Assembly: GCA_963666365.2 (NCBI GenBank) | Contig: CAXXNF010000002.1 | Coordinates: 704,001-768,000 of the forward strand | DNA from: Syntrophales bacterium | Lineage (GTDB): Bacteria; Desulfobacterota; Syntrophia; Syntrophales; UBA2210 | Reading direction: 5' to 3' | DNA: 64,000 nucleotides | Shown: positions 1 through 64,000 of the stretch, piece by piece | Layout: the number at the start of each line of letters is the position of its first letter | How positions within the stretch are numbered: the stretch's first letter is position 1 | Notes under the pieces: generated by a model | What the model was told of the DNA's origin: nothing | Databases searched by the model: none | What the model saw: the letters and a program-made list of their open reading frames with translations, nothing else | Translations under genes and position numbers: made by a program

Positions 1-415
1 CGCCGATACTCCCCGTGATGGTTCCGGGGTTGGCTACAATTCTGTCCGCGGCAACTGCAATATAATACCCTCCCGACGCCGCCAGGGAACCCATCGATGC
101 AACGACTATTTTCCGCTCTTTTACCTTCAATAGTTTGTCATAGATTTCTTGCGAGGGAACAACAGCGCCGCCGGGTGAATTTACCCTGACAACGATTGCC
201 CGAATGTCATCATCGTCTTCATAGACTTGGAGTTGCTCAATGACATATGCGGCATCGGAAATTACGCCTTCTACGGACACTACGCCGATCTTATCGCCGC
301 CAGCAAGAGAGGCGCCTCCACGGATGTAGGACACAATGCCGTGAGTGAGAAGAAAAAAAACAGAGCCTACTGCTGCAAGCAGCAGCAGGCCATATATTAT
401 AGGATGTTTTTTCAT
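1..415 (-). CDS. sppA: Signal peptide peptidase SppA (36K type); 3' end runs off the window
   Basis: Manual translation: MKKHPIIYGLLLL...VRVNSPGGAVVPSQEIY...VASMGSLAASGGYYIAVAADRIVANPGTITGSIG; lies downstream of rpsA. Confidence 0.93.
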   Translation of the reverse strand, partial: MKKHPIIYGLLLLAAVGSVFFLLTHGIVSYIRGGASLAGGDKIGVVSVEGVISDAAYVIEQLQVYEDDDDIRAIVVRVNSPGGAVVPSQEIYDKLLKVKERKIVVASMGSLAASGGYYIAVAADRIVANPGTITGSIG

Positions 416-462
416 TTCCCGATGAAATGACACCGCCCGTACTTCACGAAAAGAAACCGTTG

Positions 463-2217
463 TTACAGTTTTATACCGGACAACAGGTCTCCAAGATTTG
501 AAACAACTTTTTCGTTATTGTTCACGTATTGGTTTTGTGAAGACTGATCTGTTGATATTTCGAAATCTTTTATGCTGAGTCCTACCTTCTGGTTTGCCAC
601 ATCGATATTCTTGATGATGGCTGACACGGAATCCCCTACCTTAAACACATCCTTCGTGGACTTTACACGATTTCTGCTCAGCTCGGATATGTGAACCAAT
701 CCCTCAATTCCCTCTTCAATTTCGACAAAGATTCCGAAATCAGTTACGTTGGTCACCGTTCCCGATACCACGGCGCCCGTTCCCACCTTCACACTGAGCT
801 CTTCCCAGGGGTTCATCTCCAGTTGCTTGATGCCGAGTGAAAACTTCCCGTTCTCCGCATCAATACTCAACACAACCGCTTCAATTTCCTGGCCCTTTTT
901 ATACAGTTCCGAGGGATGCTTTACCCGTTTTCGCCATGACAGGTCGGACACGTGGACCAAACCGTCGATTTCATCATCAATGCCCACAAATATTCCGAAA
1001 TCGGCGATATTTTTGATCTTGCCTTTGATGACCTGTCCTTCCGGATATTTTTCCTTAAGCTCTTCCCAGGGATTTGACATGGTTTGTTTGAGTCCCAAAG
1101 AAATCCTTTTGTTGTCGGGATCAACTTCCAGTACCTGAACACTTACGGTATCTCCCACGGACACGACCTTGGAGGGGTGTTTGATTTTCTTTGTCCAGAA
1201 CATTTCGGATACATGCACCAGTCCTTCAACACCCGGCTCTACTTCCACAAAGACCCCGTAATCCATGATGCTGACTATCGTTCCTTCAACTGTGGCGCCG
1301 ACAGGATAGGCCTCAGTAATGGTGTCCCAGGGATTCTTGGTCAACTGCTTCAATCCCAGAGAGACCCTCCCCTTTTCCGGGTCAAAGCTCAGCACCTTGA
1401 CGGTAATGGAATCACCTTTTGAAAAACTTTCCGAAGGATGGCGGATGCGCCCCCATGACATGTCGGTAATATGCAGGAGGCCGTCTATGCCGCCGAGATC
1501 GACAAAAAGTCCGTAATCGGTGATGTTTTTGACAATACCCTCAATCACCATGCCCTCTTCCATGTTTTCGAGGACTTTGTGGCGCTGTTCTTCCAGTTCC
1601 TTTTCGAGGATCGTTTTTCTTGACAACACAACGTTGTTTCGTTTGCGGTCATATTTCAGAATTTCGAACTCCATGGTTTCGCCGATATATTTGTCAAGAT
1701 CCCTTACGGGGCGCACATCAACCTGTGAACCGGGCAGAAAGGCATAACACCCGATATCAACGGTGAGGCCGCCTTTTACCTTCTTGATAATCGTTCCGGA
1801 GACCAGGGTTCCCGCTTCATGAGCTTCTACAATATCATCCCAGACGCGTGTTCTGACCGCTTTGTCCCTTGATAAAATCAAGTCCTCTTCGGTTTTCCGA
1901 TCCACCACCACTTCTATTTCATCACCGACGGCACAGGTAATTTCTCCTGCATCATCTTTGAATTCGTTTACATTGATTCTTCCTTCGGTCTTGTATCCCA
2001 CATCGACCATTACGAAATCATCATTGATTTCAACAACTCTTCCCGTCACCATCTTGCCGGTTGATATTTCTTGCAGACTCTGTTCGAAGAGTTCGTCGAA
2101 GGTCAATGCTTCACTATGATCCGGCGCAGCGGCAACTCCCCCCCCTTCCTCTTCTTTTTTTTCTTTTTCTTTTTCTTTTACTTCCGGTTCAGATATTATG
2201 TTGTCTTCGTTAACCAT
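463..2217 (-). CDS. rpsA: 30S ribosomal protein S1
   Basis: Six S1 repeats (e.g. YGLFVDLGGIDGLLHITDMSW); cmk-rpsA synteny. Confidence 0.98.
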   Translation of the reverse strand: MVNEDNIISEPEVKEKEKEKKEEEGGGVAAAPDHSEALTFDELFEQSLQEISTGKMVTGRVVEINDDFVMVDVGYKTEGRINVNEFKDDAGEITCAVGDEIEVVVDRKTEEDLILSRDKAVRTRVWDDIVEAHEAGTLVSGTIIKKVKGGLTVDIGCYAFLPGSQVDVRPVRDLDKYIGETMEFEILKYDRKRNNVVLSRKTILEKELEEQRHKVLENMEEGMVIEGIVKNITDYGLFVDLGGIDGLLHITDMSWGRIRHPSESFSKGDSITVKVLSFDPEKGRVSLGLKQLTKNPWDTITEAYPVGATVEGTIVSIMDYGVFVEVEPGVEGLVHVSEMFWTKKIKHPSKVVSVGDTVSVQVLEVDPDNKRISLGLKQTMSNPWEELKEKYPEGQVIKGKIKNIADFGIFVGIDDEIDGLVHVSDLSWRKRVKHPSELYKKGQEIEAVVLSIDAENGKFSLGIKQLEMNPWEELSVKVGTGAVVSGTVTNVTDFGIFVEIEEGIEGLVHISELSRNRVKSTKDVFKVGDSVSAIIKNIDVANQKVGLSIKDFEISTDQSSQNQYVNNNEKVVSNLGDLLSGIKL

Positions 2218-2315
2218 TAACTATTACCCCCTGACTGTAATATAAAACATAAAACACTTACTTTAATCCGCGAAAAGTATCACACTGAAAATGAAATATC
2301 AAGCAAATTGAGATT

Positions 2316-3023
2316 TTATTCCCTTCCCGACATGATATCAAAGGGATCGTCATTTTTCCGTTGATCCACAATTAGCCTTATCTTTTCAACGACATCATCG
2401 ATGCCCAGAGCGGTAGTGTCCACAATAATTGCATCGCCTGCAGGCTTAAGCGGCGCGATCGCTCTCGTGGTATCCTGCTCATCACGGGCCGCAATATCTT
2501 TTTTTATCTCCTCATAGGCGACGTTTTCTCCCCGTTCCATCAACTCATGATACCTGCGGCGGGATCGTTCTGCAGGATCGGCATCGAGAAATATTTTTAT
2601 ATCTGCGTCGGGAAACACTACAGTCCCCATATCACGGCCCTCCGCAATGACCTCGCCCTCTTTACCTGCCTCTCTTTGAATTTCAAGCAAGCCGGCCCGA
2701 ACAAGGGGAATTGCCGAAATCCGGGATGCCATCATGCCGACAGCTTCACCCCGAATCTTCTCCGTAACGTCAGCGCCGTCCACGATAACGCGCATACTAT
2801 TGGAATCTTTTATAATCCCGATCTTTGTTTTCTTCAAAAGCAGCGAGAGCCGCGCTTCATCTTCACCGGTCAGGTTTAATTGGATCATCCGGTAGGCGAC
2901 GGCCCGATAGAGGGCGCCCGTATCGAGATATGTATAGCCTGCCCTCTTCGCAAACAGCTTGCATACGGTGCTTTTTCCCGTTCCTGCGGGACCGTCAACC
3001 GCAATCACTATTTTTTTTCCCAT
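2316..3023 (-). CDS. cmk: Cytidylate kinase
   Basis: IAVDGPAGTGKST P-loop, YLDTGALYR, EGRDMGTVVFPDA; ATG at 3023 chosen as start. Confidence 0.96.
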   Translation of the reverse strand: MGKKIVIAVDGPAGTGKSTVCKLFAKRAGYTYLDTGALYRAVAYRMIQLNLTGEDEARLSLLLKKTKIGIIKDSNSMRVIVDGADVTEKIRGEAVGMMASRISAIPLVRAGLLEIQREAGKEGEVIAEGRDMGTVVFPDADIKIFLDADPAERSRRRYHELMERGENVAYEEIKKDIAARDEQDTTRAIAPLKPAGDAIIVDTTALGIDDVVEKIRLIVDQRKNDDPFDIMSGRE

Positions 3024-3124
3024 GGCGTTACAATGTTTCTCCCTTATGAAATTTACACTCCAGATTGACCCAATTGCGTACACTGCTCCTTACTGCATCA
3101 AATCCCCGCCACCTCTGCGGGCGC

Positions 3125-3592
3125 CTAGCCGCAGGCGCGCCTGCCTTTGAATGTGCGATAGGAAATGACCGCCAGAATAACTCCTAAGGCATCGAAAAGG
3201 ACATCGGCGACTGACGACATGCGACCGGGAACAAAGAACTGATGTAATTCATCGCTGATTCCATACAGTATACCTATTGATGGGGCCAGAACAGCAGCAT
3301 ATCTGACCATCGCAGGCCACGGCGCATGGATGCACATTCTCATCAGAAGCAATCCGAGCAGATAATACACCATGCAGTGCATAATCTTGTCAAACCCCCA
3401 GAATGAGGGAAGCGATTCCGGATAATGGGAGAGTGATGACAGAAAAAAAATAAGCCCGCAATAGAAGAGTGCGGGAAGGAGATACTGAAGAGTCCATTTA
3501 CTTGTATGCTGGGGAACACGCATTTGCAACACCTGCTCAAACGATGTGAAGAGTGGTCTATCTATCACAAAAGTCCGGAAGCAGTCGAGCAC
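3125..3592 (-). CDS. VanZ-like membrane protein (start uncertain)
   Basis: DKIMH...YGISDELHQFFVPGR...DVLFD motifs. Confidence 0.85.
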   Translation of the reverse strand: MLDCFRTFVIDRPLFTSFEQVLQMRVPQHTSKWTLQYLLPALFYCGLIFFLSSLSHYPESLPSFWGFDKIMHCMVYYLLGLLLMRMCIHAPWPAMVRYAAVLAPSIGILYGISDELHQFFVPGRMSSVADVLFDALGVILAVISYRTFKGRRACG

Positions 3593-3658
3593 TTTGATGG
3601 AATAGGGTATACAATAACTTGATCATGACAAGAAAAGAGGCTAAAATTCCCCATATAC

Positions 3659-5119
3659 TTGAGGAGACGATACAAGGAACCTATGGACATGCTGGTTCTG
3701 TCACGAAAAAAAAAGGTCATCATTACTTTTTGTACAGTTATCATGCTGTATTTTGTGCTGGTGGGAACATCATGCGCTTCTTTCACTCTCGAAGATGAAA
3801 AGCGGCTGGGGAGGGAATTTTACGAGAAGATTCGTGAAAGGGGGATGCTTCTTGAGGATCAGAATCTTGTCAAATATATTGATACAATCGGCCGTCGCAT
3901 TCTTGCGCAGGGAGATGAATATCCCCTCGATTTCACCTTTTCCGTCATTGAAAATGCGGGCATCAACGCCTTCGCCACCCCGGGAGGGTATGTGTATGTC
4001 TATGCCGGTCTTATCGGACTTGCCGAAAATGAAGATCAAATTGCCGGGGTTCTCGCCCATGAAATCGCCCACGTAAAGGCACGACACATCGCCCGCGCCA
4101 TCGAAAAATCAAAAAAGATGAATATCGCCACCATTGCCGCAATCCTTGCAGGCGCGTTTTTGGGAGGCGGTGAAGGTGCAGCGGCTCTTTCAGGACTTGC
4201 CATGGCGGCGACTACTACCATGAATCTGAAGTACAGCAGAGATCATGAAGAGGAAGCAGACAGGCTGGGAATGTCGTACATAGTAGGCGCCCGGTACGAT
4301 GAAAAGGGAATGCTGGACTTTCTCAAGCGCATGAGACAATACGAATACTACTCGAATAAAATTCCCTCATACTTTCTCACCCACCCGGGTACCGGCGACC
4401 GGATTGCCTACCTTACGGTGCTCATTCAAAGTCGCTACGCCCATACAGAAATGACAGACGCAGTGGGCGGGTTTCAACGCATCAAGACACGCCTGATGCT
4501 CGATACGCAGGATTGCGGATCAAATATGAAGTATTTTGCGGAGAAATTACGTGAAAACCCCGACGACATCGAAGCACTCTACGGTCTCGCCGTTACTGAA
4601 AGTAAAATAGGAAAAATCGAAGAATCTCACGCCCATTTTGCACGTGCGATCACGCGGGCGCCCGGCGATTACGAAATTATCAGGGACTTCGGCATCAGCT
4701 ATTATGAAGCGGGAGATACCGCCAAGGCCATTGAGTTTTTAAAAAAATCCTACGCCGTAAAAAGCGACGACCCGGAAACGCTGCGCTACCTCGGGCGTTC
4801 CTACGAGTCCACGGGGAACCTGACCACGGCTCTCGATTTATACAAAAAACTCTACGATCTGACCCCTTCTGACAGCGACATCTATTACCACCTAGCTATG
4901 ACCTACGGGAAACTTGACAATATGGGGGAATCACACTTCTATTTCGGCAAATACTTCAAGGAACAAGAGAAAAAATCAAGTGCGCTGTTCCACTTCAAAG
5001 CCGCGCTTGAGCAGGCACAACCGGAAAGCGCACGGGCGGCAGAAATCAAAGAAGAGATCGCATCTTTTGAACCGGGCCACCAGGGAAAACAAAAAAAAGC
5101 GCAATCAACCGAACATTGA
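3659..5119 (+). CDS. M48 family metalloprotease with TPR repeats (BepA-like)
   Basis: NAFATPGG, HEIAH zincin motif, EEEAD, THP; C-terminal TPRs. Confidence 0.92.
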   Translation: MRRRYKEPMDMLVLSRKKKVIITFCTVIMLYFVLVGTSCASFTLEDEKRLGREFYEKIRERGMLLEDQNLVKYIDTIGRRILAQGDEYPLDFTFSVIENAGINAFATPGGYVYVYAGLIGLAENEDQIAGVLAHEIAHVKARHIARAIEKSKKMNIATIAAILAGAFLGGGEGAAALSGLAMAATTTMNLKYSRDHEEEADRLGMSYIVGARYDEKGMLDFLKRMRQYEYYSNKIPSYFLTHPGTGDRIAYLTVLIQSRYAHTEMTDAVGGFQRIKTRLMLDTQDCGSNMKYFAEKLRENPDDIEALYGLAVTESKIGKIEESHAHFARAITRAPGDYEIIRDFGISYYEAGDTAKAIEFLKKSYAVKSDDPETLRYLGRSYESTGNLTTALDLYKKLYDLTPSDSDIYYHLAMTYGKLDNMGESHFYFGKYFKEQEKKSSALFHFKAALEQAQPESARAAEIKEEIASFEPGHQGKQKKAQSTEH

Positions 5120-5164
5120 CGGGTTTCTAAAAAGAGTGCCTTTTCTCTTACTCAAACCTGTGTT

Positions 5165-6700
5165 ATGAGTGGCAGGGAGGAATATATGAAAATAGTCGTA
5201 CGAAAAGAAAAAACCATCGCCCACAAAACGGACGCGCTGGTCCTTTTTTATTTTGAAGGCGCCGGTCTTCACAGCGCAGCGGAAGAATTGGACGGACAGT
5301 GTGATGGAATGCTGTCCCGCATGATCAAGGCGGGGGATGTGAAGGGAACGCTCTATGAGACAGCGGTGGCCTACACAGGGGGCGCAATCGGCGCCGGGAG
5401 ACTTATTCCCGTCGGTCTGGGGAAAAAGGAAGATTTTACTCGAGAGAGACTGAGGGGCGCCTCTGCTGTCGGTGCACGAAAAGTGCGGGAACTTCACATA
5501 ACGGAATATACCCTCTTGCCTTCCGGTGCACAGAGCGTACTTTCACTTAAAGACACAGTCGAGGCTGTGATAGAGGGCACCTTGCTCGGACTCTATCGCT
5601 TTACCCCCTACAAAACAAAAAAAGACGAATCTAAAGCGATTGAACGTGTGACGCTGATTACAGACAACAGCGCAGACCTTGCCGTAATGAAAGATGCGGC
5701 CCGCGCATCCGAAACGATATGCAGCGCCGTATATCTTGTCCGCGATCTTGTATCGACTCCATCAAATGAAATGACGCCGACCATTCTGGCGGAACGGGCG
5801 CGCCGTCTGACCAATACCGCCGGTTTCACCCTCAAAATAGTGGAAGAATCCGCAATGAGGCGGATGAAAATGAATGCACTGCTCGGAGTCAGCCGTGGCA
5901 GTGCCGAACCGCCGAAACTGATTGTTATGACCTACAAGGGCGCCCCGAAGGCTTTACCACCGATTGTGCTGGTAGGCAAGGGTATCACCTTTGACAGTGG
6001 GGGCATCAGTCTCAAACCTTCCGACAGAATGGATGAAATGAAAGATGATATGGGGGGCGGCGCGGTGGTTATAGCCGTGCTGAAAGCGGCAGCCGATTTA
6101 GAACTGCCGGTCAACCTGGTGGGCATTGTGCCTGCCGCGGAAAACCTCCCCAGCGGATCCGCCCTTAAACCGGGCGATGTGCTGCGCTCTCTTTCCGGTC
6201 AGACGATCGAGATAAAAAACACCGACGCCGAGGGGCGGCTCATCCTGGCCGACGCCCTTACCTATGCCCAGCGTTTCAAGCCCGAAGCGATCATAGATAT
6301 CGCCACCCTTACCGGCGCCTGCGTCGTTGCACTGGGAGACCAGATTGCCGGTATGCTCGGCACGGACGATACGGTAAAGGACATGCTGCGTCGGGCATCG
6401 GAAACCACGGGCGAGGCCCTCTGGGAACTCCCACTTCGGCAGGAGTATGAAGAGCTGCTGAAAAGCGATGTGGCCGACATGAAAAATACGGGAACCCGAT
6501 ACGGCGGTACTATCACGGCAGCCCTCTTCCTGAAAAAATTTGTCGGCGATTACCCCTGGGTGCATCTTGATATTGCGGGTCCCGTATTTATCACTCAGGA
6601 CAGGCCCTATATACCGAAGGGAGCGACAGGGATCGGGGTGCGGCTTCTGGTCCAATTCCTGAAATACTGGATTGAGAGACGTAATGGTTCGGCTTCTTGA
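5165..6700 (+). CDS. pepA: Leucyl aminopeptidase (M17)
   Basis: [32 protein letters not shown]. Confidence 0.97.
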
Positions 6701-7658
6701 AATAGAAAATCTGAAAACCTTTTTCCACACGAGAAACGGAACGGTCAAGGCCGTCGACGGCGTCGATCTTGCGCTGAACCGGGGCGACACCCTGGGGATC
6801 GTAGGAGAATCCGGCAGTGGGAAGACGGTGCTCGCCCTTTCCATTATGCGTTTGATACCGCAACCGCCCGGACACATCGCCGGGGGACGGATTTTCTTTG
6901 AAGGTACGGATCTTCTGAAACTGAGCGAACAGGAAATGAGAAACCATCGGGGGAAAGACATCGCGATGATTTTTCAGGAACCCATGAATTCACTCAACCC
7001 CGTCATCAGGATCGGCAATCAGATTGCCGAGGTGCTCAGGCGCCATGAACATACCTCAAAACAGGAAGCCATGGATCGGGCACTGGATATGCTTCGCCGT
7101 GTGGGAATGCCCTCGGCTGAGGAACGCCTCAGGCAGTATCCTCACCAGATGAGCGGGGGGATGCGTCAGCGGGTGATGATCGCCATGGCACTGGCCTGCA
7201 ATCCCCGTCTGATGCTAGCGGATGAGCCTACCACTGCCCTCGATGTGACTATTCAGGCCCAGATACTCGATCTTATCACCACACTCAAGAAGGAATTTGA
7301 CTCTTCCATTGTCATGATCACCCATGATTTGGGTGTCATTGCAGAGGCGGCGCAGTTTTCAGCAGTCATGTACGCGGGCAAGGTCGTCGAGTACTGCAGT
7401 GTTGACGATCTCTTCGACGCCCCGCTTCACCCTTATACGGAGGGGCTGATGGCATCGAGCCCGCGCCTGGATGCCGGCGCGAAACGTCGTGACTATCTGC
7501 CTGTGATCCCCGGCATGGTGCCCAGTCTGTACGATCTGCCGCGGGGATGCAGCTTTCAGGATCGCTGCCCCTACGCAATGGCGATCTGCCGGGAACGGGA
7601 ACCGGAACTGATCACGTATCGGCCTGACCACCAGACACGGTGCTGGAAATATCAGTAA
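6684..7658 (+). CDS. Oligopeptide/dipeptide ABC ATP-binding protein (OppD/DppD-like)
   Basis: [17 protein letters not shown]-terminal GCxFxxRC...C motif. Confidence 0.93.
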
Positions 7659-7701
7659 ATTACCTTTGGGATTCATGCCCACAGCCAAGCGAGCCGACAT
7701 T

Positions 7702-8670
7702 ATGAACACCGTTCTTGTCGATATAAGGAATCTTAAAAAATATTTCAGAATCAGCGGCGGATTTGTCTCGGGCAATCACGGCACAGTCAAGGCTGTTAAT
7801 GACGTAACCCTTCAGATTTTAAAAGGAGAGACGCTGGGGCTTGTGGGTGAAAGCGGTTGCGGCAAGACAACGCTGGGACGAATGATCGCCCGGCTCGAAG
7901 CACCGACGGAAGGAGCAATTGCCTTCAAGGGAGAAGATATCCTTCACCATCGAGGCAAGGCTTTGAAAAACTTCAGAAAACAGGTTCAGTTTATCTTTCA
8001 GGATCCCTATTCGTCGCTCAATCCCAGGATGAGCGCCGGTGCGATAATCGGCGAACCTTTCGGCATTCATCATCTGTCACGCGGAAAGAGCAGAACTGAG
8101 GCGGTTGCCGCTCTGATGGAACGGGTGGGACTGACAAAGGAACAGATGGAGCGCTATCCCCATGAATTCAGCGGAGGTCAGCGACAGCGAATCGGAATTG
8201 CCCGGGCGCTTTCGGTCAACCCCGATCTTGTGATCGCCGACGAACCGGTGTCCGCACTGGATGTCTCGATTCAGGCGCAGATTCTCAATCTTCTGAAGGA
8301 CCTTCAGGAGGATTTCGGACTTACCTACCTCTTCATCAGTCATGACCTGGGCGTGGTTGGCCATATCAGCGATCGAATCGCGGTAATGTACCTGGGCAAA
8401 TTAGTGGAACTGGCCGATACGGAAACGCTGCTGACTCAGCCGTTCCATCCCTACACGAGGGCGCTTCTTGCGGCGGTGCCGGTCCCCAATCCTCATCACA
8501 GACGTCAGAATCAGACCCTTTCGGACGACATCCCCAGCCCTATCAACCCGCCTTCGGGATGTTCCTTCCATCCACGATGCCCTTACAAAATGGAAATCTG
8601 TGACAGGATGCCCCCTGCACTCACCCTGAAAAACGCGGGGCGCTTCGCCGCCTGCCATCTTGAAGCATAA
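7702..8670 (+). CDS. Oligopeptide/dipeptide ABC ATP-binding protein (OppF/DppF-like)
   Basis: GESGCGKT, FSGGQRQR, PSPINPPSGCSFHPRC. Confidence 0.93.
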   Translation: MNTVLVDIRNLKKYFRISGGFVSGNHGTVKAVNDVTLQILKGETLGLVGESGCGKTTLGRMIARLEAPTEGAIAFKGEDILHHRGKALKNFRKQVQFIFQDPYSSLNPRMSAGAIIGEPFGIHHLSRGKSRTEAVAALMERVGLTKEQMERYPHEFSGGQRQRIGIARALSVNPDLVIADEPVSALDVSIQAQILNLLKDLQEDFGLTYLFISHDLGVVGHISDRIAVMYLGKLVELADTETLLTQPFHPYTRALLAAVPVPNPHHRRQNQTLSDDIPSPINPPSGCSFHPRCPYKMEICDRMPPALTLKNAGRFAACHLEA

Positions 8671-8821
8671 AGGTCGGACACAAATAGTAAAAAAATACTT
8701 GACGAACGAGACGCAAAAGACTAAATAGGGAACCCTGTTTTTGAGGTATGTGACAGTCTCTTGTGCAGTAATGGCGCTTCCTTGACCAGGGAAGAGCTCT
8801 GTGAGAATAAAAAGCAGATAT

Positions 8822-8898
8822 GCGCCCGTAGCTCAGCTGGATAGAGTGGCAGACTTCGAATCTGTTGGTCGAAGGTTCGAATCCTTCCGGGCGTACCA
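8822..8898 (+). tRNA. tRNA-Arg (anticodon TCG)
   Basis: Cloverleaf GCGCCCG...GCAGA-CT-TCG-AA-TCTGT...GGTTCGAATCC...CGGGCGT-A-CCA. Confidence 0.95.
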
Positions 8899-8925
8899 GA
8901 TATCACGCTGTATTTACACTATACC

Positions 8926-9001
<76 letters not shown>

Positions 9002-9009
9002 AAAAAAAC

Positions 9010-9044
9010 AAGGGGTTAGGCGATTAAAGCTTAACCCCTTTTTC
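9010..9044 (+). terminator. Intrinsic terminator after tRNA-Lys
   Basis: AAGGGGTTAGGC/GCTTAACCCCTT stem followed by a T-run. Confidence 0.8.
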
Positions 9045-9099
9045 TACTTGCGAATATTCACCAAACCACACTCCTCCGCCATGCGGTAATACGTTCCCC

Positions 9100-9129
9100 T
9101 TGACAAATACGACTTCACACACATATAAT
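9100..9129 (+). promoter_or_regulatory. sigma70 promoter
   Basis: TTGACA-N18-TATAAT, both hexamers consensus. Confidence 0.7.
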
Positions 9130-9353
9130 CGGAACCGTTTACAAAAGTTTATTATCACTCCTGCACTTATCATTTTCTCCGCTTCTTGGGGACTTTTTCA
9201 TTATCAGGGAATTTCTACGTATGACGATGAGCGAATCGGTCCACATTCATTGCGTGATTTTGGCCTTGGAGATCGGATATGAAAGAAGAAGGCAATAAAT
9301 CGTTGACACTAAGGATGAGGACGCAGAGAATTTGCTTGGCGAACGCTGTGAAC

Positions 9354-9719
9354 ATGGTGAGAAAAATAGCGTTCCTGACGGTCTGTGCGTTTATAGCCGC
9401 AGGCTGTGCAACTCCAAATATAAAGCCTGCTGATCCTCAACTCCTCTTCACATCCGGCCTGCTTAACTTCCTGCAGGATGGCACAACAACACGCGAGGAA
9501 GTTGTCTTGAAACTCGGAGTGCCTTCTGCGCAGATAGAGGGGGACAGAATTCTGATGTATCAACTAAAGACCGATAAGCTCGGGAATTGGGGCCTGATCG
9601 CACCGCAATGGAATGCCGCTGCCGGTATGAGGACCTGGAGCGGAGGAACAGGCAGTCTGGTACTTATTTTCGATGAAAATGGATTTTTACATAAACACAG
9701 TCTCGTAATTGCCCAATGA
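9354..9719 (+). CDS. Lipoprotein with SmpA/OmlA(BamE)-like domain
   Basis: Lipobox IAAGC; GTTTREEVVLKLGVP...LIFDENG pattern. Confidence 0.65.
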   Translation: MVRKIAFLTVCAFIAAGCATPNIKPADPQLLFTSGLLNFLQDGTTTREEVVLKLGVPSAQIEGDRILMYQLKTDKLGNWGLIAPQWNAAAGMRTWSGGTGSLVLIFDENGFLHKHSLVIAQ

Positions 9720-11398
9720 ATTCAAAAGGACCTTTGTGGAAATCTATGGTGTTCGCGTCCTACGAGTATGTTTGCAATAAAAGGAGATTATTAAAATCAT
9801 TAGGATCTTCCCTTCATCGCTGTCTTCCGCTGTTGATCTTCCTCATTTGTGGTGTCTTTTCAGGGTGCCTGATCATCCCCACGCCTGAGCATGCACTACT
9901 GGAAGGTCGGGGAGAAATAGAAGAATCAGACACAGAGCTTCTTAGGAACGCTGAAACCACCCGTGAAGAGGTACTGTTAAGATTCGGCGAACCTGACTTA
10001 ATCCTGGATAACGGCCGCATTCTGGTCTACCACTGGGCGGTGAGTCATGGGTACTGGTTTATTGGCGCGTATTATGCCGCAGCAGGAGGCCCCATTCCCA
10101 AGGAGTACCTCTTCATACTTGAGTTTGACGACGAGGGATTTCTTAAAGGCTTCGAAAAAACGGGAAGTATCTGGAAATCAACCCAGGCCCGGATTGAAAA
10201 GTGGGCCCGGCCAGGCGCCGATAAACCGCCTGTGCAGGGACGAGACATTTTCATTATCGATCCAGTTCCCCAAGCCTATATCACGGTGGACAGAGCCAGC
10301 CATCCTCTCATCCCGGTTCGTTTTCGAATGGGTGAATTCCGTCATATTGGGACTGACTCCCCTTCGGATACCCTTATTGGCCACAAAAAAGCGGCCTTCG
10401 GGATAATCACAGCCGATGTACACGCTTGCCGTTCCGTCACTGATATCGTGCGAACAGCAATTACGGCCCAATTGGAAGCCGCAGGACACAAGCGCGATGA
10501 TCGAGACGCCGATATTATCGTAGAGGGGGATCTCACTGAGTTCGCGGCAGCCACGTCAATCAGCCTTTGGTCATGGGACGCTATCGGTTCAATTGATATA
10601 ACGGTAAGGATTTTTGCATCCTCGACTTCTCATGGTATTTTTATACGTCATTACAAAACAAAACAGGTTACAAAGACATTTCTCGGTCCCTCAAGGGAAG
10701 ACTTCGAGCGTGTTATCCGTCGATGTCTGGAAGACATACAAAAACAGATTGCCCTGGATGTTGAGTTGGCTGAAATACTCTACGGCAAAAGACGGAATTC
10801 TTTATTCGATAGGCCTCCATCTCCACCATTTATTAAATATCATGTTGCCGCCCTGTGTCACACCGGTGTATGCCTCTTCAAGTGCAATAAGAGATCCGTC
10901 AACCGCACGAAAAAAAGTAAACTTGGCGCTGACATCAATCGACTGGCCAGAAGGGTTCTCCTCAGGCGGCGGTGGAAAACTGCCGACGATTTCCAGTCCA
11001 CCTTTTTTGCATTCGTATGTGTGACTCCTGTACATCCATTTGCCTTGCACTTCCTTTTTGATCTTATGTCTCAGAAGTATCATGTCATGCAATCCAGCGC
11101 GAATCTCGATGACATTGTTGATAAGTTGCGTTACTTCGACCCAGCCGGACTCACACGCTGGTCTTGTAGTAGCGGTCTCGGTCTCGAGAGTTTTTATGTA
11201 CAGAGTCAGTGCGTTCCACACCGCGTGGTCGCTGTCTTTGAAAGCGCCTGCAAGGTGCCAGGGAAGAATTCGCCGGCCCAGTGGTGGCAGTGGTATCGCC
11301 GCTCCATAGGGTATGAAGAAAAACATCTCTCTGGGATGGCGGCCGGGCGGATACACCAGCGGTGCAGCCTCATCGCTCAGTGCCCGATACTTTCCTGA
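9716..11398 (+). CDS. Putative lipoprotein (SmpA/OmlA-like plus YajG-like domain); last ~200 aa overlap an opposite-strand gene and are probably non-native
   Basis: FSGC lipobox-like site; TTREEVLLRFGEP...LEFDDEG; ADIIVEGDLTEF segment. Confidence 0.55.
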   Translation: MNSKGPLWKSMVFASYEYVCNKRRLLKSLGSSLHRCLPLLIFLICGVFSGCLIIPTPEHALLEGRGEIEESDTELLRNAETTREEVLLRFGEPDLILDNGRILVYHWAVSHGYWFIGAYYAAAGGPIPKEYLFILEFDDEGFLKGFEKTGSIWKSTQARIEKWARPGADKPPVQGRDIFIIDPVPQAYITVDRASHPLIPVRFRMGEFRHIGTDSPSDTLIGHKKAAFGIITADVHACRSVTDIVRTAITAQLEAAGHKRDDRDADIIVEGDLTEFAAATSISLWSWDAIGSIDITVRIFASSTSHGIFIRHYKTKQVTKTFLGPSREDFERVIRRCLEDIQKQIALDVELAEILYGKRRNSLFDRPPSPPFIKYHVAALCHTGVCLFKCNKRSVNRTKKSKLGADINRLARRVLLRRRWKTADDFQSTFFAFVCVTPVHPFALHFLFDLMSQKYHVMQSSANLDDIVDKLRYFDPAGLTRWSCSSGLGLESFYVQSQCVPHRVVAVFESACKVPGKNSPAQWWQWYRRSIGYEEKHLSGMAAGRIHQRCSLIAQCPILS

Positions 11399-11533
11399 AA
11401 GATCGGGACACACACAGGCGGCATTCAGTGTCGGCCAATGAGCGGGGTAAATCGGGCGGCCGGAGACCCACGTACCAGCACAGCCAGATAGGCTTGCAAT
11501 GAGCGTGAGCCCAAGAAAAACAGAATAGCGCAT
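10802..11533 (-). CDS. Hypothetical lipoprotein
   Basis: MRYSVFLGLTLIASLSGC lipobox; CPDLSGKY segment; GGAGGGGG RBS upstream. Confidence 0.65.
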   Translation of the reverse strand: MRYSVFLGLTLIASLSGCAGTWVSGRPIYPAHWPTLNAACVCPDLSGKYRALSDEAAPLVYPPGRHPREMFFFIPYGAAIPLPPLGRRILPWHLAGAFKDSDHAVWNALTLYIKTLETETATTRPACESGWVEVTQLINNVIEIRAGLHDMILLRHKIKKEVQGKWMYRSHTYECKKGGLEIVGSFPPPPEENPSGQSIDVSAKFTFFRAVDGSLIALEEAYTGVTQGGNMIFNKWWRWRPIE

Positions 11534-11633
11534 GCACCTGCAGCCTTCACCATGCCCCCTCCCTGAATAGAAATAACGCAAAAATTGACAATCTCGCAAA
11601 AAGTCCATATGCTGCGCTCCGCTTCACGAGTAT

Positions 11634-12839
11634 TCACTCAAGGAGCAATCCCATCGTGTTGAATACTTTCAGGGCGGTATTTGCCATGAATGTATGCTGG
11701 GCTGCGTAGGAAGCACTCCAATTGCTTACGTCCCATATATTCATCAAAATCACATAGGCGATATCGATTTCCGGATTGTAGAACATAAGAGTTGTATAGC
11801 CTTCGTGGTCCCCGCCGTGCCCGTAGCCGAAGTTCGGAGTATATTTAATTCCCAGACCATAGGTACTGGATCCCCCCGAAGGAAGGCCAGATTTCATCAG
11901 TTCTATGGAATTCATGCTCAATGTCGTCCGGCCGGTCAGCAGAGCTTTCGCCCAGGTGGCAAGATCAAGAAGGGTCGTCACCATATTGCCGTTGCCTACA
12001 AAGGCGGACATATTGTCAACAGTGACATCGATACGCGTACTCCCATCCCACATATAGCCGTTTACAAAAGGAGCAGGCAAGGTCCGTTCTGTTCCTTGCC
12101 AGGGAAGACTGGTGTCCGAAAGGCCGTTTGGTATCAGGAATTCGTCGCGCACAAAGGACTCGTATGTTGCTCCGGAAACCCTCTCAATAATATACGCCAG
12201 CACGGTATAGCCCGTGTCCGAATATGAATATTTTGAACCGGGCGGTTCAAATCCAACCTGTTCATTTTTTTCAATGACGCTGAAAAGCTCGTCGAAGGTA
12301 AATTGATGCTCTTCGTCAGGCGGCTTCATGGTTTCTTCTATATAATTTTTGCCGACATAGGGCTCGTTATGAGACGCCGCATTATCCACAATATCGGTAT
12401 TCGTGAGATCAAAAATACCCGCCCGATGCATGAGAATCATCCTGATGGTAATTTCATCCCTGTGAGGGATGTTATGCGGAAGATAGGGGATGGCCGTACC
12501 GGGAATGTTGTCTGAGAGTGTGTGGTTTATATTGAGCTGCCCCCGTTCATGAAGCAGCATAATGGATGCAGCCGTGAAAGTCTTTGTAACGCTGGCGCAA
12601 CGGAATCGATGAAAATAATCCATATCGTTTCCCATGCCGGATGACATGAAATAATCACCCCATGGCGAGATGATGTACATGGCAATTCCACCTTTAAAGT
12701 TAATTTTATCGGATGTATAGGCCTGCCATTCCTGGTCCAGGACATGCTGGAGATTCGCCTGGGTACAACAGGGAGATAAAGAAGATTCCGACGTGCATGC
12801 GCTCATCAGAAACAACAGCAGCAACACAATCTTTCTCAT
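11634..12839 (-). CDS. Serine hydrolase lipoprotein (beta-lactamase / D-Ala-D-Ala peptidase-like, S12)
   Basis: SVTK (SxxK), YSD (YxN-like), GHGG; lipobox MSAC. Confidence 0.88.
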   Translation of the reverse strand: MRKIVLLLLFLMSACTSESSLSPCCTQANLQHVLDQEWQAYTSDKINFKGGIAMYIISPWGDYFMSSGMGNDMDYFHRFRCASVTKTFTAASIMLLHERGQLNINHTLSDNIPGTAIPYLPHNIPHRDEITIRMILMHRAGIFDLTNTDIVDNAASHNEPYVGKNYIEETMKPPDEEHQFTFDELFSVIEKNEQVGFEPPGSKYSYSDTGYTVLAYIIERVSGATYESFVRDEFLIPNGLSDTSLPWQGTERTLPAPFVNGYMWDGSTRIDVTVDNMSAFVGNGNMVTTLLDLATWAKALLTGRTTLSMNSIELMKSGLPSGGSSTYGLGIKYTPNFGYGHGGDHEGYTTLMFYNPEIDIAYVILMNIWDVSNWSASYAAQHTFMANTALKVFNTMGLLLE

Positions 12840-12945
12840 AGTTTCCTTCCCAGTCCTTCATCAAGTTATAGAAGTTTTTGTAGCCATATTCGATCATTCG
12901 GTCAATATAAAGTATTACTCATCCTTCGAATTCCGTAGAAAAGAA

Positions 12946-12974
12946 TTGACAAACTTTTACCGCTTCACTATTTT
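12946..12974 (+). promoter_or_regulatory. sigma70 promoter for dodecin
   Basis: TTGACA-N17-TATTTT. Confidence 0.5.
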
Positions 12975-13035
12975 TAACACTACATGCTTTGAGTTCTCAC
13001 CATTTTTTCGAATCTATAAACAAAGGAGGGACACC

Positions 13036-13245
13036 ATGCCTGAAAGTGCGTACAAGATTATAGAGTTGGTAGGTACGAGTGCCTCGTCATGGGAGGATGC
13101 AGCAAGAAATGCCGTGGAGAAAGCCGGCAGCACCCTTCACGATCTGAGGATTGCCGAAGTGGGCAAACTGGATATGACTATCGAAGATGGAATGGTAAAA
13201 TACTACAGAGCGCGGGTTAAGGTTTCGTTTCGACTTGAAGATTAG
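13036..13245 (+). CDS. Dodecin family protein
   Basis: YKIIELVGTSASSWEDAARNAV...YRARVKVSF; AGGAGG RBS. Confidence 0.93.
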   Translation: MPESAYKIIELVGTSASSWEDAARNAVEKAGSTLHDLRIAEVGKLDMTIEDGMVKYYRARVKVSFRLED

Positions 13246-13478
13246 CCCTTTTGAAAGGGGCTTGGGGTGAAAGTCACGGAACGTTCCATTGGGTTAGCGG
13301 TTGCCTGATTATCCCGTTTCATTGGAGGCAGGCTCGCGCTTTTCGCAGATTTCGTGAAGCCCAGAAGTCACCCTGCATTTTCGGAGAGAGGGGTTGCGTG
13401 TGGCGTCGGTGGTGCGATAGGACTCTCGCAAATGAAAGAGAGCATAGCCACAAAGATCCTCCGTCACTTTTTGTGCGG

Positions 13479-13946
13479 CTATTCCTTCGGAAGCGGAATA
13501 ATGTAGACGGGTTTCTCTGATCGTCTCAGGACCCGTTTCGCAACATTCCCCAGATAGGCGTGGGTCCACATGCCCGCCCCGTGATTCCCCATGATGATCA
13601 CATCACAGTCCTCCTCTTTCGCGACTCTAAGGATCACTTCGACAGGGTTCCCTTCTTCAACCTTGACCTTCTTGATCATCTTCATACACTCCGGCCTGTC
13701 CCTGAGTTCATTTTCACAAAACTCGTCAAGGCGCCGACTCAACTCCCCGAGTGTTTCCCTTTTCATCGGCGCCACATCTCTTTTGACACCATAGATGCGA
13801 AGGCGTGGAGGCATCTCATCAATCACATGCAGAACGATCATTTCGGCATCATGTTTTTCCACGGTGTTCACGGCATATCGAAAAGCAAACATTGCGTTTT
13901 TTGAGAGATCTGTCGCGTAAAGAACCCTTTTGATCCGAGGTATCAT
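13479..13946 (-). CDS. Universal stress protein (UspA family)
   Basis: VLYATDLS, LHVI, IIMGNHG...LGNVAKRVLR. Confidence 0.93.
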   Translation of the reverse strand: MIPRIKRVLYATDLSKNAMFAFRYAVNTVEKHDAEMIVLHVIDEMPPRLRIYGVKRDVAPMKRETLGELSRRLDEFCENELRDRPECMKMIKKVKVEEGNPVEVILRVAKEEDCDVIIMGNHGAGMWTHAYLGNVAKRVLRRSEKPVYIIPLPKE

Positions 13947-14066
13947 GATGTTTCCCCCTTTTTGAGATATTTCGTGTGATATCGATGTGTATTATGGCCC
14001 GATTCAGTCCCGTAACGCAATAATAATCGTCACTCGTCAAAGGGGCGGCATCATTTTTAATTGTCA

Positions 14067-14834
14067 CTATTCGTGTGTTTCTTTCACCGGGATAACCAGA
14101 GAGTGCCCGTTATGACGGTATATTTCCACGGCAACGTCATATACCGCTCCGACCGTTTCAGCTGAAAGCTCCTCGGGGCGGCCCACATCAAAAATCCGTC
14201 CTTCTTTTAAAAATATATATTTATCAGCGAAGCGCAAGGCCATGTTCAAATTATGCATTGTCATCACCGCGGCAAGACCGTGATCCCGGACAGCATGGCG
14301 CAGTAATCGAAGAATTTCCAGCTGATTTTTCAGATCAAGATTGCTCGTCGGTTCGTCCAGAAGCAACAGCTTTGGTTCCTGCACCATGGCACGGCCGATT
14401 GCCACCTTTTGAAGTTCACCACCACTCATCTGATCGATATATCGCATGGCCAGCTCCTGAAGACCGAGGCTCTTGATAGCACCATCCACTATTCGAAGAT
14501 CCTCATCGGAAATTCTCCACTGGACATGAGGCTTTCGCCCCATGAGAATAGCATCAAAGGCGGTGAGTCTCCCCGCCGACTGCTGTTGCGGCACGTATCC
14601 CACACGTCGGGCTATCTGTTGCGGCGTCAGTCCCACCACATCATGGCCATCCACCCATACCGTACCCTTATGAGGCTTGAGAATGCTATTAATACACCGC
14701 AGCAGCGTCGTCTTTCCCACACCATTCGGACCGAGAATAACCATCAGCTCTCCTGGATTCGCTGAAAATCGGATATCATTAAGCACTGTACGGCTTCCAT
14801 ACCCGAAGCCTACGTTGTTTACCTGCAGAATCAT
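14067..14834 (-). CDS. Metal-chelate (Fe/Co/Ni) ABC transporter ATP-binding protein
   Basis: GPNGVGKT, MSGGELQK, LLDEPTSNLD. Confidence 0.9.
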   Translation of the reverse strand: MILQVNNVGFGYGSRTVLNDIRFSANPGELMVILGPNGVGKTTLLRCINSILKPHKGTVWVDGHDVVGLTPQQIARRVGYVPQQQSAGRLTAFDAILMGRKPHVQWRISDEDLRIVDGAIKSLGLQELAMRYIDQMSGGELQKVAIGRAMVQEPKLLLLDEPTSNLDLKNQLEILRLLRHAVRDHGLAAVMTMHNLNMALRFADKYIFLKEGRIFDVGRPEELSAETVGAVYDVAVEIYRHNGHSLVIPVKETHE

Positions 14835-15910
14835 CTTCGGTATCCTCGTATAAGCAGATACAAAAAAGCCGGCGCACCCATGAAGGCCGTAAGTATCGAC
14901 ACGGGAAGCAGATGGGGAGCCAGAATCAGTCGCGCAACGGTATCGGAAATCAACAGCAGGCATCCGCCGACAATGACGGTAGCCGGCAGCAGGAAGCGGT
15001 GGTCTCCCCCGATAAGCCGTCGCACCATGTGGGGACAGACAAGGCCGATAAACCCGATAATTCCCAAAAAGGACACAATTGTCGCCGTAATCAGTGAAGC
15101 GACCAGCATTCCCAAAAGACGGACCCGTTCTACCCTCACCCCAAGCCCCTGGGCAGCTTCGTCTCCCGCATCGACCGCATTATAGTTCCAGCTGTTGATA
15201 AAAAAGTACACCACCGACAGGACCGTCACACCGCTGAACAACGCCAGCTCCGACCAGTTGGCCCGACCGACGTCGCCGAACGTCCAGAAAACCATGGCGG
15301 CAAGCTGCACATCATCGGCAAAGAACTGCAAAAACATCGTGCCGGCGGTAAATAAGGCGCCCAGTGCTACACCCGTCAAAATCATGGTTTCCGGAGAGGC
15401 GCCTCGCATTCTGGAAATTGCAATGATCACCGCCGCCGCCGCCAGGCAACACACAAAAGCCGTTGCCGTCGTAAGAATGGGCTGTGATATGGTAACCGCT
15501 CCCACCTGGGTACTGGCCATAACCCCTGTATTGAAGACCATCACTGCCAGTGCGGCCCCGAAGGCGGCAGCCTGGGAAATTCCCAGCGTGAAGGGGGAGC
15601 CGAGAGGATTGCGTAAAATAGACTGCATGACCGCTCCGGATATCGCCAGCCCGGCACCGGCGGCCACCGCAGACAGCGCCTGGGGAAGTCGAATGTTCCA
15701 GATAATAATATCATACCGCCTGTCCCCACCGATGCCGAGCAGGGATCGGACCACGTCTTTCAAGGGAATATTGGCGGCGCCCAGAGCGATACTCACCAGA
15801 ACAGCGGCACCGAGAATAAAAAGACATATCACGATAAAGGCGTATTTACGTCCGATATACCGGGTATAGTGAAGGGGGATTTCTCCTTGGGCGAAATGCA
15901 CGTTGTTCAC
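14831..15910 (-). CDS. FecCD/BtuC family ABC permease
   Basis: IRLP, RNPLGSP, GIIGFIGLVCPH. Confidence 0.93.
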   Translation of the reverse strand: MNNVHFAQGEIPLHYTRYIGRKYAFIVICLFILGAAVLVSIALGAANIPLKDVVRSLLGIGGDRRYDIIIWNIRLPQALSAVAAGAGLAISGAVMQSILRNPLGSPFTLGISQAAAFGAALAVMVFNTGVMASTQVGAVTISQPILTTATAFVCCLAAAAVIIAISRMRGASPETMILTGVALGALFTAGTMFLQFFADDVQLAAMVFWTFGDVGRANWSELALFSGVTVLSVVYFFINSWNYNAVDAGDEAAQGLGVRVERVRLLGMLVASLITATIVSFLGIIGFIGLVCPHMVRRLIGGDHRFLLPATVIVGGCLLLISDTVARLILAPHLLPVSILTAFMGAPAFLYLLIRGYRR

Positions 15911-15911
15911 C

Positions 15912-17027
15912 TTACCTGATCGGAATCCGGCGGAAGGCCAGATTGGCGAAAGAACGATTCATATCGGTAAATATCGGCTTACCCACAAGGAATGTATAGA
16001 TCTCGTCGGCGGTCCTGTCGGGATCGATATCGGTAAAGGATTCCGGATAGAGCTTTTTTCCGATAAAATAGGCATTGGCCAGAATGGATCCGAAATTCCG
16101 AGTGTACCAGTTGTAGGGAAGCAGTCCGTAAACCTCACCGCTGCGAACTGCGCTCAGCGTCCGGTAGGCCGGATCGGTGTTCAGTTCAAAGAGCCCGCCC
16201 GCAGCGTTTCCCATCTGCAGCGTCGAAAGATCAAGAAAAAGAATTTTCGGATCCCATTGTATAATTTTTTCCTTGGCCACGTTGCTCTGCCGGATCGTCT
16301 TGCCGGCAGGCAGATCTCCGGCGGCTAGGTTTTTCGCGCCCACAAAGACAAAGGGCGGATAGCCGGGCTCGGTTGATTGGAACCCGTGAGGTCCCTTGAA
16401 GGCGATTCCCCCCACAAAGCAGCTCGGCCGTTTTTCAAAAGGGATAGGATCGGTCCTACGCTGAAGATCGGCGATCCTCTCCTCGAAAAACGAAATGACT
16501 TCCTCGGCCCGATGCCGTCTATTGACAATATCACCGATGAGACGCAATGAATTATACAGCACCGTCCTGTTGCGGGCCAGTTCGCCGTAGTGAATAACAA
16601 CTACCGGTATCCCAGTCTTGTCCTGCAGTTCCACCGGGTCATGCCCCATACCCGGATACGTTTTCAGAATGATCTGGGGCAGCGGGTTGAGGGCAAGAAT
16701 CAACTCCGGGTTATCATACCCTCTGAATTCACCGAAGATCGGATAATTTTTGAACTGCGGATTCGCCAGGGCATAGGGTCGGGCATCGAAGAGCGGCCTC
16801 TGTTTCTCCATGTCATCAACTGCAACGATCATCTCCTCTGCCTGAAGGTAGGTTAAAAGCCTCAGGGAACCGGGACCCGAACAGATCACGCGCGTGACTG
16901 CCTCGGGTATCGATACACTTCTCCCGGCGCCGTCGGTAATAGTGCGGTCGACGGCAGCCACACTTGTTGCGAACGCCAGAATCAAAAATCCGCTCATTAA
17001 ATACCGCATCGAAAACAAAATCTTCAT
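15912..17027 (-). CDS. Periplasmic metal-chelate binding protein (FecB/BtuF fold)
   Basis: Signal peptide; ITDGAGRSVSIP, LSAVRSGEVY; in operon with FecCD. Confidence 0.88.
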   Translation of the reverse strand: MKILFSMRYLMSGFLILAFATSVAAVDRTITDGAGRSVSIPEAVTRVICSGPGSLRLLTYLQAEEMIVAVDDMEKQRPLFDARPYALANPQFKNYPIFGEFRGYDNPELILALNPLPQIILKTYPGMGHDPVELQDKTGIPVVVIHYGELARNRTVLYNSLRLIGDIVNRRHRAEEVISFFEERIADLQRRTDPIPFEKRPSCFVGGIAFKGPHGFQSTEPGYPPFVFVGAKNLAAGDLPAGKTIRQSNVAKEKIIQWDPKILFLDLSTLQMGNAAGGLFELNTDPAYRTLSAVRSGEVYGLLPYNWYTRNFGSILANAYFIGKKLYPESFTDIDPDRTADEIYTFLVGKPIFTDMNRSFANLAFRRIPIR

Positions 17028-17094
17028 TTCCCCTCTCCAATTCTTATATGTGCCCATATCTTTAAAAACCCGAAGGCAATGCCGAGACAACCTA

Positions 17095-17119
17095 TAGCAC
17101 AGTTTCTACAATCGTGCTA
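17095..17119. promoter_or_regulatory. Inverted-repeat operator, candidate NikR-type site
   Basis: Perfect TAGCAC-N13-GTGCTA about 70 nt upstream of the ABC operon. Confidence 0.5.
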
Positions 17120-17356
17120 CCTGTCAGCAAAAAATAATAGTACATTCAGTTGATGCGGACGTGAACACCTCTCAGCCCGGCACCACCTCATGCCCCTGAA
17201 TCGGAAACCACATGGCTGTGCATCACCTGCTTAAAAGGCTTGACATACCACCATCATGGGGGGTAGCTGAAAAGTATGCGTCAAGAGAAGTTAACAGCGT
17301 GTGCGCAAATCGCTTCGAGCACACACCATCCATATCAGTTTCAAGGAGACAACGGC

Positions 17357-17848
17357 ATGGGTATCGCTGAAGAGATTGAAAAACTTAATAGCCTCAGGAA
17401 AAATGGGGTGATTGCCGAGCATGAGTATGAAGAAGCAAAGGCATCCCTTCTGGCCAAAAATCGGTCGGCGGGACAGAGATTCAAGCAGTCGCTAGATGGC
17501 TTTGCGGACACGAACATGTGGGGAATGTTTATACATTTATCTCAATTCTGCGGATATCTTATTCCTTTTGCGGGACTGATCGTCCCGGTTCTGTTGTGGC
17601 AAATCAAGAAAAACGATGACGACATTATCGATCAGCATGGTCGTATTGTCGTCAACTGGATTATCACCGCGTTTATATTGGGTCTGATTTTCGCACTGCT
17701 ATGCTTTGTTTTGATCGGATTTCCCCTCCTCTTCGCCCTTGCCGCAGTTGCCGTTATTTTCCCCATAATTGGAGGGATAAAGGCAAACAACGGCGAAGTC
17801 TGGAGATATCCCTGCTCCATAAACTTTCTAAAAATAGAGCGACACTGA
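17357..17848 (+). CDS. SHOCT plus DUF4870 membrane protein
   Basis: EIEKLNSLRKNGVIAEHEYEEAKASLL; WGMFIHLSQ...KANNGEVWRYP. Confidence 0.85.
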   Translation: MGIAEEIEKLNSLRKNGVIAEHEYEEAKASLLAKNRSAGQRFKQSLDGFADTNMWGMFIHLSQFCGYLIPFAGLIVPVLLWQIKKNDDDIIDQHGRIVVNWIITAFILGLIFALLCFVLIGFPLLFALAAVAVIFPIIGGIKANNGEVWRYPCSINFLKIERH

Positions 17849-17991
17849 GGGCGAACCGCTCTCACGCGCAAAGAGGCATGAGACAGTCCTTCAAGAGTGG
17901 GGAATAAAACTCTTGAGTCATTTACGTGAGTACAGAACCGTGCCCAATCCCTGAAATCATCGATTTTATAAATCAGGATTCCCCTGTGTGC

Positions 17992-18372
17992 TCAGGATTT
18001 GCTTTTCCATAATCCATGCACGTTACAGTAGGCACGCACCTTTATCGGCGTATCGGCAACAGGAAACTCCGCTTCCGGTTTCTGTCCCGGTTTCAACCCT
18101 TTGACAAAAAGATAGTCTCCTGCAATTACCTCGATCCACTGGATATAGTGGTTCTCTTCCATTGGATGAGCCTTTGATCCAACACTTACGCGGATCCCTT
18201 TGCCTGTTTTTTCGATAACCGGCACATGCTTTTCCTTTGCGGCATCTTCTGATTTTTCAGTTTGCAGCACCATCTGCTGCCCACAGCAAGCAAGCTCGCC
18301 GCCCGACGGGCTTACAACCATCGTGATATTTCCACATTTCTCACACCTATACACCTCAAGCATCTTCGTCAT
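17992..18372 (-). CDS. dfx: Desulfoferrodoxin (2Fe superoxide reductase)
   Basis: CxxC...CC desulforedoxin centre; EKHVP, HPMEENHYIQWI, CNVHG. Confidence 0.95.
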   Translation of the reverse strand: MTKMLEVYRCEKCGNITMVVSPSGGELACCGQQMVLQTEKSEDAAKEKHVPVIEKTGKGIRVSVGSKAHPMEENHYIQWIEVIAGDYLFVKGLKPGQKPEAEFPVADTPIKVRAYCNVHGLWKSKS

Positions 18373-18459
18373 GTAACATCCCCTCCTTTTTTTTATATGC
18401 TACTATGGCGCCTGTCAATCAACAGCTTTATTACAGACATGTTTAGGAAACGATGATCC

Positions 18460-20172
18460 TCAATGGTCATAATGCAGTAGAATTCGTTGCTGGCCGTTTT
18501 TTTCGGAGACATCGATCCTGTCCACGTCTCTGCATATCAGGCAAAGAGAAAGCCCTATGGTGGAAATTGATTCCTCCATGATCTGGGGTTTTTCGTACAC
18601 TTCCATGGCGTCTATCGGACTTCCCTCATAGTAGAGGACCAGATCAAGGTTGAATTCATCGAAGGTCATATCCAAACGGACCGGCTTTTCCGTCAACCCC
18701 TCGGCAGTGATCATTTCCATGGATTCGTTTAAGGCCGAAATTGCCCGGTTCACTATATCCTGGCGCGCCCCCCACTGGGCGCCCTGCTGTTCTATCATAT
18801 CCCTGATTTGTTCGTAGGTTGTCTTCCCTGTCTCCAGAAACCGGCTGCTTGTTTTCTTCAAACCGATTTGAAATATCAGCGTCAGTCCGATGGCAAGAAC
18901 TGTGGCAATGTAGAGAGGCGAGGTAACTATGGGACGAACCCAGGGATTCTCGATTTGAGTGTAGATCTGTAACAGCGCCGAAACGCTCAAACCGAAGATC
19001 ATAGAAATACCGAGGATGAAAATCTTTCGCGGGTCCATCATGCGGGACATCATAATCTGAAAACCGGTGAAAATAATAAAACACACGGCAAAAAGCGGTG
19101 TGGCGCCCATCACCGGTTGGGGCATAACCACAAACACCTCTGCGAAGCGGGGTAAAAATGCCAGGATAATAAGGATGGCGCCCGTGGTAAATGCGATGCT
19201 TCGGCTTGTTGCCCCCGTCCCCAGCGAGAGACCGATATTACTCGATGCCGTCGATTGCCCCATCGCTCCCACCAAACCGCTGATGCTCATGCCCATTCCT
19301 TCTGCAAAAAGTCCCTTTCTGATGCTGTCCATATCCGGCCGCTTCCAGTCCGCATCATTGATTTTCTGACATGTCGTCAGATTTCCTATTGTTTTGACCG
19401 ACGCACAGAGACTGGCAATGGCAAAGGGCAGTATCAATGATGAGTCAAACGACCAGTGGAGAAGGCCGACATCAGGCAGAGCTATAAGGGGTTTACTGAA
19501 AATCTGCTCGATTCTTGCGGGCGGTAGAAGTCCGGTCAGAATAGAGATGGTATATCCCGTCACCATCCCTATAATGACGGAAAAAAGGCGTAATCTTCCT
19601 TTGCTCCAGACCGTTATGGCCGCCATAATCCCCAGCGTAATTATAGATATGATAAGCACATGGGGGTTGATGGCGGAGTGGTGTTCCGTGATACCAAGAA
19701 AATTCCGCACCGCAACCGGAATGACCGATATACCGACCATTGCCACCACAAGTCCCATCACTTCCGGCGTAAAGATCTTCCGCATGCGGTGTACAATCCG
19801 GGAAATAATCATTTCCAGGACGCCGCTTAAGGCAGTCATCCCGAGAACTAGGGGAAGACCGCCGAGTCTTGCTGCCAGTAAAGAAGCGGAAATATACGCA
19901 GGTTCGCATACGGATGGGGCAAAATATCCCGACCCGACACCTTTTTTGTTGAGTGCCTGCAGCAGGGTGGAAATTCCTCCCGCCAGGAGGGACATACTGA
20001 CAAAGAAACCCGCCACACTCTGCGACGCTCCCATCCCCTGCACGACGATCATGGCGAAGATCAACGCAGTTGTCACATGGAAGCTGTGCTGAAGGCCCAG
20101 CAATATACATGTAGGCAACGGGACAGGATCATCCACACCATAGATCAGGCTGGAGGGTTTACGTCTTTTCAT
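18460..20172 (-). CDS. NCS2 (xanthine/uracil) family permease with C-terminal RsbW/HATPase-like extension
   Basis: LGLQH TM1 motif, SNIG...TGATSR signature region; ~130 aa soluble tail. Confidence 0.85.
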   Translation of the reverse strand: MKRRKPSSLIYGVDDPVPLPTCILLGLQHSFHVTTALIFAMIVVQGMGASQSVAGFFVSMSLLAGGISTLLQALNKKGVGSGYFAPSVCEPAYISASLLAARLGGLPLVLGMTALSGVLEMIISRIVHRMRKIFTPEVMGLVVAMVGISVIPVAVRNFLGITEHHSAINPHVLIISIITLGIMAAITVWSKGRLRLFSVIIGMVTGYTISILTGLLPPARIEQIFSKPLIALPDVGLLHWSFDSSLILPFAIASLCASVKTIGNLTTCQKINDADWKRPDMDSIRKGLFAEGMGMSISGLVGAMGQSTASSNIGLSLGTGATSRSIAFTTGAILIILAFLPRFAEVFVVMPQPVMGATPLFAVCFIIFTGFQIMMSRMMDPRKIFILGISMIFGLSVSALLQIYTQIENPWVRPIVTSPLYIATVLAIGLTLIFQIGLKKTSSRFLETGKTTYEQIRDMIEQQGAQWGARQDIVNRAISALNESMEMITAEGLTEKPVRLDMTFDEFNLDLVLYYEGSPIDAMEVYEKPQIMEESISTIGLSLCLICRDVDRIDVSEKNGQQRILLHYDH

Positions 20173-20330
20173 GGTCGGGGGTACTCATTACGATAGTGCG
20201 CCTCGCTATCTTTTTTTACGAAGCAATCATAGATAGTCTAAATAATTTTCTTTTGTAATGCAATCCAGGATGTGAGAAATATCAGCGCATGTTCACCGTA
20301 TTTTTGCCCTGCATTGTGGACACTATTTTA

Positions 20331-20359
20331 TTGACACGCAATCAGCCCTACCCCTATAG
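20331..20359 (+). promoter_or_regulatory. sigma70 promoter
   Basis: TTGACA-N17-TATAGT. Confidence 0.6.
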
Positions 20360-20475
20360 TTATACGTCATGTAGGTACTATTTGATGGAACAGTAACCGG
20401 TTAGAAAACGAACGATGAGATCATTATTAGGATTGACTTCCCAAAACGGATGCATTTTTAAAAAAGGAGACACCT

Positions 20476-20877
20476 ATGCGGGGAGTTTCAAAGTTGATTG
20501 TAATGAGTTTAATTGTTCATGCCTTCCTCGTTACGTTTACCACAGCAGCACATTCCTGGACGGCATACGTTACAAATACTACACCTTGTACCATTAAAGT
20601 CCGGGTTGAATATGGTGCTTTGGGCGCCAAAGTACAAGAGGCTTACATTGAACCATATGGGTCAAAATCATTTAATACCGGAAGCGATTGCGGACTTAAC
20701 CTTTGCGTATTTCACCAGGGACGAGATTTAAAGGGTGAATGTAACGGTTCCTACACCATCAATGCAGAACGCTGCTTCGTAAAAAATTACTCCTTTAATA
20801 CCTGTATGCATGGCTGCTGGGATACCACATGGACTATAGTGGGCACAAGGCCCGAGGATATTAAGCGCAGTCCATGA
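20476..20877 (+). CDS. Secreted Cys-rich hypothetical protein
   Basis: AGGAG RBS, signal peptide ending AHS, 7 Cys in the mature part. Confidence 0.7.
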   Translation: MRGVSKLIVMSLIVHAFLVTFTTAAHSWTAYVTNTTPCTIKVRVEYGALGAKVQEAYIEPYGSKSFNTGSDCGLNLCVFHQGRDLKGECNGSYTINAERCFVKNYSFNTCMHGCWDTTWTIVGTRPEDIKRSP

Positions 20878-21007
20878 CATTCTTCCCAGGTTCCACAGTC
20901 CATATACGGTCTCAAATGACATGATAAGGCTTTGTAAGTATGTTCTTGCTTGAGATGGATATGCCGTTTGATTCTTGCATTATTGCGTGATTGAAAGGAG
21001 ACAACAG

Positions 21008-21925
21008 ATGAAGTTTAGAAAGCAGAGGCGGTTCTGGGTATGTGTCATGCTGACAGTACTCGCTATGATAGGTTCTTATGCATCGGCATCGGCTGCAACA
21101 GGAGATCCTGCGCTTTTAAAAGCGCTCTCCAGGGTAAAAATATTCGCGAGCCTGACCGATGGTGAGCTGCATGCGCTGCAATCGGCAGCCACGCTGTGCC
21201 ATATGAAGGCCGGAGAGTATCTGACACGATCGGACATGACTATTGATACCATGTTCATCGTTCTCGACGGTAAGGCAGAAGTGTTTCGAAAGGGCACGCT
21301 CGTTGCCACCTTGTCAGGTCAGTTTTTCATTGGCGAAACGGAGTTTCTTGTCAAGCTTCCCACCTTCGTGGATGTTATTATCGCCAAAGAAACCGATGTC
21401 ATAGAGGTGCGCAATGCCGCGCTCAATGATCTGATGGAACGATATCCACGCATCGGATTCGTAATAATGAGCGAACTTGCCAAAATTGAAGCCCAGAGAC
21501 TCCGGGCTACCACCATCGCAGAAACTGCAGGCGCCGCAAATAAAGATACTGCTGCCATCGACAAGGTTCGCGTGGACTTTAATGAAGCCTATAACAGAGG
21601 CAACGCTCAGGCACTGGCCGCACTTCTGGATCATCACGCCGTCTGGCTGCCTCCCGGTGAATCCCCTGTCGTCGGCCGGGAAACAATTGAAGCACGTTAC
21701 GCAAACTTTTTCACCAAGATTCACTCAACCTTCGAACTTCACGCCGGCGACATTCAAGTGTGCGGCGATTACGCATTCCTGAACAGCATCTGGAGTCGAA
21801 CAGACAAGTCCAGGGCGGGAGGAGAAATCAGAAAGGTGTCGGGCCATTTTCTGTGGATTTTAAAGAAACAGCATGACGGTGCCTGGAAGGTTGTTCGCGA
21901 CATATGGAACGAACTCAAACCATAG
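21008..21925 (+). CDS. Signal peptide + cNMP-binding-like domain + SnoaL/NTF2-like (DUF4440) fusion
   Basis: MFIVLDGKAEV...GQFFIGE; FNEAYNRGNAQALAAL...KQHDGAWKVVRDIWN. Confidence 0.75.
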   Translation: MKFRKQRRFWVCVMLTVLAMIGSYASASAATGDPALLKALSRVKIFASLTDGELHALQSAATLCHMKAGEYLTRSDMTIDTMFIVLDGKAEVFRKGTLVATLSGQFFIGETEFLVKLPTFVDVIIAKETDVIEVRNAALNDLMERYPRIGFVIMSELAKIEAQRLRATTIAETAGAANKDTAAIDKVRVDFNEAYNRGNAQALAALLDHHAVWLPPGESPVVGRETIEARYANFFTKIHSTFELHAGDIQVCGDYAFLNSIWSRTDKSRAGGEIRKVSGHFLWILKKQHDGAWKVVRDIWNELKP

Positions 21926-21972
21926 AATATCCAGGTTAATTCTCGGGTGATCCAGGGAAAAATGAGGTTCCG

Positions 21973-23778
21973 ATGAAGCGATGCGTATTCGAGAAAATCA
22001 TTGCAGTATGTCTGAGCGTGCTCTGTCTTTTGCTGGGATGCTCGGACGATAGGACCGTTATAATTGCAACGCCCCCGTCAACCGGGAGCATCAGCGGAAC
22101 GGTATATGCGTCGGGAGGGCAGGCGGGCACGGTCTTCGTGACGGCAATCAGGACAAACAATGCAAACCTTCAGCACGATATCAGAGTGATGGAAACGGAA
22201 CCCAAGGCCTATCTGTCGGATAAGGTTTCTGGGTATAACCGGCTTTCTTCGCCCGGAACTTACTGCATTTCGAATCTGCCGGAAGGGGAATACGCGCTCT
22301 TTGCATGGATCGACGTCAACGAAGACGGAAGCGTCGACCATCTTGATTATGCAGAACCCACCGGGTGGCATCAAAATCGAACCCACCTGGCTCCCATTTT
22401 ATTGACAGTGGCCGCGGGGTGTTCCGTTGAAGGTATCGACATTGAAGTGATTGCGCCGACCCCCTACTCCTCTCAGGATCTCACCATAACGTTCGGTCAG
22501 GGGGGAGGCAGCCTGAAAACGGTCAAAAGTCATAAAGTATTACACCTGTGGGGAACGGATCTGGAAAAAGCCTATTGCCGGGGATATATGCTGGCGCCCC
22601 AGATTCTGGATTGGATCAACTACTTGCTTGTCGAGCACTACGCCAAGTCCGTTGACAACTACGAAAATAACTACTTGCCGGTGATAGTCGACCGCACGGG
22701 AGGGATGGATCCCTATCAAGGTGAAATAAATACATTGCTTCAGGGGATGCGTGATCGACTTCCCGATCTCAGGCTCCCCTGGCTGGAACGTGATATCACC
22801 GCCGATGACATCCGCGGGTTGAACAACCTCTATATGTCGGCGCTGCTGCCAATGAGGAACAGATGGCCTTTGGAGAAAAATCCCGCACCCCTTGCCGTTG
22901 ATGCACTCTTTTTCTGCACCAATGCATCCTTTTGGGGAACCTGGACAGATAACGCGGAAGTAAACGGCGGGCTTATTGTCGGCAAAAACATGGATGGCGA
23001 AAATGATTTAAGAAAAATTACGGTCAATACACTGCTGGTGGTGGCCGTCGAGCCAGAACCGGGGAGCGGACGCAAAAAATACATCGGCATCGATTGGCCC
23101 GGTTTTATCGGCACACAAAACGGCATGAATGAAGACGGGTTGATCCTGACGCCTCAGGCAGCGGCGACTATGCCGAACTGGGATGCATTCGATTTTCTGG
23201 ATTATTCCATTCTCTACCGGGAGACACTGGAACGATGCACCACCATTTCCGATGCTGAAAATTACTGGCTGAACAGGGTGCATACCAAAATATCGGGATT
23301 CAATACGGCCCTGTCCGCCCCCTATACTTCAGGACAACTTTCCTGTCCTTCGGTTACGTTCGAAACGGACTCCTTCGGCGGCGCTATTCGCGAACCCCTC
23401 GATTTTACGCCCTGTGATCCTGATGCCATCCTTACGACGAATACGTTCTTTAAATACTCAGGCGTGTATCCCGAAGCTGTTGCGATTACAGGAAGCTACC
23501 AATCCGAGCTACACCGCACCAACTACCGCTACCTGGCCATGCTGGAACTGATGGACCACTACCGGAAGCAATCGAAAACAGTGGGCACACCGGAAATAAT
23601 AGAAATCCTTCAGTCAGCTTCCATTACCGAACAGTATCAGGACATTACGGAATGGAGTTTTATCGGATACCCCAACAAAAAAATGTTCGCTCTGGCAAAG
23701 GAGGATTTACACAACAAATTGCTCAATGCTTCCTACGGAAGTTTTTCCACCTTTACCTTTGATGAGGTTTTTCAATAA
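21973..23778 (+). CDS. Lipoprotein, C45-like Ntn hydrolase/acyltransferase with N-terminal beta-sandwich
   Basis: LLGC lipobox; internal C-T-N nucleophile site, GKNMD, PGFIG...GMNEDGL. Confidence 0.75.
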   Translation: MKRCVFEKIIAVCLSVLCLLLGCSDDRTVIIATPPSTGSISGTVYASGGQAGTVFVTAIRTNNANLQHDIRVMETEPKAYLSDKVSGYNRLSSPGTYCISNLPEGEYALFAWIDVNEDGSVDHLDYAEPTGWHQNRTHLAPILLTVAAGCSVEGIDIEVIAPTPYSSQDLTITFGQGGGSLKTVKSHKVLHLWGTDLEKAYCRGYMLAPQILDWINYLLVEHYAKSVDNYENNYLPVIVDRTGGMDPYQGEINTLLQGMRDRLPDLRLPWLERDITADDIRGLNNLYMSALLPMRNRWPLEKNPAPLAVDALFFCTNASFWGTWTDNAEVNGGLIVGKNMDGENDLRKITVNTLLVVAVEPEPGSGRKKYIGIDWPGFIGTQNGMNEDGLILTPQAAATMPNWDAFDFLDYSILYRETLERCTTISDAENYWLNRVHTKISGFNTALSAPYTSGQLSCPSVTFETDSFGGAIREPLDFTPCDPDAILTTNTFFKYSGVYPEAVAITGSYQSELHRTNYRYLAMLELMDHYRKQSKTVGTPEIIEILQSASITEQYQDITEWSFIGYPNKKMFALAKEDLHNKLLNASYGSFSTFTFDEVFQ

Positions 23779-23819
23779 GGGAAAAACTCAGGACAGCATC
23801 TTGAATATCGATCTTTTCG

Positions 23820-23848
23820 TTGACATATACCCCCGTCGTGCCTATACT
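23820..23848 (+). promoter_or_regulatory. sigma70 promoter
   Basis: TTGACA-N17-TATACT. Confidence 0.6.
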
Positions 23849-23909
23849 CCCCCACAATAGTTTATTCTTCGTTACAATTCACGCACAATAATCGGATACA
23901 GCGAATGCA

Positions 23910-25646
23910 GTGAAAGGAGAAAGATCATTGCTGGCCAATCAGGTATGGCAGCCGCTGCCGGGAACCCGCCAGGCTGAGATATATCCCTATTTCCGCAATC
24001 CCGACCTTATTTCGTCGAATTCCTGTCTGATCCGCACACCGGAGCAGGTCATTCTCATCGACCCCGGCGCACTTTCCACACAGACCGCCGATCTCGGCCG
24101 TATCATGGAGGAATGTCAGCAAGAGCGTTCCCGGCCTGTAATAATCTATCTCACCCATTGTCACTATGATCATTCTCTGCATTTGGGCGCCTACCGGCAG
24201 ACATTGAAAACAACTTCGGTCTGGATCGCTGTGAAAGATGAAGGGGCCGATTATTTGATCGAGGGGGATCGGAAAGTAACTGCCGCCGAACTGTATGGAA
24301 TGCCCTATCCCTGCGTACAGCCCGATATACGTCTGCTGACGGGACAGGATAGAAAGAGAGGGGCTCCCCGCTACATCCGTCTCTCCCAGGAAGTGATGCT
24401 GACACTGCGCACAGAAGAAGTCCTCGCGGATTTCAGAAAACCGTTAATTCGTCAAGTAGTCTCCATAGGCGGCGGCGATTTTTTCGAGATCTATCCAACA
24501 CCGGGGCACAGTCCGGACAGTATCTGCATTCGCGCCGGTGAGATTCTTTTTATCGGCGATCTCTTGGCTGCGGCAAGACCGATGATTGCAGGAATGTCCG
24601 GATGGGACAGAGAGGACCTCATCGATACGCTTGAACAGGTGCAATGGATTCTTTCCAACACAGTGGTGCGCTTTTGCTATCCCGGGCATGGCGGGCTCAT
24701 CCCCGCCGATAAAGTAAGCGATATGTTACAGGCGATGCACCACCAGGTGCATCGCCTGTCCGATGTCTCTGAAATGAACGAAGATCGCCTCTTTGAGATA
24801 ACGGGTTATGCGCAGGAACTTATCGATGAGGCGGAGGAGGTTTTTTCATCCATCGCAGGTCGGATCCTGTACGTGGCATATCAGCTTGAACGGTTGGAGG
24901 AAGAAGAAGCGGCACAACGCTGTCGCGATTCAATGCACATGGACCGGATCGACGACTGCCTGATGGAATTCAGGAATCTCTGCCATTCCTTCGATGCCGG
25001 AAAAATGTTTCGGGTGGAATTTGCCTTTGATGCATTGCGTTTAGTGACAAAACTGAAAACTCTCTTTGACACCCGTCCCTTGAGCGCTATTCTGCCTCAG
25101 CCGCTTCTCAACAGAGGGACCAGGCTGCTTCTTGATTTTATTGGAATTGCCCATGGTCATCGCAATCCAGAGGAATTCATTCCCACCGACTTCAATGCGC
25201 TGATTGAAGGAATAGTGCAGGCATGGCAGAGCAATCCTCATCTGGATGAATCTATCGTTGACCTTGTGGACGATTATGAAAAATATCTGGCTTCCCTTGT
25301 CCTCCGTATCGGTCATGAGCCTGTGTCCGCTCAGACGAAGTTGTATGTTTCCCCTGCGGAGAACCTGCCTTTGGCAACAGTTGCCGCCGCTCGTCTTTTT
25401 GACATGGTGATGGACTTGCTCCAATGGATTAAACGTTCGAGCCCCGCGTCCATCACCATTGCTGCGGACATTGACCGCGGCTGTCCCCTGATCAGAATAA
25501 CGACCGAAAACCGTGATGTACCATCGCTCACGCCACGGGATGAGAAAAAAATCCGTTCCTTTACGCGCCGCTTTCTCATGTGCGGGCTTAACCTGAAAAC
25601 GGAACAAAACGATTTCCGGTTGACCTTGATCAACGAGGCGCATTAG
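23910..25646 (+). CDS. MBL-fold metallo-hydrolase with helical and degenerate histidine-kinase-like C-terminus
   Basis: THCHYDH, PGHSPD, GD, PGHG metal ligands; long C-terminal region. Confidence 0.8.
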   Translation: MKGERSLLANQVWQPLPGTRQAEIYPYFRNPDLISSNSCLIRTPEQVILIDPGALSTQTADLGRIMEECQQERSRPVIIYLTHCHYDHSLHLGAYRQTLKTTSVWIAVKDEGADYLIEGDRKVTAAELYGMPYPCVQPDIRLLTGQDRKRGAPRYIRLSQEVMLTLRTEEVLADFRKPLIRQVVSIGGGDFFEIYPTPGHSPDSICIRAGEILFIGDLLAAARPMIAGMSGWDREDLIDTLEQVQWILSNTVVRFCYPGHGGLIPADKVSDMLQAMHHQVHRLSDVSEMNEDRLFEITGYAQELIDEAEEVFSSIAGRILYVAYQLERLEEEEAAQRCRDSMHMDRIDDCLMEFRNLCHSFDAGKMFRVEFAFDALRLVTKLKTLFDTRPLSAILPQPLLNRGTRLLLDFIGIAHGHRNPEEFIPTDFNALIEGIVQAWQSNPHLDESIVDLVDDYEKYLASLVLRIGHEPVSAQTKLYVSPAENLPLATVAAARLFDMVMDLLQWIKRSSPASITIAADIDRGCPLIRITTENRDVPSLTPRDEKKIRSFTRRFLMCGLNLKTEQNDFRLTLINEAH

Positions 25647-25726
25647 GGCATTGAAATATTCTGGCCTTCTTGCCGCCAGGCCCTGCAATATCGAGTTTTT
25701 ATGCGATACCCCGTTTATTCGGATCG

Positions 25727-26542
25727 TCAGGCTTTTTCAGTTGCGTCCAGACCGCCGGCAAGCAGAACCCCTCCATCTACAACGATTTCTGCGCCGGTGG
25801 TGTAATTGGAGGCGGCCGTCGCAAAATAGAGCGCTGCTCCCACTATTTCATCGGGTTCGCCGATTCGCCCCATGGGAGTGATGCGCGCCATTTCCTCTTT
25901 CCCCTTTTTCTGCTCTTCCTCGGGGAGATGGAACCAGTGCGAATCAAGCATCTTTGTGCTGATCGGTCCCGGTGCAATCGTATTGACCTGAATGTTGTAA
26001 GGCGCCAGTTCCATAGCAAAGGCCTTGGTAATCATGCGGACGCCAGCTTTTGAAATGCTGTATACGCTTACCCCCGGCTCCGGCTTGAATCCGTCGACTG
26101 ATGCAATATTTATTATTTTTCCACCCCCCTGCTTCTGCATGATCCTGGCTGCCGCCTGGCTCGTAAAATAAAGCCCTCTGAGATTCAGATTCATAATGGT
26201 TTCCCAAAGCCGTTCGTCCGATTCCAGCACGCTGCCCATGGCCGGGCTGGCGCCGGCGTTGTTGACCAAAACATCGATTCTGCCATATTTCTCCATCACG
26301 GTGTCGATCAGCTTTTCTATTTCTTCCGTCTTGCCAAGATGTGACTGTAGGGCAACAGCCTCGCCGCCGAATGCCTTGATTTCAGAAACATTTGCTTCAA
26401 GATCGGCTATTTTGCGGCTCGTGAGCACTACCTTTGCACCCGCCCCGGCAAACCCCAAGGCAATCGCTTTTCCAATTCCCCTGCTGCTTCCCGTTACAAT
26501 CGCTACTTTTTCCTCCAAAGAAAATCTGGATACATCGAACAT
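25727..26542 (-). CDS. Short-chain dehydrogenase/reductase (SDR)
   Basis: TGSSRGIG, NNAG, YSISK. Confidence 0.95.
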   Translation of the reverse strand: MFDVSRFSLEEKVAIVTGSSRGIGKAIALGFAGAGAKVVLTSRKIADLEANVSEIKAFGGEAVALQSHLGKTEEIEKLIDTVMEKYGRIDVLVNNAGASPAMGSVLESDERLWETIMNLNLRGLYFTSQAAARIMQKQGGGKIINIASVDGFKPEPGVSVYSISKAGVRMITKAFAMELAPYNIQVNTIAPGPISTKMLDSHWFHLPEEEQKKGKEEMARITPMGRIGEPDEIVGAALYFATAASNYTTGAEIVVDGGVLLAGGLDATEKA

Positions 26543-26637
26543 GGTGTATAACCTCCTTTGAGTTGATTAATGGAACGCTCATTTTTCAAAGCGCTGTAAC
26601 TGACTGAATAATGGATCGTTATTTCCTTTTTGTACCT

Positions 26638-29600
26638 TCAGTTCGGTTTTTTAATTCCCAATTTTTTCATCCTGAATGCCAATGTATTGGGATGTATGGC
26701 CAGCAATTCAGCGGCTCCCCCGGGTCCGTATATTTTCCCCCGTGTTTTTTCGAGTGCCCATTTAATATGGCGGCACTCGTTCTCTTTCAGGGTGACGGCG
26801 GAACGTTCATCCAGGGATGATATTTTATAATCCCTGTTTAAACAATAACGTACATTGACAGAGTCAGATGCGACATAGCGTTCAACAAAATTTTTAAGCT
26901 CTCTCACGTTGCCCGGCCAGGCATATTGAATAAGTTCCGTCATACCATCGGCTGAAATGCTTCGTGCCAGTTTTTCGGTTTTGAGGGCCTGAACATTTAA
27001 AAAATGGTTAATCAGCAGGGGGATGTCATCTCTGCGATCTCTCAGCGAGGGAATGAATATTGGGTATACATTAATTCTGTAGAATAAATCGGAGCGGAAC
27101 GCATTGCCTGCGATGCACTGTTCCAGATTTCTGTTTGTGGCGGTAATGAGCCGAAAATCCGATCGTATGGTTTCTTTTCCACCCACACGTTCAAATTCTT
27201 TTGTTTCGAGAACGCGAAGAAGCCGCACCTGCATGCCCAACGGGAGGTCGCCGATTTCATCCAAAAAGAGCGTACCTTCATGTGCCTTTTCGAAACGGCC
27301 TATGTGCCGCTGATCCGCACCGGTAAAGGATCCCTTCTCATGGCCGAAGAGTTCACTGTAAATCAATTCCTCTGAAAGGGCGCTGCAGTTAAGAGTGATA
27401 AAGGGTTTGTTCTTCCTGTGTGAGTGATTGACAATAGCCTTTGCAATTAATTCCTTGCCTACCCCCGTTTCACCTGAAATGAGGACAGTGGTATCGCTTT
27501 GTGCAATTTCTTCAACCTGCGACAGTACCTGCCTGATCTGGAGGCTTTTTCCGATGATGTTTTCAAAATGAGCCGGCGCATGCTGCTGACTTTGTTTTTC
27601 GTAGTGTGCTTTTATTTCTTTTATGTGGACCGACAATTCCTGGTGTTCCCTTTGCAGGACTTCATTATTAAGAAACAGTGCCGCATAGCTTGCCAGTGTT
27701 GAGAGCCTGTCCAATTGAGAAATGCTGAAGGCATTGCTCAATAGGCGATTATCATGATACAAGACCCCCATTATATTATTTTTTACAATAATGGGGACGC
27801 AGGCAGCGGATAGAATAGGCGTTCCATCGGGGTTTTCGAGGGTTTCCCCTATCCTCAAATCCTGTAACTTTCCCTCTCCGCAGGCCGCAACTTCTTCCAT
27901 TAACCTGAGAGAAGCAGCAAATTCCGGAAGATTAATCTGTTGATTCGTCAAATTTTTCGATGCCCGAAGGGTGAATAGTCTTGATTCGCTGGTTGGGTTA
28001 CATAAAAACAACCCTCCCCTTTCCGCCCCGGTTATCCGGTTAGCGCTTGAAATGATATGCTGAATTGCTTCCTTCGCAGTGCTCATCGAAGACAGATCTT
28101 TTATAATAGAAGCAAGTTTCTTCAATTGACCGTCATGCACAGTTGAGGTTTTGATAATAGGTTTTATGTCGTCCGGTATCAAGGATTCATTGAGTGAGGA
28201 GAGTATGCGGCTGATCGATTCGGCCGATTTTAGCGCCTGGCTTTGATTTCCTTTCTTCAGATAGGCCCTGGAAAGTTCAACCAGCGATTTTGCCAATTCA
28301 ATTGCGTGGCCTGAGATCTCTAGAAATTTAATTGACTGTTCTATTGTCGCAATGATTGCATCAGTGGATGCTCCCTCTTTTTTTGCGAGAAGGGCTTTGA
28401 ATCTGTAGGCGACGCCTTTCAGGAAGACATTTTCAGTGTTTACCATGTCTTCAATCTCTTTCCTGATCGAAATGTCCGGCAACGCGGGGAGGAGGCCCTC
28501 TTCGGCAGCCCAGCAAAGTTCCATGAGATAAGGCCACGGTCTTACCGACACATCTACCTGCCTGCTGAGCTTGCAGAATTGGCGAATATGGCGCAGGCAT
28601 CTATCATTTTCGCCTTTACGGTAAAAAGCGAATGCCAGCATCAACTCCCCCTGGATTGCAGTCCATTCCGGCTGTATTTTTCTTGCTTCCTTAACCGCGG
28701 GCACAAGATGCTGCAGTGCATCGTCGATATGCCCGATATCAAGCATAATCGCCCCTATGCATATACTTGAGTGGGCTGCAAGCCCGATGTCGCCTTTTTC
28801 CACACATTGTCGGCGGATAGAGTCAATCATTCCGATTCCCTGGGTGATTTGTCCCACTTGCCCGTAACATGTTCCAATGGTCATCGCGGCAAGCAGGGGA
28901 AATCTGCCGAGAGGAAATTTTTCCACATCGCTTAACGATTGTTCATAGTCATGCACCGCATCTTTGAACAATCCCTGCCAGTAGAGAAGAAATGTCTTGA
29001 AGTTGGATATGGAACGAATCGTTTTCTCGTCATCCAGTTCTTCAGCCACGGCACAGGCGTTTTCAAAATGGTTCAGGGCATTTTTATAGTGAGACTGCAG
29101 CCATCTGTTTTTTGATATATTCATATCGATCATTGCCTGATATTTGAGATCATTCAGATTTTTCGCTCTGAACATCGCATCATCCAAAATCGATAGTACT
29201 TTCTTTACGTCATGTCTCGCGGTGTTGAGCTTTCCGTATTCGATGGCTGCGTCACAGAAGATGCGATCGGCGTCTTCACCACATATGCCTGAAAGGTCGT
29301 CCAGTATTTTCACATAACACTTCAGCGCTTTTTCGATTCGGTATCCTGTCCTGTAATAATTCGCTGCTTTAATCAGCCACTTGTATTCATTAATATCGTT
29401 GATTTTATTTAAAAGATAGGGTGCGATTACCGCAGCTTTTGAAGAAGAATCCGGAAGCTCCCTTATGAGCATTTCAGCAATGAGCTGATGGTAGAGGACT
29501 TTCTCTTCCGCTCTCAAATTCATCTGAAACATGCGGAGTGTTTTTGTGTCGGGGAAAACGTATAATCCAATGCCTTCTCTTTGAAGGTAGCCCAGCGCTA

Positions 29601-29835
29601 TGGCCTTTTCGAAGGTGAGGAGAATTTGCGATGCCTTTTTTTTCGTGAGTTCCTGGACCCAGTCTATCGAAAAGGCGCCGTTAAAAAGCGAGGCTATCGT
29701 GAGAACGTGCCTGTCTTCATCAGTGACGTGGTCAAGGTTGATGCCGGTGTTGCCCATAATTACATGGTTCTGTTTCTCCCCGGGCAATGCGTCCCATGTC
29801 CAGGGAAAAATAAGACTGCACTCCTTTGAGTTCAC
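26638..29835 (-). CDS. sigma54-dependent enhancer-binding protein (TPR-like - GAF - AAA+ - HTH)
   Basis: GETGVGKE, GSFTGA, FLDEIG, WPGNVREL, C-terminal HTH; start uncertain. Confidence 0.93.
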   Translation of the reverse strand: MNSKECSLIFPWTWDALPGEKQNHVIMGNTGINLDHVTDEDRHVLTIASLFNGAFSIDWVQELTKKKASQILLTFEKAIALGYLQREGIGLYVFPDTKTLRMFQMNLRAEEKVLYHQLIAEMLIRELPDSSSKAAVIAPYLLNKINDINEYKWLIKAANYYRTGYRIEKALKCYVKILDDLSGICGEDADRIFCDAAIEYGKLNTARHDVKKVLSILDDAMFRAKNLNDLKYQAMIDMNISKNRWLQSHYKNALNHFENACAVAEELDDEKTIRSISNFKTFLLYWQGLFKDAVHDYEQSLSDVEKFPLGRFPLLAAMTIGTCYGQVGQITQGIGMIDSIRRQCVEKGDIGLAAHSSICIGAIMLDIGHIDDALQHLVPAVKEARKIQPEWTAIQGELMLAFAFYRKGENDRCLRHIRQFCKLSRQVDVSVRPWPYLMELCWAAEEGLLPALPDISIRKEIEDMVNTENVFLKGVAYRFKALLAKKEGASTDAIIATIEQSIKFLEISGHAIELAKSLVELSRAYLKKGNQSQALKSAESISRILSSLNESLIPDDIKPIIKTSTVHDGQLKKLASIIKDLSSMSTAKEAIQHIISSANRITGAERGGLFLCNPTSESRLFTLRASKNLTNQQINLPEFAASLRLMEEVAACGEGKLQDLRIGETLENPDGTPILSAACVPIIVKNNIMGVLYHDNRLLSNAFSISQLDRLSTLASYAALFLNNEVLQREHQELSVHIKEIKAHYEKQSQQHAPAHFENIIGKSLQIRQVLSQVEEIAQSDTTVLISGETGVGKELIAKAIVNHSHRKNKPFITLNCSALSEELIYSELFGHEKGSFTGADQRHIGRFEKAHEGTLFLDEIGDLPLGMQVRLLRVLETKEFERVGGKETIRSDFRLITATNRNLEQCIAGNAFRSDLFYRINVYPIFIPSLRDRRDDIPLLINHFLNVQALKTEKLARSISADGMTELIQYAWPGNVRELKNFVERYVASDSVNVRYCLNRDYKISSLDERSAVTLKENECRHIKWALEKTRGKIYGPGGAAELLAIHPNTLAFRMKKLGIKKPN

Positions 29836-29987
29836 GTGATTTCCTTTTTGTCAATAGTGGATGCCTGAATAATTGTCAATTTAAAACACCGGCTGCAGCA
29901 GCGAATAAAAGCATGCACTGCTTTTCGAAGGGCCTGACGATGCCTGCCATGAGCAGTCATGGCGCCGTAACGACATGCCGTTAATAT

Positions 29988-30003
29988 TCACAGTATATTG
30001 TGA
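29988..30003. promoter_or_regulatory. Palindrome, candidate upstream activator sequence
   Basis: TCACA-GTATAT-TGTGA about 75 nt upstream of the -24 element. Confidence 0.5.
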
Positions 30004-30076
30004 TTGCAGATGTGAGGACAGGCCGCTGTGAAGCCCTGTGTGGCGATATTGCAAGGTATTGTATGATAGGTCTCAG

Positions 30077-30092
30077 GGGCATGAATTTTGCT
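30077..30092 (+). promoter_or_regulatory. sigma54 -24/-12 promoter of the GRE operon
   Basis: GGGCATGAATTTTGCT = GG-N10-GC; divergent from the bEBP gene. Confidence 0.75.
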
Positions 30093-30148
30093 CATTGACA
30101 GCAGCGGGTGTCCGAATGCAACTAAAATTACCAGTGAGGAGTGAGAAG

Positions 30149-32557
30149 ATGGAACTGCAGACATTGAAACCGGAAACGCTGAGAAAGAAAGTCGTCAGCA
30201 GGGCAATACGCAATATAAAGCGTGGCAATGAAGACGATGATTCTAAAAGGGGGATGTTCCGACCGGAGATAAAACTGGATCTCCAGCGTTCCCGCCTGAT
30301 GACCCAGTCATACAAAGAGACCGAGGGGCAGCCCATGGTTTTGCGTCGAGCGAAAGCGTTGGCGAATGTTCTGAATCATATGGGCATATTTATCAGGGAT
30401 TATGAAAGAATTGTGGGGTATCAGACAGCGGACCCCAACGGTATTTTTCATCCCATTGACCAGAACTGGAAGTCACCGCTGAGGCTTGCCAACAGTGAAG
30501 CAGGAAAGACGCTGCTTGATGATGCAGGGCGAAAGGAATTGAATGAACTGTGTGAATATTGGAAAGGGAAATCGCAGAGCGATCGACATCAGGCGGCATT
30601 GCCTGAGGACCTGAAAAAATACTGGACCTATGAAGGCACGTTCCTCTGGTCTCAGTTGTCTGAACTTGGAATCCCCAACTATAAAAAGCTGTTCCGGCTG
30701 GGACTTAAAGGTCTGATAAAGGAAATTGCCGGGAGGATGGAGGCATTAGACCAGGAGATTCCTCCCGATTATGTTGAGCAGAAAAACTTTTTGCAGGCGG
30801 CGGTAATTTCCCTGGAAGCGGTGATAAATTTTGCCAGGCGCTACGCTGAACTGGCGAGACGCTCATCGGCAGAAGAAAAAAATACAGCCCGGAAAAAAAT
30901 CCTCAAGGAAATTGCCCGGACTTGCGCAAGGGTGCCGGAAAATCCGCCTCGTACATTCATCGAGGCCATACAGTTCTTCTATTTTATTCACCTGGTGCGG
31001 TACCTCGAATATTCAACGTTGGGTATCGGCGTACGAGTTGATCACCTGTTTGGCTCCTATTATGAAAAGGATTTGAAAGAGGGCACAATTACGGAGGAGG
31101 AGACGCTCGGCATTCTTCAGCTTCTCTGGATCAAGCTCAACGAATTGGGATTAGTATATTCCCCCACGGTAAGCTCTGTCTATGGAGGTGTTGCCTCATT
31201 GCAGGCAGTCACCATTGGAGGCACCGATGAAAACGGAAATGATGTGACGAACGATCTGACCTATATGGTGCTGGAGGCGGCAAAAACGCTGAAACTGATT
31301 GAGCCGAGCATTGCCCTGAGATTACATGAAGGTACACCGGCCGAGGTATACGAAAAGGCCGTCGAAGTGATTAAAACAGGCATCGGCTATCCGTCGCTTT
31401 TCAACGATGATGCGTTGATTCCCCTCTATGAACGCTGGGGCGTACCTGTTGAAGATGCAAAAAAGTATGCCGTTTCCGGGTGTGTCTATATAGAGATCCC
31501 TGGAAAAAATATTGTGCGCCGGTCGGTGGGGTATCCGGTGCTGGCGAAAATGCTCTGGTGGGCATTGCATCAGGGCGTGAACCCGAAAACGGGCGAGCAG
31601 CACGGCGCCCGGACGGCCGATCCGGCGACATTTACAAGCTGGAAAGATGTGCTGGATGCCTATTGCGAGCAGGTAAAATTCTTTTTCACCAAAATCGAAC
31701 ATTTGGAGCGGATTAATAATGAAATTTTAGCTGAATATAACCCACGTCCGTTCTATTCGGCTCTGCTGGATGGCTGCATTGAAAAGGGGAAAGACTGCAG
31801 AAAATGGGTCTATCCATCCATGATCCACCATTTCGCTCAGGTGATTGGTGGGGTTAATGTCGCCGATTCCATCACGGCCGTTCAAAAGGTGGTGTTTGAC
31901 GACAAACTGGTTAGCCTTCCGGAACTGATAAAAATTATGAATAAAAATTGGAAAGGCCGAGAAGATGTTCGTCAGGCCTGTCTGAACGCCCCCAAATTCG
32001 GCAATGATGACGATTATGCCGACCGGATAGCACGGGAAGTAATGGCCAGGGGCGAAGCCGCTGTCGAAGAAGTAAAAGACGGCTTCGGCTTGTCGCACCG
32101 GGGTGATGGAAGCGCCGTATCCGCAACCTACGGCCTTGCCATCGACACTCCGGCCACCCCGGACGGGCGCATGGACGGGGAGCCTTTCTCCGATTCAACG
32201 CTGGCGCCGGCGCCGGGGCGGGACAAAAGAGGACCGACGGCCGTTCTTAAATCGGTATCCAAGATCAGCACGGTTGACACTTACAACCATCTGTTGAATC
32301 AGAAGTTCCTTCCCAAGTTTCTGGAAGAAGATTTGAAGCCTGCCTTTCTCGGTTATCTCAAGACATGGAAGGAGCTTGGCGTCCCTCATATCCAGTTTAA
32401 CATTGTGGACAAGCAGACGTTGATGAATGCAAAGGCCCAGCCGGAGAAGTACAGCGATCTCATTGTACGGGTTGCCGGTTTCAGCGCCTATTTTGTCGAT
32501 TTGTCGGGAGGACTGCAGGATCATATTATTGCAAGAACAGAGCAGAGCTTGATCTAG
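30149..32557 (+). CDS. Glycyl-radical enzyme (PFL2-like), substrate unknown
   Basis: C-terminal VRVAGFSAYF Gly loop; SGCVY Cys loop; GAGGAG RBS before ATG 30149. Confidence 0.95.
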   Translation: MELQTLKPETLRKKVVSRAIRNIKRGNEDDDSKRGMFRPEIKLDLQRSRLMTQSYKETEGQPMVLRRAKALANVLNHMGIFIRDYERIVGYQTADPNGIFHPIDQNWKSPLRLANSEAGKTLLDDAGRKELNELCEYWKGKSQSDRHQAALPEDLKKYWTYEGTFLWSQLSELGIPNYKKLFRLGLKGLIKEIAGRMEALDQEIPPDYVEQKNFLQAAVISLEAVINFARRYAELARRSSAEEKNTARKKILKEIARTCARVPENPPRTFIEAIQFFYFIHLVRYLEYSTLGIGVRVDHLFGSYYEKDLKEGTITEEETLGILQLLWIKLNELGLVYSPTVSSVYGGVASLQAVTIGGTDENGNDVTNDLTYMVLEAAKTLKLIEPSIALRLHEGTPAEVYEKAVEVIKTGIGYPSLFNDDALIPLYERWGVPVEDAKKYAVSGCVYIEIPGKNIVRRSVGYPVLAKMLWWALHQGVNPKTGEQHGARTADPATFTSWKDVLDAYCEQVKFFFTKIEHLERINNEILAEYNPRPFYSALLDGCIEKGKDCRKWVYPSMIHHFAQVIGGVNVADSITAVQKVVFDDKLVSLPELIKIMNKNWKGREDVRQACLNAPKFGNDDDYADRIAREVMARGEAAVEEVKDGFGLSHRGDGSAVSATYGLAIDTPATPDGRMDGEPFSDSTLAPAPGRDKRGPTAVLKSVSKISTVDTYNHLLNQKFLPKFLEEDLKPAFLGYLKTWKELGVPHIQFNIVDKQTLMNAKAQPEKYSDLIVRVAGFSAYFVDLSGGLQDHIIARTEQSLI

Positions 32558-32561
32558 GCTG

Positions 32562-33464
32562 ATGGAAAAGGGTTTAATTTTCAACATCCAGAAATTCAGT
32601 GTTCACGATGGTCCCGGTATCCGAACGACGGTTTTCATGAAGGGTTGCCCACTGGATTGTCTGTGGTGCTCCAATCCTGAATCAAAATCCTTCACGCCTG
32701 TTCTTCTGGTAAGAGACATAAATTGCAGGGGTTGTGGGGCCTGCGTTGCGGCATGCCCGCGCCAGGCCATCACCATTACGAGAGAATCGGGCAGAAGGAT
32801 AGACTGGGACAAGTGCAATCAATGTGTCTGCTGCGTCAGTCATTGCCTCTATGGGTCATTGGTGCAATGCGGCACGTATATGACCGTACGGGAGGTGTTC
32901 GATCAGGTCATGCAGGACGAGATCTTTTACAAAAATTCCGGTGGAGGGGTCACGGTTTCCGGTGGAGAAGCCCTGTCACAGAGCGGTTTTGTATCTTCCC
33001 TGTTGGCTGAATGCAAGAAGGCCGGTCTGCACACCGTTCTCGATACCGCGGGATATGCACCTTGGAAGAATATGGCGGCCCTATTGAAATTTGTAGATTT
33101 AATCTTGTTTGATATCAAGCATCTCGATTCCGCCTTACACCGGCACTATATCGGTGTCGGGAATGAACTAATTATTAAAAACCTCAAAAAGGCGGCGGGG
33201 ATGAAAGAAATATGGCTGCGCATTCCGCTCATAAAAGGAGTTAACGATTCGATTGAACATATCACCAGAGTAGCCACGCTGGGCAGGGATATCGGTGCAC
33301 GGAAAATCTCTCTCCTGCCGTACCATGAAGGGGGACTTTCAAAATCGGAACAGTTGGGAATTGCCTATCGTTATTCAGAAGGTGAAGCGCCTGCCGATGA
33401 GTACGTGCTGGAACTCAAAGATCTCATCGAAGAAGTGGGGGTACGCGCGACAATCAACGTATAG
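32562..33464 (+). CDS. GRE-activating radical SAM enzyme with 2x[4Fe-4S] ferredoxin insert
   Basis: HDGPGIRT, GCPLDCLWCSNPE, CRGCGACVAAC and CNQCVCCVSHC, SGGE. Confidence 0.96.
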   Translation: MEKGLIFNIQKFSVHDGPGIRTTVFMKGCPLDCLWCSNPESKSFTPVLLVRDINCRGCGACVAACPRQAITITRESGRRIDWDKCNQCVCCVSHCLYGSLVQCGTYMTVREVFDQVMQDEIFYKNSGGGVTVSGGEALSQSGFVSSLLAECKKAGLHTVLDTAGYAPWKNMAALLKFVDLILFDIKHLDSALHRHYIGVGNELIIKNLKKAAGMKEIWLRIPLIKGVNDSIEHITRVATLGRDIGARKISLLPYHEGGLSKSEQLGIAYRYSEGEAPADEYVLELKDLIEEVGVRATINV

Positions 33465-33537
33465 GTATGCCAAAATATCGTTACTGTCATGGGAACTGAC
33501 GTGCAGTTTCCCGGGCAGCCTACAAAAAAAGAACAGA

Positions 33538-33620
33538 TTCTCGCGCAGAGACGCAGGAACGTTGAGGACAAAGGAAATGAAAACAATGTGGTTCTCTGCA
33601 TCCCGCGTCTTGCGGGAGAA
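33538..33620. repeat. Imperfect inverted repeat, REP/MITE-like
   Basis: TTCTCGCGCAGAGACGCAGGA ... TCCCGCGTCTTGCGGGAGAA. Confidence 0.55.
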
Positions 33621-33675
33621 AATGAATCAGTTGAGTAGAAATGCCAAAATCGCCTTCTCCCATGAAAGAAGTGGG

Positions 33676-35367
33676 TTATGGCGTGCTTCTTTTGAGTTCC
33701 TCTTCAAGAAGCACTCTTCTCAATACCTTGCCGGCGCCGCTCATGGGCAGGTCGTCTCTGAATTCTACAGTTTTGGGCACCTTGTAAGGCGAGATGCCCT
33801 GTTTTGCCCATGCTATTATTCCGTCGGCCGTGACGGTATCCTTGAACGGGGCTTTCGGTACGATAAAGGCCTTGATGACTTGCTGTCCGGCAGGCCGATG
33901 ACGGCAGCTCTGTCCACGGCTTCATGGCGGCAGAGAAAGAGTTCCACTTCTTCGGGGAATACACTGAACCCCGATGTATTTATCATTTCCTTCTCCCTGC
34001 CAAGAAAATAGAGGTAGCCTTCTTCATCGAATTTACCCATATCCCCTGTATAGACCCATCCGTCGATAAGCGAGTCGTTCGTTTCCTCCGGTTTGTTCCA
34101 GTAGCCTTTGAACACGGCAGGATGATTAAGCGCGATCTCGCCCATTTCTCCTACCAGAACTTCCCAGGTTCTGTCCTCGAACGATACCATTTTGATGCCG
34201 GCGCCGGGATTGGGAATGCCCTGCCAGCCTTGTCCGTACTTGTGCTTGTCAAGGAGGATGAAGGTAGCGAAGGTGTCGGTTTTGGAAGGACCGTAGGCGG
34301 TTTCCACCAGAATACATCCGCCGGTGTCATCCTTCCAACGCTTTGCAATTTTTTCGGTAATCTGAACCCCGAAGCTGGTGGTCAGGCAGAGCTTAAGGGT
34401 TGATATGTCATAATTCTTCCTGTCCGGATGATCCATTATGCCGATATTCATGGGAACAGTAGCCTGAAAATAGTTGATATTATAGCGTTCGAGTGCCTGC
34501 ATGGCAGCTACGGGATCGAACATGACCATGAGGACCTGTGTGCTTCCCAGTGCGATCTGCCTGTCCACGCTCGATAGCATGCCGGCAATATGAAAGGTCG
34601 GAAGAATCGAGAGGCAGGAGATCGAATACCCACGGTATCTGGCAAATTCAAAACCAGCCTTGATTATGGTTATCATGTTGGCTATTTTAAAAAGTTTCGC
34701 GCCGTGAGTGAGGATGGCGCCCTTGGGAAGACCGGTAGTACCGCCCGTATACTGAAACTGGACTATGTCGTCGAGATCAACGTCGATCTGCACGGGTTCC
34801 GCCGGGAACTGCGACATGATATCCATGAATTCGATGGGCCCCTCATGGGTCATTTAGGAAACTCCATCATGGGGATCAGATTCATGGTTGTTGTGTCCGG
34901 GAGAAAATCATGCATACTGGTGACAACAACCTTTCCCAGATTTCATTCCTTACCGGCGACCGCAGCAACGGGATACAGAAGATCGAGAGAGACAACCGCC
35001 TTTGCGCCTGAATCCTGGAGTTCATAGGCCAGTTCCCATTCTTTGAAGACAGGACTGCAGGGAACTATTACTCCGCCCATCTTGTTGATGCCGTAGTGGG
35101 CAATATGATACTGGGGCAACTGGGAAGAAAGAGTGCAATGCGATCAACTTTTTTCAATCCTGAATCGACAAGAAAACGGGCGAATCGTTCGGACATGTCG
35201 TTCAGTTCGCCGTAGGTGACCTTTCTGCCGTAAAAGATCAAAGCAGTCCTGTCAGGATACTCCTTTGCATTATCGCGTAAATATTCAAAAATGGGTTTTT
35301 TATCTTTTGTGTATAGAGTTTCCTTGGGAAGAAAGTCAGGCCAACTTTTCATCCATATCTTGTCCAT
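33676..35367 (-). pseudogene. Long-chain acyl-CoA ligase, multiply frameshifted
   Basis: Fragments in different frames: MDKIWMKSWP..., YTGGTTGLPKG, YTGD, GKVLRRVL. Confidence 0.88.
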
Positions 35368-35374
35368 ATGAGCC

Positions 35375-37850
35375 TCCTCTTCCAATTCCCTGACATTGCC
35401 GGGCCATTCAAAAAAAAGCAGTTTTTCCGTTTCCTGATGGTTGATATTCTCCAGTGGTTTGTTGAATTTCTGGGCATAGAGGGTAAGAAAATAGTGGACC
35501 AGGAATGGAATATCCTCTTTTCTTTCACTGAGGCTCGGCACATTGATGGGAAAAACGTTGAGCTGGTAGTACAGATCCTGGCGAAACCGGCCGATTTCGA
35601 CCTCCTTCGCAAGATCACGGTTGGTTGCTGCCAACAGGCGAAAGTCGGATCTCAACGTTTCGTGCCCTCCCACACGTTCGAACTCTCCGCTCTGAAGCAC
35701 CCGCAGCAGTCTGACCTGAGTCTCCATAGAAATATCGCCGATTTCATCGAGAAATATCGTTCCACCGTTAGCCAGCTCGAATCTTCCCATGTGCCGTGTC
35801 GTTGCACCCGTGAATGCGCCATTTTCATGGCCGAAGAGTTCGCTGGAGATAAGGCTTTCAGACAAGGCGCTGCAATGGACTCGTATGAAAGGTTTTCCGT
35901 TGCGGGGACTATGACGGTGAATCGATCGAGCCACCATTTCCTTGCCGACGCCGGTTTCTCCAAGAATCAAAACGGTGGCATCGGTCTCAGCCACCTGATC
36001 TCTCTGGCTGAATACCTTCATGATGGCCGGGCTTTTTCCTATAAAGTCTTTAAAATGAATTGTCTCGATATATTCCTTTTCGTAATATTGCTTTTCTATC
36101 GCCTGTTTTTCGTACAAGTCATTCAAGGCCTTCCAGGCGTCGGCATTATCTATTGCAATGGCAGCCTGTGCTGCAAAAATAATTCAGAATGTCCAGATCC
36201 GACTCTCTGAAGGCGCTGCAAAACAGCCTGTTGTCGTGGGATAACACGCCCACGGTTTTATTACGAATGGTCATGGGAACGCATATGCACGAACGAATTG
36301 AGTCGACGCCTGCGGAACCAGGTTCATTTCGAATATCCAATTCTCTGATTCGACCCTTGCCCGATTTTATTGTCTCATCAATCAGTCTCATTGACATCAC
36401 GAATCCCGGATTGCGGATGTCTTCTCCGGTAAGGTTTTTTGCGGCCCTTAGAACAATATTTTTCCTGGCATCGTTTTCCACAAGAAATATCGCACCCTGT
36501 TCCGTCCACGTAATTCTATTTATCGTCGAAATAACAGGTCGAGACAGATCCCTGTAATTGCGAATCGTAGTTAATTCCTGGCTTAATCGCAAAATTTCCT
36601 CGAGAAGATTTTTACCGTACCGAAGGTCCTTTACAAGGGTCGAATATCATCGGGCACCAGCGCATCATTGAACGAATAGAGACCCCGCGCTGCCGTTTCT
36701 ACCCACTCCATGGCCTTCTTCCGCTTGCCGAACAGAAGATATTCCCTGGCCAGTTCTACCTTTGATTTTGCCAGCTCTATCTGATGGCCGCAGCTTTCAA
36801 GATAGGAAACGGATCGTTTGAGAGCATGTATGACATGTGTGGTCTCTGCACCTTCCTTCCTTTGTTGCAGTGTGCTGTAGCGATAGGCAACGCCCTTCAT
36901 CAGCAAATTGCCGCTTTCAATGGAATAGTGAATATCCTCTTACAGGGACATACCATCAACATGGGAAAATGTTCCCTCCTCCATCGCCCAAAAGATTAAC
37001 ATCCACAGGGCGCTGAACTTGACCGTCATGCAGACCTTTCCACTGAGGTCGAAATATTTCTGCAGGGCTGAAAGCGCCCGCTTGTGATCATTGAGCAGAT
37101 GCGAGGCATAGCATAGCAATGCCAATCCTCCAAGATGCGTATAGGTGTTGCGGCTTTTTATTGAATCTTCCAGAGACTCTTCAATGTAATGCAGGGCTTC
37201 CCCGGGTCGGTGAAGCTCAAGAAGCAAATAGCCTATCTATGTTCCCGCCAGCCCTATAACGGAAAAATTGCCGATATTGCGGCCATGCTCCCGAATGGCA
37301 TGGAGCATACCCAGCGCCTGAGAATACAGTCCCGTATGGCCCACACAGACTCCTGCGGTTAAGGCGGCTGAAAGAGGCAGGCTGTCTTTGGGAGAGGTGT
37401 CTTTCACATCTGGGACGAGGGTCTCGTAATTCTGAACGACCTCTCGATAATGTCCCGACCAGTAATTGAAAAACATGCCGAAAATTGTTGCCGATCGTTG
37501 AATGGTAGGATCGTCTATTTCCCGGGCCAATGCCCACACTTGCTTGAAATGGTGCAGCGTCGGGCGGTAAAGGGAACGAAGCCACTCGCTTTTGCCCAGA
37601 TGCATCTCAAGAAAGCCCAAAGAGTTTTTTTGCCCACAAGCTTTTGCGCGGCCCATGGCCTCTCGTATGACTGAGATTACCCGAGTCGGGTCTGTGTTAT
37701 CGGCGGAAACTTTGGCATATTGGAGCGCCGCTTCAATAAAAAGCTGATCGGCTTCATGCCCTCGGATTATTTTGAGGTCATCAATCACCTTATCATAATA
37801 GAATGGTACTGGCTGACTTCTTCCTTGGATGCGATCTTCTTTTGACTCAT
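35375..37850 (-). pseudogene. Fragmented TPR-GAF-AAA+ sigma54 activator, paralog of 26638..29835; HTH deleted
   Basis: Five ORF fragments collinear with the intact paralog (KGVAYR, GHQIELAKS, LRAAKNLT, HDNRL, GAFTGA, WPGNVRELE). Confidence 0.88.
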
Positions 37851-38130
37851 GGGTGCCTCGTCAGAGGATCTTCCCCTACCCCAAGTTCAAGGGATGACGG
37901 TACCCCGGTTTCCGGGTTTTCTCCGCTTACATACGCATTCATATTCGTTCATAGGGTTTGTGCAACGGGATACATCTTGTACACTTTCCCAATGTGAATG
38001 TCAACGTATGCGACCCTAAGCTCGATGAAAATCTGGAGAAAAAGACATTGCTCTTTGGGTAGTAAAAAAGGATTACAGGCGGGAGTTTACTTTCGAATGT
38101 TTTGTGTGCTTGTGTGTTACTAGGTATGGA

Positions 38131-38165
38131 AGCTGGAGGGACGGAAAAAATCCCCCCCTCCAGCT
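38131..38165 (-). terminator. Hairpin downstream of the carboxyltransferase gene
   Basis: AGCTGGAGGG ... CCCTCCAGCT stem. Confidence 0.55.
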
Positions 38166-38195
38166 GTCGGAAACGAAGGGGCGGCAGGTTTATAC

Positions 38196-39752
38196 TTAAA
38201 ACTTAGTGGGCCAGTTGGCGAGTTTATGTTCGCTTATTCCCCTTGTTTTGGAGAAGTCCTGCGATTGTTGCAGCACCCTTATGATATGGTTCCGTGTATC
38301 ACGGGGATCGATTATATCATGGATAAAGTGCAGGCCGGCGGCGCCGTAAGGGTCAGTTCCCTCGGCCATCTTTGCTACCCGCTCCTCCTGTTCCTCCGGT
38401 GTCTTCGCCGGCGTGCCCCCGAAGACCACGTTTGCCGCAATTACCGGATCGACGAAGCTCATTTCCGCCGTAGGCCATGCGACAATTGAATCGGCGCCGC
38501 TGCCGGAGCCGCACATGTTCCAAAACGCCATGCCGTAGGCCTTTCTCACAATTACGGTAATCTTGGGTACCGTCAGAAGTCCCAGGGCGTTCATGAAATT
38601 CATGACGTGGGCACCTACCCGCTTACGCTCCGCCTCTCTTCCTACAAGAAATCCCGGAATGTCTTCCATGAAGACAAGGGGAATGTTGAAGGAATCACAC
38701 AGGCAGAGAAAACTCATGACTTTTTCGATGCCGTCCGTATCCATGGCGCCTGAGTTAAACCGGGGCTGATTCGCCACGATGCCGATCACCCTGCCGTCGA
38801 TGCGGGCAAGCGTGGTGATGACCGTCTGCCCGAAGAGGGGCTTGATAGGAAAGAGGCTGTTCGTGTCGACAATGCACTTCAAAAGCTGGTTCATGTCGTA
38901 GGTGCGGTTTCTTTTTTCCGGCAGCAAATCCAGAATGTGGGGCATGTTGGTACCGGAGTCTTCCGGCACGGGCGCCCTGGGGGGGAGTTCCTCGTTATGC
39001 GCGGGCATATAACTTAGATAATCACGAATAATTTGCATGCACTCGTCTTCGCTTTCGGCCGCGCGATCGGCCATGCCCGTCACCCGGGAATGCAGCTGCC
39101 AGCCCCCCAGTTCCTCGTCGGTGATGTTCTCACCCAGGGCGATTGAAAGAATGCGGGGACCAGATACACCCATAGCAGTACCTTTTACCATGACGACAAA
39201 ATCCGAAAGACAGGCCATCCAGGTCGGTTCACCGTAACATTTGCCCAGCACAGCCGTAACCAGCGGCGTTTCACGAACCCGGCTCATCATCTGAAGAAAG
39301 GTAGTGCGACCGCCGCCGCCGTAGGAGGCGAGTCCCCCCGATCCCATGATATCGGGCATCCGTGCCCCGCCTGCCTCGCCAAGGTAGATAACAGGAAATC
39401 CGTGTCGAATTGCTGTTTCTCTCACATCGTGTTCTTTTCGTCCGGCAATGCGGCTCGACGTTGCGCCCAGGACGGTAAAGTCTGCGGCAAGTACGGCGAC
39501 GGGCCGGCCGTTAATCATTCCATAGCCGCCGACTTTGCTGTCGGCAGGGCTCTTATCTTCCATTCCCGGCATGTCTGAGTGATTCAACATGCCGACTTCA
39601 GCAAATGAACCATCATCGACAAGTCTATCGATGCGCTCACGAGCGGTGTATTTACCCTCAGCATGCTGTTTGGCAATCTTTTTTTCCCCGCCCATCATAA
39701 GGGCCTTTTTCTTACGGCGGCTCAATTCCTCCATCTGCTGTTCAAAGGGCAT
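38196..39752 (-). CDS. Acyl-CoA carboxyltransferase (PccB/MmdA-type)
   Basis: TARERI, DFTVLG, GGARM, DIPGFLVG, RKAYG, DIIDPRDTR. Confidence 0.92.
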   Translation of the reverse strand: MPFEQQMEELSRRKKKALMMGGEKKIAKQHAEGKYTARERIDRLVDDGSFAEVGMLNHSDMPGMEDKSPADSKVGGYGMINGRPVAVLAADFTVLGATSSRIAGRKEHDVRETAIRHGFPVIYLGEAGGARMPDIMGSGGLASYGGGGRTTFLQMMSRVRETPLVTAVLGKCYGEPTWMACLSDFVVMVKGTAMGVSGPRILSIALGENITDEELGGWQLHSRVTGMADRAAESEDECMQIIRDYLSYMPAHNEELPPRAPVPEDSGTNMPHILDLLPEKRNRTYDMNQLLKCIVDTNSLFPIKPLFGQTVITTLARIDGRVIGIVANQPRFNSGAMDTDGIEKVMSFLCLCDSFNIPLVFMEDIPGFLVGREAERKRVGAHVMNFMNALGLLTVPKITVIVRKAYGMAFWNMCGSGSGADSIVAWPTAEMSFVDPVIAANVVFGGTPAKTPEEQEERVAKMAEGTDPYGAAGLHFIHDIIDPRDTRNHIIRVLQQSQDFSKTRGISEHKLANWPTKF

Positions 39753-39896
39753 GGTAGAAGCTTCCTCCTTCTTTGGTGTAGTGTAGGTAATGATACAAAA
39801 ATAATTATGGGGAAAATCCCCATTGTGCGATATCAAAGTATGAGGGTACACTTTCCATAGATCAGGTCCCCACCGGGGTCAATTGGGTGGTGTGTC

Positions 39897-41240
39897 CTAT
39901 CCCAGGATTCCGATAAAGACGCCGCCTGCGATGGCGGCGCCGATGGCGCCGGCCACGTTGGGTCCCATGGCGTGCATCAGGAGGAAGTTCTGCTTGTTTT
40001 CCTTCTGTCCCATCACCTGAACGACCCGTGCCGACATGGGGACGGCAGAGACGCCCGCCCCGCCGATCATGGGATTGATTTTCTCTTTCAGGAAGAGATT
40101 CATGATCTTTGCCAGAATCACGCCGGCGGCGGCGGCGCTGGCAAAGGAAACCACGCCGAGAACCAGTATGAGGAGCGTGTCCACCCGAAGGAAGTTTTCC
40201 GCCGACATGGTGCCGCCGATGGCAAGGGTCAGAAAGATGGTCAGCATGTCGATGAACACCGTCTGCGCCGTCTTGCTGAGCCGTTCAACCACCCCGCTCT
40301 CGCGAAAGAGATTGCCCACCATGAAACAGCCGATCAGGGGCGCCGAGTCGGGCACGAAGAGGATCACCACGATGGCGGTCACGATGGGGAAGAGGATCTT
40401 TTCCAGCTTCGACACCTTGCGAAGCTGGGGTTTCATGTAAATGGACCGCTCCTTCTTGGTCGTCAAAAGTTTGATAACCGGGGGAAGGATCAGCGGCACC
40501 AGGGCCATGTAGGAATAGCAGGCCACGGCGGTGGCGCCGATAATATGGGGCGCGAGCCGGGCCGTCACATAGATCGTGGTGGGGCCCTCGGCCCCGCCGA
40601 TTATGCCGATGGAACTTGCCTCAGGAAGGGTGAACCCACAGAAAATTGCCAGAAAAAAGGCGAAATACACGCCGAACTGCGCCGCCGCACCCAGGAGCAG
40701 CGTCTTGGGATTGGCCAGCATGGGGCCGAAATCGGTCAGCGCCCCCAGACAGAGAAATATCAGCGGGGGAAGAATCTGCCACATGATGCCGAAGGCGAAA
40801 AAGCGAGAAAGAAGCCCCACGGGCCGGGTGGGAATCTTCTCCTGATCCGTCTGCTGTGTCGTCACGATGACCGCCACCACATCGCCCGCATCGACTCTCT
40901 GGTTCTCCGTCACCCTGAACTTCGCGACCCGCCCGTAGACGGGGGAAGTGATCTCCCCGGCATCGGTCGCGACAATGGCCGCGCCGCACTCGAAGCTGTC
41001 CCCCCGCTCCACGGAGAGCCGGCTGACCATTCCCGGACTCGGGGCCCTGAGCGTGTATTCGTAGTCCATGAGCCCCCCCATGGGAAGATTGACCAGCATG
41101 ATGCCGAAGCCGATGGGCAGCAGCAGAAGGGGCTCCATCTTTTTGCCGATGGCAAGATATATGAGGACGCAGCCGATGATGATCATCAGGACGTTGCCCC
41201 AGGTAATATACTGAAAACCGCTTTCTAATAAACCGAACAC
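39897..41240 (-). CDS. Ion-translocating decarboxylase beta subunit (OadB/MmdB/GcdB family) with inserted biotinyl-like domain
   Basis: EPLLLLPIGFG, GALTDFGP, GIIGGAEGPT, YSYMALVP, GVSAVPMSAR, HAMGPNVAG. Confidence 0.95.
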   Translation of the reverse strand: MFGLLESGFQYITWGNVLMIIIGCVLIYLAIGKKMEPLLLLPIGFGIMLVNLPMGGLMDYEYTLRAPSPGMVSRLSVERGDSFECGAAIVATDAGEITSPVYGRVAKFRVTENQRVDAGDVVAVIVTTQQTDQEKIPTRPVGLLSRFFAFGIMWQILPPLIFLCLGALTDFGPMLANPKTLLLGAAAQFGVYFAFFLAIFCGFTLPEASSIGIIGGAEGPTTIYVTARLAPHIIGATAVACYSYMALVPLILPPVIKLLTTKKERSIYMKPQLRKVSKLEKILFPIVTAIVVILFVPDSAPLIGCFMVGNLFRESGVVERLSKTAQTVFIDMLTIFLTLAIGGTMSAENFLRVDTLLILVLGVVSFASAAAAGVILAKIMNLFLKEKINPMIGGAGVSAVPMSARVVQVMGQKENKQNFLLMHAMGPNVAGAIGAAIAGGVFIGILG

Positions 41241-41263
41241 GTGTGTACCTCCCGGAATCCGCG

Positions 41264-41401
41264 TTACTCGCTTCTCGATTTTGATATCTTTTCAGTGACG
41301 ACCTTTGTCACCCATACCGTAAATGACAAGAGGATGAGGAGAATAAATACCAGGCCGAAACCGCCGACGGCTATCTTGAGCGCCAATCCCATATCCACCA
41401 T
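41264..41401 (-). CDS. OadG/MmdD-like small membrane subunit (45 aa; absent from the ORF track)
   Basis: MVDMGLALKIAVGGFGLVFILLILLSFTVWVTKVVTEKISKSRSE; AAGGA RBS; directly upstream of the beta subunit. Confidence 0.8.
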   Translation of the reverse strand: MVDMGLALKIAVGGFGLVFILLILLSFTVWVTKVVTEKISKSRSE

Positions 41402-41660
41402 TATTTTAGTATCCTTTCCCGGGGAACTCACAATATGGAAGCACCTGAATTAGTGTTGTCCCGATACATCTCGATGGGGGTTCCGGCACCTAATTCCTGG
41501 TGGTTTCATATGCATTTAAAAAATAATTGTCCTTATGGTACGTGCCAAATAGCGAAAACAGAAATTATCTCTATAATTCAATATGATATGACTATACAAT
41601 TTGTCTCGCACGAGAATGATAAAACGACAATTTATGAACACACTATATTTCGTGATATTC

Positions 41661-43184
41661 TCAATATTTCCCTCCGTGATCGATTTTGACCTGCGCTCTG
41701 TCTGTTTCTCCCTCAGTCGTTCGGGGAAGTCTCTCTACAAACAGAACATATTTCGGTTTTTTGTAGCGGGCGATTTTTGTCGTTACATAATCGATCAATT
41801 CCTGAGGACTCAAATCGGCGCCGGCTTTGGGTACGCACACTGCCTTTATCGCTTCCCCCCAGGTCTCGTCGGGAACACCAATGACACAGACATCTTCGAT
41901 GCCGTCATGGCTGAGAATCGCCTTTTCAACTTCTGCAGGGTACACGTTTTCTCCGCCCGGTTTGATCAGCTCTTTTTGCGCCTTGCGCTTGACATACCAG
42001 AGATATCCCTCTTCATCAAAACGGCCTATGTCTCCCGTATGGTGCCATCCGTTTCTGAAGGTATAGGCCGTTGCCTCTTCCATGTTCCAATATCCCTGAA
42101 ATACTGAAGGTGACTGTACGCAGATTTCACCAGGTTCTCCCAGGGGTACTTCGTTGTCATAGTCGTCGAAAAGTGAAACCCGGGCAAGAAGTGCGGGCTT
42201 TCCGGCGCTGCCCGGCCTGTCAGCGGCATTGCCACCCGTTACCGGAATTGCCTCGGTCTGCGCGTAGCCGCTGTAAAATACCGCATGCGGCGCGAGTGTG
42301 AGGATGGTGCGCACGCTCTCCGGATCCTCAAGGCCGCCGATACTTCGAAGACTGGAAAGATCACAGGGTGTTTCTTTATGGGCATCGATGAGCATTTTCA
42401 ATATGGGTGCAAATGATCCGAAGGTGGTCACTCTTTCGGCTTCAATGAGTTTCAGGGCCAGAGCGGGGTCGAAACGATCGACGATGACGTTTTTCGCTCC
42501 CCCATGAAGAATTGCCATAGAGGTTGAAAGCGCGGCGATGTGAAAGAGGGGAAGGATGCAAAGGTGACACGCATCTTCGCCCATGCGCTCCTGCGCGAGA
42601 ATCTGCATGTTGGTGGCGATTACATTCCCCTGACTCAGGAGGGCGCCTCGGGGCGTCCCTTCAACGGCCGCAGTATGGATAATTACATATCCCGCTTCGG
42701 CGGGAATGTCATATGTCGTGTCGGCGCCTTTTTTTCTGTAAAGCGTTTCAAAGGGTTGAAAGGAGGGAAGATCCGATTGTGCTGACATCGCATACCACAT
42801 TTCTATTGATGCGACGTTTTCCGCTGCTTCGGCGGCTGCGTTCAGATACTCCGATCCCGCAAAAAGGGCCTTGGGTGTGCAGTCCTTCAGGATATGGGAG
42901 ATTTCGTTACACTGAAAGCGCCAGTTTACGGGAACGACTATTGCGCCTATCTTTGCCGCGGCCCCGTAGAGAATCATGAAGTAATCCGAATTGTGAGCGA
43001 CTACGGCAATTCGATCCCCCAGTTGAATTCCCTGCTCGACAAGCCCCGCAGCACAGTGATCACATTTCATCTTGTAATCGCGGAACGTCATGCGCAGGTC
43101 TCCATAGACCAGTGCATCCCGATCTGCATGAAGCACGGCATTTCTGGATATCACGTCGTAAACAGTAAAGTCGCGAAGTCCCAT
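41661..43184 (-). CDS. AMP-binding acyl-CoA ligase
   Basis: HTAAVEGTPRG (variant P-loop), GYAQTE, HTGDIG, GGENVYPAEVE. Confidence 0.92.
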   Translation of the reverse strand: MGLRDFTVYDVISRNAVLHADRDALVYGDLRMTFRDYKMKCDHCAAGLVEQGIQLGDRIAVVAHNSDYFMILYGAAAKIGAIVVPVNWRFQCNEISHILKDCTPKALFAGSEYLNAAAEAAENVASIEMWYAMSAQSDLPSFQPFETLYRKKGADTTYDIPAEAGYVIIHTAAVEGTPRGALLSQGNVIATNMQILAQERMGEDACHLCILPLFHIAALSTSMAILHGGAKNVIVDRFDPALALKLIEAERVTTFGSFAPILKMLIDAHKETPCDLSSLRSIGGLEDPESVRTILTLAPHAVFYSGYAQTEAIPVTGGNAADRPGSAGKPALLARVSLFDDYDNEVPLGEPGEICVQSPSVFQGYWNMEEATAYTFRNGWHHTGDIGRFDEEGYLWYVKRKAQKELIKPGGENVYPAEVEKAILSHDGIEDVCVIGVPDETWGEAIKAVCVPKAGADLSPQELIDYVTTKIARYKKPKYVLFVERLPRTTEGETDRAQVKIDHGGKY

Positions 43185-43329
43185 TATCTCCTCCTTTGCT
43201 TATATAACAGACAATGTGTGATATATTGATTTTCAGTTCCATTTCAAGTAATAGGAACAAAAACATATGCATTTTTTTGAAAGGATCATCCTTTAACCCC
43301 TGTCAAGGGCGCTGCAGGCGCCGATACGT

Positions 43330-43968
43330 GTGAACAGATACGCGCAAGCGAAGGCGATGCGAGAACACTTTCTTAAAAAATATTATGATCTGCTGGAATG
43401 GATACTGCGCCCGTTGATAGGCAGATCAATTTCAGCAAATGCTGTTTCGTGCCTTTCGGTCATGTTCTCCTTTATCGCATTTTTCATATATGCGAAAGGA
43501 CTCTTTTTAGCAGGCGGGATAGTGCTTCTCCTATCGGGGTTCGTCGACACGCTGGATGGAACCATTGCCCGTCTTTCCGGCACCTCCTCCAAATTCGGTG
43601 CGCTGCTCGATTCCAGTTTGGACCGTTGGTCCGACTTTTTTATCTACGCAGGATTGCTTATATACTACCGCCAGAGCCCGGTCATCTATGCGGTACTCCT
43701 CTGTATAATCGGCTCCTTCATGGTGAGTTATGTAAAGGCGAGGGCCGAATCACTCGGAAGAGTCCGCGTCGTAGGTTTCATGCAGAGGCCTGAGCGCGTG
43801 GTGTTGCTTGCAGTGGCCTCGTTCAGTGTACCCGTTATGTCATGCTTTGCGCCTTCCAATAGAGAGGCGATGCTGATAGTCGTGCTCTACCTTATGGCGA
43901 TTCTTACCAATATCACATTTTTGCACAGGCTCTTCGCAGCGAAAAAAGACTTGGGCCAAGAAAAGTGA
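43330..43968 (+). CDS. CDP-alcohol phosphatidyltransferase
   Basis: DTLDGTIAR...GALLDSSLD signature; SYVKARAE. Confidence 0.92.
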   Translation: MNRYAQAKAMREHFLKKYYDLLEWILRPLIGRSISANAVSCLSVMFSFIAFFIYAKGLFLAGGIVLLLSGFVDTLDGTIARLSGTSSKFGALLDSSLDRWSDFFIYAGLLIYYRQSPVIYAVLLCIIGSFMVSYVKARAESLGRVRVVGFMQRPERVVLLAVASFSVPVMSCFAPSNREAMLIVVLYLMAILTNITFLHRLFAAKKDLGQEK

Positions 43969-44029
43969 ATTCCGGGTGTTGCTGCAGGCTGCTGCCAATG
44001 AGGACGATTCCATTCTCTTGGAGGAAAGG

Positions 44030-44069
44030 AAGGCGAGGGAATCCTGACTCATAGAGATTCCCTCGCTTC
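44030..44069. terminator. Hairpin between convergent genes
   Basis: GCGAGGGAATC ... GATTCCCTCGC stem. Confidence 0.6.
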
Positions 44070-44073
44070 TAAG

Positions 44074-45309
44074 TTATTTCCAGCTGTATTTCGTTAAATC
44101 GGGACAGGGATATTCGCCGATAACATTCTGACGATTATCGTTCAGTCTGATCAGAACTGCCGTATCCTGCCCGAATCGTTTCTTTTCGTTAAATGTTACA
44201 GGCGGTCGAAGGCCCATCATGTCATAACCTTTGATCGTTTGTATAGCATCATAGACAGCTTTGCCATCAACATTGCCAGGTCCTACTTTATGCGCCGCTA
44301 TACGTATTGCCTCGCAGGCGATAAGGGCCATCCCCGCGGTCATTGCATGTCCTTCTGGTGGAAATCCCATTTTATCACGCCCATTTTTCTTAAATATTTC
44401 CAGAACCTTCGGGCATCGATTCGGCCACTCAGCTACAGGCCAGATATTGGAAACTATATAGGTGTTTCTCGCCAGAGGGCCGACCATATCTAAAAGGACG
44501 CCCGGCACTATGGCATAGCAAAGACCGATATCTATCTGGTCGATCATGCCTAATTTTTCCATTTCCTTAAGTACGACCGCAAAGGCATTTTGATACATGC
44601 CGCCAAAGGTGAAATCAACACCCTTTTCCTTCAATCTCAATAATTGAGCACTCACATCGGTAGGTACATAGGGAATAAACTCTTCACCGATTATTTCTAC
44701 ACCCTTCGATTCAATGTAGGCCCTTGCTTTAGGTGTTATGGATGCACGGCCATAGGCGACTTCCCATGTGAGCCAGGCAAAGCGCGGTTTTCTGTTAAGT
44801 CCTTTTTTTGGCCAGATATTTGCGAGATACCAATCGACCCATAATCCCAATTCATTCACGTAGGGGGATGTCGGTGAAAATGTCCATGAAGGAAGTTTTG
44901 TCAGTTCATCATCGCTGCCCCCCTCAACATTGATTATTTCTTTTTTGATATTCCATTTTTTCAGCGCCAGAGCAACGCCGGTGGACTGGCCTACCATAGC
45001 GACCACTTTGTCCTTTCCCTCGGACATTTGTTTGAAAGCGGTCATTGATTTTGCTGCATCGGATCCTCCATCTTTCCAGATGGGAACAATTTCGACTCCA
45101 TTCAGGTCCATGTACTTGTTTGCAAGTTCGACACCATCGAGAAATCCCGGGTTATTGGCAACCTGTGTTCCACCATAGGGTCCGGTTATATGAACCAGAT
45201 GGCCGAGATAGACCTTTGTCTTGTCGGCTTGGGCCATACCCGTGATACCTGCAATAAGGAACAAAGAGAAAAAAGTAAAAAACATTTTATTCAATACCCA
45301 TTTATTCAT
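44074..45309 (-). CDS. Liv-type ABC substrate-binding protein
   Basis: Signal peptide; ITGPYG; last gene of the Liv-type operon. Confidence 0.85.
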   Translation of the reverse strand: MNKWVLNKMFFTFFSLFLIAGITGMAQADKTKVYLGHLVHITGPYGGTQVANNPGFLDGVELANKYMDLNGVEIVPIWKDGGSDAAKSMTAFKQMSEGKDKVVAMVGQSTGVALALKKWNIKKEIINVEGGSDDELTKLPSWTFSPTSPYVNELGLWVDWYLANIWPKKGLNRKPRFAWLTWEVAYGRASITPKARAYIESKGVEIIGEEFIPYVPTDVSAQLLRLKEKGVDFTFGGMYQNAFAVVLKEMEKLGMIDQIDIGLCYAIVPGVLLDMVGPLARNTYIVSNIWPVAEWPNRCPKVLEIFKKNGRDKMGFPPEGHAMTAGMALIACEAIRIAAHKVGPGNVDGKAVYDAIQTIKGYDMMGLRPPVTFNEKKRFGQDTAVLIRLNDNRQNVIGEYPCPDLTKYSWK

Positions 45310-45366
45310 GATTCCCTCCTTTTGTTGCGGATTTATTTTAGGCTTGTTCCAGATAATTCAGAAAGT

Positions 45367-46161
45367 CTAGCCAAGCCACCTCTTGCGCCTTTTATAATGC
45401 TTCACGTCGCGATAGCTCTTCTTTTTTCCCACACCGGACAATCCGAGATAAAATTCGCGCACATCTTCGTTCTCTTTGATTTTATCGGCAGGTCCGTCAA
45501 GGACGATGCGCCCGTTTTCCATGACATAGGCATAATCAGATACGGTAAGTGCGATATTGGCATTCTGTTCTACCAGTAGAATGGGAAGCTTCTCCTCCTG
45601 ATTGATTGTTTTGACTATCTGAAAGATCTCTTTCACGATTAAAGGGGCCAGCCCCAAAGATGGCTCGTCAAGCATGATTAATCGAGGACGCGCCATAAGA
45701 CTCCGGCCTATCACGAGCATCTGCTGCTCCCCGCCGGAAAGATATCCGCTCACTGCCTTCTTTAAATCAAAAAGGCGGGGAAAGTACTCATATACCTGGC
45801 GTAACCTTTTCTTTACATCCTGCCTGCTTCTATTCAGATACGCACCCAGAAGAAGATTTTCTTCAACATTCAGATGCGCATACAGACGCCTTCCCTCAAT
45901 TACCTGCCTTATACCGTAAGAGGCAATTTCTTCTGGACCCAGTTTCTCGATCCGGTGTCCGGTATAATCGATGCTTCCATGGGTGACTTCACCCAGTTCA
46001 ACGCCTAATATCCCCGATATTGCTTTGAGCGTGGTGCTTTTCCCGGCGCCGTTTGCCCCGAGGAGGGAAACAATCTGACCTTCTTTTACGGAGAGACTTA
46101 CTCCCCGCAGGACGAGAATCACTTTCGAATAGACGACTTCAATATTATTAACTTCCAGCAT
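45367..46161 (-). CDS. Liv-type ABC ATP-binding protein (LivF-like)
   Basis: GANGAGKST, LSGGEQQM, DEPSLGLAP. Confidence 0.93.
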   Translation of the reverse strand: MLEVNNIEVVYSKVILVLRGVSLSVKEGQIVSLLGANGAGKSTTLKAISGILGVELGEVTHGSIDYTGHRIEKLGPEEIASYGIRQVIEGRRLYAHLNVEENLLLGAYLNRSRQDVKKRLRQVYEYFPRLFDLKKAVSGYLSGGEQQMLVIGRSLMARPRLIMLDEPSLGLAPLIVKEIFQIVKTINQEEKLPILLVEQNANIALTVSDYAYVMENGRIVLDGPADKIKENEDVREFYLGLSGVGKKKSYRDVKHYKRRKRWLG

Positions 46162-46190
46162 GGTATCCCTCCCGACGAATTCTTTTTACC

Positions 46191-47246
46191 TCAGTATGGA
46201 AACGGCCACAGGCGGAATGTCGAAAGTGTTATCTGCCATCGATGAAACAGCCCTCGCGGCTCAAATACAAGAAAGAGAAGAATTACGGCGCCAAAAAAAA
46301 TCTGAACAAATCCAGCGACAGCCGATCCTTCAAGGGCCGGAAAAACACTGCCGAGCCAAGGAGCAAGGAAGAGAACAAGCTGGTGGAGTAACTTGAGAAA
46401 GAATACCCCCATAATTGCGCCTGTGATTGTGGCTCCTCCAATAATAAGCATTCCCAACATCCAGATGGAATCCATAAGCGTGAATTGCTCGACGGTAATT
46501 ATTCCCTGGTAATGGGCAAGCAGTGATCCTGCTATACCGGCATACAAGGACGATAGAAAAAAGGCGAGCACTTTGGTTTTAAATACATTAATTCCCATAA
46601 ATGCTGCTGCCAGATCATTGTCCCTAACGGCTATAAAGGATCGCCCTGTCTTTGTTCTCATCATATTGTTCGTGAGAAACACAATGACAACGACAAAAGT
46701 CATTGCAAGATAATAAAATCTGAGTTCACTGTCGAAGACAAAACCGAAGAAAGAGACTTCTTCGGCGGGCAGACCCGATATCCCCTGAGTTATATTGCCT
46801 CCGTGAAGGATAATCCACATGATGATGAAGTGAGCTGCCAGTGTGGTCACGGCAATGTAAAATCCCCTGATTTTCAGCGCCGGCATTGCGACGATTATGC
46901 CAAGAATTCCACTTCCCAAAGCTGCGCATGGAAGAGTGAGCCAGAAAGGCAATCCGACGTGAGTGGAAAGTGCTGCGCTCACATAGGCGCCCACAGCCAT
47001 GAAGGCAGCATGCCCCATGCTTATCTGTCCGGTAAATCCAACAATAATCTGCAGCCCCAGAACGGCAATAACAAATATTCCCATATTTATCGCGACATCA
47101 AGAAGATAATTACCTGCGATCAGCGGAAACAGGCCGAAGAGGAAAACAAGAAGCAGTATCAGCATAATCCAGCGAAATCCGGTTCGTACCAGAGCGCTAT
47201 CCTGCTCATATGTTTCATCAAATGTTCCGCAGGGTTTTTTCAGCAT
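46191..47246 (-). CDS. Liv-type ABC permease (LivM-like)
   Basis: GFTGQISMGHAAF, GRSFIAVRDN. Confidence 0.92.
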   Translation of the reverse strand: MLKKPCGTFDETYEQDSALVRTGFRWIMLILLLVFLFGLFPLIAGNYLLDVAINMGIFVIAVLGLQIIVGFTGQISMGHAAFMAVGAYVSAALSTHVGLPFWLTLPCAALGSGILGIIVAMPALKIRGFYIAVTTLAAHFIIMWIILHGGNITQGISGLPAEEVSFFGFVFDSELRFYYLAMTFVVVIVFLTNNMMRTKTGRSFIAVRDNDLAAAFMGINVFKTKVLAFFLSSLYAGIAGSLLAHYQGIITVEQFTLMDSIWMLGMLIIGGATITGAIMGVFFLKLLHQLVLFLAPWLGSVFPALEGSAVAGFVQIFFGAVILLFLVFEPRGLFHRWQITLSTFRLWPFPY

Positions 47247-47248
47247 TT

Positions 47249-48142
47249 TTATACCCTTTCTATTCTTTCATAGCCAAAAAGCCCGTATGGCCTCAGCACC
47301 AGAGCAATGAGCAATACCACGTAGGGTGCGACCTCGGAAAAGCCTCCACCTACATAGGGATCAAGATAACCGCTGCCTAGGGCCTCTGATAATCCAATAA
47401 TGATTCCGCCAATCAACGCACCCACTACTGATTCCATGCCGCCTAGTATCACGACTGCAAGAGCCTTCATTCCCAGTCCGTTTAAAGAGGTAAAGCTTAC
47501 CCCGTAGAGAGAGCTCATCAAGATTCCACCGACTGCCGCAACGAGAATAGCCACAAACCAGGATACGACAAAAATAGAACTTACCCGTATTCCTTCGCTT
47601 TGAGCCAAAGTGTGATCCTCTGCGGTACCTCTCATTGCCAGCCCGATTTTGGTTTTCTGGAAGAAAAGGACAAAAATTAAAAAACAAAGGGCACAGACTA
47701 TAAAATTTAGAAGCGACTCTGAAGAAAGGACGACTGTGCCGAGATGAATCCGGGCCGATGAAACTATTTCCGGCAACAGTCTCCCCGGTCCCGGCCAGAA
47801 GAGGACAACGGCACCGCTGAAAAGCTCACCCATGGCGATTGTTGCCATTACCGCCGCCATCAGGGGTTGCCCGGTCAAAGGCTGCAGTATAAGTCGCTGG
47901 ATGATAAATGCGAGCAAAGCGATGCAGAAAATGAGTATCGGCAAGGCAAGCCATGGAGGCATATTCCATTTAACAAGAAGCTGCCATAACATGAAAGCTG
48001 AAAATGCCACTAATGGTCCGTGAGCGAAATTAAAAATAGAAGAGGATTTGTAAATTATTACGATGGCAAGTGCCATCAGGGCGTACACACCGCCTGTCAG
48101 AATGCCGTTCACGAATATCTGAGAAAAAAAATCCATTTTCAA
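47249..48142 (-). CDS. Liv-type ABC permease (LivH-like)
   Basis: GGVYALMA, FNFAHG, GLAMRG. Confidence 0.92.
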   Translation of the reverse strand: MKMDFFSQIFVNGILTGGVYALMALAIVIIYKSSSIFNFAHGPLVAFSAFMLWQLLVKWNMPPWLALPILIFCIALLAFIIQRLILQPLTGQPLMAAVMATIAMGELFSGAVVLFWPGPGRLLPEIVSSARIHLGTVVLSSESLLNFIVCALCFLIFVLFFQKTKIGLAMRGTAEDHTLAQSEGIRVSSIFVVSWFVAILVAAVGGILMSSLYGVSFTSLNGLGMKALAVVILGGMESVVGALIGGIIIGLSEALGSGYLDPYVGGGFSEVAPYVVLLIALVLRPYGLFGYERIERV

Positions 48143-50139
48143 TCTCCTGCCAGTGTTGTTTTGATTTTGAGATCCGTTTTCATTGTTCCAGTGCGTCCAT
48201 CCCGATACTTGACATCAGCCTTAATGGATATGTGTTCTTTATTCTCAAAGGCGGCATTGATTAGATTACTGTATTTACTTTCCAAAAATTCGCGGCGCAA
48301 TTTTCTTGTTTTGGTCAATTCTCCCTCGTCGGCATCGAACTCCTTGTGCAGGAGTGTATAACGAGACACCTTTGCATTTTCGGGAAGAGTCGTATTTACC
48401 TGAACCACGTCTTTTTCAATAAGGTCATACACTTCTTTCTTCTGGCTGAGATCGACAAATGTAGTGTAGGAAATATGATTCTTTTCCGCCCATTTCCCTA
48501 CATTATCGAAGTCAATTGTAATAAGAGCGAAAATGAAGGGGCGCTCCTTGCCGCCTATGACCAGAACCTCCTTGATGTAGGGGCTGAATTTAAGGCGATT
48601 CTGGATGTAGGTAGGGGAATATCGAGTTCCATCTTTCAAAGACAGCATCTCTTTCATGCGATCATAGACGATGAGATGGCCATCTTTATCAATAATGCCG
48701 GCATCACCGGTCTTGACCCAACCGTTTTCCAGCATGGCTGCGGTTTCATCCGGCTTTTTGTAATAACCTGAAAACTTGGCATCTGCCTTCAGATATATCT
48801 CGCCCTGATTCGTTATTTTGACTTCCACACCAGGCACAGGTATCCCGCTGGTTCCGGGCTTGATTAATTCCCTATGAGTTACAGCAGGATTGAGCTCGGT
48901 TAATCCGTAGGCGTCTCTGATTCTCACACCAATAGCCTTATACCAGCGTATCACGTCCGGCCCCAGGGCGGAGCCGCCCGTCAATGCGTAGCGGAGTTTG
49001 CTTAACCCAAGGTAATCCCGGATATGATAGAGACAAAGGCCATTAGCGAGCCAGAAGAGAGCACGAAGATAAAGGGGGGGCTTCGTGCCATGTGTTCTTT
49101 CATATTCTGAATATCGATACCCTATAGGGAGGGAGACGTTATACAGAAATCGTCTGATCGGCCCTGTATCGAATATCTTCATTTGTACCTGCGAAAGTAT
49201 TCCCTGCCACTGCATTGGACTCAACAGGCATGTACGGGCGCCAATCTCACGTAGGTTTTGCATGACCGTTTCCGGTTCTTCCGGGAAATTCACTTGAGTC
49301 CGGAAGGCGACCCAGCCTGCGATCATCAATTGTTCGGAGATCCAGGCAGGCGGCACGTAGGAGAGGTAATTGTCCTTTGGAGCCGGTGGGGCGACGGCCC
49401 CCCAGCGTATAGCTCCTTTAATCAGATATTCGTGACTCAACATGGCGCCTTTAGGAAGTCCGGTTGTGCCGGACGTATAGCAAATCACCGCAATGTCTTC
49501 ATCGTTTCCTTCTTCCACCGATTGTTCGAAAAAGTCAGGATTCTCCTTTTCAAAAGATTTTCCCTGTTCGATAAGATCCTTGTTCTCCAGGAGCCAGGGA
49601 TCATCCTTATGGCGCACCATTCCCCGGTTATCCCAGTAAATGATTTTCTTTATCTTTGGGATCTCCTTTTTTATTTCTAGAAATTTATCTGTTTGCTCCT
49701 GATCCTTTGAAAAAACAAGGACGCTGTCGGAGTCGTTTACAAGATACTGCAGATCCGAAGGCATTGCATCTATATAAAGTCCTACAACGGAAGCCCCCAT
49801 TGATTGCACGGCTATTTCCGCCCAGTACCATTCAGGATCATTATCTCCAATTATGCATACCTTATCCCCCCTGTTGATCCCCAGGCTTTTCAATCCAAGT
49901 GCCATATATTTAATATTTTCGTAAACCTGTGCATTGGTAAAACTATTCCAAATTCCGAGATCTTTCTTTCGCATGCAGATTTCATCGGGATATTCAGTGC
50001 ATGTATCTTTGATGATCTTGGGGAGTGTATCACGGATGCCTTCGACGCACCTTCGGTAATAATCCGAATTAAATCCAGAATCCTTCAATGCCGGCATACA
50101 CTGTTCCAGAAGTGCTTGGGTATCAATCATGACAGACAC
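48139..50139 (-). CDS. Long-chain fatty acid-CoA ligase embedded in the ABC operon
   Basis: YTSGTTGLPKG, AYGLTE, KTGDAG, ELTKTRKLRR. Confidence 0.92.
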   Translation of the reverse strand: MSVMIDTQALLEQCMPALKDSGFNSDYYRRCVEGIRDTLPKIIKDTCTEYPDEICMRKKDLGIWNSFTNAQVYENIKYMALGLKSLGINRGDKVCIIGDNDPEWYWAEIAVQSMGASVVGLYIDAMPSDLQYLVNDSDSVLVFSKDQEQTDKFLEIKKEIPKIKKIIYWDNRGMVRHKDDPWLLENKDLIEQGKSFEKENPDFFEQSVEEGNDEDIAVICYTSGTTGLPKGAMLSHEYLIKGAIRWGAVAPPAPKDNYLSYVPPAWISEQLMIAGWVAFRTQVNFPEEPETVMQNLREIGARTCLLSPMQWQGILSQVQMKIFDTGPIRRFLYNVSLPIGYRYSEYERTHGTKPPLYLRALFWLANGLCLYHIRDYLGLSKLRYALTGGSALGPDVIRWYKAIGVRIRDAYGLTELNPAVTHRELIKPGTSGIPVPGVEVKITNQGEIYLKADAKFSGYYKKPDETAAMLENGWVKTGDAGIIDKDGHLIVYDRMKEMLSLKDGTRYSPTYIQNRLKFSPYIKEVLVIGGKERPFIFALITIDFDNVGKWAEKNHISYTTFVDLSQKKEVYDLIEKDVVQVNTTLPENAKVSRYTLLHKEFDADEGELTKTRKLRREFLESKYSNLINAAFENKEHISIKADVKYRDGRTGTMKTDLKIKTTLAGD

Positions 50140-50957
50140 ACCCCCTGCTCTTCTTCCGCTTCACCAAGATATGCGGCAAGAACGGCTGGATTTTTGCTGA
50201 TTTCCGAAGGCGTGCCGTCGGCAATTTTTTTACCGAAATCCAAAACTATTATATGGTCGGCAATATCCATTACCACCCCCATGTCATGCTCAACCAAAAT
50301 CATGGTGGTGTTACGTTCATCGGAGACATCAAGGATAAAACGTGCCATATCTTCCTTTTCTTCGAGATTCATGCCCGCCATAGGTTCATCAAGCAGAAGT
50401 AGATCTGGCTCCATGGCTAATGCACGGCCAAAATCAACTCTTTTCCTTAGACCGTATGATAATTCCCCTACATAGGACTTCCTTATGTGCTCGATTTCCA
50501 GAAAATCTATTATCTCCTCGACCTTACGCCGATTTGCCAGTTCCTCTTTTTTGGCCTTTGACCAGAAATAGAAATAGGATGCGAATGCGCTGTGAGTAAA
50601 ACGTAGATGCATTCCCGTCATCAAGTTATCGAGGGTCGTCATTCCCGCATATGTCTGTATACCCTGAAAAACACGACCGATTCCCAGCTTTGCAATATTA
50701 TGCGTTTTCATTCCCAGAAGTTCCTGACCTTTATACTGCAAAGACCCCCCGGGCTCGGCATGGTAAAAACCGTTGATACAGTTGAGCAGACAGGTCTTTC
50801 CAGCACCATTCGGTCCTATGATTGCCATGATTTCTCCAGGGATTACATCAAAATCAACATTAGTAAGTGCTTTAACCCCGCCGAATCTAAGGCTTATATT
50901 AGATGCGGCAAGTATCGCCTTTCTCCCGTCAGTCGCCATAGAGAGACACTCCTTCAT
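50127..50957 (-). CDS. Liv-type ABC ATP-binding protein (LivG-like)
   Basis: FGGVKAL, GPNGAGKT, LSYG, DEPMAG, AYLG. Confidence 0.93.
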   Translation of the reverse strand: MKECLSMATDGRKAILAASNISLRFGGVKALTNVDFDVIPGEIMAIIGPNGAGKTCLLNCINGFYHAEPGGSLQYKGQELLGMKTHNIAKLGIGRVFQGIQTYAGMTTLDNLMTGMHLRFTHSAFASYFYFWSKAKKEELANRRKVEEIIDFLEIEHIRKSYVGELSYGLRKRVDFGRALAMEPDLLLLDEPMAGMNLEEKEDMARFILDVSDERNTTMILVEHDMGVVMDIADHIIVLDFGKKIADGTPSEISKNPAVLAAYLGEAEEEQGVCLS

Positions 50958-51385
50958 CAGTAATTTTGTGTGCCAGAAAGACTCAGCAATTAAGACTTCT
51001 TTATTTCAGGGTACTCTTGGGGGGTACGGCTTATTACTAGTCATCCAAAGCCCTACACACTTCTAAGGCAATAAGAAAGATATGTCAAATGGAAAAACAA
51101 AGCCTTTACTCGACGCCCGCTTTATTCTGACGATTGAATTTCATTTTAAAAAGGACATTTCTTAATAATATGAAGATGTTTTTTCTTGATTGTTGTTTTT
51201 CTTTGTGCTAGTTATCTGGAAACCTTTGACAGAGCGCTTTTGCGGCTTACACTGATTTTGCAGCTGCGACAGCACTGCATTTAATGTTCCCATGTATGAT
51301 ATTCCCGGTGAAACCGGGATGTTAAGCATAACACAGGCATCTGAAGTACCAACTTTATTATGCAAAGGAAAGGGGGACGTAAGGT

Positions 51386-51658
51386 ATGACAAAGGCTGAA
51401 TTAATCGCGGCCATGGCAAAGGATGCGGATGTAACAAAGGCGGTAGCTGGAAAGGTTTTGGAATCATATATCAAAAACGTTCAGGGGGAGCTCAAAAAAA
51501 ACGGAAAGATCGGTTTGGTCGGTTTTGGCACTTTTTCTGTTGTGAAGAGGAAGGCCAGAACAGGGCGGAATCCGCAGACAGGTAAAGAGATAAAGATCAA
51601 AGCAAAAAAGGTGGTAAAATTTAAACCGGGCAAGCAGCTCCAGGAAAAAGTAAAATAG
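51386..51658 (+). CDS. hup: HU family DNA-binding protein
   Basis: MTKAELI...GFGTF...RTGRNPQTG. Confidence 0.96.
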   Translation: MTKAELIAAMAKDADVTKAVAGKVLESYIKNVQGELKKNGKIGLVGFGTFSVVKRKARTGRNPQTGKEIKIKAKKVVKFKPGKQLQEKVK

Positions 51659-51693
51659 GTTGCTTCCTTGAAAAGGCAAACGGCCTCCACGTG

Positions 51694-51718
51694 AAAACGA
51701 CGGGGGTCGTTTTTTTTT
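51694..51718 (+). terminator. Intrinsic terminator after HU
   Basis: AAAACGAC-GGGG-GTCGTTTT plus T-run. Confidence 0.75.
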
Positions 51719-51831
51719 AAGACGCAGAAATGCGGATTTCTTGGCCGCTGCATAGTGTAATGTGTTGTCGAGCTTACTTCAGGTGGATCGTCGAACTTTC
51801 GGTACAGAGATAAAAGTCGGGAAGGACCGAA

Positions 51832-53184
51832 ATGCACTGGAAGGAACTGTATAAGACCAAGCAGACGACGCCCGAGGAAGTGGTAAAGCACATCAAGTCA
51901 GGCGACAGGGTTGTCGTAGGTCATGCGGCGGGTTCGCCGGAACTCCTGTTGAAGGCGCTCGTCGATAACAGAGAATCATATCCCAATGTCGAAATTGTGC
52001 ATATGGTGGCGATGGGGTCTTCAGAGTATTGTTTGCCCGAATATGTCCCCTATTTTGTACACAACTCTCTCTTTGCTGGGGAAACGACGCGTTCCGCAAT
52101 CAACGAAGGACGGGCCACATTTACTGCGTGCCATTTCAGCCAGATACCGCGTCTTTTCAGAAAAGGCATATTGCCGGTGGATGTAACGTTGTGTATGGTG
52201 TCACCACCGGATGAACACGGTTATTGCTCTTTTGGTATTTCGGTAGACTACACAAAGCCGGCAGCTGAGAGTTCAAAGCTTGTCATTGCGGAAGTGACGC
52301 CTCATATGCCGCGTACACTTGGAGATTCCTTCATACACGTATCAAAAATCGATTACATCGTGGAATGCGATTCTCAACCATTAGTTCTGAGCCCGCAAAA
52401 AATTACCGCCACTGACGAAGCGATCGGCGGATTCTGCGCCGATCTGGTGAATGACGGCGATTGTCTTCAGCTTGGCATCGGCGGCGTTCCCGATTCGATG
52501 CTTACTTTTTTGAAAGATAAAAAGGATTTAGGCATTCATACGGAGATGTTTTCCGACGGCGTTGTCGATCTGGTTGAATCGGGAGCGATCACCTGTGAAC
52601 GAAAAAATTTTCACCTCGGTAAAATGGTGGCGACTTTCTTCATGGGAACGGAAAAACTTTACAGATTTGTACACAACAACCCGATGGTTGAGATGCATAC
52701 CGTTGATTATACAAATAACCCTTCGATAATTGCCAGAAATCACAATGTCGTCTCGATTAACTCATCCATTCAGATCGATCTTCTCGGCCAGGCGGCATCG
52801 GACACCATAGGCTACAAGCAATTCAGCGGATCGGGAGGTCAGGCTGATTTTGTGCGAGGCGCATCCTGGTCGAAAGGGGGGCGATCGATACTGGCATTAC
52901 ATTCGACGGCATCGGGCGGAAAGCTGTCAAGGATAGTCCCTCACCTGGATGAGGGCGCTGTGGTAACGACGACCCGCACCGACATACACTATGTCGTAAC
53001 TGAATTCGGTATTGCCGACCTCTGGGGCAAGACCACGCCACAGCGGGCAAAAGCGCTGATTGCCTTAGCCCATCCCGATTTTCGAGAGGGACTCAAGCGG
53101 GATTTCGACAAGATATATCATCCGAACACCCGACTTTACCACCAAGTGCCGCCTGGGTTCAGATCTGCGAAGGCAGAAGAGTAG
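51832..53184 (+). CDS. Acetyl-CoA hydrolase/transferase family (4-hydroxybutyrate CoA-transferase-like)
   Basis: LQLGIGG, GIHTEM, SGSGGQADF, VTEFG. Confidence 0.93.
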   Translation: MHWKELYKTKQTTPEEVVKHIKSGDRVVVGHAAGSPELLLKALVDNRESYPNVEIVHMVAMGSSEYCLPEYVPYFVHNSLFAGETTRSAINEGRATFTACHFSQIPRLFRKGILPVDVTLCMVSPPDEHGYCSFGISVDYTKPAAESSKLVIAEVTPHMPRTLGDSFIHVSKIDYIVECDSQPLVLSPQKITATDEAIGGFCADLVNDGDCLQLGIGGVPDSMLTFLKDKKDLGIHTEMFSDGVVDLVESGAITCERKNFHLGKMVATFFMGTEKLYRFVHNNPMVEMHTVDYTNNPSIIARNHNVVSINSSIQIDLLGQAASDTIGYKQFSGSGGQADFVRGASWSKGGRSILALHSTASGGKLSRIVPHLDEGAVVTTTRTDIHYVVTEFGIADLWGKTTPQRAKALIALAHPDFREGLKRDFDKIYHPNTRLYHQVPPGFRSAKAEE

Positions 53185-53208
53185 GATCAATCATAAGTTA
53201 AATAAAAA

Positions 53209-53235
53209 AGGGGTTAGCTTTTTGAGCTAACCCCT
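53209..53235. terminator. Terminator after tRNA-Asp, possibly bidirectional
   Basis: AGGGGTTAGCT/AGCTAACCCCT stem preceded by an A-run on the + strand. Confidence 0.8.
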
Positions 53236-53243
53236 CGATTTTC

Positions 53244-53320
<77 letters not shown>

Positions 53321-53333
53321 GCATATCTATATT

Positions 53334-53409
53334 TGGTAGGCGGAACAGGACTTGAACCTGTGACATCCACGGTGTAAACGTGGCGCTCTCCCAGCTGAGC
53401 TACCCGCCC
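53334..53409 (-). tRNA. tRNA-Val (TAC)
   Basis: Reverse complement GGGCGGG...CCACG-TT-TAC-AC-CGTGG...GGTTCAAGTCC...CCA. Confidence 0.96.
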
Positions 53410-53459
53410 TCCTTTCACAAGCAAGAGCTATGGCTTACTAGACAAAAACAGCGCTCTTG

Positions 53460-55934
53460 TCAAGCACAATTTACGTGCTGCTTCGCATTAACTCGGATCT
53501 CGTCTCCCCTTTCCCTAAATGTCACACCTGCGCCGACCTCCACTTCTTCTACAAATTTTTGAGGCGCTCCATCATCTGCCGGAAGAAGTGCTCTCTCCAG
53601 GACCTGGTCCATGTTGTCAGCCAGTACAATTTCGATTTCTCGCAGCACATTGGCCGGGATATCTTCTTCGAGATTCTTTTTGTTCTCCCTTGGAATAATT
53701 ACCGTTTTGATGTTCCCCCGGTGAGCCGCCAGAAGCTTTTCCTTCAACCCGCCAATGGGCAGTACCCGCCCCTGAAGGGTAATTTCTCCCGTCATCGCCA
53801 CCTCGCTTCGCACTTTCCTGTTTAAAATAGACGATGCAATCGATGTGACCATGGCAATTCCCGCTGAAGGACCGTCTTTCGGGATGGCGCCTTCTGGCAC
53901 ATGAATGTGCACATCGAGCTTCCGGTAGAAGTTCTCATCGAGACCGAGCTGATGCGCCCTGGATCTTACATAGGTGAGCGCCGCCTGGGCGGATTCTTGC
54001 ATTACGTCGCCCAGTTTGCCCGTCATGGTAAGTCTTCCCGTACCGCGCACCACAGTTGACTCTATATTCAGAAGTTCTCCACCAACCTCAGTCCAGGCAA
54101 GCCCTATGGTCAAGCCGACCTTGTCCTCGCCCTCTTTTTCTCCGTATCGATATCGTTCCACTCCAAGATACTTTTCAATAGATTTTGAGGTGACTTTCAC
54201 AGGACCCTGAGCTCCATCAGTCACAATCTTTCTCGCCACCTTCCTGCATATGGATGCGATTTCCCGCTGCAGTCCTCGAACGCCGGCTTCACGGGTATAA
54301 TTTCTGATCAATTTCAAAAGCGCGCCCTCGGAAAAGCTTATAGTTTCTTCAGTGAGCCCGTTCGCTTCCATCTCCTTGGAAACCAGGTACTTCTTCGCGA
54401 TATTCAGTTTTTCCGGTTCGGTATAGCCCGCAAGCCGAATCACCTCCGTACGATCTTGAAGAGGCGCCGGTATGGTTTGCAGCACATTCGCCGTCGTAAT
54501 AAACATGATATCGGACAAATCGTAATCGACCTCAAGATAGTTGTCGTTAAAGGCATGATTCTGTTCAGGATCCAGCACCTCAAGCAGCGCCGACGCCGGG
54601 TCTCCCCTGAAATCGGAACTCAGCTTGTCGATTTCATCAAGACAGAATACGGGATTGTTCGCACCGGCCTTCTTGAGAAGCTGAATGATCTTTCCGGGAA
54701 GAGCCCCTATATAAGTTCTCCTGTGCCCCCGTATCTCCGCTTCGTCACGCAACCCACCGAGAGACAATCTTACAAACTTCCGGTTCGTCGCGCGGGCGAT
54801 CGATTTCGCAATCGAGGTTTTCCCCACCCCCGGAGGACCCACAAGGCAAAGAATCGACCCCTTCTTTTTCTTTACGAGGATCTGTACCGCCAGGTATTCG
54901 AGGATCCGCTCCTTTACCTTCTTAAGTCCGTAGTGATCCTCTTCAAGGATCGCCTCCGATTCTTTCAGATTGTCCTGATCCTCCGTCTTCTCCATCCAGG
55001 GTAGTGCAAGTATCCAGTCTATGTAATTGCGCACCACCGTCGCTTCAGCGGACATCGGGGCCATCATTTTCAGTTTTTTTATTTCATGCTCTACTTTCTT
55101 CTTGGCCTCTTCGGTCATTTCCTTATCAGACAGCTTCTTTTCGAGTTCTTTTATCTCGTTTTTGAAGCTGTCGTCTTCGCCCATTTCTTTCTGAATTGCC
55201 CGCATCTGCTCATTCAGGTAATAATCCTTCTGGGTCTTCTCCATCTGCTTCTTTACCCGCTTCTTGATGCGACCCTCAACTTCCAGAATCTCTATCTCCG
55301 ACATCATGAGCGAATAAATTTTTTCCAGTCGTTCCGCCACATTTCTTGTTTCAAGCACTTTCTGCTTTTCTTCAAGCCGTATGTGAAGATGTGACGCCGC
55401 AACATCCGCCAGCTTTGAGGGATCCTCCGTTGATGCAATGGTGCTTACCATTTCAGCAGGGACCTTTTTACTCATTTTTGCATACCGTTCAAAAGATTCG
55501 GAAATGCTTCTCATGAGAGCCTCTACTTTGACTTTCTCATCAAGCTCGTACGAATCGTCGATTTCCTGGATATTGACAAGGAAGAAATCATTGTTCGGCA
55601 CATATTCCACGATACGCCCGCGCTGCTTTCCTTCCACAAGCGCCTTCACGGTTCCATCCGGCAATCTCAGCAGTTGGATTATTGACCCCACCGTTCCAAC
55701 GGAATAAATGTCCTCTTCTGCAGGATGGTCGTTCTCTGCGTTTTTCTGGGCCACCAGAAATATCTCCTTCTCATATTTCATGGCGGATTCAAGCGCGCTG
55801 ATGGAGCGTTCACGACCCACAAAAAGCGGCACGATCATATGAGGAAAGACCACGACATCCCGCAATGGAAGCAATGGAATTATCATTCCCGGATCTTTCT
55901 TTTCATAACTTTTGCTTAAACTAAACATTCCCAT
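53460..55934 (-). CDS. lon: Endopeptidase La
   Basis: [31 protein letters not shown]. Confidence 0.98.
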
Positions 55935-55936
55935 TT

Positions 55937-57226
55937 TTATCCTATCTCTTTTTGCCTGTTGGTTTCGGCAGTCTCTGTTTGAGTTTCAAACAACAGAATC
56001 GGTTTTTCATTATTGATGATTACATCTTCGCTTATTAAACACTCCTTCACGTCACGCCTCGATGGAATATCATACATAATATCGAGCATAATGCTTTCCA
56101 TAATCGACTGCAATCCCCGCGCGCCCGATTTTCTTGCCACCGATAATCGCGCAATGGCCCTGAGTGCGCCCTCTGTAAAGGACAGTTTGACATTTTCTAT
56201 TTCGAACATCTTCTTGTACTGTTTCAAAATGGAATTTTTAGGTTCAACAAGAATTTTTACAAGATCGCTGTCCGAAAGGTCATTCAACGTGGCAATAACC
56301 GGCAATCGGCCGATAAATTCAGGGATCAATCCATATTTCAAAAGATCTTCAGGCTGCACTTCAACAAGAGTATCGCCGATATTTTTTTTCACCCTGCTTC
56401 GAATTTCAGCACCGAACCCTACGGAATTTACGCCGGTTCGCTTCTCAATTATATCTTCCAACCCGTTAAAGGCCCCTCCGCAAATAAAAAGAATATTTGT
56501 GGTATCCACCTGTATAAATTCCTGTTGAGGATGTTTCCTTCCGCCTTTGGGGGGCACATTTGCCAATGTTCCCTCAATTATTTTCAGAAGGGCCTGCTGC
56601 ACCCCCTCTCCCGATACGTCTCTGGTAATCGAAGGGTTCCCCGATTTTCTTGATATTTTGTCTATTTCATCGATATAGACGATGCCGCGCGATGCTTTCT
56701 GCACATCATAGTCGGCATTTTGGAGCAGACTGAGAATAATATTTTCGACATCCTCACCCACATATCCCGCCTCCGTCAGCGTTGTGGCATCTGCAATAGT
56801 AAAAGGAACATTCAGCATCCGCGCCAGTGTCCTCGCCAATAGCGTTTTTCCCGAACCCGTGGGTCCTATAAGCAGGATGTTGCTTTTCTGAAGTTCCACT
56901 CCATCTCTTTCATAGTCCGCAAAGAGTCTTTTATAATGATTGTAGACGGCAACGGAGAGCACCTTTTTTGTTCTTTCCTGACCTATTACATACTGATCAA
57001 GAAACTTCTTGATATCCTTTGGCTCGGGAATATCTTCATTAGTGTCCCGAATATCATGCACTCCACCGTCTTCCTCTACAATGCAGCGGCATAGATCGAT
57101 ACATTCATCGCAAATGTATGCGGCAGGACCGGCGACCAGTTTTCTCACTTCATTCTGGGTTTTTCCGCAAAACGAGCAAAAAAGCGTCCCCTGCTCGCCA
57201 TTATCGTCTTTCCGCCTTTTACCCAT
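55937..57226 (-). CDS. clpX: ATP-dependent Clp protease ATP-binding subunit ClpX
   Basis: CSFC/CDEC Zn finger, [18 protein letters not shown]. Confidence 0.98.
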
Positions 57227-57242
57227 ATGAACTGACTCCCTT

Positions 57243-57839
57243 CTACTTTGACAGAGATGATCTTTTTTCGATCACTTGATCGATTATACCATACTCCAGC
57301 GCTTCGCCGCTTGACATATAAAAGTCTCTGTCAGAATCTTTTTCTATTTTTTCCACCGGCTGTCCCGTGTGCATCGCCAATATATTGTTCAGATCCTGTT
57401 TAAGTCGTAATATTTCCTTTGCATGAATACCTATATCGGATGCCTGTCCCTGAAACCCTCCCAGAGGTTGATGAATCACAATTCGCGAATTGGGCAGGGC
57501 GTAACGCTTTCCATTCTCTCCGGCGGCAAGCAGGATGGCGCCCATACTGGCCGCTTGTCCCATGCAGACCGTGGAAACTGACGGCTTTATGTACTGTATC
57601 GTGTCGTATATCGCCAAACCCGCACTTACTACGCCACCCGGTGAATTCAGATAGAAGAATATATCTTTGTCGGGATTTTCCGATTCCAGGTACAGCAGCT
57701 GCGCGATGATAAGGTTGGCGACGTTGTCATCAAGGGCAGAACCGAGAAATACAATGCGCTCTCTCAGCAGTCGCGAATAGATGTCGAAGGCGCGCTCACC
57801 CCTGCCGTCCTGTTCTATGACCATGGGGATCAGATTCAT
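57243..57839 (-). CDS. clpP: ATP-dependent Clp protease proteolytic subunit
   Basis: DIYSRLL, NSPGG, GQAASMG, HQP. Confidence 0.98.
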
Positions 57840-59170
57840 GCAGTCTGCCCCTCTTTTGCGTTCACTTCTTTTTTCTTCATCGTAATGGATGCCTTTTCAA
57901 TCAGGTACTCAATCGTCTTGTCTTCCTGCAGTTCTTCCCGGAGACGTTCTTTCATGTTATTCTTGTCATAGGCTTCGTTTAGCGACTCGTAATCCTGACC
58001 GTAGAGTCCCGCGATGCTCCGCATACGTTCCTCAATGTCCTTATCTTCTACTTTTATCAATTCCTTCTCTGCGATCTTCGCTAAAAGAAGCGACGACTTG
58101 ACAAGCCGTTCCGCCGGCTCCCTGAATCCTTCGTGGAGATTCATACTGACTTCCATCGCCTTTTCCGGCGACATTCCGTTTGAAACCATTCGTTTCTGCG
58201 TATCGAGCATCATGTAGTAAATCTGCTGCTGCACCCATACTGAGGGGACTTCAAATTCATTGTGCGCAAGAAGCGCATCTATAATCCGTTTTTTCAGCTC
58301 CGACTCGATTTTGGCATTTGTTTCGTCTGCGAGCGATTGTTGTACCGCCGTCTTCAAATCTTCGATTGTTTCATACTGCTCGAAGTTTTTAATGAACTCG
58401 TCGTCCAGTTCGGGAAGCTTCTTCTCTCGAATATTCTTAACGACGACTCTGAATGATCCTTCCTTACCCGCCAGGTCGGCAGGCTGATAGTCTTCCGGAA
58501 ATGTAATCTCGACGACCTTTTCTTCGCCCTTTTTGAGGCCCTTCAGCTTTTCTTCAAAATCGGCAACAAATTTTCCTGCTCCGATCTGAAGCGTATAGTT
58601 ATCGGTCGTCAATTCCTCTCTCAGCGTTCCATCGACGGTTACCTCAAAATCGACAACCACGAAATCGTCTTCTCGCGCCGCTCTCTCATCTGCCACATCT
58701 TCGAGCGTTGCATACATTTCTCTCATCTGCTGGAGGCGGTCGTTTACTTCCTGTTCCGTCGTTTCAATTTCGTCTTTTATCACCTCGAGACCCAGGTAGT
58801 CTTTCGGCTCGAATTCAGGTCTTGTTTCAACCGTTGCAGTAAAGGAAAAAGGTTTATCCTTTTCAATTCCTTTCTGATCGATTTCAGGCTGGGCAACGGC
58901 AAAGATATCATTGGCGGTAATGGCATCGGCGTATCGTTTTGAGACGAGATTCTGAACCGCTTCATCCTCGGCATCCTTCTTGTAGTGCATTTCCAGCACA
59001 TTTCGAGGAACCTTGCCCGGTCTGAACCCCCTCACCTTCACTTTTTTGCTGAACATTCCATATGTTGCATCCAGTTCTCTTTTTACTTCAGTCCATGGCA
59101 CTTCGAAGGACAACTTTTTCTTCACCGGACTGAGATCTTCGATCATGACTTCCGCAGATGTTTCTCCCAC
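57836..59170 (-). CDS. tig: Trigger factor
   Basis: [12 protein letters not shown] domain FPEDY; tig-clpP-clpX-lon synteny. Confidence 0.97.
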
Positions 59171-59198
59171 AAAACGACTCCTTAAGTGTAATGGCGAA

Positions 59199-59285
59199 TG
59201 GTGCGAGAGAGGGGAGTTGAACCCCTATCCGCATAAGCGGGCTGGATCCTAAGTCCAGTGCGTCTTCCAGTTCCGCCACTCTCGC
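59199..59285 (-). tRNA. tRNA-Leu (TAG)
   Basis: Reverse complement GCGAGAG...CTGGA-CT-TAG-GA-TCCAG, long variable arm, GGTTCAACTCC...CCA. Confidence 0.96.
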
Positions 59286-59568
59286 ATACGCGTAGTTTAT
59301 ATATAGTAACTCCCCCTTCAATTGTCAACAGCCAATACCCCGTCAGTTTTACTTTCTATATACTTGAAATTAATTGAATTAATTGTCAGGCGGATCACAC
59401 TGTCACCATGACAATCCCTTAGAAATGATGTTACCGAGTACGGAAGATTGCGTTTCCTTTACAGGAATTACATTATTAAACTGTTGATAATTCATTACTA
59501 TTTGCATTGCTTGGAGTGGCAGGTATAAACAATCCCGGCAGAAATTGCAAGAAAAATTCCTGATGTTT

Positions 59569-59645
59569 AGGGTACAGTATACTAAATTTGCTTCGCGTCT
59601 TATGAAGGTTGAAGCGGAATTTATGGAATTAAGTGTACTGTCCCT
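59569..59645. repeat. Imperfect inverted repeat, REP/REPIN-like
   Basis: AGGGTACAGTATACTAAATT ... AATTAAGTGTACTGTCCCT. Confidence 0.55.
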
Positions 59646-59699
59646 GAGATATCAAAAATTTTTCTTGACTACCCGATTAAAATATAGTTGTATCTAAAT

Positions 59700-59722
59700 T
59701 ATAGTTTCTATTTGATACTATA
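59700..59722. promoter_or_regulatory. Palindromic operator candidate for the HxlR-family regulator
   Basis: TATAGTTTC-TATTT-GATACTATA immediately upstream of the RBS. Confidence 0.5.
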
Positions 59723-59734
59723 ATATAGAAAGGA

Positions 59735-60409
59735 GTGGCTATGACAACAAGGTATTCGCATTTTTGCCCGGCGGCTCGGACGCTGGAAAAAATCGGCGAC
59801 AAGTGGTCTTTGCTGATTGTTCGCGATCTGCTGGAAGGACCGCAGCGTTTTACCGACCTTCTCGCCTATTTGAACAATATCACCCCGAAGTGGTTGACGT
59901 TGCGCCTGCGAGAGCTCGAAGCCGCCGGTATTGTCGCACGCGATCGTCAGTTCGGCCGGCGCGAAGTCTGGTATCGGCTTACATCTGCGGGCATGGATTT
60001 ACGTCCCGTGGTAGAAGCCTTGATCTCGTGGGGTGAGCGCTATGCCATGCGCCCGCCATTGCCGGGCGAAGCAGTTAATGGCGAAAGGCTGATAAAAGGA
60101 TTGGCAAAATCGCTTAACAAACGGCACAAGCGATTACTCCATCAGGCCATTGTTTCGATACAATTTCCCCAAGGCGCCTATCTTCTTTCCTTCACCAACG
60201 ATGAATGGACAGGTGCACCGGGGGAAGCATCCGACGCCGATATCACCATTAGCACAACACCGGAAGCCATGGCCACCTTCATCACCGTACCCCGTGCCGA
60301 ACGTAAGGAAATATTTGAATCCATGCGGGTGACAGGACTAACGGAAAGGATTAAGGAGTTTACGGGGATTTTCGGTGTCCCTGAGACTGAAGGGAAAACA
60401 AATCCATAA
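59735..60409 (+). CDS. HxlR (wHTH) family regulator with SCP2-like C-terminal domain
   Basis: YSHFCPAARTLEKIGDKWSLLIVRDL, LTLRLRELE, YRLT. Confidence 0.9.
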   Translation: MAMTTRYSHFCPAARTLEKIGDKWSLLIVRDLLEGPQRFTDLLAYLNNITPKWLTLRLRELEAAGIVARDRQFGRREVWYRLTSAGMDLRPVVEALISWGERYAMRPPLPGEAVNGERLIKGLAKSLNKRHKRLLHQAIVSIQFPQGAYLLSFTNDEWTGAPGEASDADITISTTPEAMATFITVPRAERKEIFESMRVTGLTERIKEFTGIFGVPETEGKTNP

Positions 60410-60433
60410 ATAAATTCGAAGGAACGGGTTACA

Positions 60434-61549
60434 ATGAATAAACTATTCGAGAACAGCAATATCAACAACATGGTATTACCGAACCGTTTTGTGAGATCGG
60501 CGACCTGGGAAGGAATGGCCGCCGATGACGGCGCCGTGACCCCAAAATTGATTGCGACCATGGCCGATCTGGCCAAGGGCGGTGTGGGATTGATCATCAG
60601 CTCACATGCCTATATCAGCCCGGAAGGGCAAGCGGGTCCCTGGCAGTTGGGCATCTATAAAGATGAGTTGATGGATGGTTTAGGGCAAATGACCGCCGCT
60701 GTCCATGCCGCTGGCGGTAAGATCGTGGCCCAATTGTCTCATGCTGGCCAGGCGGCAGCCGCATCCCTCAGCAGACGACTCCCACTAGTGGTTTCCGATT
60801 TTGAAGGGCTCATGGATTCACCGCGGCAGGAAATGACGGTACCGGATATAGAACATATCGTAACGGCTTTTGCCGATGCGGCGCGGAGAGCAAAGTTATC
60901 GGGATTCGACGGTATTCAACTCCATGCAGCCCATGGCTACCTTCTCAATCAATTCCTTTCTCCCGCCTATAATGAGCGTCAGGACAGATACGGCGGCAGT
61001 ATTGAGAATCGCGTGCGAATCATACTCGACGTGCTTCGTGCGGTCCGGGAAACCGTAGGTCGGGATTTCCCCGTCTTGATCAAACTGAACAGCCAAGATT
61101 TTATCGAAAATGGATTAACACTCGAGGATTCGATAACCGCAGCTGAACTCTTAGCCGCTGCCGGTATTGATGCCATCGAGTTGAGCGGCGGCATGGTTGG
61201 AAGCCGGAAATTGATGCCCAGCCGTACGGGTATCAATTCAGAAGAAACCGAAGCTTATTTCAGGGAAGAGGCACGGATTTTCAAGAAACAGATTTCTGTA
61301 CCTCTGATCCTGGTGGGTGGCCTGCGTTCTCTGGAAGTGGCCGAGAATCTCATGGAAGAAGGTATTGCCGATTATATTTCAATGTGCCGGCCCTTCATCC
61401 GAGAACCGGGCCTGATCAACCGCTGGAACGCCGGTGACCGAAGGAAGTCGACATGTCTGTCAGATAATCAGTGCTTTAAGCCCGGGATTGAAGGCAAAGG
61501 CATATACTGTATCGTCGAGGAACGTGAAAACGCAAAGAAGGGAAAGTAA
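60434..61549 (+). CDS. NADH:flavin oxidoreductase (Old Yellow Enzyme family)
   Basis: NRFVRSAT, GFDGIQLHAAHGYL, CRPFIREP. Confidence 0.93.
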   Translation: MNKLFENSNINNMVLPNRFVRSATWEGMAADDGAVTPKLIATMADLAKGGVGLIISSHAYISPEGQAGPWQLGIYKDELMDGLGQMTAAVHAAGGKIVAQLSHAGQAAAASLSRRLPLVVSDFEGLMDSPRQEMTVPDIEHIVTAFADAARRAKLSGFDGIQLHAAHGYLLNQFLSPAYNERQDRYGGSIENRVRIILDVLRAVRETVGRDFPVLIKLNSQDFIENGLTLEDSITAAELLAAAGIDAIELSGGMVGSRKLMPSRTGINSEETEAYFREEARIFKKQISVPLILVGGLRSLEVAENLMEEGIADYISMCRPFIREPGLINRWNAGDRRKSTCLSDNQCFKPGIEGKGIYCIVEERENAKKGK

Positions 61550-61551
61550 AA

Positions 61552-61617
61552 ATGAGTGATGAAGCATACATGAGACTTTGCAAAGAGATGACCCGCCGGG
61601 GCGCACAGGTTTTATAA
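61552..61617 (+). pseudogene. Probable truncated gene remnant (21 aa), resembling the N-terminus of deltaproteobacterial 4Fe-4S proteins
   Basis: MSDEAYMRLCKEMTRRGAQVL*, starting 2 nt after the OYE stop. Confidence 0.4.
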
Positions 61618-61665
61618 AATATTACAAATAAGTTGCACATGGTGCAGAAGGAAAGTTGACATTGC

Positions 61666-63054
61666 ATGGAAATAACGTCTGCAATAAATATCACTGAAAA
61701 GATCCCCCCCACAATCGACCGACGCACCCTCGCTTTGCTGCATGGGTCGATTTTTCCCGTTTTGAGTCGCATGGCCGCACCTAATATTTTTCTCGCGTTC
61801 ATGTGGGGGCTGGTCAGTTTTGCGGAAATATGGTTCGTCGGCAGGAACGGAACACCCGCTCTGGCCGGAATTGCGCTGGTCTTCCCTTTGATTATGCTGA
61901 TGCAGATGTTATCGGGGGGAGCGATGGGTGGAGCGGTTTCCTCTTCGATCTCACGTGCGCTGGGCGGCGGAAACACACGGAAGGCGGAGCTCCTTGCTGT
62001 CCATGCTGTTGTGATCGCCCTCGCCTTCGGGCTGATCTTTACCATCGGGATGATCGTGGGAGGACCGGGACTCTACAGTATGCTCGGCGGCAAGGGGGAG
62101 GCGCTGTCCCAGGCGGTGGTCTATTCTCAGGTCATTTTCGGCGGTATCATCGTGATTTGGATATGCAACACCCTGGCGAGCATTATGCGAGGAACGGGTG
62201 ACATGTTCGTCCCCGCGGCAACCCTGAGCGTGACCTCCCTGCTGCATATCCCGCTGTGCGGTTCACTCGTTCTGGGATGGGGCCCTTTTCCGGAAATGGG
62301 CCTCGCGGGCGCAGGGATCTCGTATATCCTCACGTTCGGTGCAGCAACTTTTTTTTTCGCGTTCTGGCTTCTAGCCGGCCATAGCGGTCTTCGAATCCAT
62401 TGGCGCGAGATGAAACTAAGCACTTCCCTTTTCGGGGATATCCTTGGCGTCGGACTGCTTTCATCAGTCAATACACTACAGACTGTTGCGGCTGCCGTCA
62501 TCCTGACGGGTCTGGTCGGGTCATTCGGAACCGCTGCACTGGCCGGCTACGGACTTGGAGTTCGTCTGGAAATGCTGCAAATACCGATCGTCTTTGCGCT
62601 CGGCTCCTCCCTCATCCCCATCGTCGGCGTCAGCATAGGCGCTGGAGCCATACAACGCGCAAAGAAGGTTGCCTGGATCGGAGCAGGATTTGCGGCCTTT
62701 CTGACCGGGGCGGTGGGGATCACCGTCGCGATCCGGCCCGGAATCTGGGCAGGGCTGTTCAGCAGTGATCCTGCCGTGCTTGAAGCGGCATTCAGCTACC
62801 TCCACATTGTCGGTCCATTCTATATATTCCTCGGAATCGGGATTGCCCTTTATTTTGCCTCTCAGGGTGCAAGAAGAATGTTTTTCCCTATGCTTGCCGG
62901 TACGGCCCGCTTCTTGATCGCGGTTTGCGGAGGGTTCGGGATTGTTTATTTTTTCGATGGGAAGGCCGGTTCATTATTCGTTTTCATCAGTTTGAGCATG
63001 TTGGCTCTGGGAATAGTCAATGCTGCAGCAGTCAAATGGACTGATTGGCACTGA
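61666..63054 (+). CDS. MATE family efflux transporter
   Basis: Multiple TM helices; RGTGD, GPFPEMGLAGAG, GSFGTAALAGYG. Confidence 0.92.
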   Translation: MEITSAINITEKIPPTIDRRTLALLHGSIFPVLSRMAAPNIFLAFMWGLVSFAEIWFVGRNGTPALAGIALVFPLIMLMQMLSGGAMGGAVSSSISRALGGGNTRKAELLAVHAVVIALAFGLIFTIGMIVGGPGLYSMLGGKGEALSQAVVYSQVIFGGIIVIWICNTLASIMRGTGDMFVPAATLSVTSLLHIPLCGSLVLGWGPFPEMGLAGAGISYILTFGAATFFFAFWLLAGHSGLRIHWREMKLSTSLFGDILGVGLLSSVNTLQTVAAAVILTGLVGSFGTAALAGYGLGVRLEMLQIPIVFALGSSLIPIVGVSIGAGAIQRAKKVAWIGAGFAAFLTGAVGITVAIRPGIWAGLFSSDPAVLEAAFSYLHIVGPFYIFLGIGIALYFASQGARRMFFPMLAGTARFLIAVCGGFGIVYFFDGKAGSLFVFISLSMLALGIVNAAAVKWTDWH

Positions 63055-63111
63055 TAGTGTTTGTTGATTTTTGGCAGATCTCCCCGGGGCATGAACCATC
63101 ATACAAAATAA

Positions 63112-63716
63112 ATGGAGGAAGACATGGATTTGAAAAATGCAAACGTGACTTTGGATACGTACATAAGGCCGCAGACTTTTCCTATTGCGATTAAACTTTT
63201 CACAGCCGATGAAACGCTTCCGGACAGGGTTAGAATTCCTGTCAAGGATTTATGGATAAGCCTCCCCAGGGAGCCTCAGGTGATGCTGAAAGTAGAAATG
63301 AACCTGGCAAATACGCCTATATGGTTTCAGCACCTATCGACAGGACCGATTTCGAGCCGGATATGATCTGTGTGTACGTTAACTCTGCGCAAGCCATGCG
63401 ACTGGCTCATGCGGCTGCTATGGGAGGGGGAGGTATAGCGCCAACGTTAGCGACTGGCATGGGCAGCTGCGGTGATATTGTGGCACGAACACACAAAACA
63501 GATATGACCCATTTTATCCTCCCCTCAGGTGGAACCAGAAATTTCGCGACCACTCAGGATGATGAACTCATCTTCACCATTCCGAAAAGTAAAATCGACC
63601 TTATGATGAAAGCACTGGCTGATACACATGTGGCCGGCTTCCGCTACCCCGTCCTGATGGATGTGCGTCACCGTCCAAACCTTCCGCCCTTTCTCGAAAT
63701 TCCGAAAGATGTTTAA
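63112..63716 (+). pseudogene. DUF169 family protein split by an internal deletion/frameshift
   Basis: Frame 1 YIRPQTFPIAIK...VKDL; frame 2 FEPD...NSAQAMRL...GSCGD...TQDDELIF. Confidence 0.75.
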
Positions 63717-63850
63717 CTGTGGAAGGAAACATATGTTTTTGGAAGAAAACGACTTGGAATAGAATTCAGAATCCATGGCATCGAAGTGAATTAAAGCTGA
63801 ATGAAGTATTGTTTCATAGAACCCATTGAGTAAGTGAAGGAGGAATAATA

Positions 63851-64000
63851 ATGAAAGTCGTCGGTTTTGTGGGAAGTCCGAGAAAGAAAGGAAATACAAC
63901 CAGCATCGTGAATGAGGTTTTACGTGGTGCGGCCGAGGCCGGTGCGGAGACGAAAATATTCAATATTAACGAGCTGGGCATCCGGGGATGCCAGGCCTGT
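63851..64000 (+). CDS. Flavodoxin family / iron-sulfur flavoprotein (partial, runs off the window)
   Basis: [16 protein letters not shown]...IRGCQAC; AGGAGG RBS. Confidence 0.88.

What the first reader, a model, noticed from the sequence alone, without database searches (positions are those of the whole stretch)
30077..33464. Orphan glycyl-radical enzyme with an atypical GCVY Cys loop, own activase and sigma54 promoter
Seen: intact Gly loop (RVAGF), Cys loop SGCVYIE (31478-31489), an activase with a 2x[4Fe-4S] insert, a GG-N10-GC promoter and a divergent bEBP; no small subunit or BMC genes. Known: eliminases (CutC, HypD, IslA, diol dehydratases) and HpdB use CxE, PFL uses CC, BssA uses CMS, and PhdB/Iad have Gln at that position (from memory). 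Tyr two residues after Cys fits none of these. Inference: new radical chemistry, perhaps on an organic acid or acyl substrate given the neighbouring SDR and CoA ligases.
Basis: partly seen in the sequence, partly recalled or inferred. Interest (0 to 1): 0.82.

Follow-up and report, generated by a model that had tools for sequence, protein, structure and literature searches.

The report
Uncharacterised tyrosine-loop glycyl radical enzyme
This is an intact oxygen-sensitive radical enzyme with its activating partner, from a large and strongly conserved but untested family in which the glutamate that related dehydratases and lyases depend on is always a tyrosine, so its reaction is probably different and still has to be found.

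Summary
Window 30149-32557 (+) encodes an 802-aa glycyl radical enzyme (GRE) with the Gly loop RVAGFS and the Cys loop GCVYIE. It is followed by a 300-aa activase with two ferredoxin-type Cys motifs. Upstream lie a sigma-54 -24/-12 element (30077-30092) and a divergent 1065-aa enhancer-binding protein.

The Tyr is not a private change. All 240 homolog cluster representatives (54-97% identity) read C-x-Y-x-[E/D], and dN/dS against a 93%-identical copy is 0.034. No curated family cut-off is met, and no solved GRE exceeds 33% identity.

In two trees the family sits in a well-supported clade of GREs that all lack the Cys-x-Glu motif. That clade lies on the X-succinate-synthase side of the main split. 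However, the family has neither the small subunits nor the PW.N motif of those synthases.

Across 101 distinct loci only the activase is a regular neighbour. An acyl-CoA ligase recurs in 12 loci. Regulators vary between sigma-54 activators and TetR proteins.

My best reading is a working, inducible GRE that acts on a carboxylic acid, with a Tyr-Glu pair replacing the usual Glu. The reaction itself is unknown. I found no published characterisation. This scan had already met the same family on other DNA (five earlier notes).

The parts
26638..29835 (-). Divergent sigma-54 enhancer-binding protein, 1065 aa. It has a long N-terminal region with a weak TPR signal, then GAF, the AAA+ sigma-54 interaction domain with a GSFTGA loop, the lid domain and a C-terminal HTH.
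   Evidence: The same protein cluster lies upstream of the GRE in 9 of 75 loci that have a -1 ORF.
30077..30092 (+). Sigma-54 type -24/-12 promoter element GGGCATGAATTTTGCT (GG at 30078-79, GC at 30090-91), 72 nt upstream of the ATG.
   Evidence: A similar element lies at the same distance in 5 of 9 bEBP-bearing loci. rpoN is present in the genome. The count alone is not above chance.
30149..32557 (+). Glycyl radical enzyme, 802 aa, of the Cys-Val-Tyr loop family.
   Evidence: PF02901 scores 541 bits and PF01228 scores 85 bits. Homologs are 802 or 798 aa. The AlphaFold model has pLDDT 92.7 and TM 0.86-0.91 to all solved GREs.
31478..31495 (+). Cys loop GCVYIE. In 802-aa numbering: Cys445 (31481-31483), Tyr447 (31487-31489) at the position of the eliminases' Glu, and Glu449 (31493-31495).
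32468..32485 (+). Gly loop RVAGFS (Gly777, the radical site).
32562..33464 (+). GRE-activating radical SAM enzyme, 300 aa, with CX3CX2C and two ferredoxin-like CX2CX2CX3C motifs.
   Evidence: TIGR02494 332.6 bits against a cut-off of 174. An activase lies at +1 in 66 of 90 loci that have a +1 ORF.
25727..26542 (-). SDR oxidoreductase downstream of the bEBP. It is a possible but unproven associate.
   Evidence: The same arrangement is seen in L031. An SDR of the same cluster lies at +2 in L033 and L034, and in L004, which was merged with L034. Cluster 5 lies within +/-2 in 4 of 101 loci.

Best explanation
Shown here:
- An intact, strongly constrained glycyl radical enzyme and its own activase form a two-gene module.
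- In this genome the module lies behind a sigma-54 promoter, opposite a GAF-domain enhancer-binding protein.
- The enzyme belongs to a large, uncharacterised GRE family. I call it the CVY family here.

Inferred mechanism:
- The activase puts the radical on Gly777. [quoted passage not shown]
- The general-base Glu of the eliminases and isomerases is replaced by Tyr447. Tyr447 lies on the same face of the strand as the invariant Glu449 (i and i+2), so a Tyr-Glu pair most likely does the proton transfer.
- Arg458 sits at the position of CutC Thr502, with Arg457 beside it, and Arg651 is invariant. The remaining pocket positions carry small or apolar residues: Leu291-Gly292-Ile293-Gly294 and Ser655/Val657/Ala659. 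A second acidic residue, Glu172, sits where glycerol dehydratase has His164.
- From this pocket I infer an anionic substrate, most likely a carboxylic acid with an apolar body that is larger than isethionate or glycerol.
- The recurring downstream acyl-CoA ligase suggests that the product is an acid that enters CoA-dependent breakdown.

My committed guess for the reaction type is a proton-coupled radical fragmentation (lyase type) of such an acid, about 0.3. I put the statement that it is not a standard eliminase, PFL or X-succinate synthase at about 0.6. I put an active, inducible GRE/activase pair at about 0.9.
For: Intact and constrained:
- The Gly loop, Cys loop and activase motifs are all present.
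- dN/dS is 0.034 against L031.
- All 240 representatives have C-x-Y-x-[E/D].
- In 237 aligned family rows: E172 233, R284 237, L291 231, G292 237, E449 236, R457 224, R458 229, R651 237, S655 237. Tyr is fixed by my filter in that call.

Position mapping:
- Tyr447 aligns to the Glu of IseG, CutC and GDH.
- R458 aligns to CutC T502.
- E172 aligns to GDH H164.
- IseG R187/Q191 fall in a 5-residue deletion, and IseG R676 aligns to S655.
- The roles of these residues are taken from the review and from PDB entry titles.
- The model has strands at 441-443 and 447-449 flanking Cys445.

Not a known class:
- No NCBIfam equivalog cut-off is met.
- Of the 60 nearest 50%-identity representatives, only one reaches any equivalog cut-off.
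- The trees place the family in a 19-row clade (SH-aLRT 99) in which no member has Glu at Cys+2. That clade is separate from the Cys-x-Glu plus decarboxylase-like clade, which has support 98.

Acid or CoA link:
- A CoA ligase lies at +1 in 3 loci, at +2 in 8 and at -1 in 1, out of 101 distinct loci. In the 57-60% identity branch the order TetR-GRE-AE-CoA ligase recurs.
- AbfD/HpaB-like genes lie upstream in three loci spanning 54-83% identity. Thiolase, 3-hydroxyacyl-CoA dehydrogenase, aldehyde:ferredoxin oxidoreductase and HGD-D-like genes occur in a few loci each.

Inducible:
- The promoter, bEBP and rpoN are all present.
Against: - No substrate, product or expression datum exists.
- The pocket is inferred from pairwise and multiple alignments at 30-33% identity, not from coordinates. 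The strand at 651-661 carries a 2-residue insertion that makes its register ambiguous.
- 89 of 101 loci have no CoA ligase within two genes, so the link may hold for some sub-branches only. These genomes are also rich in acyl-CoA genes.
- By pairwise score the closest solved proteins are eliminases: IseG 454 bits, CutC 452 and GDH 439. Glu172 could act as a relocated base, so ordinary eliminase chemistry is not excluded.
- Tyr at Cys+2 also occurs in two unrelated representatives, P0162 and P0179, so it is not unique to this family.
Confidence: 0.5

Rival explanations
1. It is an X-succinate-synthase-like hydroalkylase. The thiyl radical activates a hydrocarbon or other C-H substrate, which adds to fumarate. 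The Arg residues bind fumarate, and the enzyme works without small subunits.
For: - In both trees the family lies on the side of the main split that holds the XSS-like representatives P0139, P0143 and P0210. The best solved matches of P0139 and P0143 are TutD (522 and 525 bits) and MasD (508 and 494 bits).
- The hosts include Smithella and Desulfatibacillum. These are known alkane and alkene degraders, which I recall rather than tested.
- The pocket positions are small and apolar.
- A CoA ligase lies downstream, as with AssK (recalled).
- Earlier scan notes e1-5396806 and e1-5716072 reached the same kinship.
Against: - There are no Cys-rich small ORFs beside the pair, and none is conserved across the 101 loci.
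- The Cys loop reads C-V-Y, not C-M-S/A.
- The PW.N motif kept by TutD and the XSS-like representatives is I559/H561 here. Its role as BSS Trp613/Asn615 in fumarate binding is recalled. TutD Gln707 aligns to Asp653 or Ser655.
- TutD scores only 318 bits and MasD 370 bits against the query, lower than the eliminases.
- No mutase or carboxyltransferase set recurs next to the gene.
Confidence: 0.12
2. It is a 1,2-eliminase or isomerase after all. It acts on a hydroxylated or otherwise substituted acid, and the base function has moved from the Cys-loop Glu to the Tyr447-Glu449 pair or to Glu172.
For: - The closest solved sequences are eliminases: IseG, CutC, GDH and propanediol dehydratase.
- Glu172 sits at the GDH His164 position, and Ser459 at the GDH Asp447 position.
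- The Cys-loop length and the PGK turn are identical to GDH and CutC.
- Aldehyde:ferredoxin oxidoreductase and SDR genes lie nearby in a few loci.
Against: - Every characterised eliminase and isomerase keeps CXE, and the Glu is essential where tested (review).
- In the trees the family is separated from the CXE clade by branches with support 98-99.
- The polar diol-binding residues H281/S282 of GDH are L291/G292 here. The sulfonate-binding Arg and Gln of IseG are absent.
Confidence: 0.2
3. It is a decarboxylase of PAD/AAD type. It removes CO2 from an aryl- or alkyl-alkanoate, or from a dicarboxylate. Tyr447 acts as the proton donor, and the remaining acid goes to the CoA ligase.
For: - PAD lacks the Cys-loop Glu (it has Gln484) and needs a Tyr. 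AAD has no small subunit (review).
- Several conserved Arg residues could hold one or two carboxylates.
- CoA ligase and beta-oxidation-type neighbours would fit a dicarboxylate being turned into a monocarboxylate.
Against: - The decarboxylase-like representatives, those that hit the IAD model, form a different clade.
- The HPAD model scores 285 bits against a cut-off of 1150, and the IAD model 380 against 1100.
- I could not inspect the Cys+2 residue of AAD or IAD.
Confidence: 0.13
4. It is what the automatic names say, a formate C-acetyltransferase (pyruvate formate-lyase). Alternatively, it is an inactive relic.
For: Sources name family members 'formate C-acetyltransferase'. A Smithella genome paper counts genes with this automatic name among pyruvate/acetyl-CoA enzymes (PMC5606693, passage read). 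I did not check whether those genes belong to this family.
Against: - PFL needs the Cys-Cys pair (review). Here the residue before Cys445 is Gly.
- The PFL model TIGR01255 scores 95 bits against a cut-off of 994.
- Against a relic: dN/dS is 0.034, the catalytic residues are invariant, and an activase is adjacent.
Confidence: 0.03

Closest known systems
GRE 1,2-eliminases: isethionate sulfite-lyase IseG/IslA (5YMR, 7KQ3), B12-independent glycerol and propanediol dehydratases (1R8W, 5I2A, 9RCO), choline TMA-lyase CutC
   Same: These are the highest pairwise scores: 454, 439 and 452 bits, at 28-33% identity. The barrel fold is the same, with TM 0.88-0.89. The Cys-loop length and PGK turn are the same. 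They use a single large subunit and an activase of the two-ferredoxin-motif type.
   Different: The Glu at Cys+2 is Tyr. The sulfonate-binding Arg and Gln of IseG are deleted or replaced. GDH His164 is Glu, and H281/S282 are Leu/Gly. The family lies in a different, well-supported tree clade. No equivalog cut-off is met.
X-succinate synthases / GRE hydroalkylases (BSS TutD 4PKC/5BWE, MASS MasD 9O8U)
   Same: The family is on the same side of the main split in both trees. There is no Glu at Cys+2. The pocket positions are apolar. The hosts overlap with hydrocarbon degraders.
   Different: There are no beta, gamma or delta small subunits. The loop is C-V-Y, not C-M-S/A. The PW.N motif and Gln707 are not kept. 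Pairwise scores are lower: 318 and 370 bits.
Single-subunit GRE decarboxylases without the Cys-loop Glu (phenylacetate decarboxylase PAD, arylacetate decarboxylase AAD 7E7L)
   Same: The loop lacks CXE (PAD has Gln484). A Tyr is catalytically essential in PAD. AAD has no accessory subunit (review).
   Different: The tree clade is different. 7E7L scores 338 bits. The essential Tyr of PAD (Tyr691) is not on the Cys loop.
Archaeoglobus fulgidus PflD (2F3O), a solved GRE of disputed function
   Same: It is a stand-alone large subunit from an anaerobe linked to hydrocarbons, with function unresolved for two decades (review). TM is 0.89 and identity 32%.
   Different: It scores 392 bits only. I did not inspect its Cys loop.

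Membership tests
PFL-like glycyl radical enzymes (superfamily) | PFL-like barrel domain plus C-terminal glycine radical domain with an RVxG motif | tested here: met
   PF02901 541 bits, PF01228 85 bits. RVAGFS at 32468-32485. Model TM 0.86-0.91 to solved GREs.
PFL-like glycyl radical enzymes (superfamily) | Catalytic Cys on the Cys finger loop, and a cognate radical SAM activase | tested here: met
   Cys445 aligns to the catalytic Cys of IseG, CutC and GDH. The activase scores 332.6 bits on TIGR02494 against a cut-off of 174.
GRE 1,2-eliminases and GRE isomerases | Cys-x-Glu motif, where the Glu hydrogen-bonds and deprotonates the substrate | tested here: not met
   The motif is Cys-Val-Tyr in the window and in all 240 family representatives. 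The motif definition comes from the review.
GRE 1,2-eliminases and GRE isomerases | Score above a curated equivalog cut-off (HpsG, HpfG, HypD, CutC) | tested here: not met
   552 against 1000, 448 against 1000, 464 against 1100, 438 against 1050. The subfamily model TIGR01774 also fails, 562 against 678.
Formate lyases (PFL, TdcE) | Two adjacent cysteines on the Cys loop | tested here: not met
   The loop reads Gly444-Cys445. TIGR01255 scores 95 bits against a cut-off of 994. The requirement comes from the review.
X-succinate synthases | Small accessory subunits (beta and gamma, plus delta in MASS) encoded with the large subunit | tested here: not met
   The only small ORFs after the activase have 1 and 0 Cys and no conserved counterpart. 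No recurrent small-gene cluster is seen in 101 loci.
X-succinate synthases | Cys-Met-Ser/Ala loop and fumarate-binding residues (BSS Arg508, Trp613, Asn615, Gln707; roles recalled, not from a call) | tested here: not met
   TutD reads LCMSPG, PNGWHNP and TGQAV. The XSS-like representatives keep PW.N and Q. The query has I559/H561 and D653 or S655 there. An Arg pair at Cys+12/+13 could stand for Arg508, but the alignment is ambiguous.
GRE decarboxylases (HPAD, IAD, PAD, AAD) | Score above the curated HPAD or IAD cut-off; HPAD small subunit | tested here: not met
   HPAD 285 against 1150, IAD 380 against 1100. No small subunit. PAD and AAD have no model in the libraries I searched, so they are not testable by score.
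Sigma-54-dependent operons | -24 GG / -12 GC promoter, a bEBP with an AAA+ sigma-54 interaction domain and a GAFTGA-type loop, and rpoN in the genome | tested here: met
   GG-N10-GC at 30078-30091. PF00158 231 bits and a GSFTGA loop. rpoN 218.8 bits. The position is conserved in 5 of 9 bEBP loci. Transcription itself was not tested.

The most novel reading that the evidence does not exclude
The CVY family is an eighth functional class of glycyl radical enzymes. The invariant Tyr447-Glu449 pair next to the thiyl cysteine acts in catalysis, either as a proton-coupled relay or as a transient tyrosyl radical in equilibrium with Cys445. This would permit a reaction type not yet known for GREs, on carboxylic acids. 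The class would be widespread in anoxic sediments and digesters, and recently shared between Desulfobacterota and Asgard archaea.
Probability: 0.3. Interest if true: 0.8.

Novelty: new variant of a known kind. Interest (0 to 1): 0.6.

Why it matters
GREs carry out some of the hardest anaerobic reactions, and each new class has opened a new pathway: TMA formation, hydroxyproline use, sulfonate respiration and hydrocarbon activation.

This family is abundant. The two searches each listed their 120 best clusters at 90% identity, so the family holds at least 240 clusters. It is present in 31 of 339 genomes of the host class. It also occurs in Desulfobacterales, in the cultured Desulfatibacillum species and in Asgard MAGs.

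The family is strongly constrained and lacks the catalytic signature of every characterised class. At present it is auto-named 'formate C-acetyltransferase', which feeds wrong pyruvate-metabolism inferences into genome reconstructions of syntrophs.

Two cultured hosts and a sensor-regulator pair make the function experimentally reachable.

Tried and rejected
- Expression: the look-up of sequencing runs listed no RNA holder. This says nothing about expression.
- ESM Atlas: only generic GRE clusters were returned.
- Foldseek against the PDB: all GRE classes match equally well, TM 0.86-0.91. Fold therefore does not discriminate between classes.
- Sister-clade context: P0125 relatives were found in only 2 of 339 class genomes, on short loci with no informative neighbours.
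- NCBIfam typing of the neighbouring CoA ligases, SDRs and AbfD-like proteins gave only generic fatty-acid or acyl-CoA ligase and SDR subfamilies.
- Sigma-54 motif count: not above chance in the window. Only the position and its conservation carry weight.
- Literature: six searches found no characterisation of a Cys-x-Tyr GRE. They were 'glycyl radical enzyme'+Smithella; Desulfatibacillum+'glycyl radical'+'pyruvate formate lyase'; Smithella+'pyruvate formate lyase'; 'glycyl radical enzyme'+Desulfobacterota+uncharacterized; 'glycyl radical'+'sequence similarity network'+'Cys loop'; and Desulfatibacillum+'glycyl radical enzyme'+'unknown function'.
- Papers that turned out to concern other enzymes: PMC12583861 (limonenylsuccinate synthase, abstract only), PMC13101534 (benzene activation, passages) and PMC8163825 (Hermodarchaeota Ass/Bss-like GREs, passages). 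For the last one I could not compare sequences. I opened no supplements.
- I did not inspect the Cys+2 residue of AAD, IAD, MasD or A. fulgidus PflD. P0162, a GCVY-bearing representative from another clade, is not close to AAD.
- I did not run complex prediction. A GRE-activase pair is a textbook pair.


Full report
WHAT IS THERE

The region holds a divergent pair of transcription units. On the minus strand, 26638-29835 encodes a 1065-aa sigma-54 enhancer-binding protein. It has a GAF domain, PF00158 at 231 bits, the AAA lid, a GSFTGA loop and a C-terminal HTH. An SDR gene follows it at 25727-26542.

On the plus strand a 313-nt spacer carries GGGCATGAATTTTGCT at 30077-30092 (GG-N10-GC), then a GAGGAG ribosome-binding site and the ATG at 30149. 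The ORF is open from 30038. However, the listed homologs are mostly 802 or 798 aa and cover the sequence that starts at 30149, so the gene is 30149-32557.

Four bases later, 32562-33464 encodes a 300-aa GRE activase. It scores 332.6 bits on TIGR02494 against a cut-off of 174. It has CX3CX2C and two CX2CX2CX3C motifs.

The Cys loop GCVYIE is at 31478-31495 and the Gly loop RVAGFS at 32468-32485. HMMER aligns the loop without gaps to IseG GCTE, CutC GCVE and glycerol dehydratase GCVE. Tyr447 (802-aa numbering) therefore stands exactly where those enzymes have the catalytic Glu.

The two small ORFs after the activase have one and no cysteine. The 94%-complete genome has no BMC shell gene and does have rpoN.

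The promoter motif alone is not above chance: 3 matches in the window against 4.9 expected. A GG-N10-GC element at the same distance from the gene (192-216 nt before a conserved N-terminal motif) is present in 5 of the 9 loci where this activator family lies upstream.

THE TYR IS A FAMILY TRAIT

A word-indexed search found 2065 proteins with E <= 0.001 among 7994 candidates scored. The 120 best are 75-97% identical. A second search with the 57%-identical representative P0124 listed 120 more, at 64-100% identity to P0124.

All 240 read C-x-Y-x-[E/D]-x-PGK. In 239 a Gly precedes the Cys, and one has Ala.

I aligned 237 rows (236 of the 240, plus the query). One of the four left out (P0371) lacks the GC[VA]Y match and three have lengths outside 760-840 aa. 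The following residues are also nearly or fully invariant:
- E172: 233
- R284: 237
- L291: 231
- G292: 237
- E449: 236
- R457: 224
- R458: 229
- R651: 237
- D653: 237
- S655: 237

The Tyr count in that call is fixed by my filter and should not be quoted from it.

dN/dS against the 93%-identical copy in L031 is 0.034, with dS near 1.

DISTRIBUTION

Record titles name Smithella, Syntrophaceae, Desulfobacterales, Desulfacyla and several 'Promethearchaeota' MAGs. Exact-sequence look-up shows members in the cultured Desulfatibacillum aliphaticivorans and D. alkenivorans DSM 16219.

In the host's class, 31 of 339 genomes have a close copy (E <= 1e-200). That is 17 of 72 genera, and 15 of 204 high-quality genomes. 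The one other genome of the same genus lacks it, and one genome has three tandem copies. The gene is thus accessory and patchily distributed.

The window's genome (4.0 Mb, 2 contigs) has three further GREs. They are about 30% identical to this one and have Cys-x-Glu loops.

RELATION TO KNOWN GREs

No NCBIfam equivalog cut-off is met: HpsG 552 against 1000, HypD 464 against 1100, CutC 438 against 1050, IAD 380 against 1100, HPAD 285 against 1150 and PFL 95 against 994. Even the PFL2/glycerol dehydratase subfamily model fails, at 562 against 678.

Solved structures reach 454 bits (IseG), 452 (CutC) and 439 (GDH). MasD scores 370 and TutD 318.

An AlphaFold model (pLDDT 92.7, pTM 0.93) superposes on every GRE class equally well, with TM 0.86-0.91 and 22-33% identity. 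The fold is canonical and does not discriminate between classes.

An exhaustive HMMER search of 50%-identity representatives gave the family's own representative at 57% identity, then nothing above 44%. Most of the 20 next-nearest representatives (P0125-P0144), at 38-44% identity, have no Glu at Cys+2. Of the 60 nearest, only one reaches any equivalog cut-off: P0166, as HpsG.

I built two trees.
- FastTree used 147 rows. I dropped ten fragments under 700 aa.
- IQ-TREE (quick search) used 56 rows that I selected.

Both give the same picture:
- The CVY family has support 99-100. Its sister is a single representative, P0126.
- It lies inside a 19-row clade (SH-aLRT 99) in which no member has Glu at Cys+2.
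- The Cys-x-Glu and decarboxylase-like representatives form a separate clade (support 98).
- A 9-row clade (support 97) holds representatives such as P0139 and P0143, whose best solved matches are TutD and MasD. It lies on the same side of that split as the CVY clade.

These trees are unrooted and drawn at midpoint. They hold no characterised sequence itself, because I could not import PDB sequences.

The June 2026 review of the superfamily states the following (I read sections 4.3, 5 and 7):
- All eliminases and isomerases keep CXE.
- PFL and TdcE have Cys-Cys.
- PAD has Gln484.
- No Cys-x-Tyr class is described.

Six literature searches found no characterisation.

TESTS AGAINST X-SUCCINATE SYNTHASES

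TutD reads LCMSPG, PNGWHNP and TGQAV in the alignment. The XSS-like representatives keep C-M-S/A, PW.N and Q. The CVY family has C-V-Y, I559/H561 and D653 or S655 at those columns.

That these TutD residues (Arg508, Trp613, Asn615, Gln707) bind fumarate is my recollection of the BSS structure papers, not a tool result.

With no small subunits either, membership in the XSS class fails. The kinship in the tree remains.

THE POCKET, BY ALIGNMENT ONLY

From the pairwise alignments, with residue roles as given in the review and in PDB titles:
- IseG Arg187 and Gln191 (sulfonate binding) fall in a 5-residue deletion.
- IseG Arg676/Val678/Phe680 align to Ser655/Val657/Ala659.
- GDH His164, the proton donor to the leaving hydroxyl, aligns to Glu172.
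- GDH His281/Ser282 align to Leu291/Gly292.
- GDH Asp447 aligns to Ser459.
- CutC Thr502 aligns to Arg458.

The model puts residues 441-443 and 447-449 in the two strands of the Cys hairpin. Tyr447 and Glu449, at i and i+2, should therefore face the same way. That step is an inference from strand geometry.

The picture is a pocket with small, apolar walls, one or two arginines, and three acid/base candidates (Tyr447, Glu449, Glu172). This fits an anionic, largely apolar substrate that is bigger than glycerol or isethionate.

The strand at 651-661 has a 2-residue insertion shared with the sister representatives, so its register is uncertain.

NEIGHBOURHOODS

I collected 108 loci, 28 from species genomes and 80 from metagenomes. 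With the window and after merging identical copies, this gave 101 distinct loci.

Findings:
- An activase follows at +1 in 66 of the 90 loci that have a +1 ORF. Many of the exceptions are in the 55-62% identity branch.
- Upstream regulators differ. The bEBP family lies at -1 in 9 of 75 loci, and TetR proteins at -1 in 9.
- The only recurrent enzyme is an AMP-forming acyl-CoA ligase: +1 in 3 loci, +2 in 8 and -1 in 1.
- In the 57-60% branch, seven loci read GRE-AE-CoA ligase with the same cluster (L102, L110, L076, L084, L071, L086, L081), five of them with an adjacent TetR gene. In L075 and L088 the ligase directly follows the GRE.
- The ligase also appears in L109 and L002, and as a decayed remnant in the window.
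- NCBIfam types these ligases only as fatty-acid or acyl-CoA ligases.
- AbfD/HpaB-like genes lie upstream in L001, L008 and L096, whose GREs are 83, 81 and 54% identical to the query.
- Thiolase, 3-hydroxyacyl-CoA dehydrogenase, a same-cluster SDR, aldehyde:ferredoxin oxidoreductase and an HGD-D-like protein each occur in 2-5 loci.

Most of the window's own neighbours are not conserved partners, and related loci are not independent samples.

VERDICT

This is a real, working-looking GRE/activase module of a large untested family. In this genome it is under sigma-54 control.

It fails the defining test of every characterised class that I could test. Its reaction is unknown.

My committed mechanism is canonical Gly-to-Cys radical transfer and hydrogen abstraction from a carboxylic acid, with a Tyr447-Glu449 proton relay and hand-over of an acid product to a CoA ligase. 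The reaction type remains open between a lyase-type fragmentation, decarboxylation, hydroalkylation and something new.

The scan has met the same family before on other DNA: notes e1-2395097, e1-2395098, e1-3914490, e1-5396806 and e1-5716072. My independent tests agree with those notes. They add the failed XSS motif test, the neighbourhood counts and the promoter conservation.

Noticed in passing
window 33885-37797 (-): A decayed second copy of the enhancer-binding protein. Its pieces match bEBP residues 174-563, 571-719 and 742-981, lie in two frames and carry internal stops, and the HTH is missing. It runs into remnants of an AMP-binding acyl-CoA ligase: an N-terminal piece inside ORF 35068-36126 and a larger piece at 33885-34751. 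These may be true pseudogenes or long-read frameshift errors.
   Followed up: partly
L029 5732-8176 and 8195-10705 (G000:C2), L030 7602-10046 (-) (G000:C1): The same genome carries three more GREs: a tandem pair and a single gene. They are about 30% identical to the CVY enzyme and have Cys-x-Glu loops (GCYEP, GCNEP). Their functions were not examined.
   Followed up: partly
L005, L006, L008 (contigs titled Promethearchaeota MAGs): The family occurs at 82-83% identity to Smithella copies on Asgard-labelled contigs. In L006, on a 223-kb contig, the GRE is flanked by two HTH_10 (PF04967) regulator genes and has no adjacent activase. This looks like recent cross-domain transfer rather than mis-binning, but it is not proven.
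   Followed up: partly
G247:C53:1765-10127: Three tandem copies of the family lie in one genome of the same family-level group, at 53-55% identity to the query.
   Followed up: no
window 38196-41240 (-): A carboxyltransferase (PF01039) gene and an OAD_beta (PF03977) gene lie side by side. This is the signature of a sodium-pumping glutaconyl-CoA or methylmalonyl-CoA decarboxylase, as expected in a syntrophic fermenter. A further intact acyl-CoA ligase lies at 41661-43184 (-).
   Followed up: no
protein names; PMC5606693: Family members are auto-annotated as 'formate C-acetyltransferase' or 'choline trimethylamine-lyase'. A Smithella genome paper counts genes with the first name as pyruvate/acetyl-CoA enzymes (passage read). 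For members of this family the single-Cys, Glu-less loop argues that both names are wrong.
   Followed up: partly

Follow-up and report, generated by a model that had tools for sequence, protein, structure and literature searches.

The window analysed here is a stretch of 64,000 nucleotides from a Syntrophales bacterium of the family UBA2210, and on its minus strand lies a gene for the beta subunit of a biotin-dependent decarboxylase, accompanied by an anchor ORF, a carboxyltransferase and an acyl-CoA ligase. The features are as follows.

38196..39851, minus strand: carboxyltransferase (alpha-type), 551 aa, 46 bases downstream of the beta gene (PF01039, 357 bits)
39897..41240, minus strand: beta subunit gene (membrane, carboxybiotin decarboxylase/ion-translocating), 447 aa, Glu type (ORF, PF03977, TIGR01109, PDB 6iva)
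40587..40589, minus strand: codon GAG of Glu218 at the H1 hairpin tip, counterpart of Klebsiella/Salmonella OadB Asp203 (translation, alignment, AlphaFold2 model)
40821..41069, minus strand: 84-aa insert with a biotin-carrier fold, residues 58-140, between T2 and T3 (PF00364, AlphaFold2, Foldseek)
39892..41402: 1511-bp unit of anchor ORF and beta gene, present in two copies, the second at G000:C2:2426460-2427970 (99.93% identical, 1 mismatch)
41264..41431, minus strand: OAD_gamma-like anchor ORF, 55 aa, single helix (weak PF04277 match)
41661..43184, minus strand: AMP-forming acyl-CoA ligase upstream of the beta gene (PF00501, PF13193)

The 447-aa beta protein exceeded the curated cut-offs of both PF03977 OAD_beta (501 bits, E 2.1e-150, cut-off 31.6) and TIGR01109 (487 bits, cut-off 190.6), and Salmonella OadB (PDB 6iva) matched it with an E-value of 3.9e-111. 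Its AlphaFold2 model (mean pLDDT 94.8, pTM 0.90) had the OAD_beta fold, that is, TM helices and two re-entrant helical hairpins in the core domain as in 6IWW, and the best Foldseek match was 6iww_A (E 1.3e-27, TM 0.77/0.82, 44% identity), followed by CitS, NapA and NHA2. The protein is homologous to Salmonella OadB (6iva/6iww) across the whole membrane part, and the tips of its two predicted hairpins carry the carboxylate and Ser382.

The textbook residue for ion and proton handling in decarboxylase sodium pumps is Asp203. The minus-strand reading of 40581-40640 was ATC GGC ATA ATC GGC GGG GCC GAG GGC CCC ACC (IGIIGGAEGPT), just as the preliminary description had read the GAG codon, and the motifs that it had listed as retained, YSYM (Tyr229), GVSAVPM (Ser382) and GPNVAG (Asn412), were all recovered in the alignment to OadB. 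The HMMER alignment to 6iva/6iww placed Glu218 on Asp203 of Salmonella OadB, and in the AlphaFold2 model residues 215-218 formed the non-helical tip of hairpin H1, between helices 205-214 and 219-229. The aspartate that the characterised Klebsiella/Salmonella class demands at the H1 tip is absent, and Glu218 stands in its place.

The insert between T2 and T3 scored 24.1 bits with PF00364, was all-beta and confident in the AlphaFold2 model, and resembled the Pyrococcus horikoshii BCCP 5gua in Foldseek (rmsd 0.8 over 69 columns). It has the carrier fold without the modifiable MKM lysine at the hairpin, and the position of the biotinyl-lysine is Ala in this protein and variable across the clade. 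Between T2 and T3' Salmonella OadB has a helical "domain E", whereas the Glu-type protein has this beta-barrel domain. An 86-aa beta-rich insert was found at the same site in the Asp-type protein P0121, while Asp-type proteins of the same family have a 4-residue loop where the Glu type has the insert. From the placement of KK33-34 and of Asn55, which is described as "in T2, in the periplasmic face" (PMC7274780 Supplementary file), the insert is predicted to lie on the outer (periplasmic) face, where it would be out of reach of the cytoplasmic biotin ligase that a true carrier domain needs.

Gene neighbourhood and second copy

The beta ORFs of the two copies were identical over all 1344 bases, and divergence began directly past the stop codon. 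A Logan contig spanned exactly 39897..41402 with a depth of 7.7, compared with about 3 for the flanking contigs. When the whole genome (94% complete) was searched with PF03977, the only beta genes were these two identical Glu-type copies. The anchor ORF scored 23.1 bits with PF04277 (E 4e-4), which is under the 27-bit cut-off; it stood upstream of both beta copies and, by tblastn, upstream of beta in loci L010-L013 too. The order ligase-anchor-beta was common to L012, the ligase of which was 72% identical.

The partners of the two copies differ. The 551-aa carboxyltransferase in the window was not GcdA-like; it scored 408 bits with TIGR01117 mmdA, below the cut-off of 998.8, and its best PDB matches were propionyl-CoA carboxylase beta (1vrg) and 12S transcarboxylase. 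At copy 2, the beta gene was followed by an acyl-CoA dehydrogenase with 618 bits to PDB 3mpi ("Glutaryl-CoA dehydrogenase"), which we take to be the Desulfococcus multivorans non-decarboxylating enzyme, and judged by this match the dehydrogenase is a glutaryl-CoA dehydrogenase of the non-decarboxylating type. The carboxyltransferase of copy 2 matched GcdA (3gf3, 735 bits; 1pix, 712 bits), and a 70-aa EAMKM biotin carrier lay about 3.3 kb further on. So of the GcdABCD set, the GcdA-type carboxyltransferase and the MKM carrier were present at copy 2, and the anchor was a weak match only.

This arrangement is like GcdABCD of Acidaminococcus fermentans and Clostridium symbiosum in that the beta gene stands beside a GcdA orthologue and a free-standing biotin carrier, and the same reaction chemistry would be expected. 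It is unlike GcdABCD in that the anchor has only 55 aa and the operon holds the putative non-decarboxylating-type glutaryl-CoA dehydrogenase. Clostridial GcdB has Asp at the H1-tip position, and to our knowledge it has no insert; its size is given as about 35-39 kDa in a passage of PMC7145394. The partner of Salmonella OadB is OadA, whereas that of the Glu-type protein would be an acyl-CoA carboxyltransferase, with the small carrier as a protein of its own.

Distribution and origin of the glutamate form

Glutamate stood in the aligned column in all 120 of the closest database homologues, and a motif search for GGAEGP found 119 of these 120. Of 36 loci from the genomes of other species, 29 had it too, encoded by GAG in 21 and by GAA in 8. 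An origin of the GAG in a sequencing or assembly error, or in a decaying pseudogene copy, would have some basis in an assembly of 2 contigs with frame-broken genes at the nearby 33.8-37.8 kb, which indicate that local errors or decay exist. Against it stand these homologues and the 29 independent genomes that use both codons, the identical second gene copy, the unbroken frame of 447 codons with its confident model, and an independent Logan contig with 0 differences, so that we consider its probability negligible. Logan contigs from three studies covered codon 40587-40589 (X1, the one with 0 differences, X3 and X4), and among the differences listed there was no alternative letter at the codon, which is weak support, these being assembled contigs and not raw reads. 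Thus the glutamate at the Asp203 position is confirmed as real, and the sequencing error that the preliminary description had named as one way to dismiss it is refuted. The other way, that Glu is common in functionally normal homologues, failed too: Asp was found in 132 of 150 family representatives and Glu in one fragment only.

A tree of 117 rows, built without the D/E column, placed its 25 Glu rows on one branch with an SH-aLRT of 100, and in a repeat tree with 15 Glu rows they again formed one branch. Closest to the Glu clade was the Chloroflexota-type Asp group, with SH-aLRT values of 95 and 97 in the two trees. Pairwise comparison of 21 Glu-type genes left 92 of the 210 pairs with dS below saturation, and in these dN/dS had a median of 0.067 and reached at most 0.16. 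The proposal of a new subfamily was therefore borne out by a single clade under purifying selection (dN/dS about 0.07), which was the pattern to be looked for according to the preliminary description. Members of the clade come from Syntrophales and Dehalococcoidia MAGs, and all of the named sources are MAGs. On these alignments and trees, Glu is supported as a conserved hallmark of an entire natural sub-family that arose once.

A DNA-pattern census with GGNGGNGCNGARGGNCCNAC was also tried on 301 genomes of the class, but while 39 matched, the reversed control pattern matched about thirty times, and only the count for the own family (21 of 35) was clearly over the noise. Protein searches took the place of this census.

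The Glu type alone was found in 24 of 38 same-family genomes and a short type of 61-67% identity alone in 8; none had both and 6 had neither. The short type was an Asp type in all 7 examined, and the eighth, G212, was outside the sample. The two types were both found within the genera g2, g3 and g5. Of the 81 genomes from a Dehalococcoidia order, 4 had the Glu type, each with a single beta gene. Thus the Glu type replaces the Asp type one for one in related genomes, and co-occurrence was never seen. The same-family Asp-type proteins (L046-L052) fill the same place in their genomes, each being encoded by the sole beta gene, and so do the Asp-type proteins of Chloroflexota MAGs (P0121, P0123, L037, L039 and L042), which are 51-57% identical to the Glu type.

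Residues of the ion pocket

Residues were counted in aligned rows, 122 of the Glu type and 131 of the Asp type, with positions numbered as in OadB. The residues found essential or important by mutagenesis (Tyr229, Asn373, Gly377, Arg389, Glu40 and Arg304) were all present in this protein, as were Ser382 at the tip of H2 (here Ser398) and Asn412 of the second site (here Asn428). Across the 122 Glu-type rows, Tyr229, Arg304 and Asn412 were kept in 122, and Glu40, Asn373, Gly377, Ser382 and Arg389 in 121. Supporting residues of the characterised class, namely Ser419, Gln237, Thr354 and Asn311, were not kept, and the clade-specific changes in this protein are these.

39936..39938, minus strand: Ala435 at the Ser419 position, T10, beside the H1 tip
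40485..40487, minus strand: Leu252 at the Gln237 position, T5
40131..40133, minus strand: Ala370 at the Thr354 position, T9, protein interior
40248..40262, minus strand: Thr327 and Asp331 at the Asn311 and Asn315 positions, T8, lining of the cytoplasmic cavity

Ala occupied position 419 in 121 of the 122 Glu-type rows, while the 131 Asp-type rows had Ser in 81, Thr in 19 and Ala in 5. Position 237 was Leu (117) or Ile (4) in the Glu type, where 121 of the 131 Asp-type rows had Gln, and position 354 was Ala in 121 compared with Thr in 97. At the cavity lining, the Glu type had Thr at 311 (119 rows) and Asp at 315 (121 rows), where the Asp type had Asn in 85 and 82 rows, respectively. Further changes in the Glu clade were A226C (T5) and A423G (T10). 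Unlike the Glu type, the Asp-type proteins of both the same family and Chloroflexota were canonical at Asp203, Ala226, Gln237, Gly322, Thr354 and Ser/Thr419, and the 7 Asp-type genes examined in the same family were canonical at all sites of the package, with no intermediates. This pattern suggests that the pocket was rebuilt as a package around Glu in this clade, but all changes of the package fall on one stem branch, so their co-occurrence counts as one event and is no statistical proof of compensation.

The changed sites are known from the characterised enzymes. Gln237 of StOadB forms a hydrogen bond with Ser378 of hairpin H2, and Asn311 is among the essential residues in Salmonella (PMC7274780). 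In KpOAD, S419A retained 10%, Q237A 15% and T354A 8% of the activity (PMC7274780 Supplementary file 1B).

Proposed function and coupling ion

We infer that the Glu-type protein is a working ion-translocating decarboxylase beta subunit, in which Glu is tolerated through the rebuilt pocket and Na+ is the most likely ion; taking activity, compensation and ion together, we give this reading about an even chance. A working pump is argued for by its being the only beta subunit in the genome, by its place beside GcdA and glutaryl-CoA dehydrogenase, and by its replacement of the Asp form in relatives. In the proposed mechanism, the subunit would serve glutaconyl-CoA decarboxylase and a second carboxyltransferase in this genome, with a separate small carrier bringing the carboxybiotin. 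Decarboxylation would take place at the cytoplasmic cavity, as in OadB, GcdB and MmdB, and the energy released would power an elevator-type shift of the core domain, by which the bound cation crosses the membrane. The ion-binding carboxylate at the H1 tip would be Glu instead of Asp, made tolerable by a one-step rebuild of the pocket (S419A and A423G in T10, T354A in T9, Q237L and A226C in T5, N311T and N315D in T8), while the second tip Ser382, Asn412 of the second site and the residues of the catalytic face are as in OadB. The coupling ion would most likely be Na+, probably with a changed affinity, and in its favour both hairpin-tip ligands are retained, save for the length of the carboxylate.

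However, the sole experiments at position 203 go against a working pump. In KpOAD, D203N and D203E had 0% activity and pumping was lost (PMC7274780 Supplementary file 1B, citing Di Berardino & Dimroth 1996), so the preliminary description was right in recalling that even conservative mutants of Asp203 are inactive, and D203A abolishes Na+ binding (PMC7274780). S419A and T354A of the Glu clade are also substitutions that were tested in KpOAD, and Q237L is at a site tested as Q237A, with 8-15% left. The loss of both decarboxylation and pumping in the D203E and D203N mutants could mean that the Glu-type protein no longer pumps and is an uncoupled carboxybiotin decarboxylase or a mere membrane scaffold of the carboxyltransferase, and 6 of 10 annotated loci (L015, L016, L019, L022, L024 and L034) likewise have the Glu-type gene beside housekeeping genes without an adjoining carboxyltransferase. 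But the whole protein, both hairpin tips included, is under very strong purifying selection, and a scaffold would have no need of invariant Ser382, Asn412, Gly377 and Tyr229. The gene is the sole beta and has GcdA and a glutaryl-CoA dehydrogenase of the putative non-decarboxylating type as neighbours, in a pathway that needs the decarboxylation, and it is a one-for-one stand-in for the Asp-type genes of sister genomes. We therefore regard the loss of pumping, which the preliminary description had raised as an uncoupled or non-catalytic subunit, as improbable. Three features that the preliminary description had passed over are the other pocket changes that accompany Glu, the 84-aa carrier-like insert and the second copy of the gene.

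D203E is dead in the laboratory, yet a widespread natural lineage keeps Glu under strong selection as its only copy, and this lineage offers a ready-made set of candidate compensating substitutions for dissecting how decarboxylation is coupled to ion transport. In the literature searched we found no description of a natural Glu variant, no enzyme of the Glu clade that had been characterised and no assayed Syntrophales enzyme, though such work may exist elsewhere in print. Annotation pipelines label the Glu-type proteins "sodium ion-translocating" from homology alone.

The lineage raises the question of whether the decarboxylation of glutaconyl-CoA or methylmalonyl-CoA is coupled to H+ and not Na+ in some syntrophs and Dehalococcoidia, and the choice of ion matters for how organisms at the thermodynamic limit balance their energy. 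The pocket is without the polar groups of Ser419, Gln237 and Thr354, and it has Thr for Asn311; in other ion-coupled rotors and transporters, fewer polar ligands tend toward selectivity for H+ over Na+. The Glu clade could accordingly pump with a changed ion or stoichiometry, that is, with H+, with either Na+ or H+, or with one ion and not two, a longer carboxylate of higher pKa lying in a less polar pocket, and this might suit a near-equilibrium or reverse glutaconyl-CoA decarboxylase in syntrophs. In nearly all of the 122 rows, Glu218 goes with the apolar residues at 419, 237 and 354, with N311T and with the new Asp331, all of these positions matter for activity in the Klebsiella or Salmonella enzyme (PMC7274780), and Na+ and H+ compete for the cavity (Xu et al., PMC7274780). 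The Syntrophus aciditrophicus enzyme is termed "proton-translocating" in a passage of PMC4992975 that does not itself give the data. On this evidence a change of ion, as the preliminary description had suggested, or of stoichiometry is possible, though we think it somewhat unlikely. In its specific form, the Glu clade would be the first branch of the biotin-dependent decarboxylase pumps to be coupled to protons (or to be Na+/H+-promiscuous), with D203E together with S419A, Q237L, T354A and N311T switching the selectivity, which we put forward as a speculative and rather unlikely proposal. If it were true, Syntrophales and Dehalococcoidia would feed the energy of decarboxylation straight to the proton motive force, with an enzyme reversible near equilibrium.

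Several findings speak against a changed ion. Ser382 and Asn412 are invariant, and their alanine mutants have Na+ binding abolished or weakened (PMC7274780). Contigs sharing between a quarter and nearly half of the words sampled from the window came from marine sediment metagenome runs. And the Glu and Asp types swap within genera while the main F-type c-subunit motif is constant: the best-scoring c subunit had the same GIGN...AESIAIY-type motif in Glu-type, Asp-type and beta-less genomes (1-6 c-subunit genes each), and its equality in Glu-type and Asp-type genomes is a weak point for Na+.

The beta-subunit gene and its glutamate

The gene and an insert within it were placed in the window as follows.

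39897..41240, minus strand: beta-subunit ORF, 447 codons, with PF03977 and TIGR01109 profile matches
40821-41069, minus strand: carrier-fold insert, 84 aa, residues 58-140, between transmembrane helices T2 and T3, assigned by fold match

Both profile scores were well over the cut-offs (OAD_beta PF03977, 501 bits; TIGR01109, 487 bits). Sequence and fold alike put the protein in the OadB/GcdB/MmdB homology family, and its sole solved relative is Salmonella OadB (6iva/6iww, E 3.9e-111). Minus-strand translation of 40581-40640 gave IGIIGGAEGPT with the Glu codon GAG at 40589-40587, so the preliminary description had read GGAEGPT correctly and had placed its GAG correctly at 40587-40589. In the alignment to Salmonella OadB this Glu218 stood opposite Asp203, and YSYM (Tyr229), GVSAVPM (Ser382) and GPNVAG (Asn412) were retained, as had also been described. 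The AlphaFold2 model rested on 103 aligned sequences, was confident (pLDDT 94.8, pTM 0.90) and had 6iww_A as top structural match (E 1.3e-27, TM 0.77/0.82). In it, residues 215-218 are non-helical, lie between helices 205-214 and 219-229 and make up the tip of the re-entrant hairpin H1.

OadB has a helical "domain E" where the window protein has the carrier-fold insert. In fold the insert resembled a biotin carboxyl carrier domain (rmsd 0.8 to 5gua across 69 columns), and it had no conserved lysine at the biotinyl position. Because it follows the periplasmic end of T2, the insert is predicted to lie outside the cell, on the outer face; the published structure paper puts Asn55 of T2 "in the periplasmic face" (PMC7274780). 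One relative with Asp at position 203 (Asp-type; P0121) carried a comparable insert, which means that insert and Glu do not strictly go together.

Conservation, rarity and spread of the Glu form

Glu occupied the aligned column in 120/120 database homologues (74-98% identical, best 120 of 8000 scored), and GGAEGP itself turned up in 119 of these by plain motif search. A scan with one genome per species gave 36 loci, of which 29 encoded Glu, 6 Asp and one was a fragment without the motif. The Glu codon was GAG in 21 and GAA in 8 of the 29 Glu loci; the codon thus varied synonymously while Glu stayed, which shows selection for Glu. From 21 Glu-type genes (210 pairs), 118 pairs with saturated synonymous sites were left out, and the remaining 92 had a median dN/dS of 0.067 (maximum 0.16). 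A sequencing error, considered in the preliminary description, is contradicted by the 120 homologues and by the use of both codons in the 29 loci. Assembled contigs from three studies covered the Glu218 codon and showed no difference there among those listed, a weak support because these were contigs and only part of the difference table was listed. That the codon is an artefact is therefore hardly conceivable.

Nor was Glu common in normal homologues, the other objection raised earlier, since Asp was present in 132 of the best 150 family representatives (of 5887, clustered at 50% identity). The only Glu among these 150 was in P0247, a 312-aa fragment with other motifs disturbed; the rest were a few divergent proteins with Asn, Ala, His or Ser, and fragments or misaligned sequences. 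The Asp203 position had no carboxylate in P0174 (Asn), P0179 (Ala), P0192 and P0210 (both His), and P0216 and P0229 (both Ser). These six depart more radically from the canonical form than the Glu clade does and are candidate non-pumping paralogues.

A first tree was built with the D/E column removed from 117 near-full-length rows (25 Glu, all 84 Asp and 8 others), after every fifth of 121 Glu rows was taken and 58/271 rows with coverage below 90% were dropped. The Glu rows formed a single branch (SH-aLRT 100, stem 0.31 changes per column), so GGAEGPT does define a clade, and the median dN/dS places it under purifying selection, as had been proposed for checking. They were again a single branch in a second tree of 50 rows, in which Dehalococcoidia sequences fell at two places within the clade and its nearest Asp-type neighbours were Chloroflexota-labelled MAG sequences, not the Asp type of the source genome's own family. 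By record titles, the clade came from Syntrophales, Syntrophaceae and "Deltaproteobacteria" MAGs and from Dehalococcoidia MAGs. No description of a natural Glu variant of such beta subunits was found in the literature searched.

Among 38 own-family genomes, 24 had only the Glu type, 8 only a short type (61-67% identical), none had both and 6 had no match. The Glu type was confirmed by a DNA pattern in 22/24 genomes, the other two being outside that sample. Of the 8 short-type genes, seven were retrieved, and every one of these was Asp-type. The two types alternated among species of single genera (three genera), never together. In a Dehalococcoidia order, 56/81 genomes had a beta gene, and the four known to be Glu-type had one each. 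The alternation, the grouping of the Glu clade with Chloroflexota-labelled Asp-type sequences and the two separate placements of Dehalococcoidia sequences look like lateral transfer, in either direction, that may have displaced the resident gene.

Two cassette copies and their neighbours

The source genome (4.0 Mb, 2 contigs, 94% complete) had only two PF03977 genes, both Glu-type, in a repeated unit.

39892-41402 of the window, and 2426460-2427970 of the source-genome contig G000:C2 (locus L003, about 9460-10970): repeated unit of anchor ORF and beta gene, 1511 bp, 99.93% identity

The unit also held a single-helix ORF of 55 aa that matched OAD_gamma weakly. The beta ORFs of both copies were identical over 1344 bases and similarity stopped at the stop codon, and these twin cassettes suggest a recent duplication or gene conversion. 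The copies adjoin different carboxyltransferases. The window copy is preceded by an acyl-CoA ligase; 46 bases downstream of this copy comes a carboxyltransferase of 551 aa that belongs to the propionyl-CoA carboxylase beta / MmdA type. Downstream of the second copy lies an acyl-CoA dehydrogenase with a 618-bit match to PDB 3mpi, the non-decarboxylating glutaryl-CoA dehydrogenase of Desulfococcus, and after it a GcdA orthologue of 589 aa (3gf3, 735 bits), with a 70-aa biotin carrier containing EAMKM nearby.

In other genomes, Glu-type neighbours were MmdA-like carboxyltransferases, GcdA or unrelated housekeeping genes. One genome (G047) carried a diverged pair of Glu-type genes, with 74% and 76% identity to the window query. 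In many genomes (loci L015, L016, L019, L022, L024 and L034) the beta gene stood by itself among unrelated genes such as recA/recX, TetR and efflux genes, clpB or carB, without an adjacent carboxyltransferase, so its partners must lie elsewhere.

Elsewhere in the window, 26638-33464 held a glycyl-radical enzyme (839 aa, PFL-like and Gly_radical) and a radical-SAM activase beside a 1065-aa sigma-54 activator (26638..29835). A paralogue of this activator lay in pieces at 33816-37797 on the minus strand (frames -3, -2, -3), and missed ~173 residues at its start and ~84 at its end; ORF 35068..36126 joined it to the N-terminal ~60 residues of an AMP-ligase, the rest of which was a separate ORF (33816..34853). 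Either decay or assembly indel errors would account for this. Upstream of the decarboxylase genes, 43330-50957 held a gene for a CDP-alcohol phosphatidyltransferase and an ABC transporter cluster of the branched-chain-amino-acid type that included a second long AMP-ligase (666 aa).

Pocket changes and the coupling ion

The window protein lacks Asp203, the most familiar functional hallmark of the family, and also departs from it at four supporting pocket positions (Ser419, Gln237, Thr354 and Asn311), and is therefore not classed as a canonical Na+ pump. Nine positions were compared between 122 Glu-type and 131 Asp-type rows.

Residues at nine positions (OadB numbering) in Glu-type and Asp-type rows
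S419: Glu-type, Ala 121/122; Asp-type, Ser 81, Thr 19, Ala 5 of 131
Q237: Glu-type, Leu 117, Ile 4 of 122; Asp-type, Gln 121/131
T354: Glu-type, Ala 121/122; Asp-type, Thr 97/131
N311: Glu-type, Thr 119/122; Asp-type, Asn 85/131
N315: Glu-type, Asp 121/122; Asp-type, Asn 82, Asp 22 of 131
A226: Glu-type, Cys 121/122; Asp-type, Ala 125/131
G143: Glu-type, Cys 117/122; Asp-type, Gly 103/131
G322: Glu-type, Thr 121/122; Asp-type, Gly 106/131
A423: Glu-type, Gly 121/122; Asp-type, Ala 84/131

No Asp-type row had more than 4/9 clade states, and the seven own-family Asp-type genes were canonical at all nine sites. Glu40, Tyr229, Arg304, Asn373, Gly377, Ser382, Arg389 and Asn412 were unchanged in 121-122 of the 122 Glu-type rows. 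As all the changes fall on the single stem branch, they represent one historical event and no statistical proof of co-evolution.

Several clade states occur where, according to Xu et al. 2020 (PMC7274780), single substitutions harm the Klebsiella or Salmonella enzymes. D203A and S382A abolished Na+ binding, and D203N/E of Klebsiella oxaloacetate decarboxylase had 0% activity and lost pumping (Supplementary file 1B), which bears out the earlier statement that even conservative mutants lose activity. S419A kept 10% activity (Ser419 hydrogen-bonds the carbonyl of Gly201 in the tip of H1), Q237A 15% (Gln237 hydrogen-bonds Ser378 in hairpin H2) and T354A 8%, and Asn311 was counted among the essential residues. 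The changed positions with known mutant damage lay in or beside the ion-holding core domain.

The Glu type replaces the Asp type one for one, has sole-copy status and is strongly selected, all of which points to a working subunit, and a protein that does not pump seems improbable. The glutaryl-CoA dehydrogenase/GcdA pathway at the second copy needs a separate glutaconyl-CoA decarboxylase, for which the 94%-complete genome offered no beta subunit other than the Glu-type protein. The main F-type c subunit had an identical ion-site motif whether the genome was Glu-type or Asp-type, which fits either coupling ion. We give about even odds to a functional, Na+-coupled protein: Ser382 and Asn412 are retained, and close relatives freely exchange the Glu type with Asp-type genes, both of which favour a Na+ cycle that has not changed. 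A functional protein with altered coupling is less likely but possible: the carboxylate is longer and polar side chains are lost at 419, 237 and 354, changes of a kind that elsewhere shifts selectivity towards H+ and might do so here.
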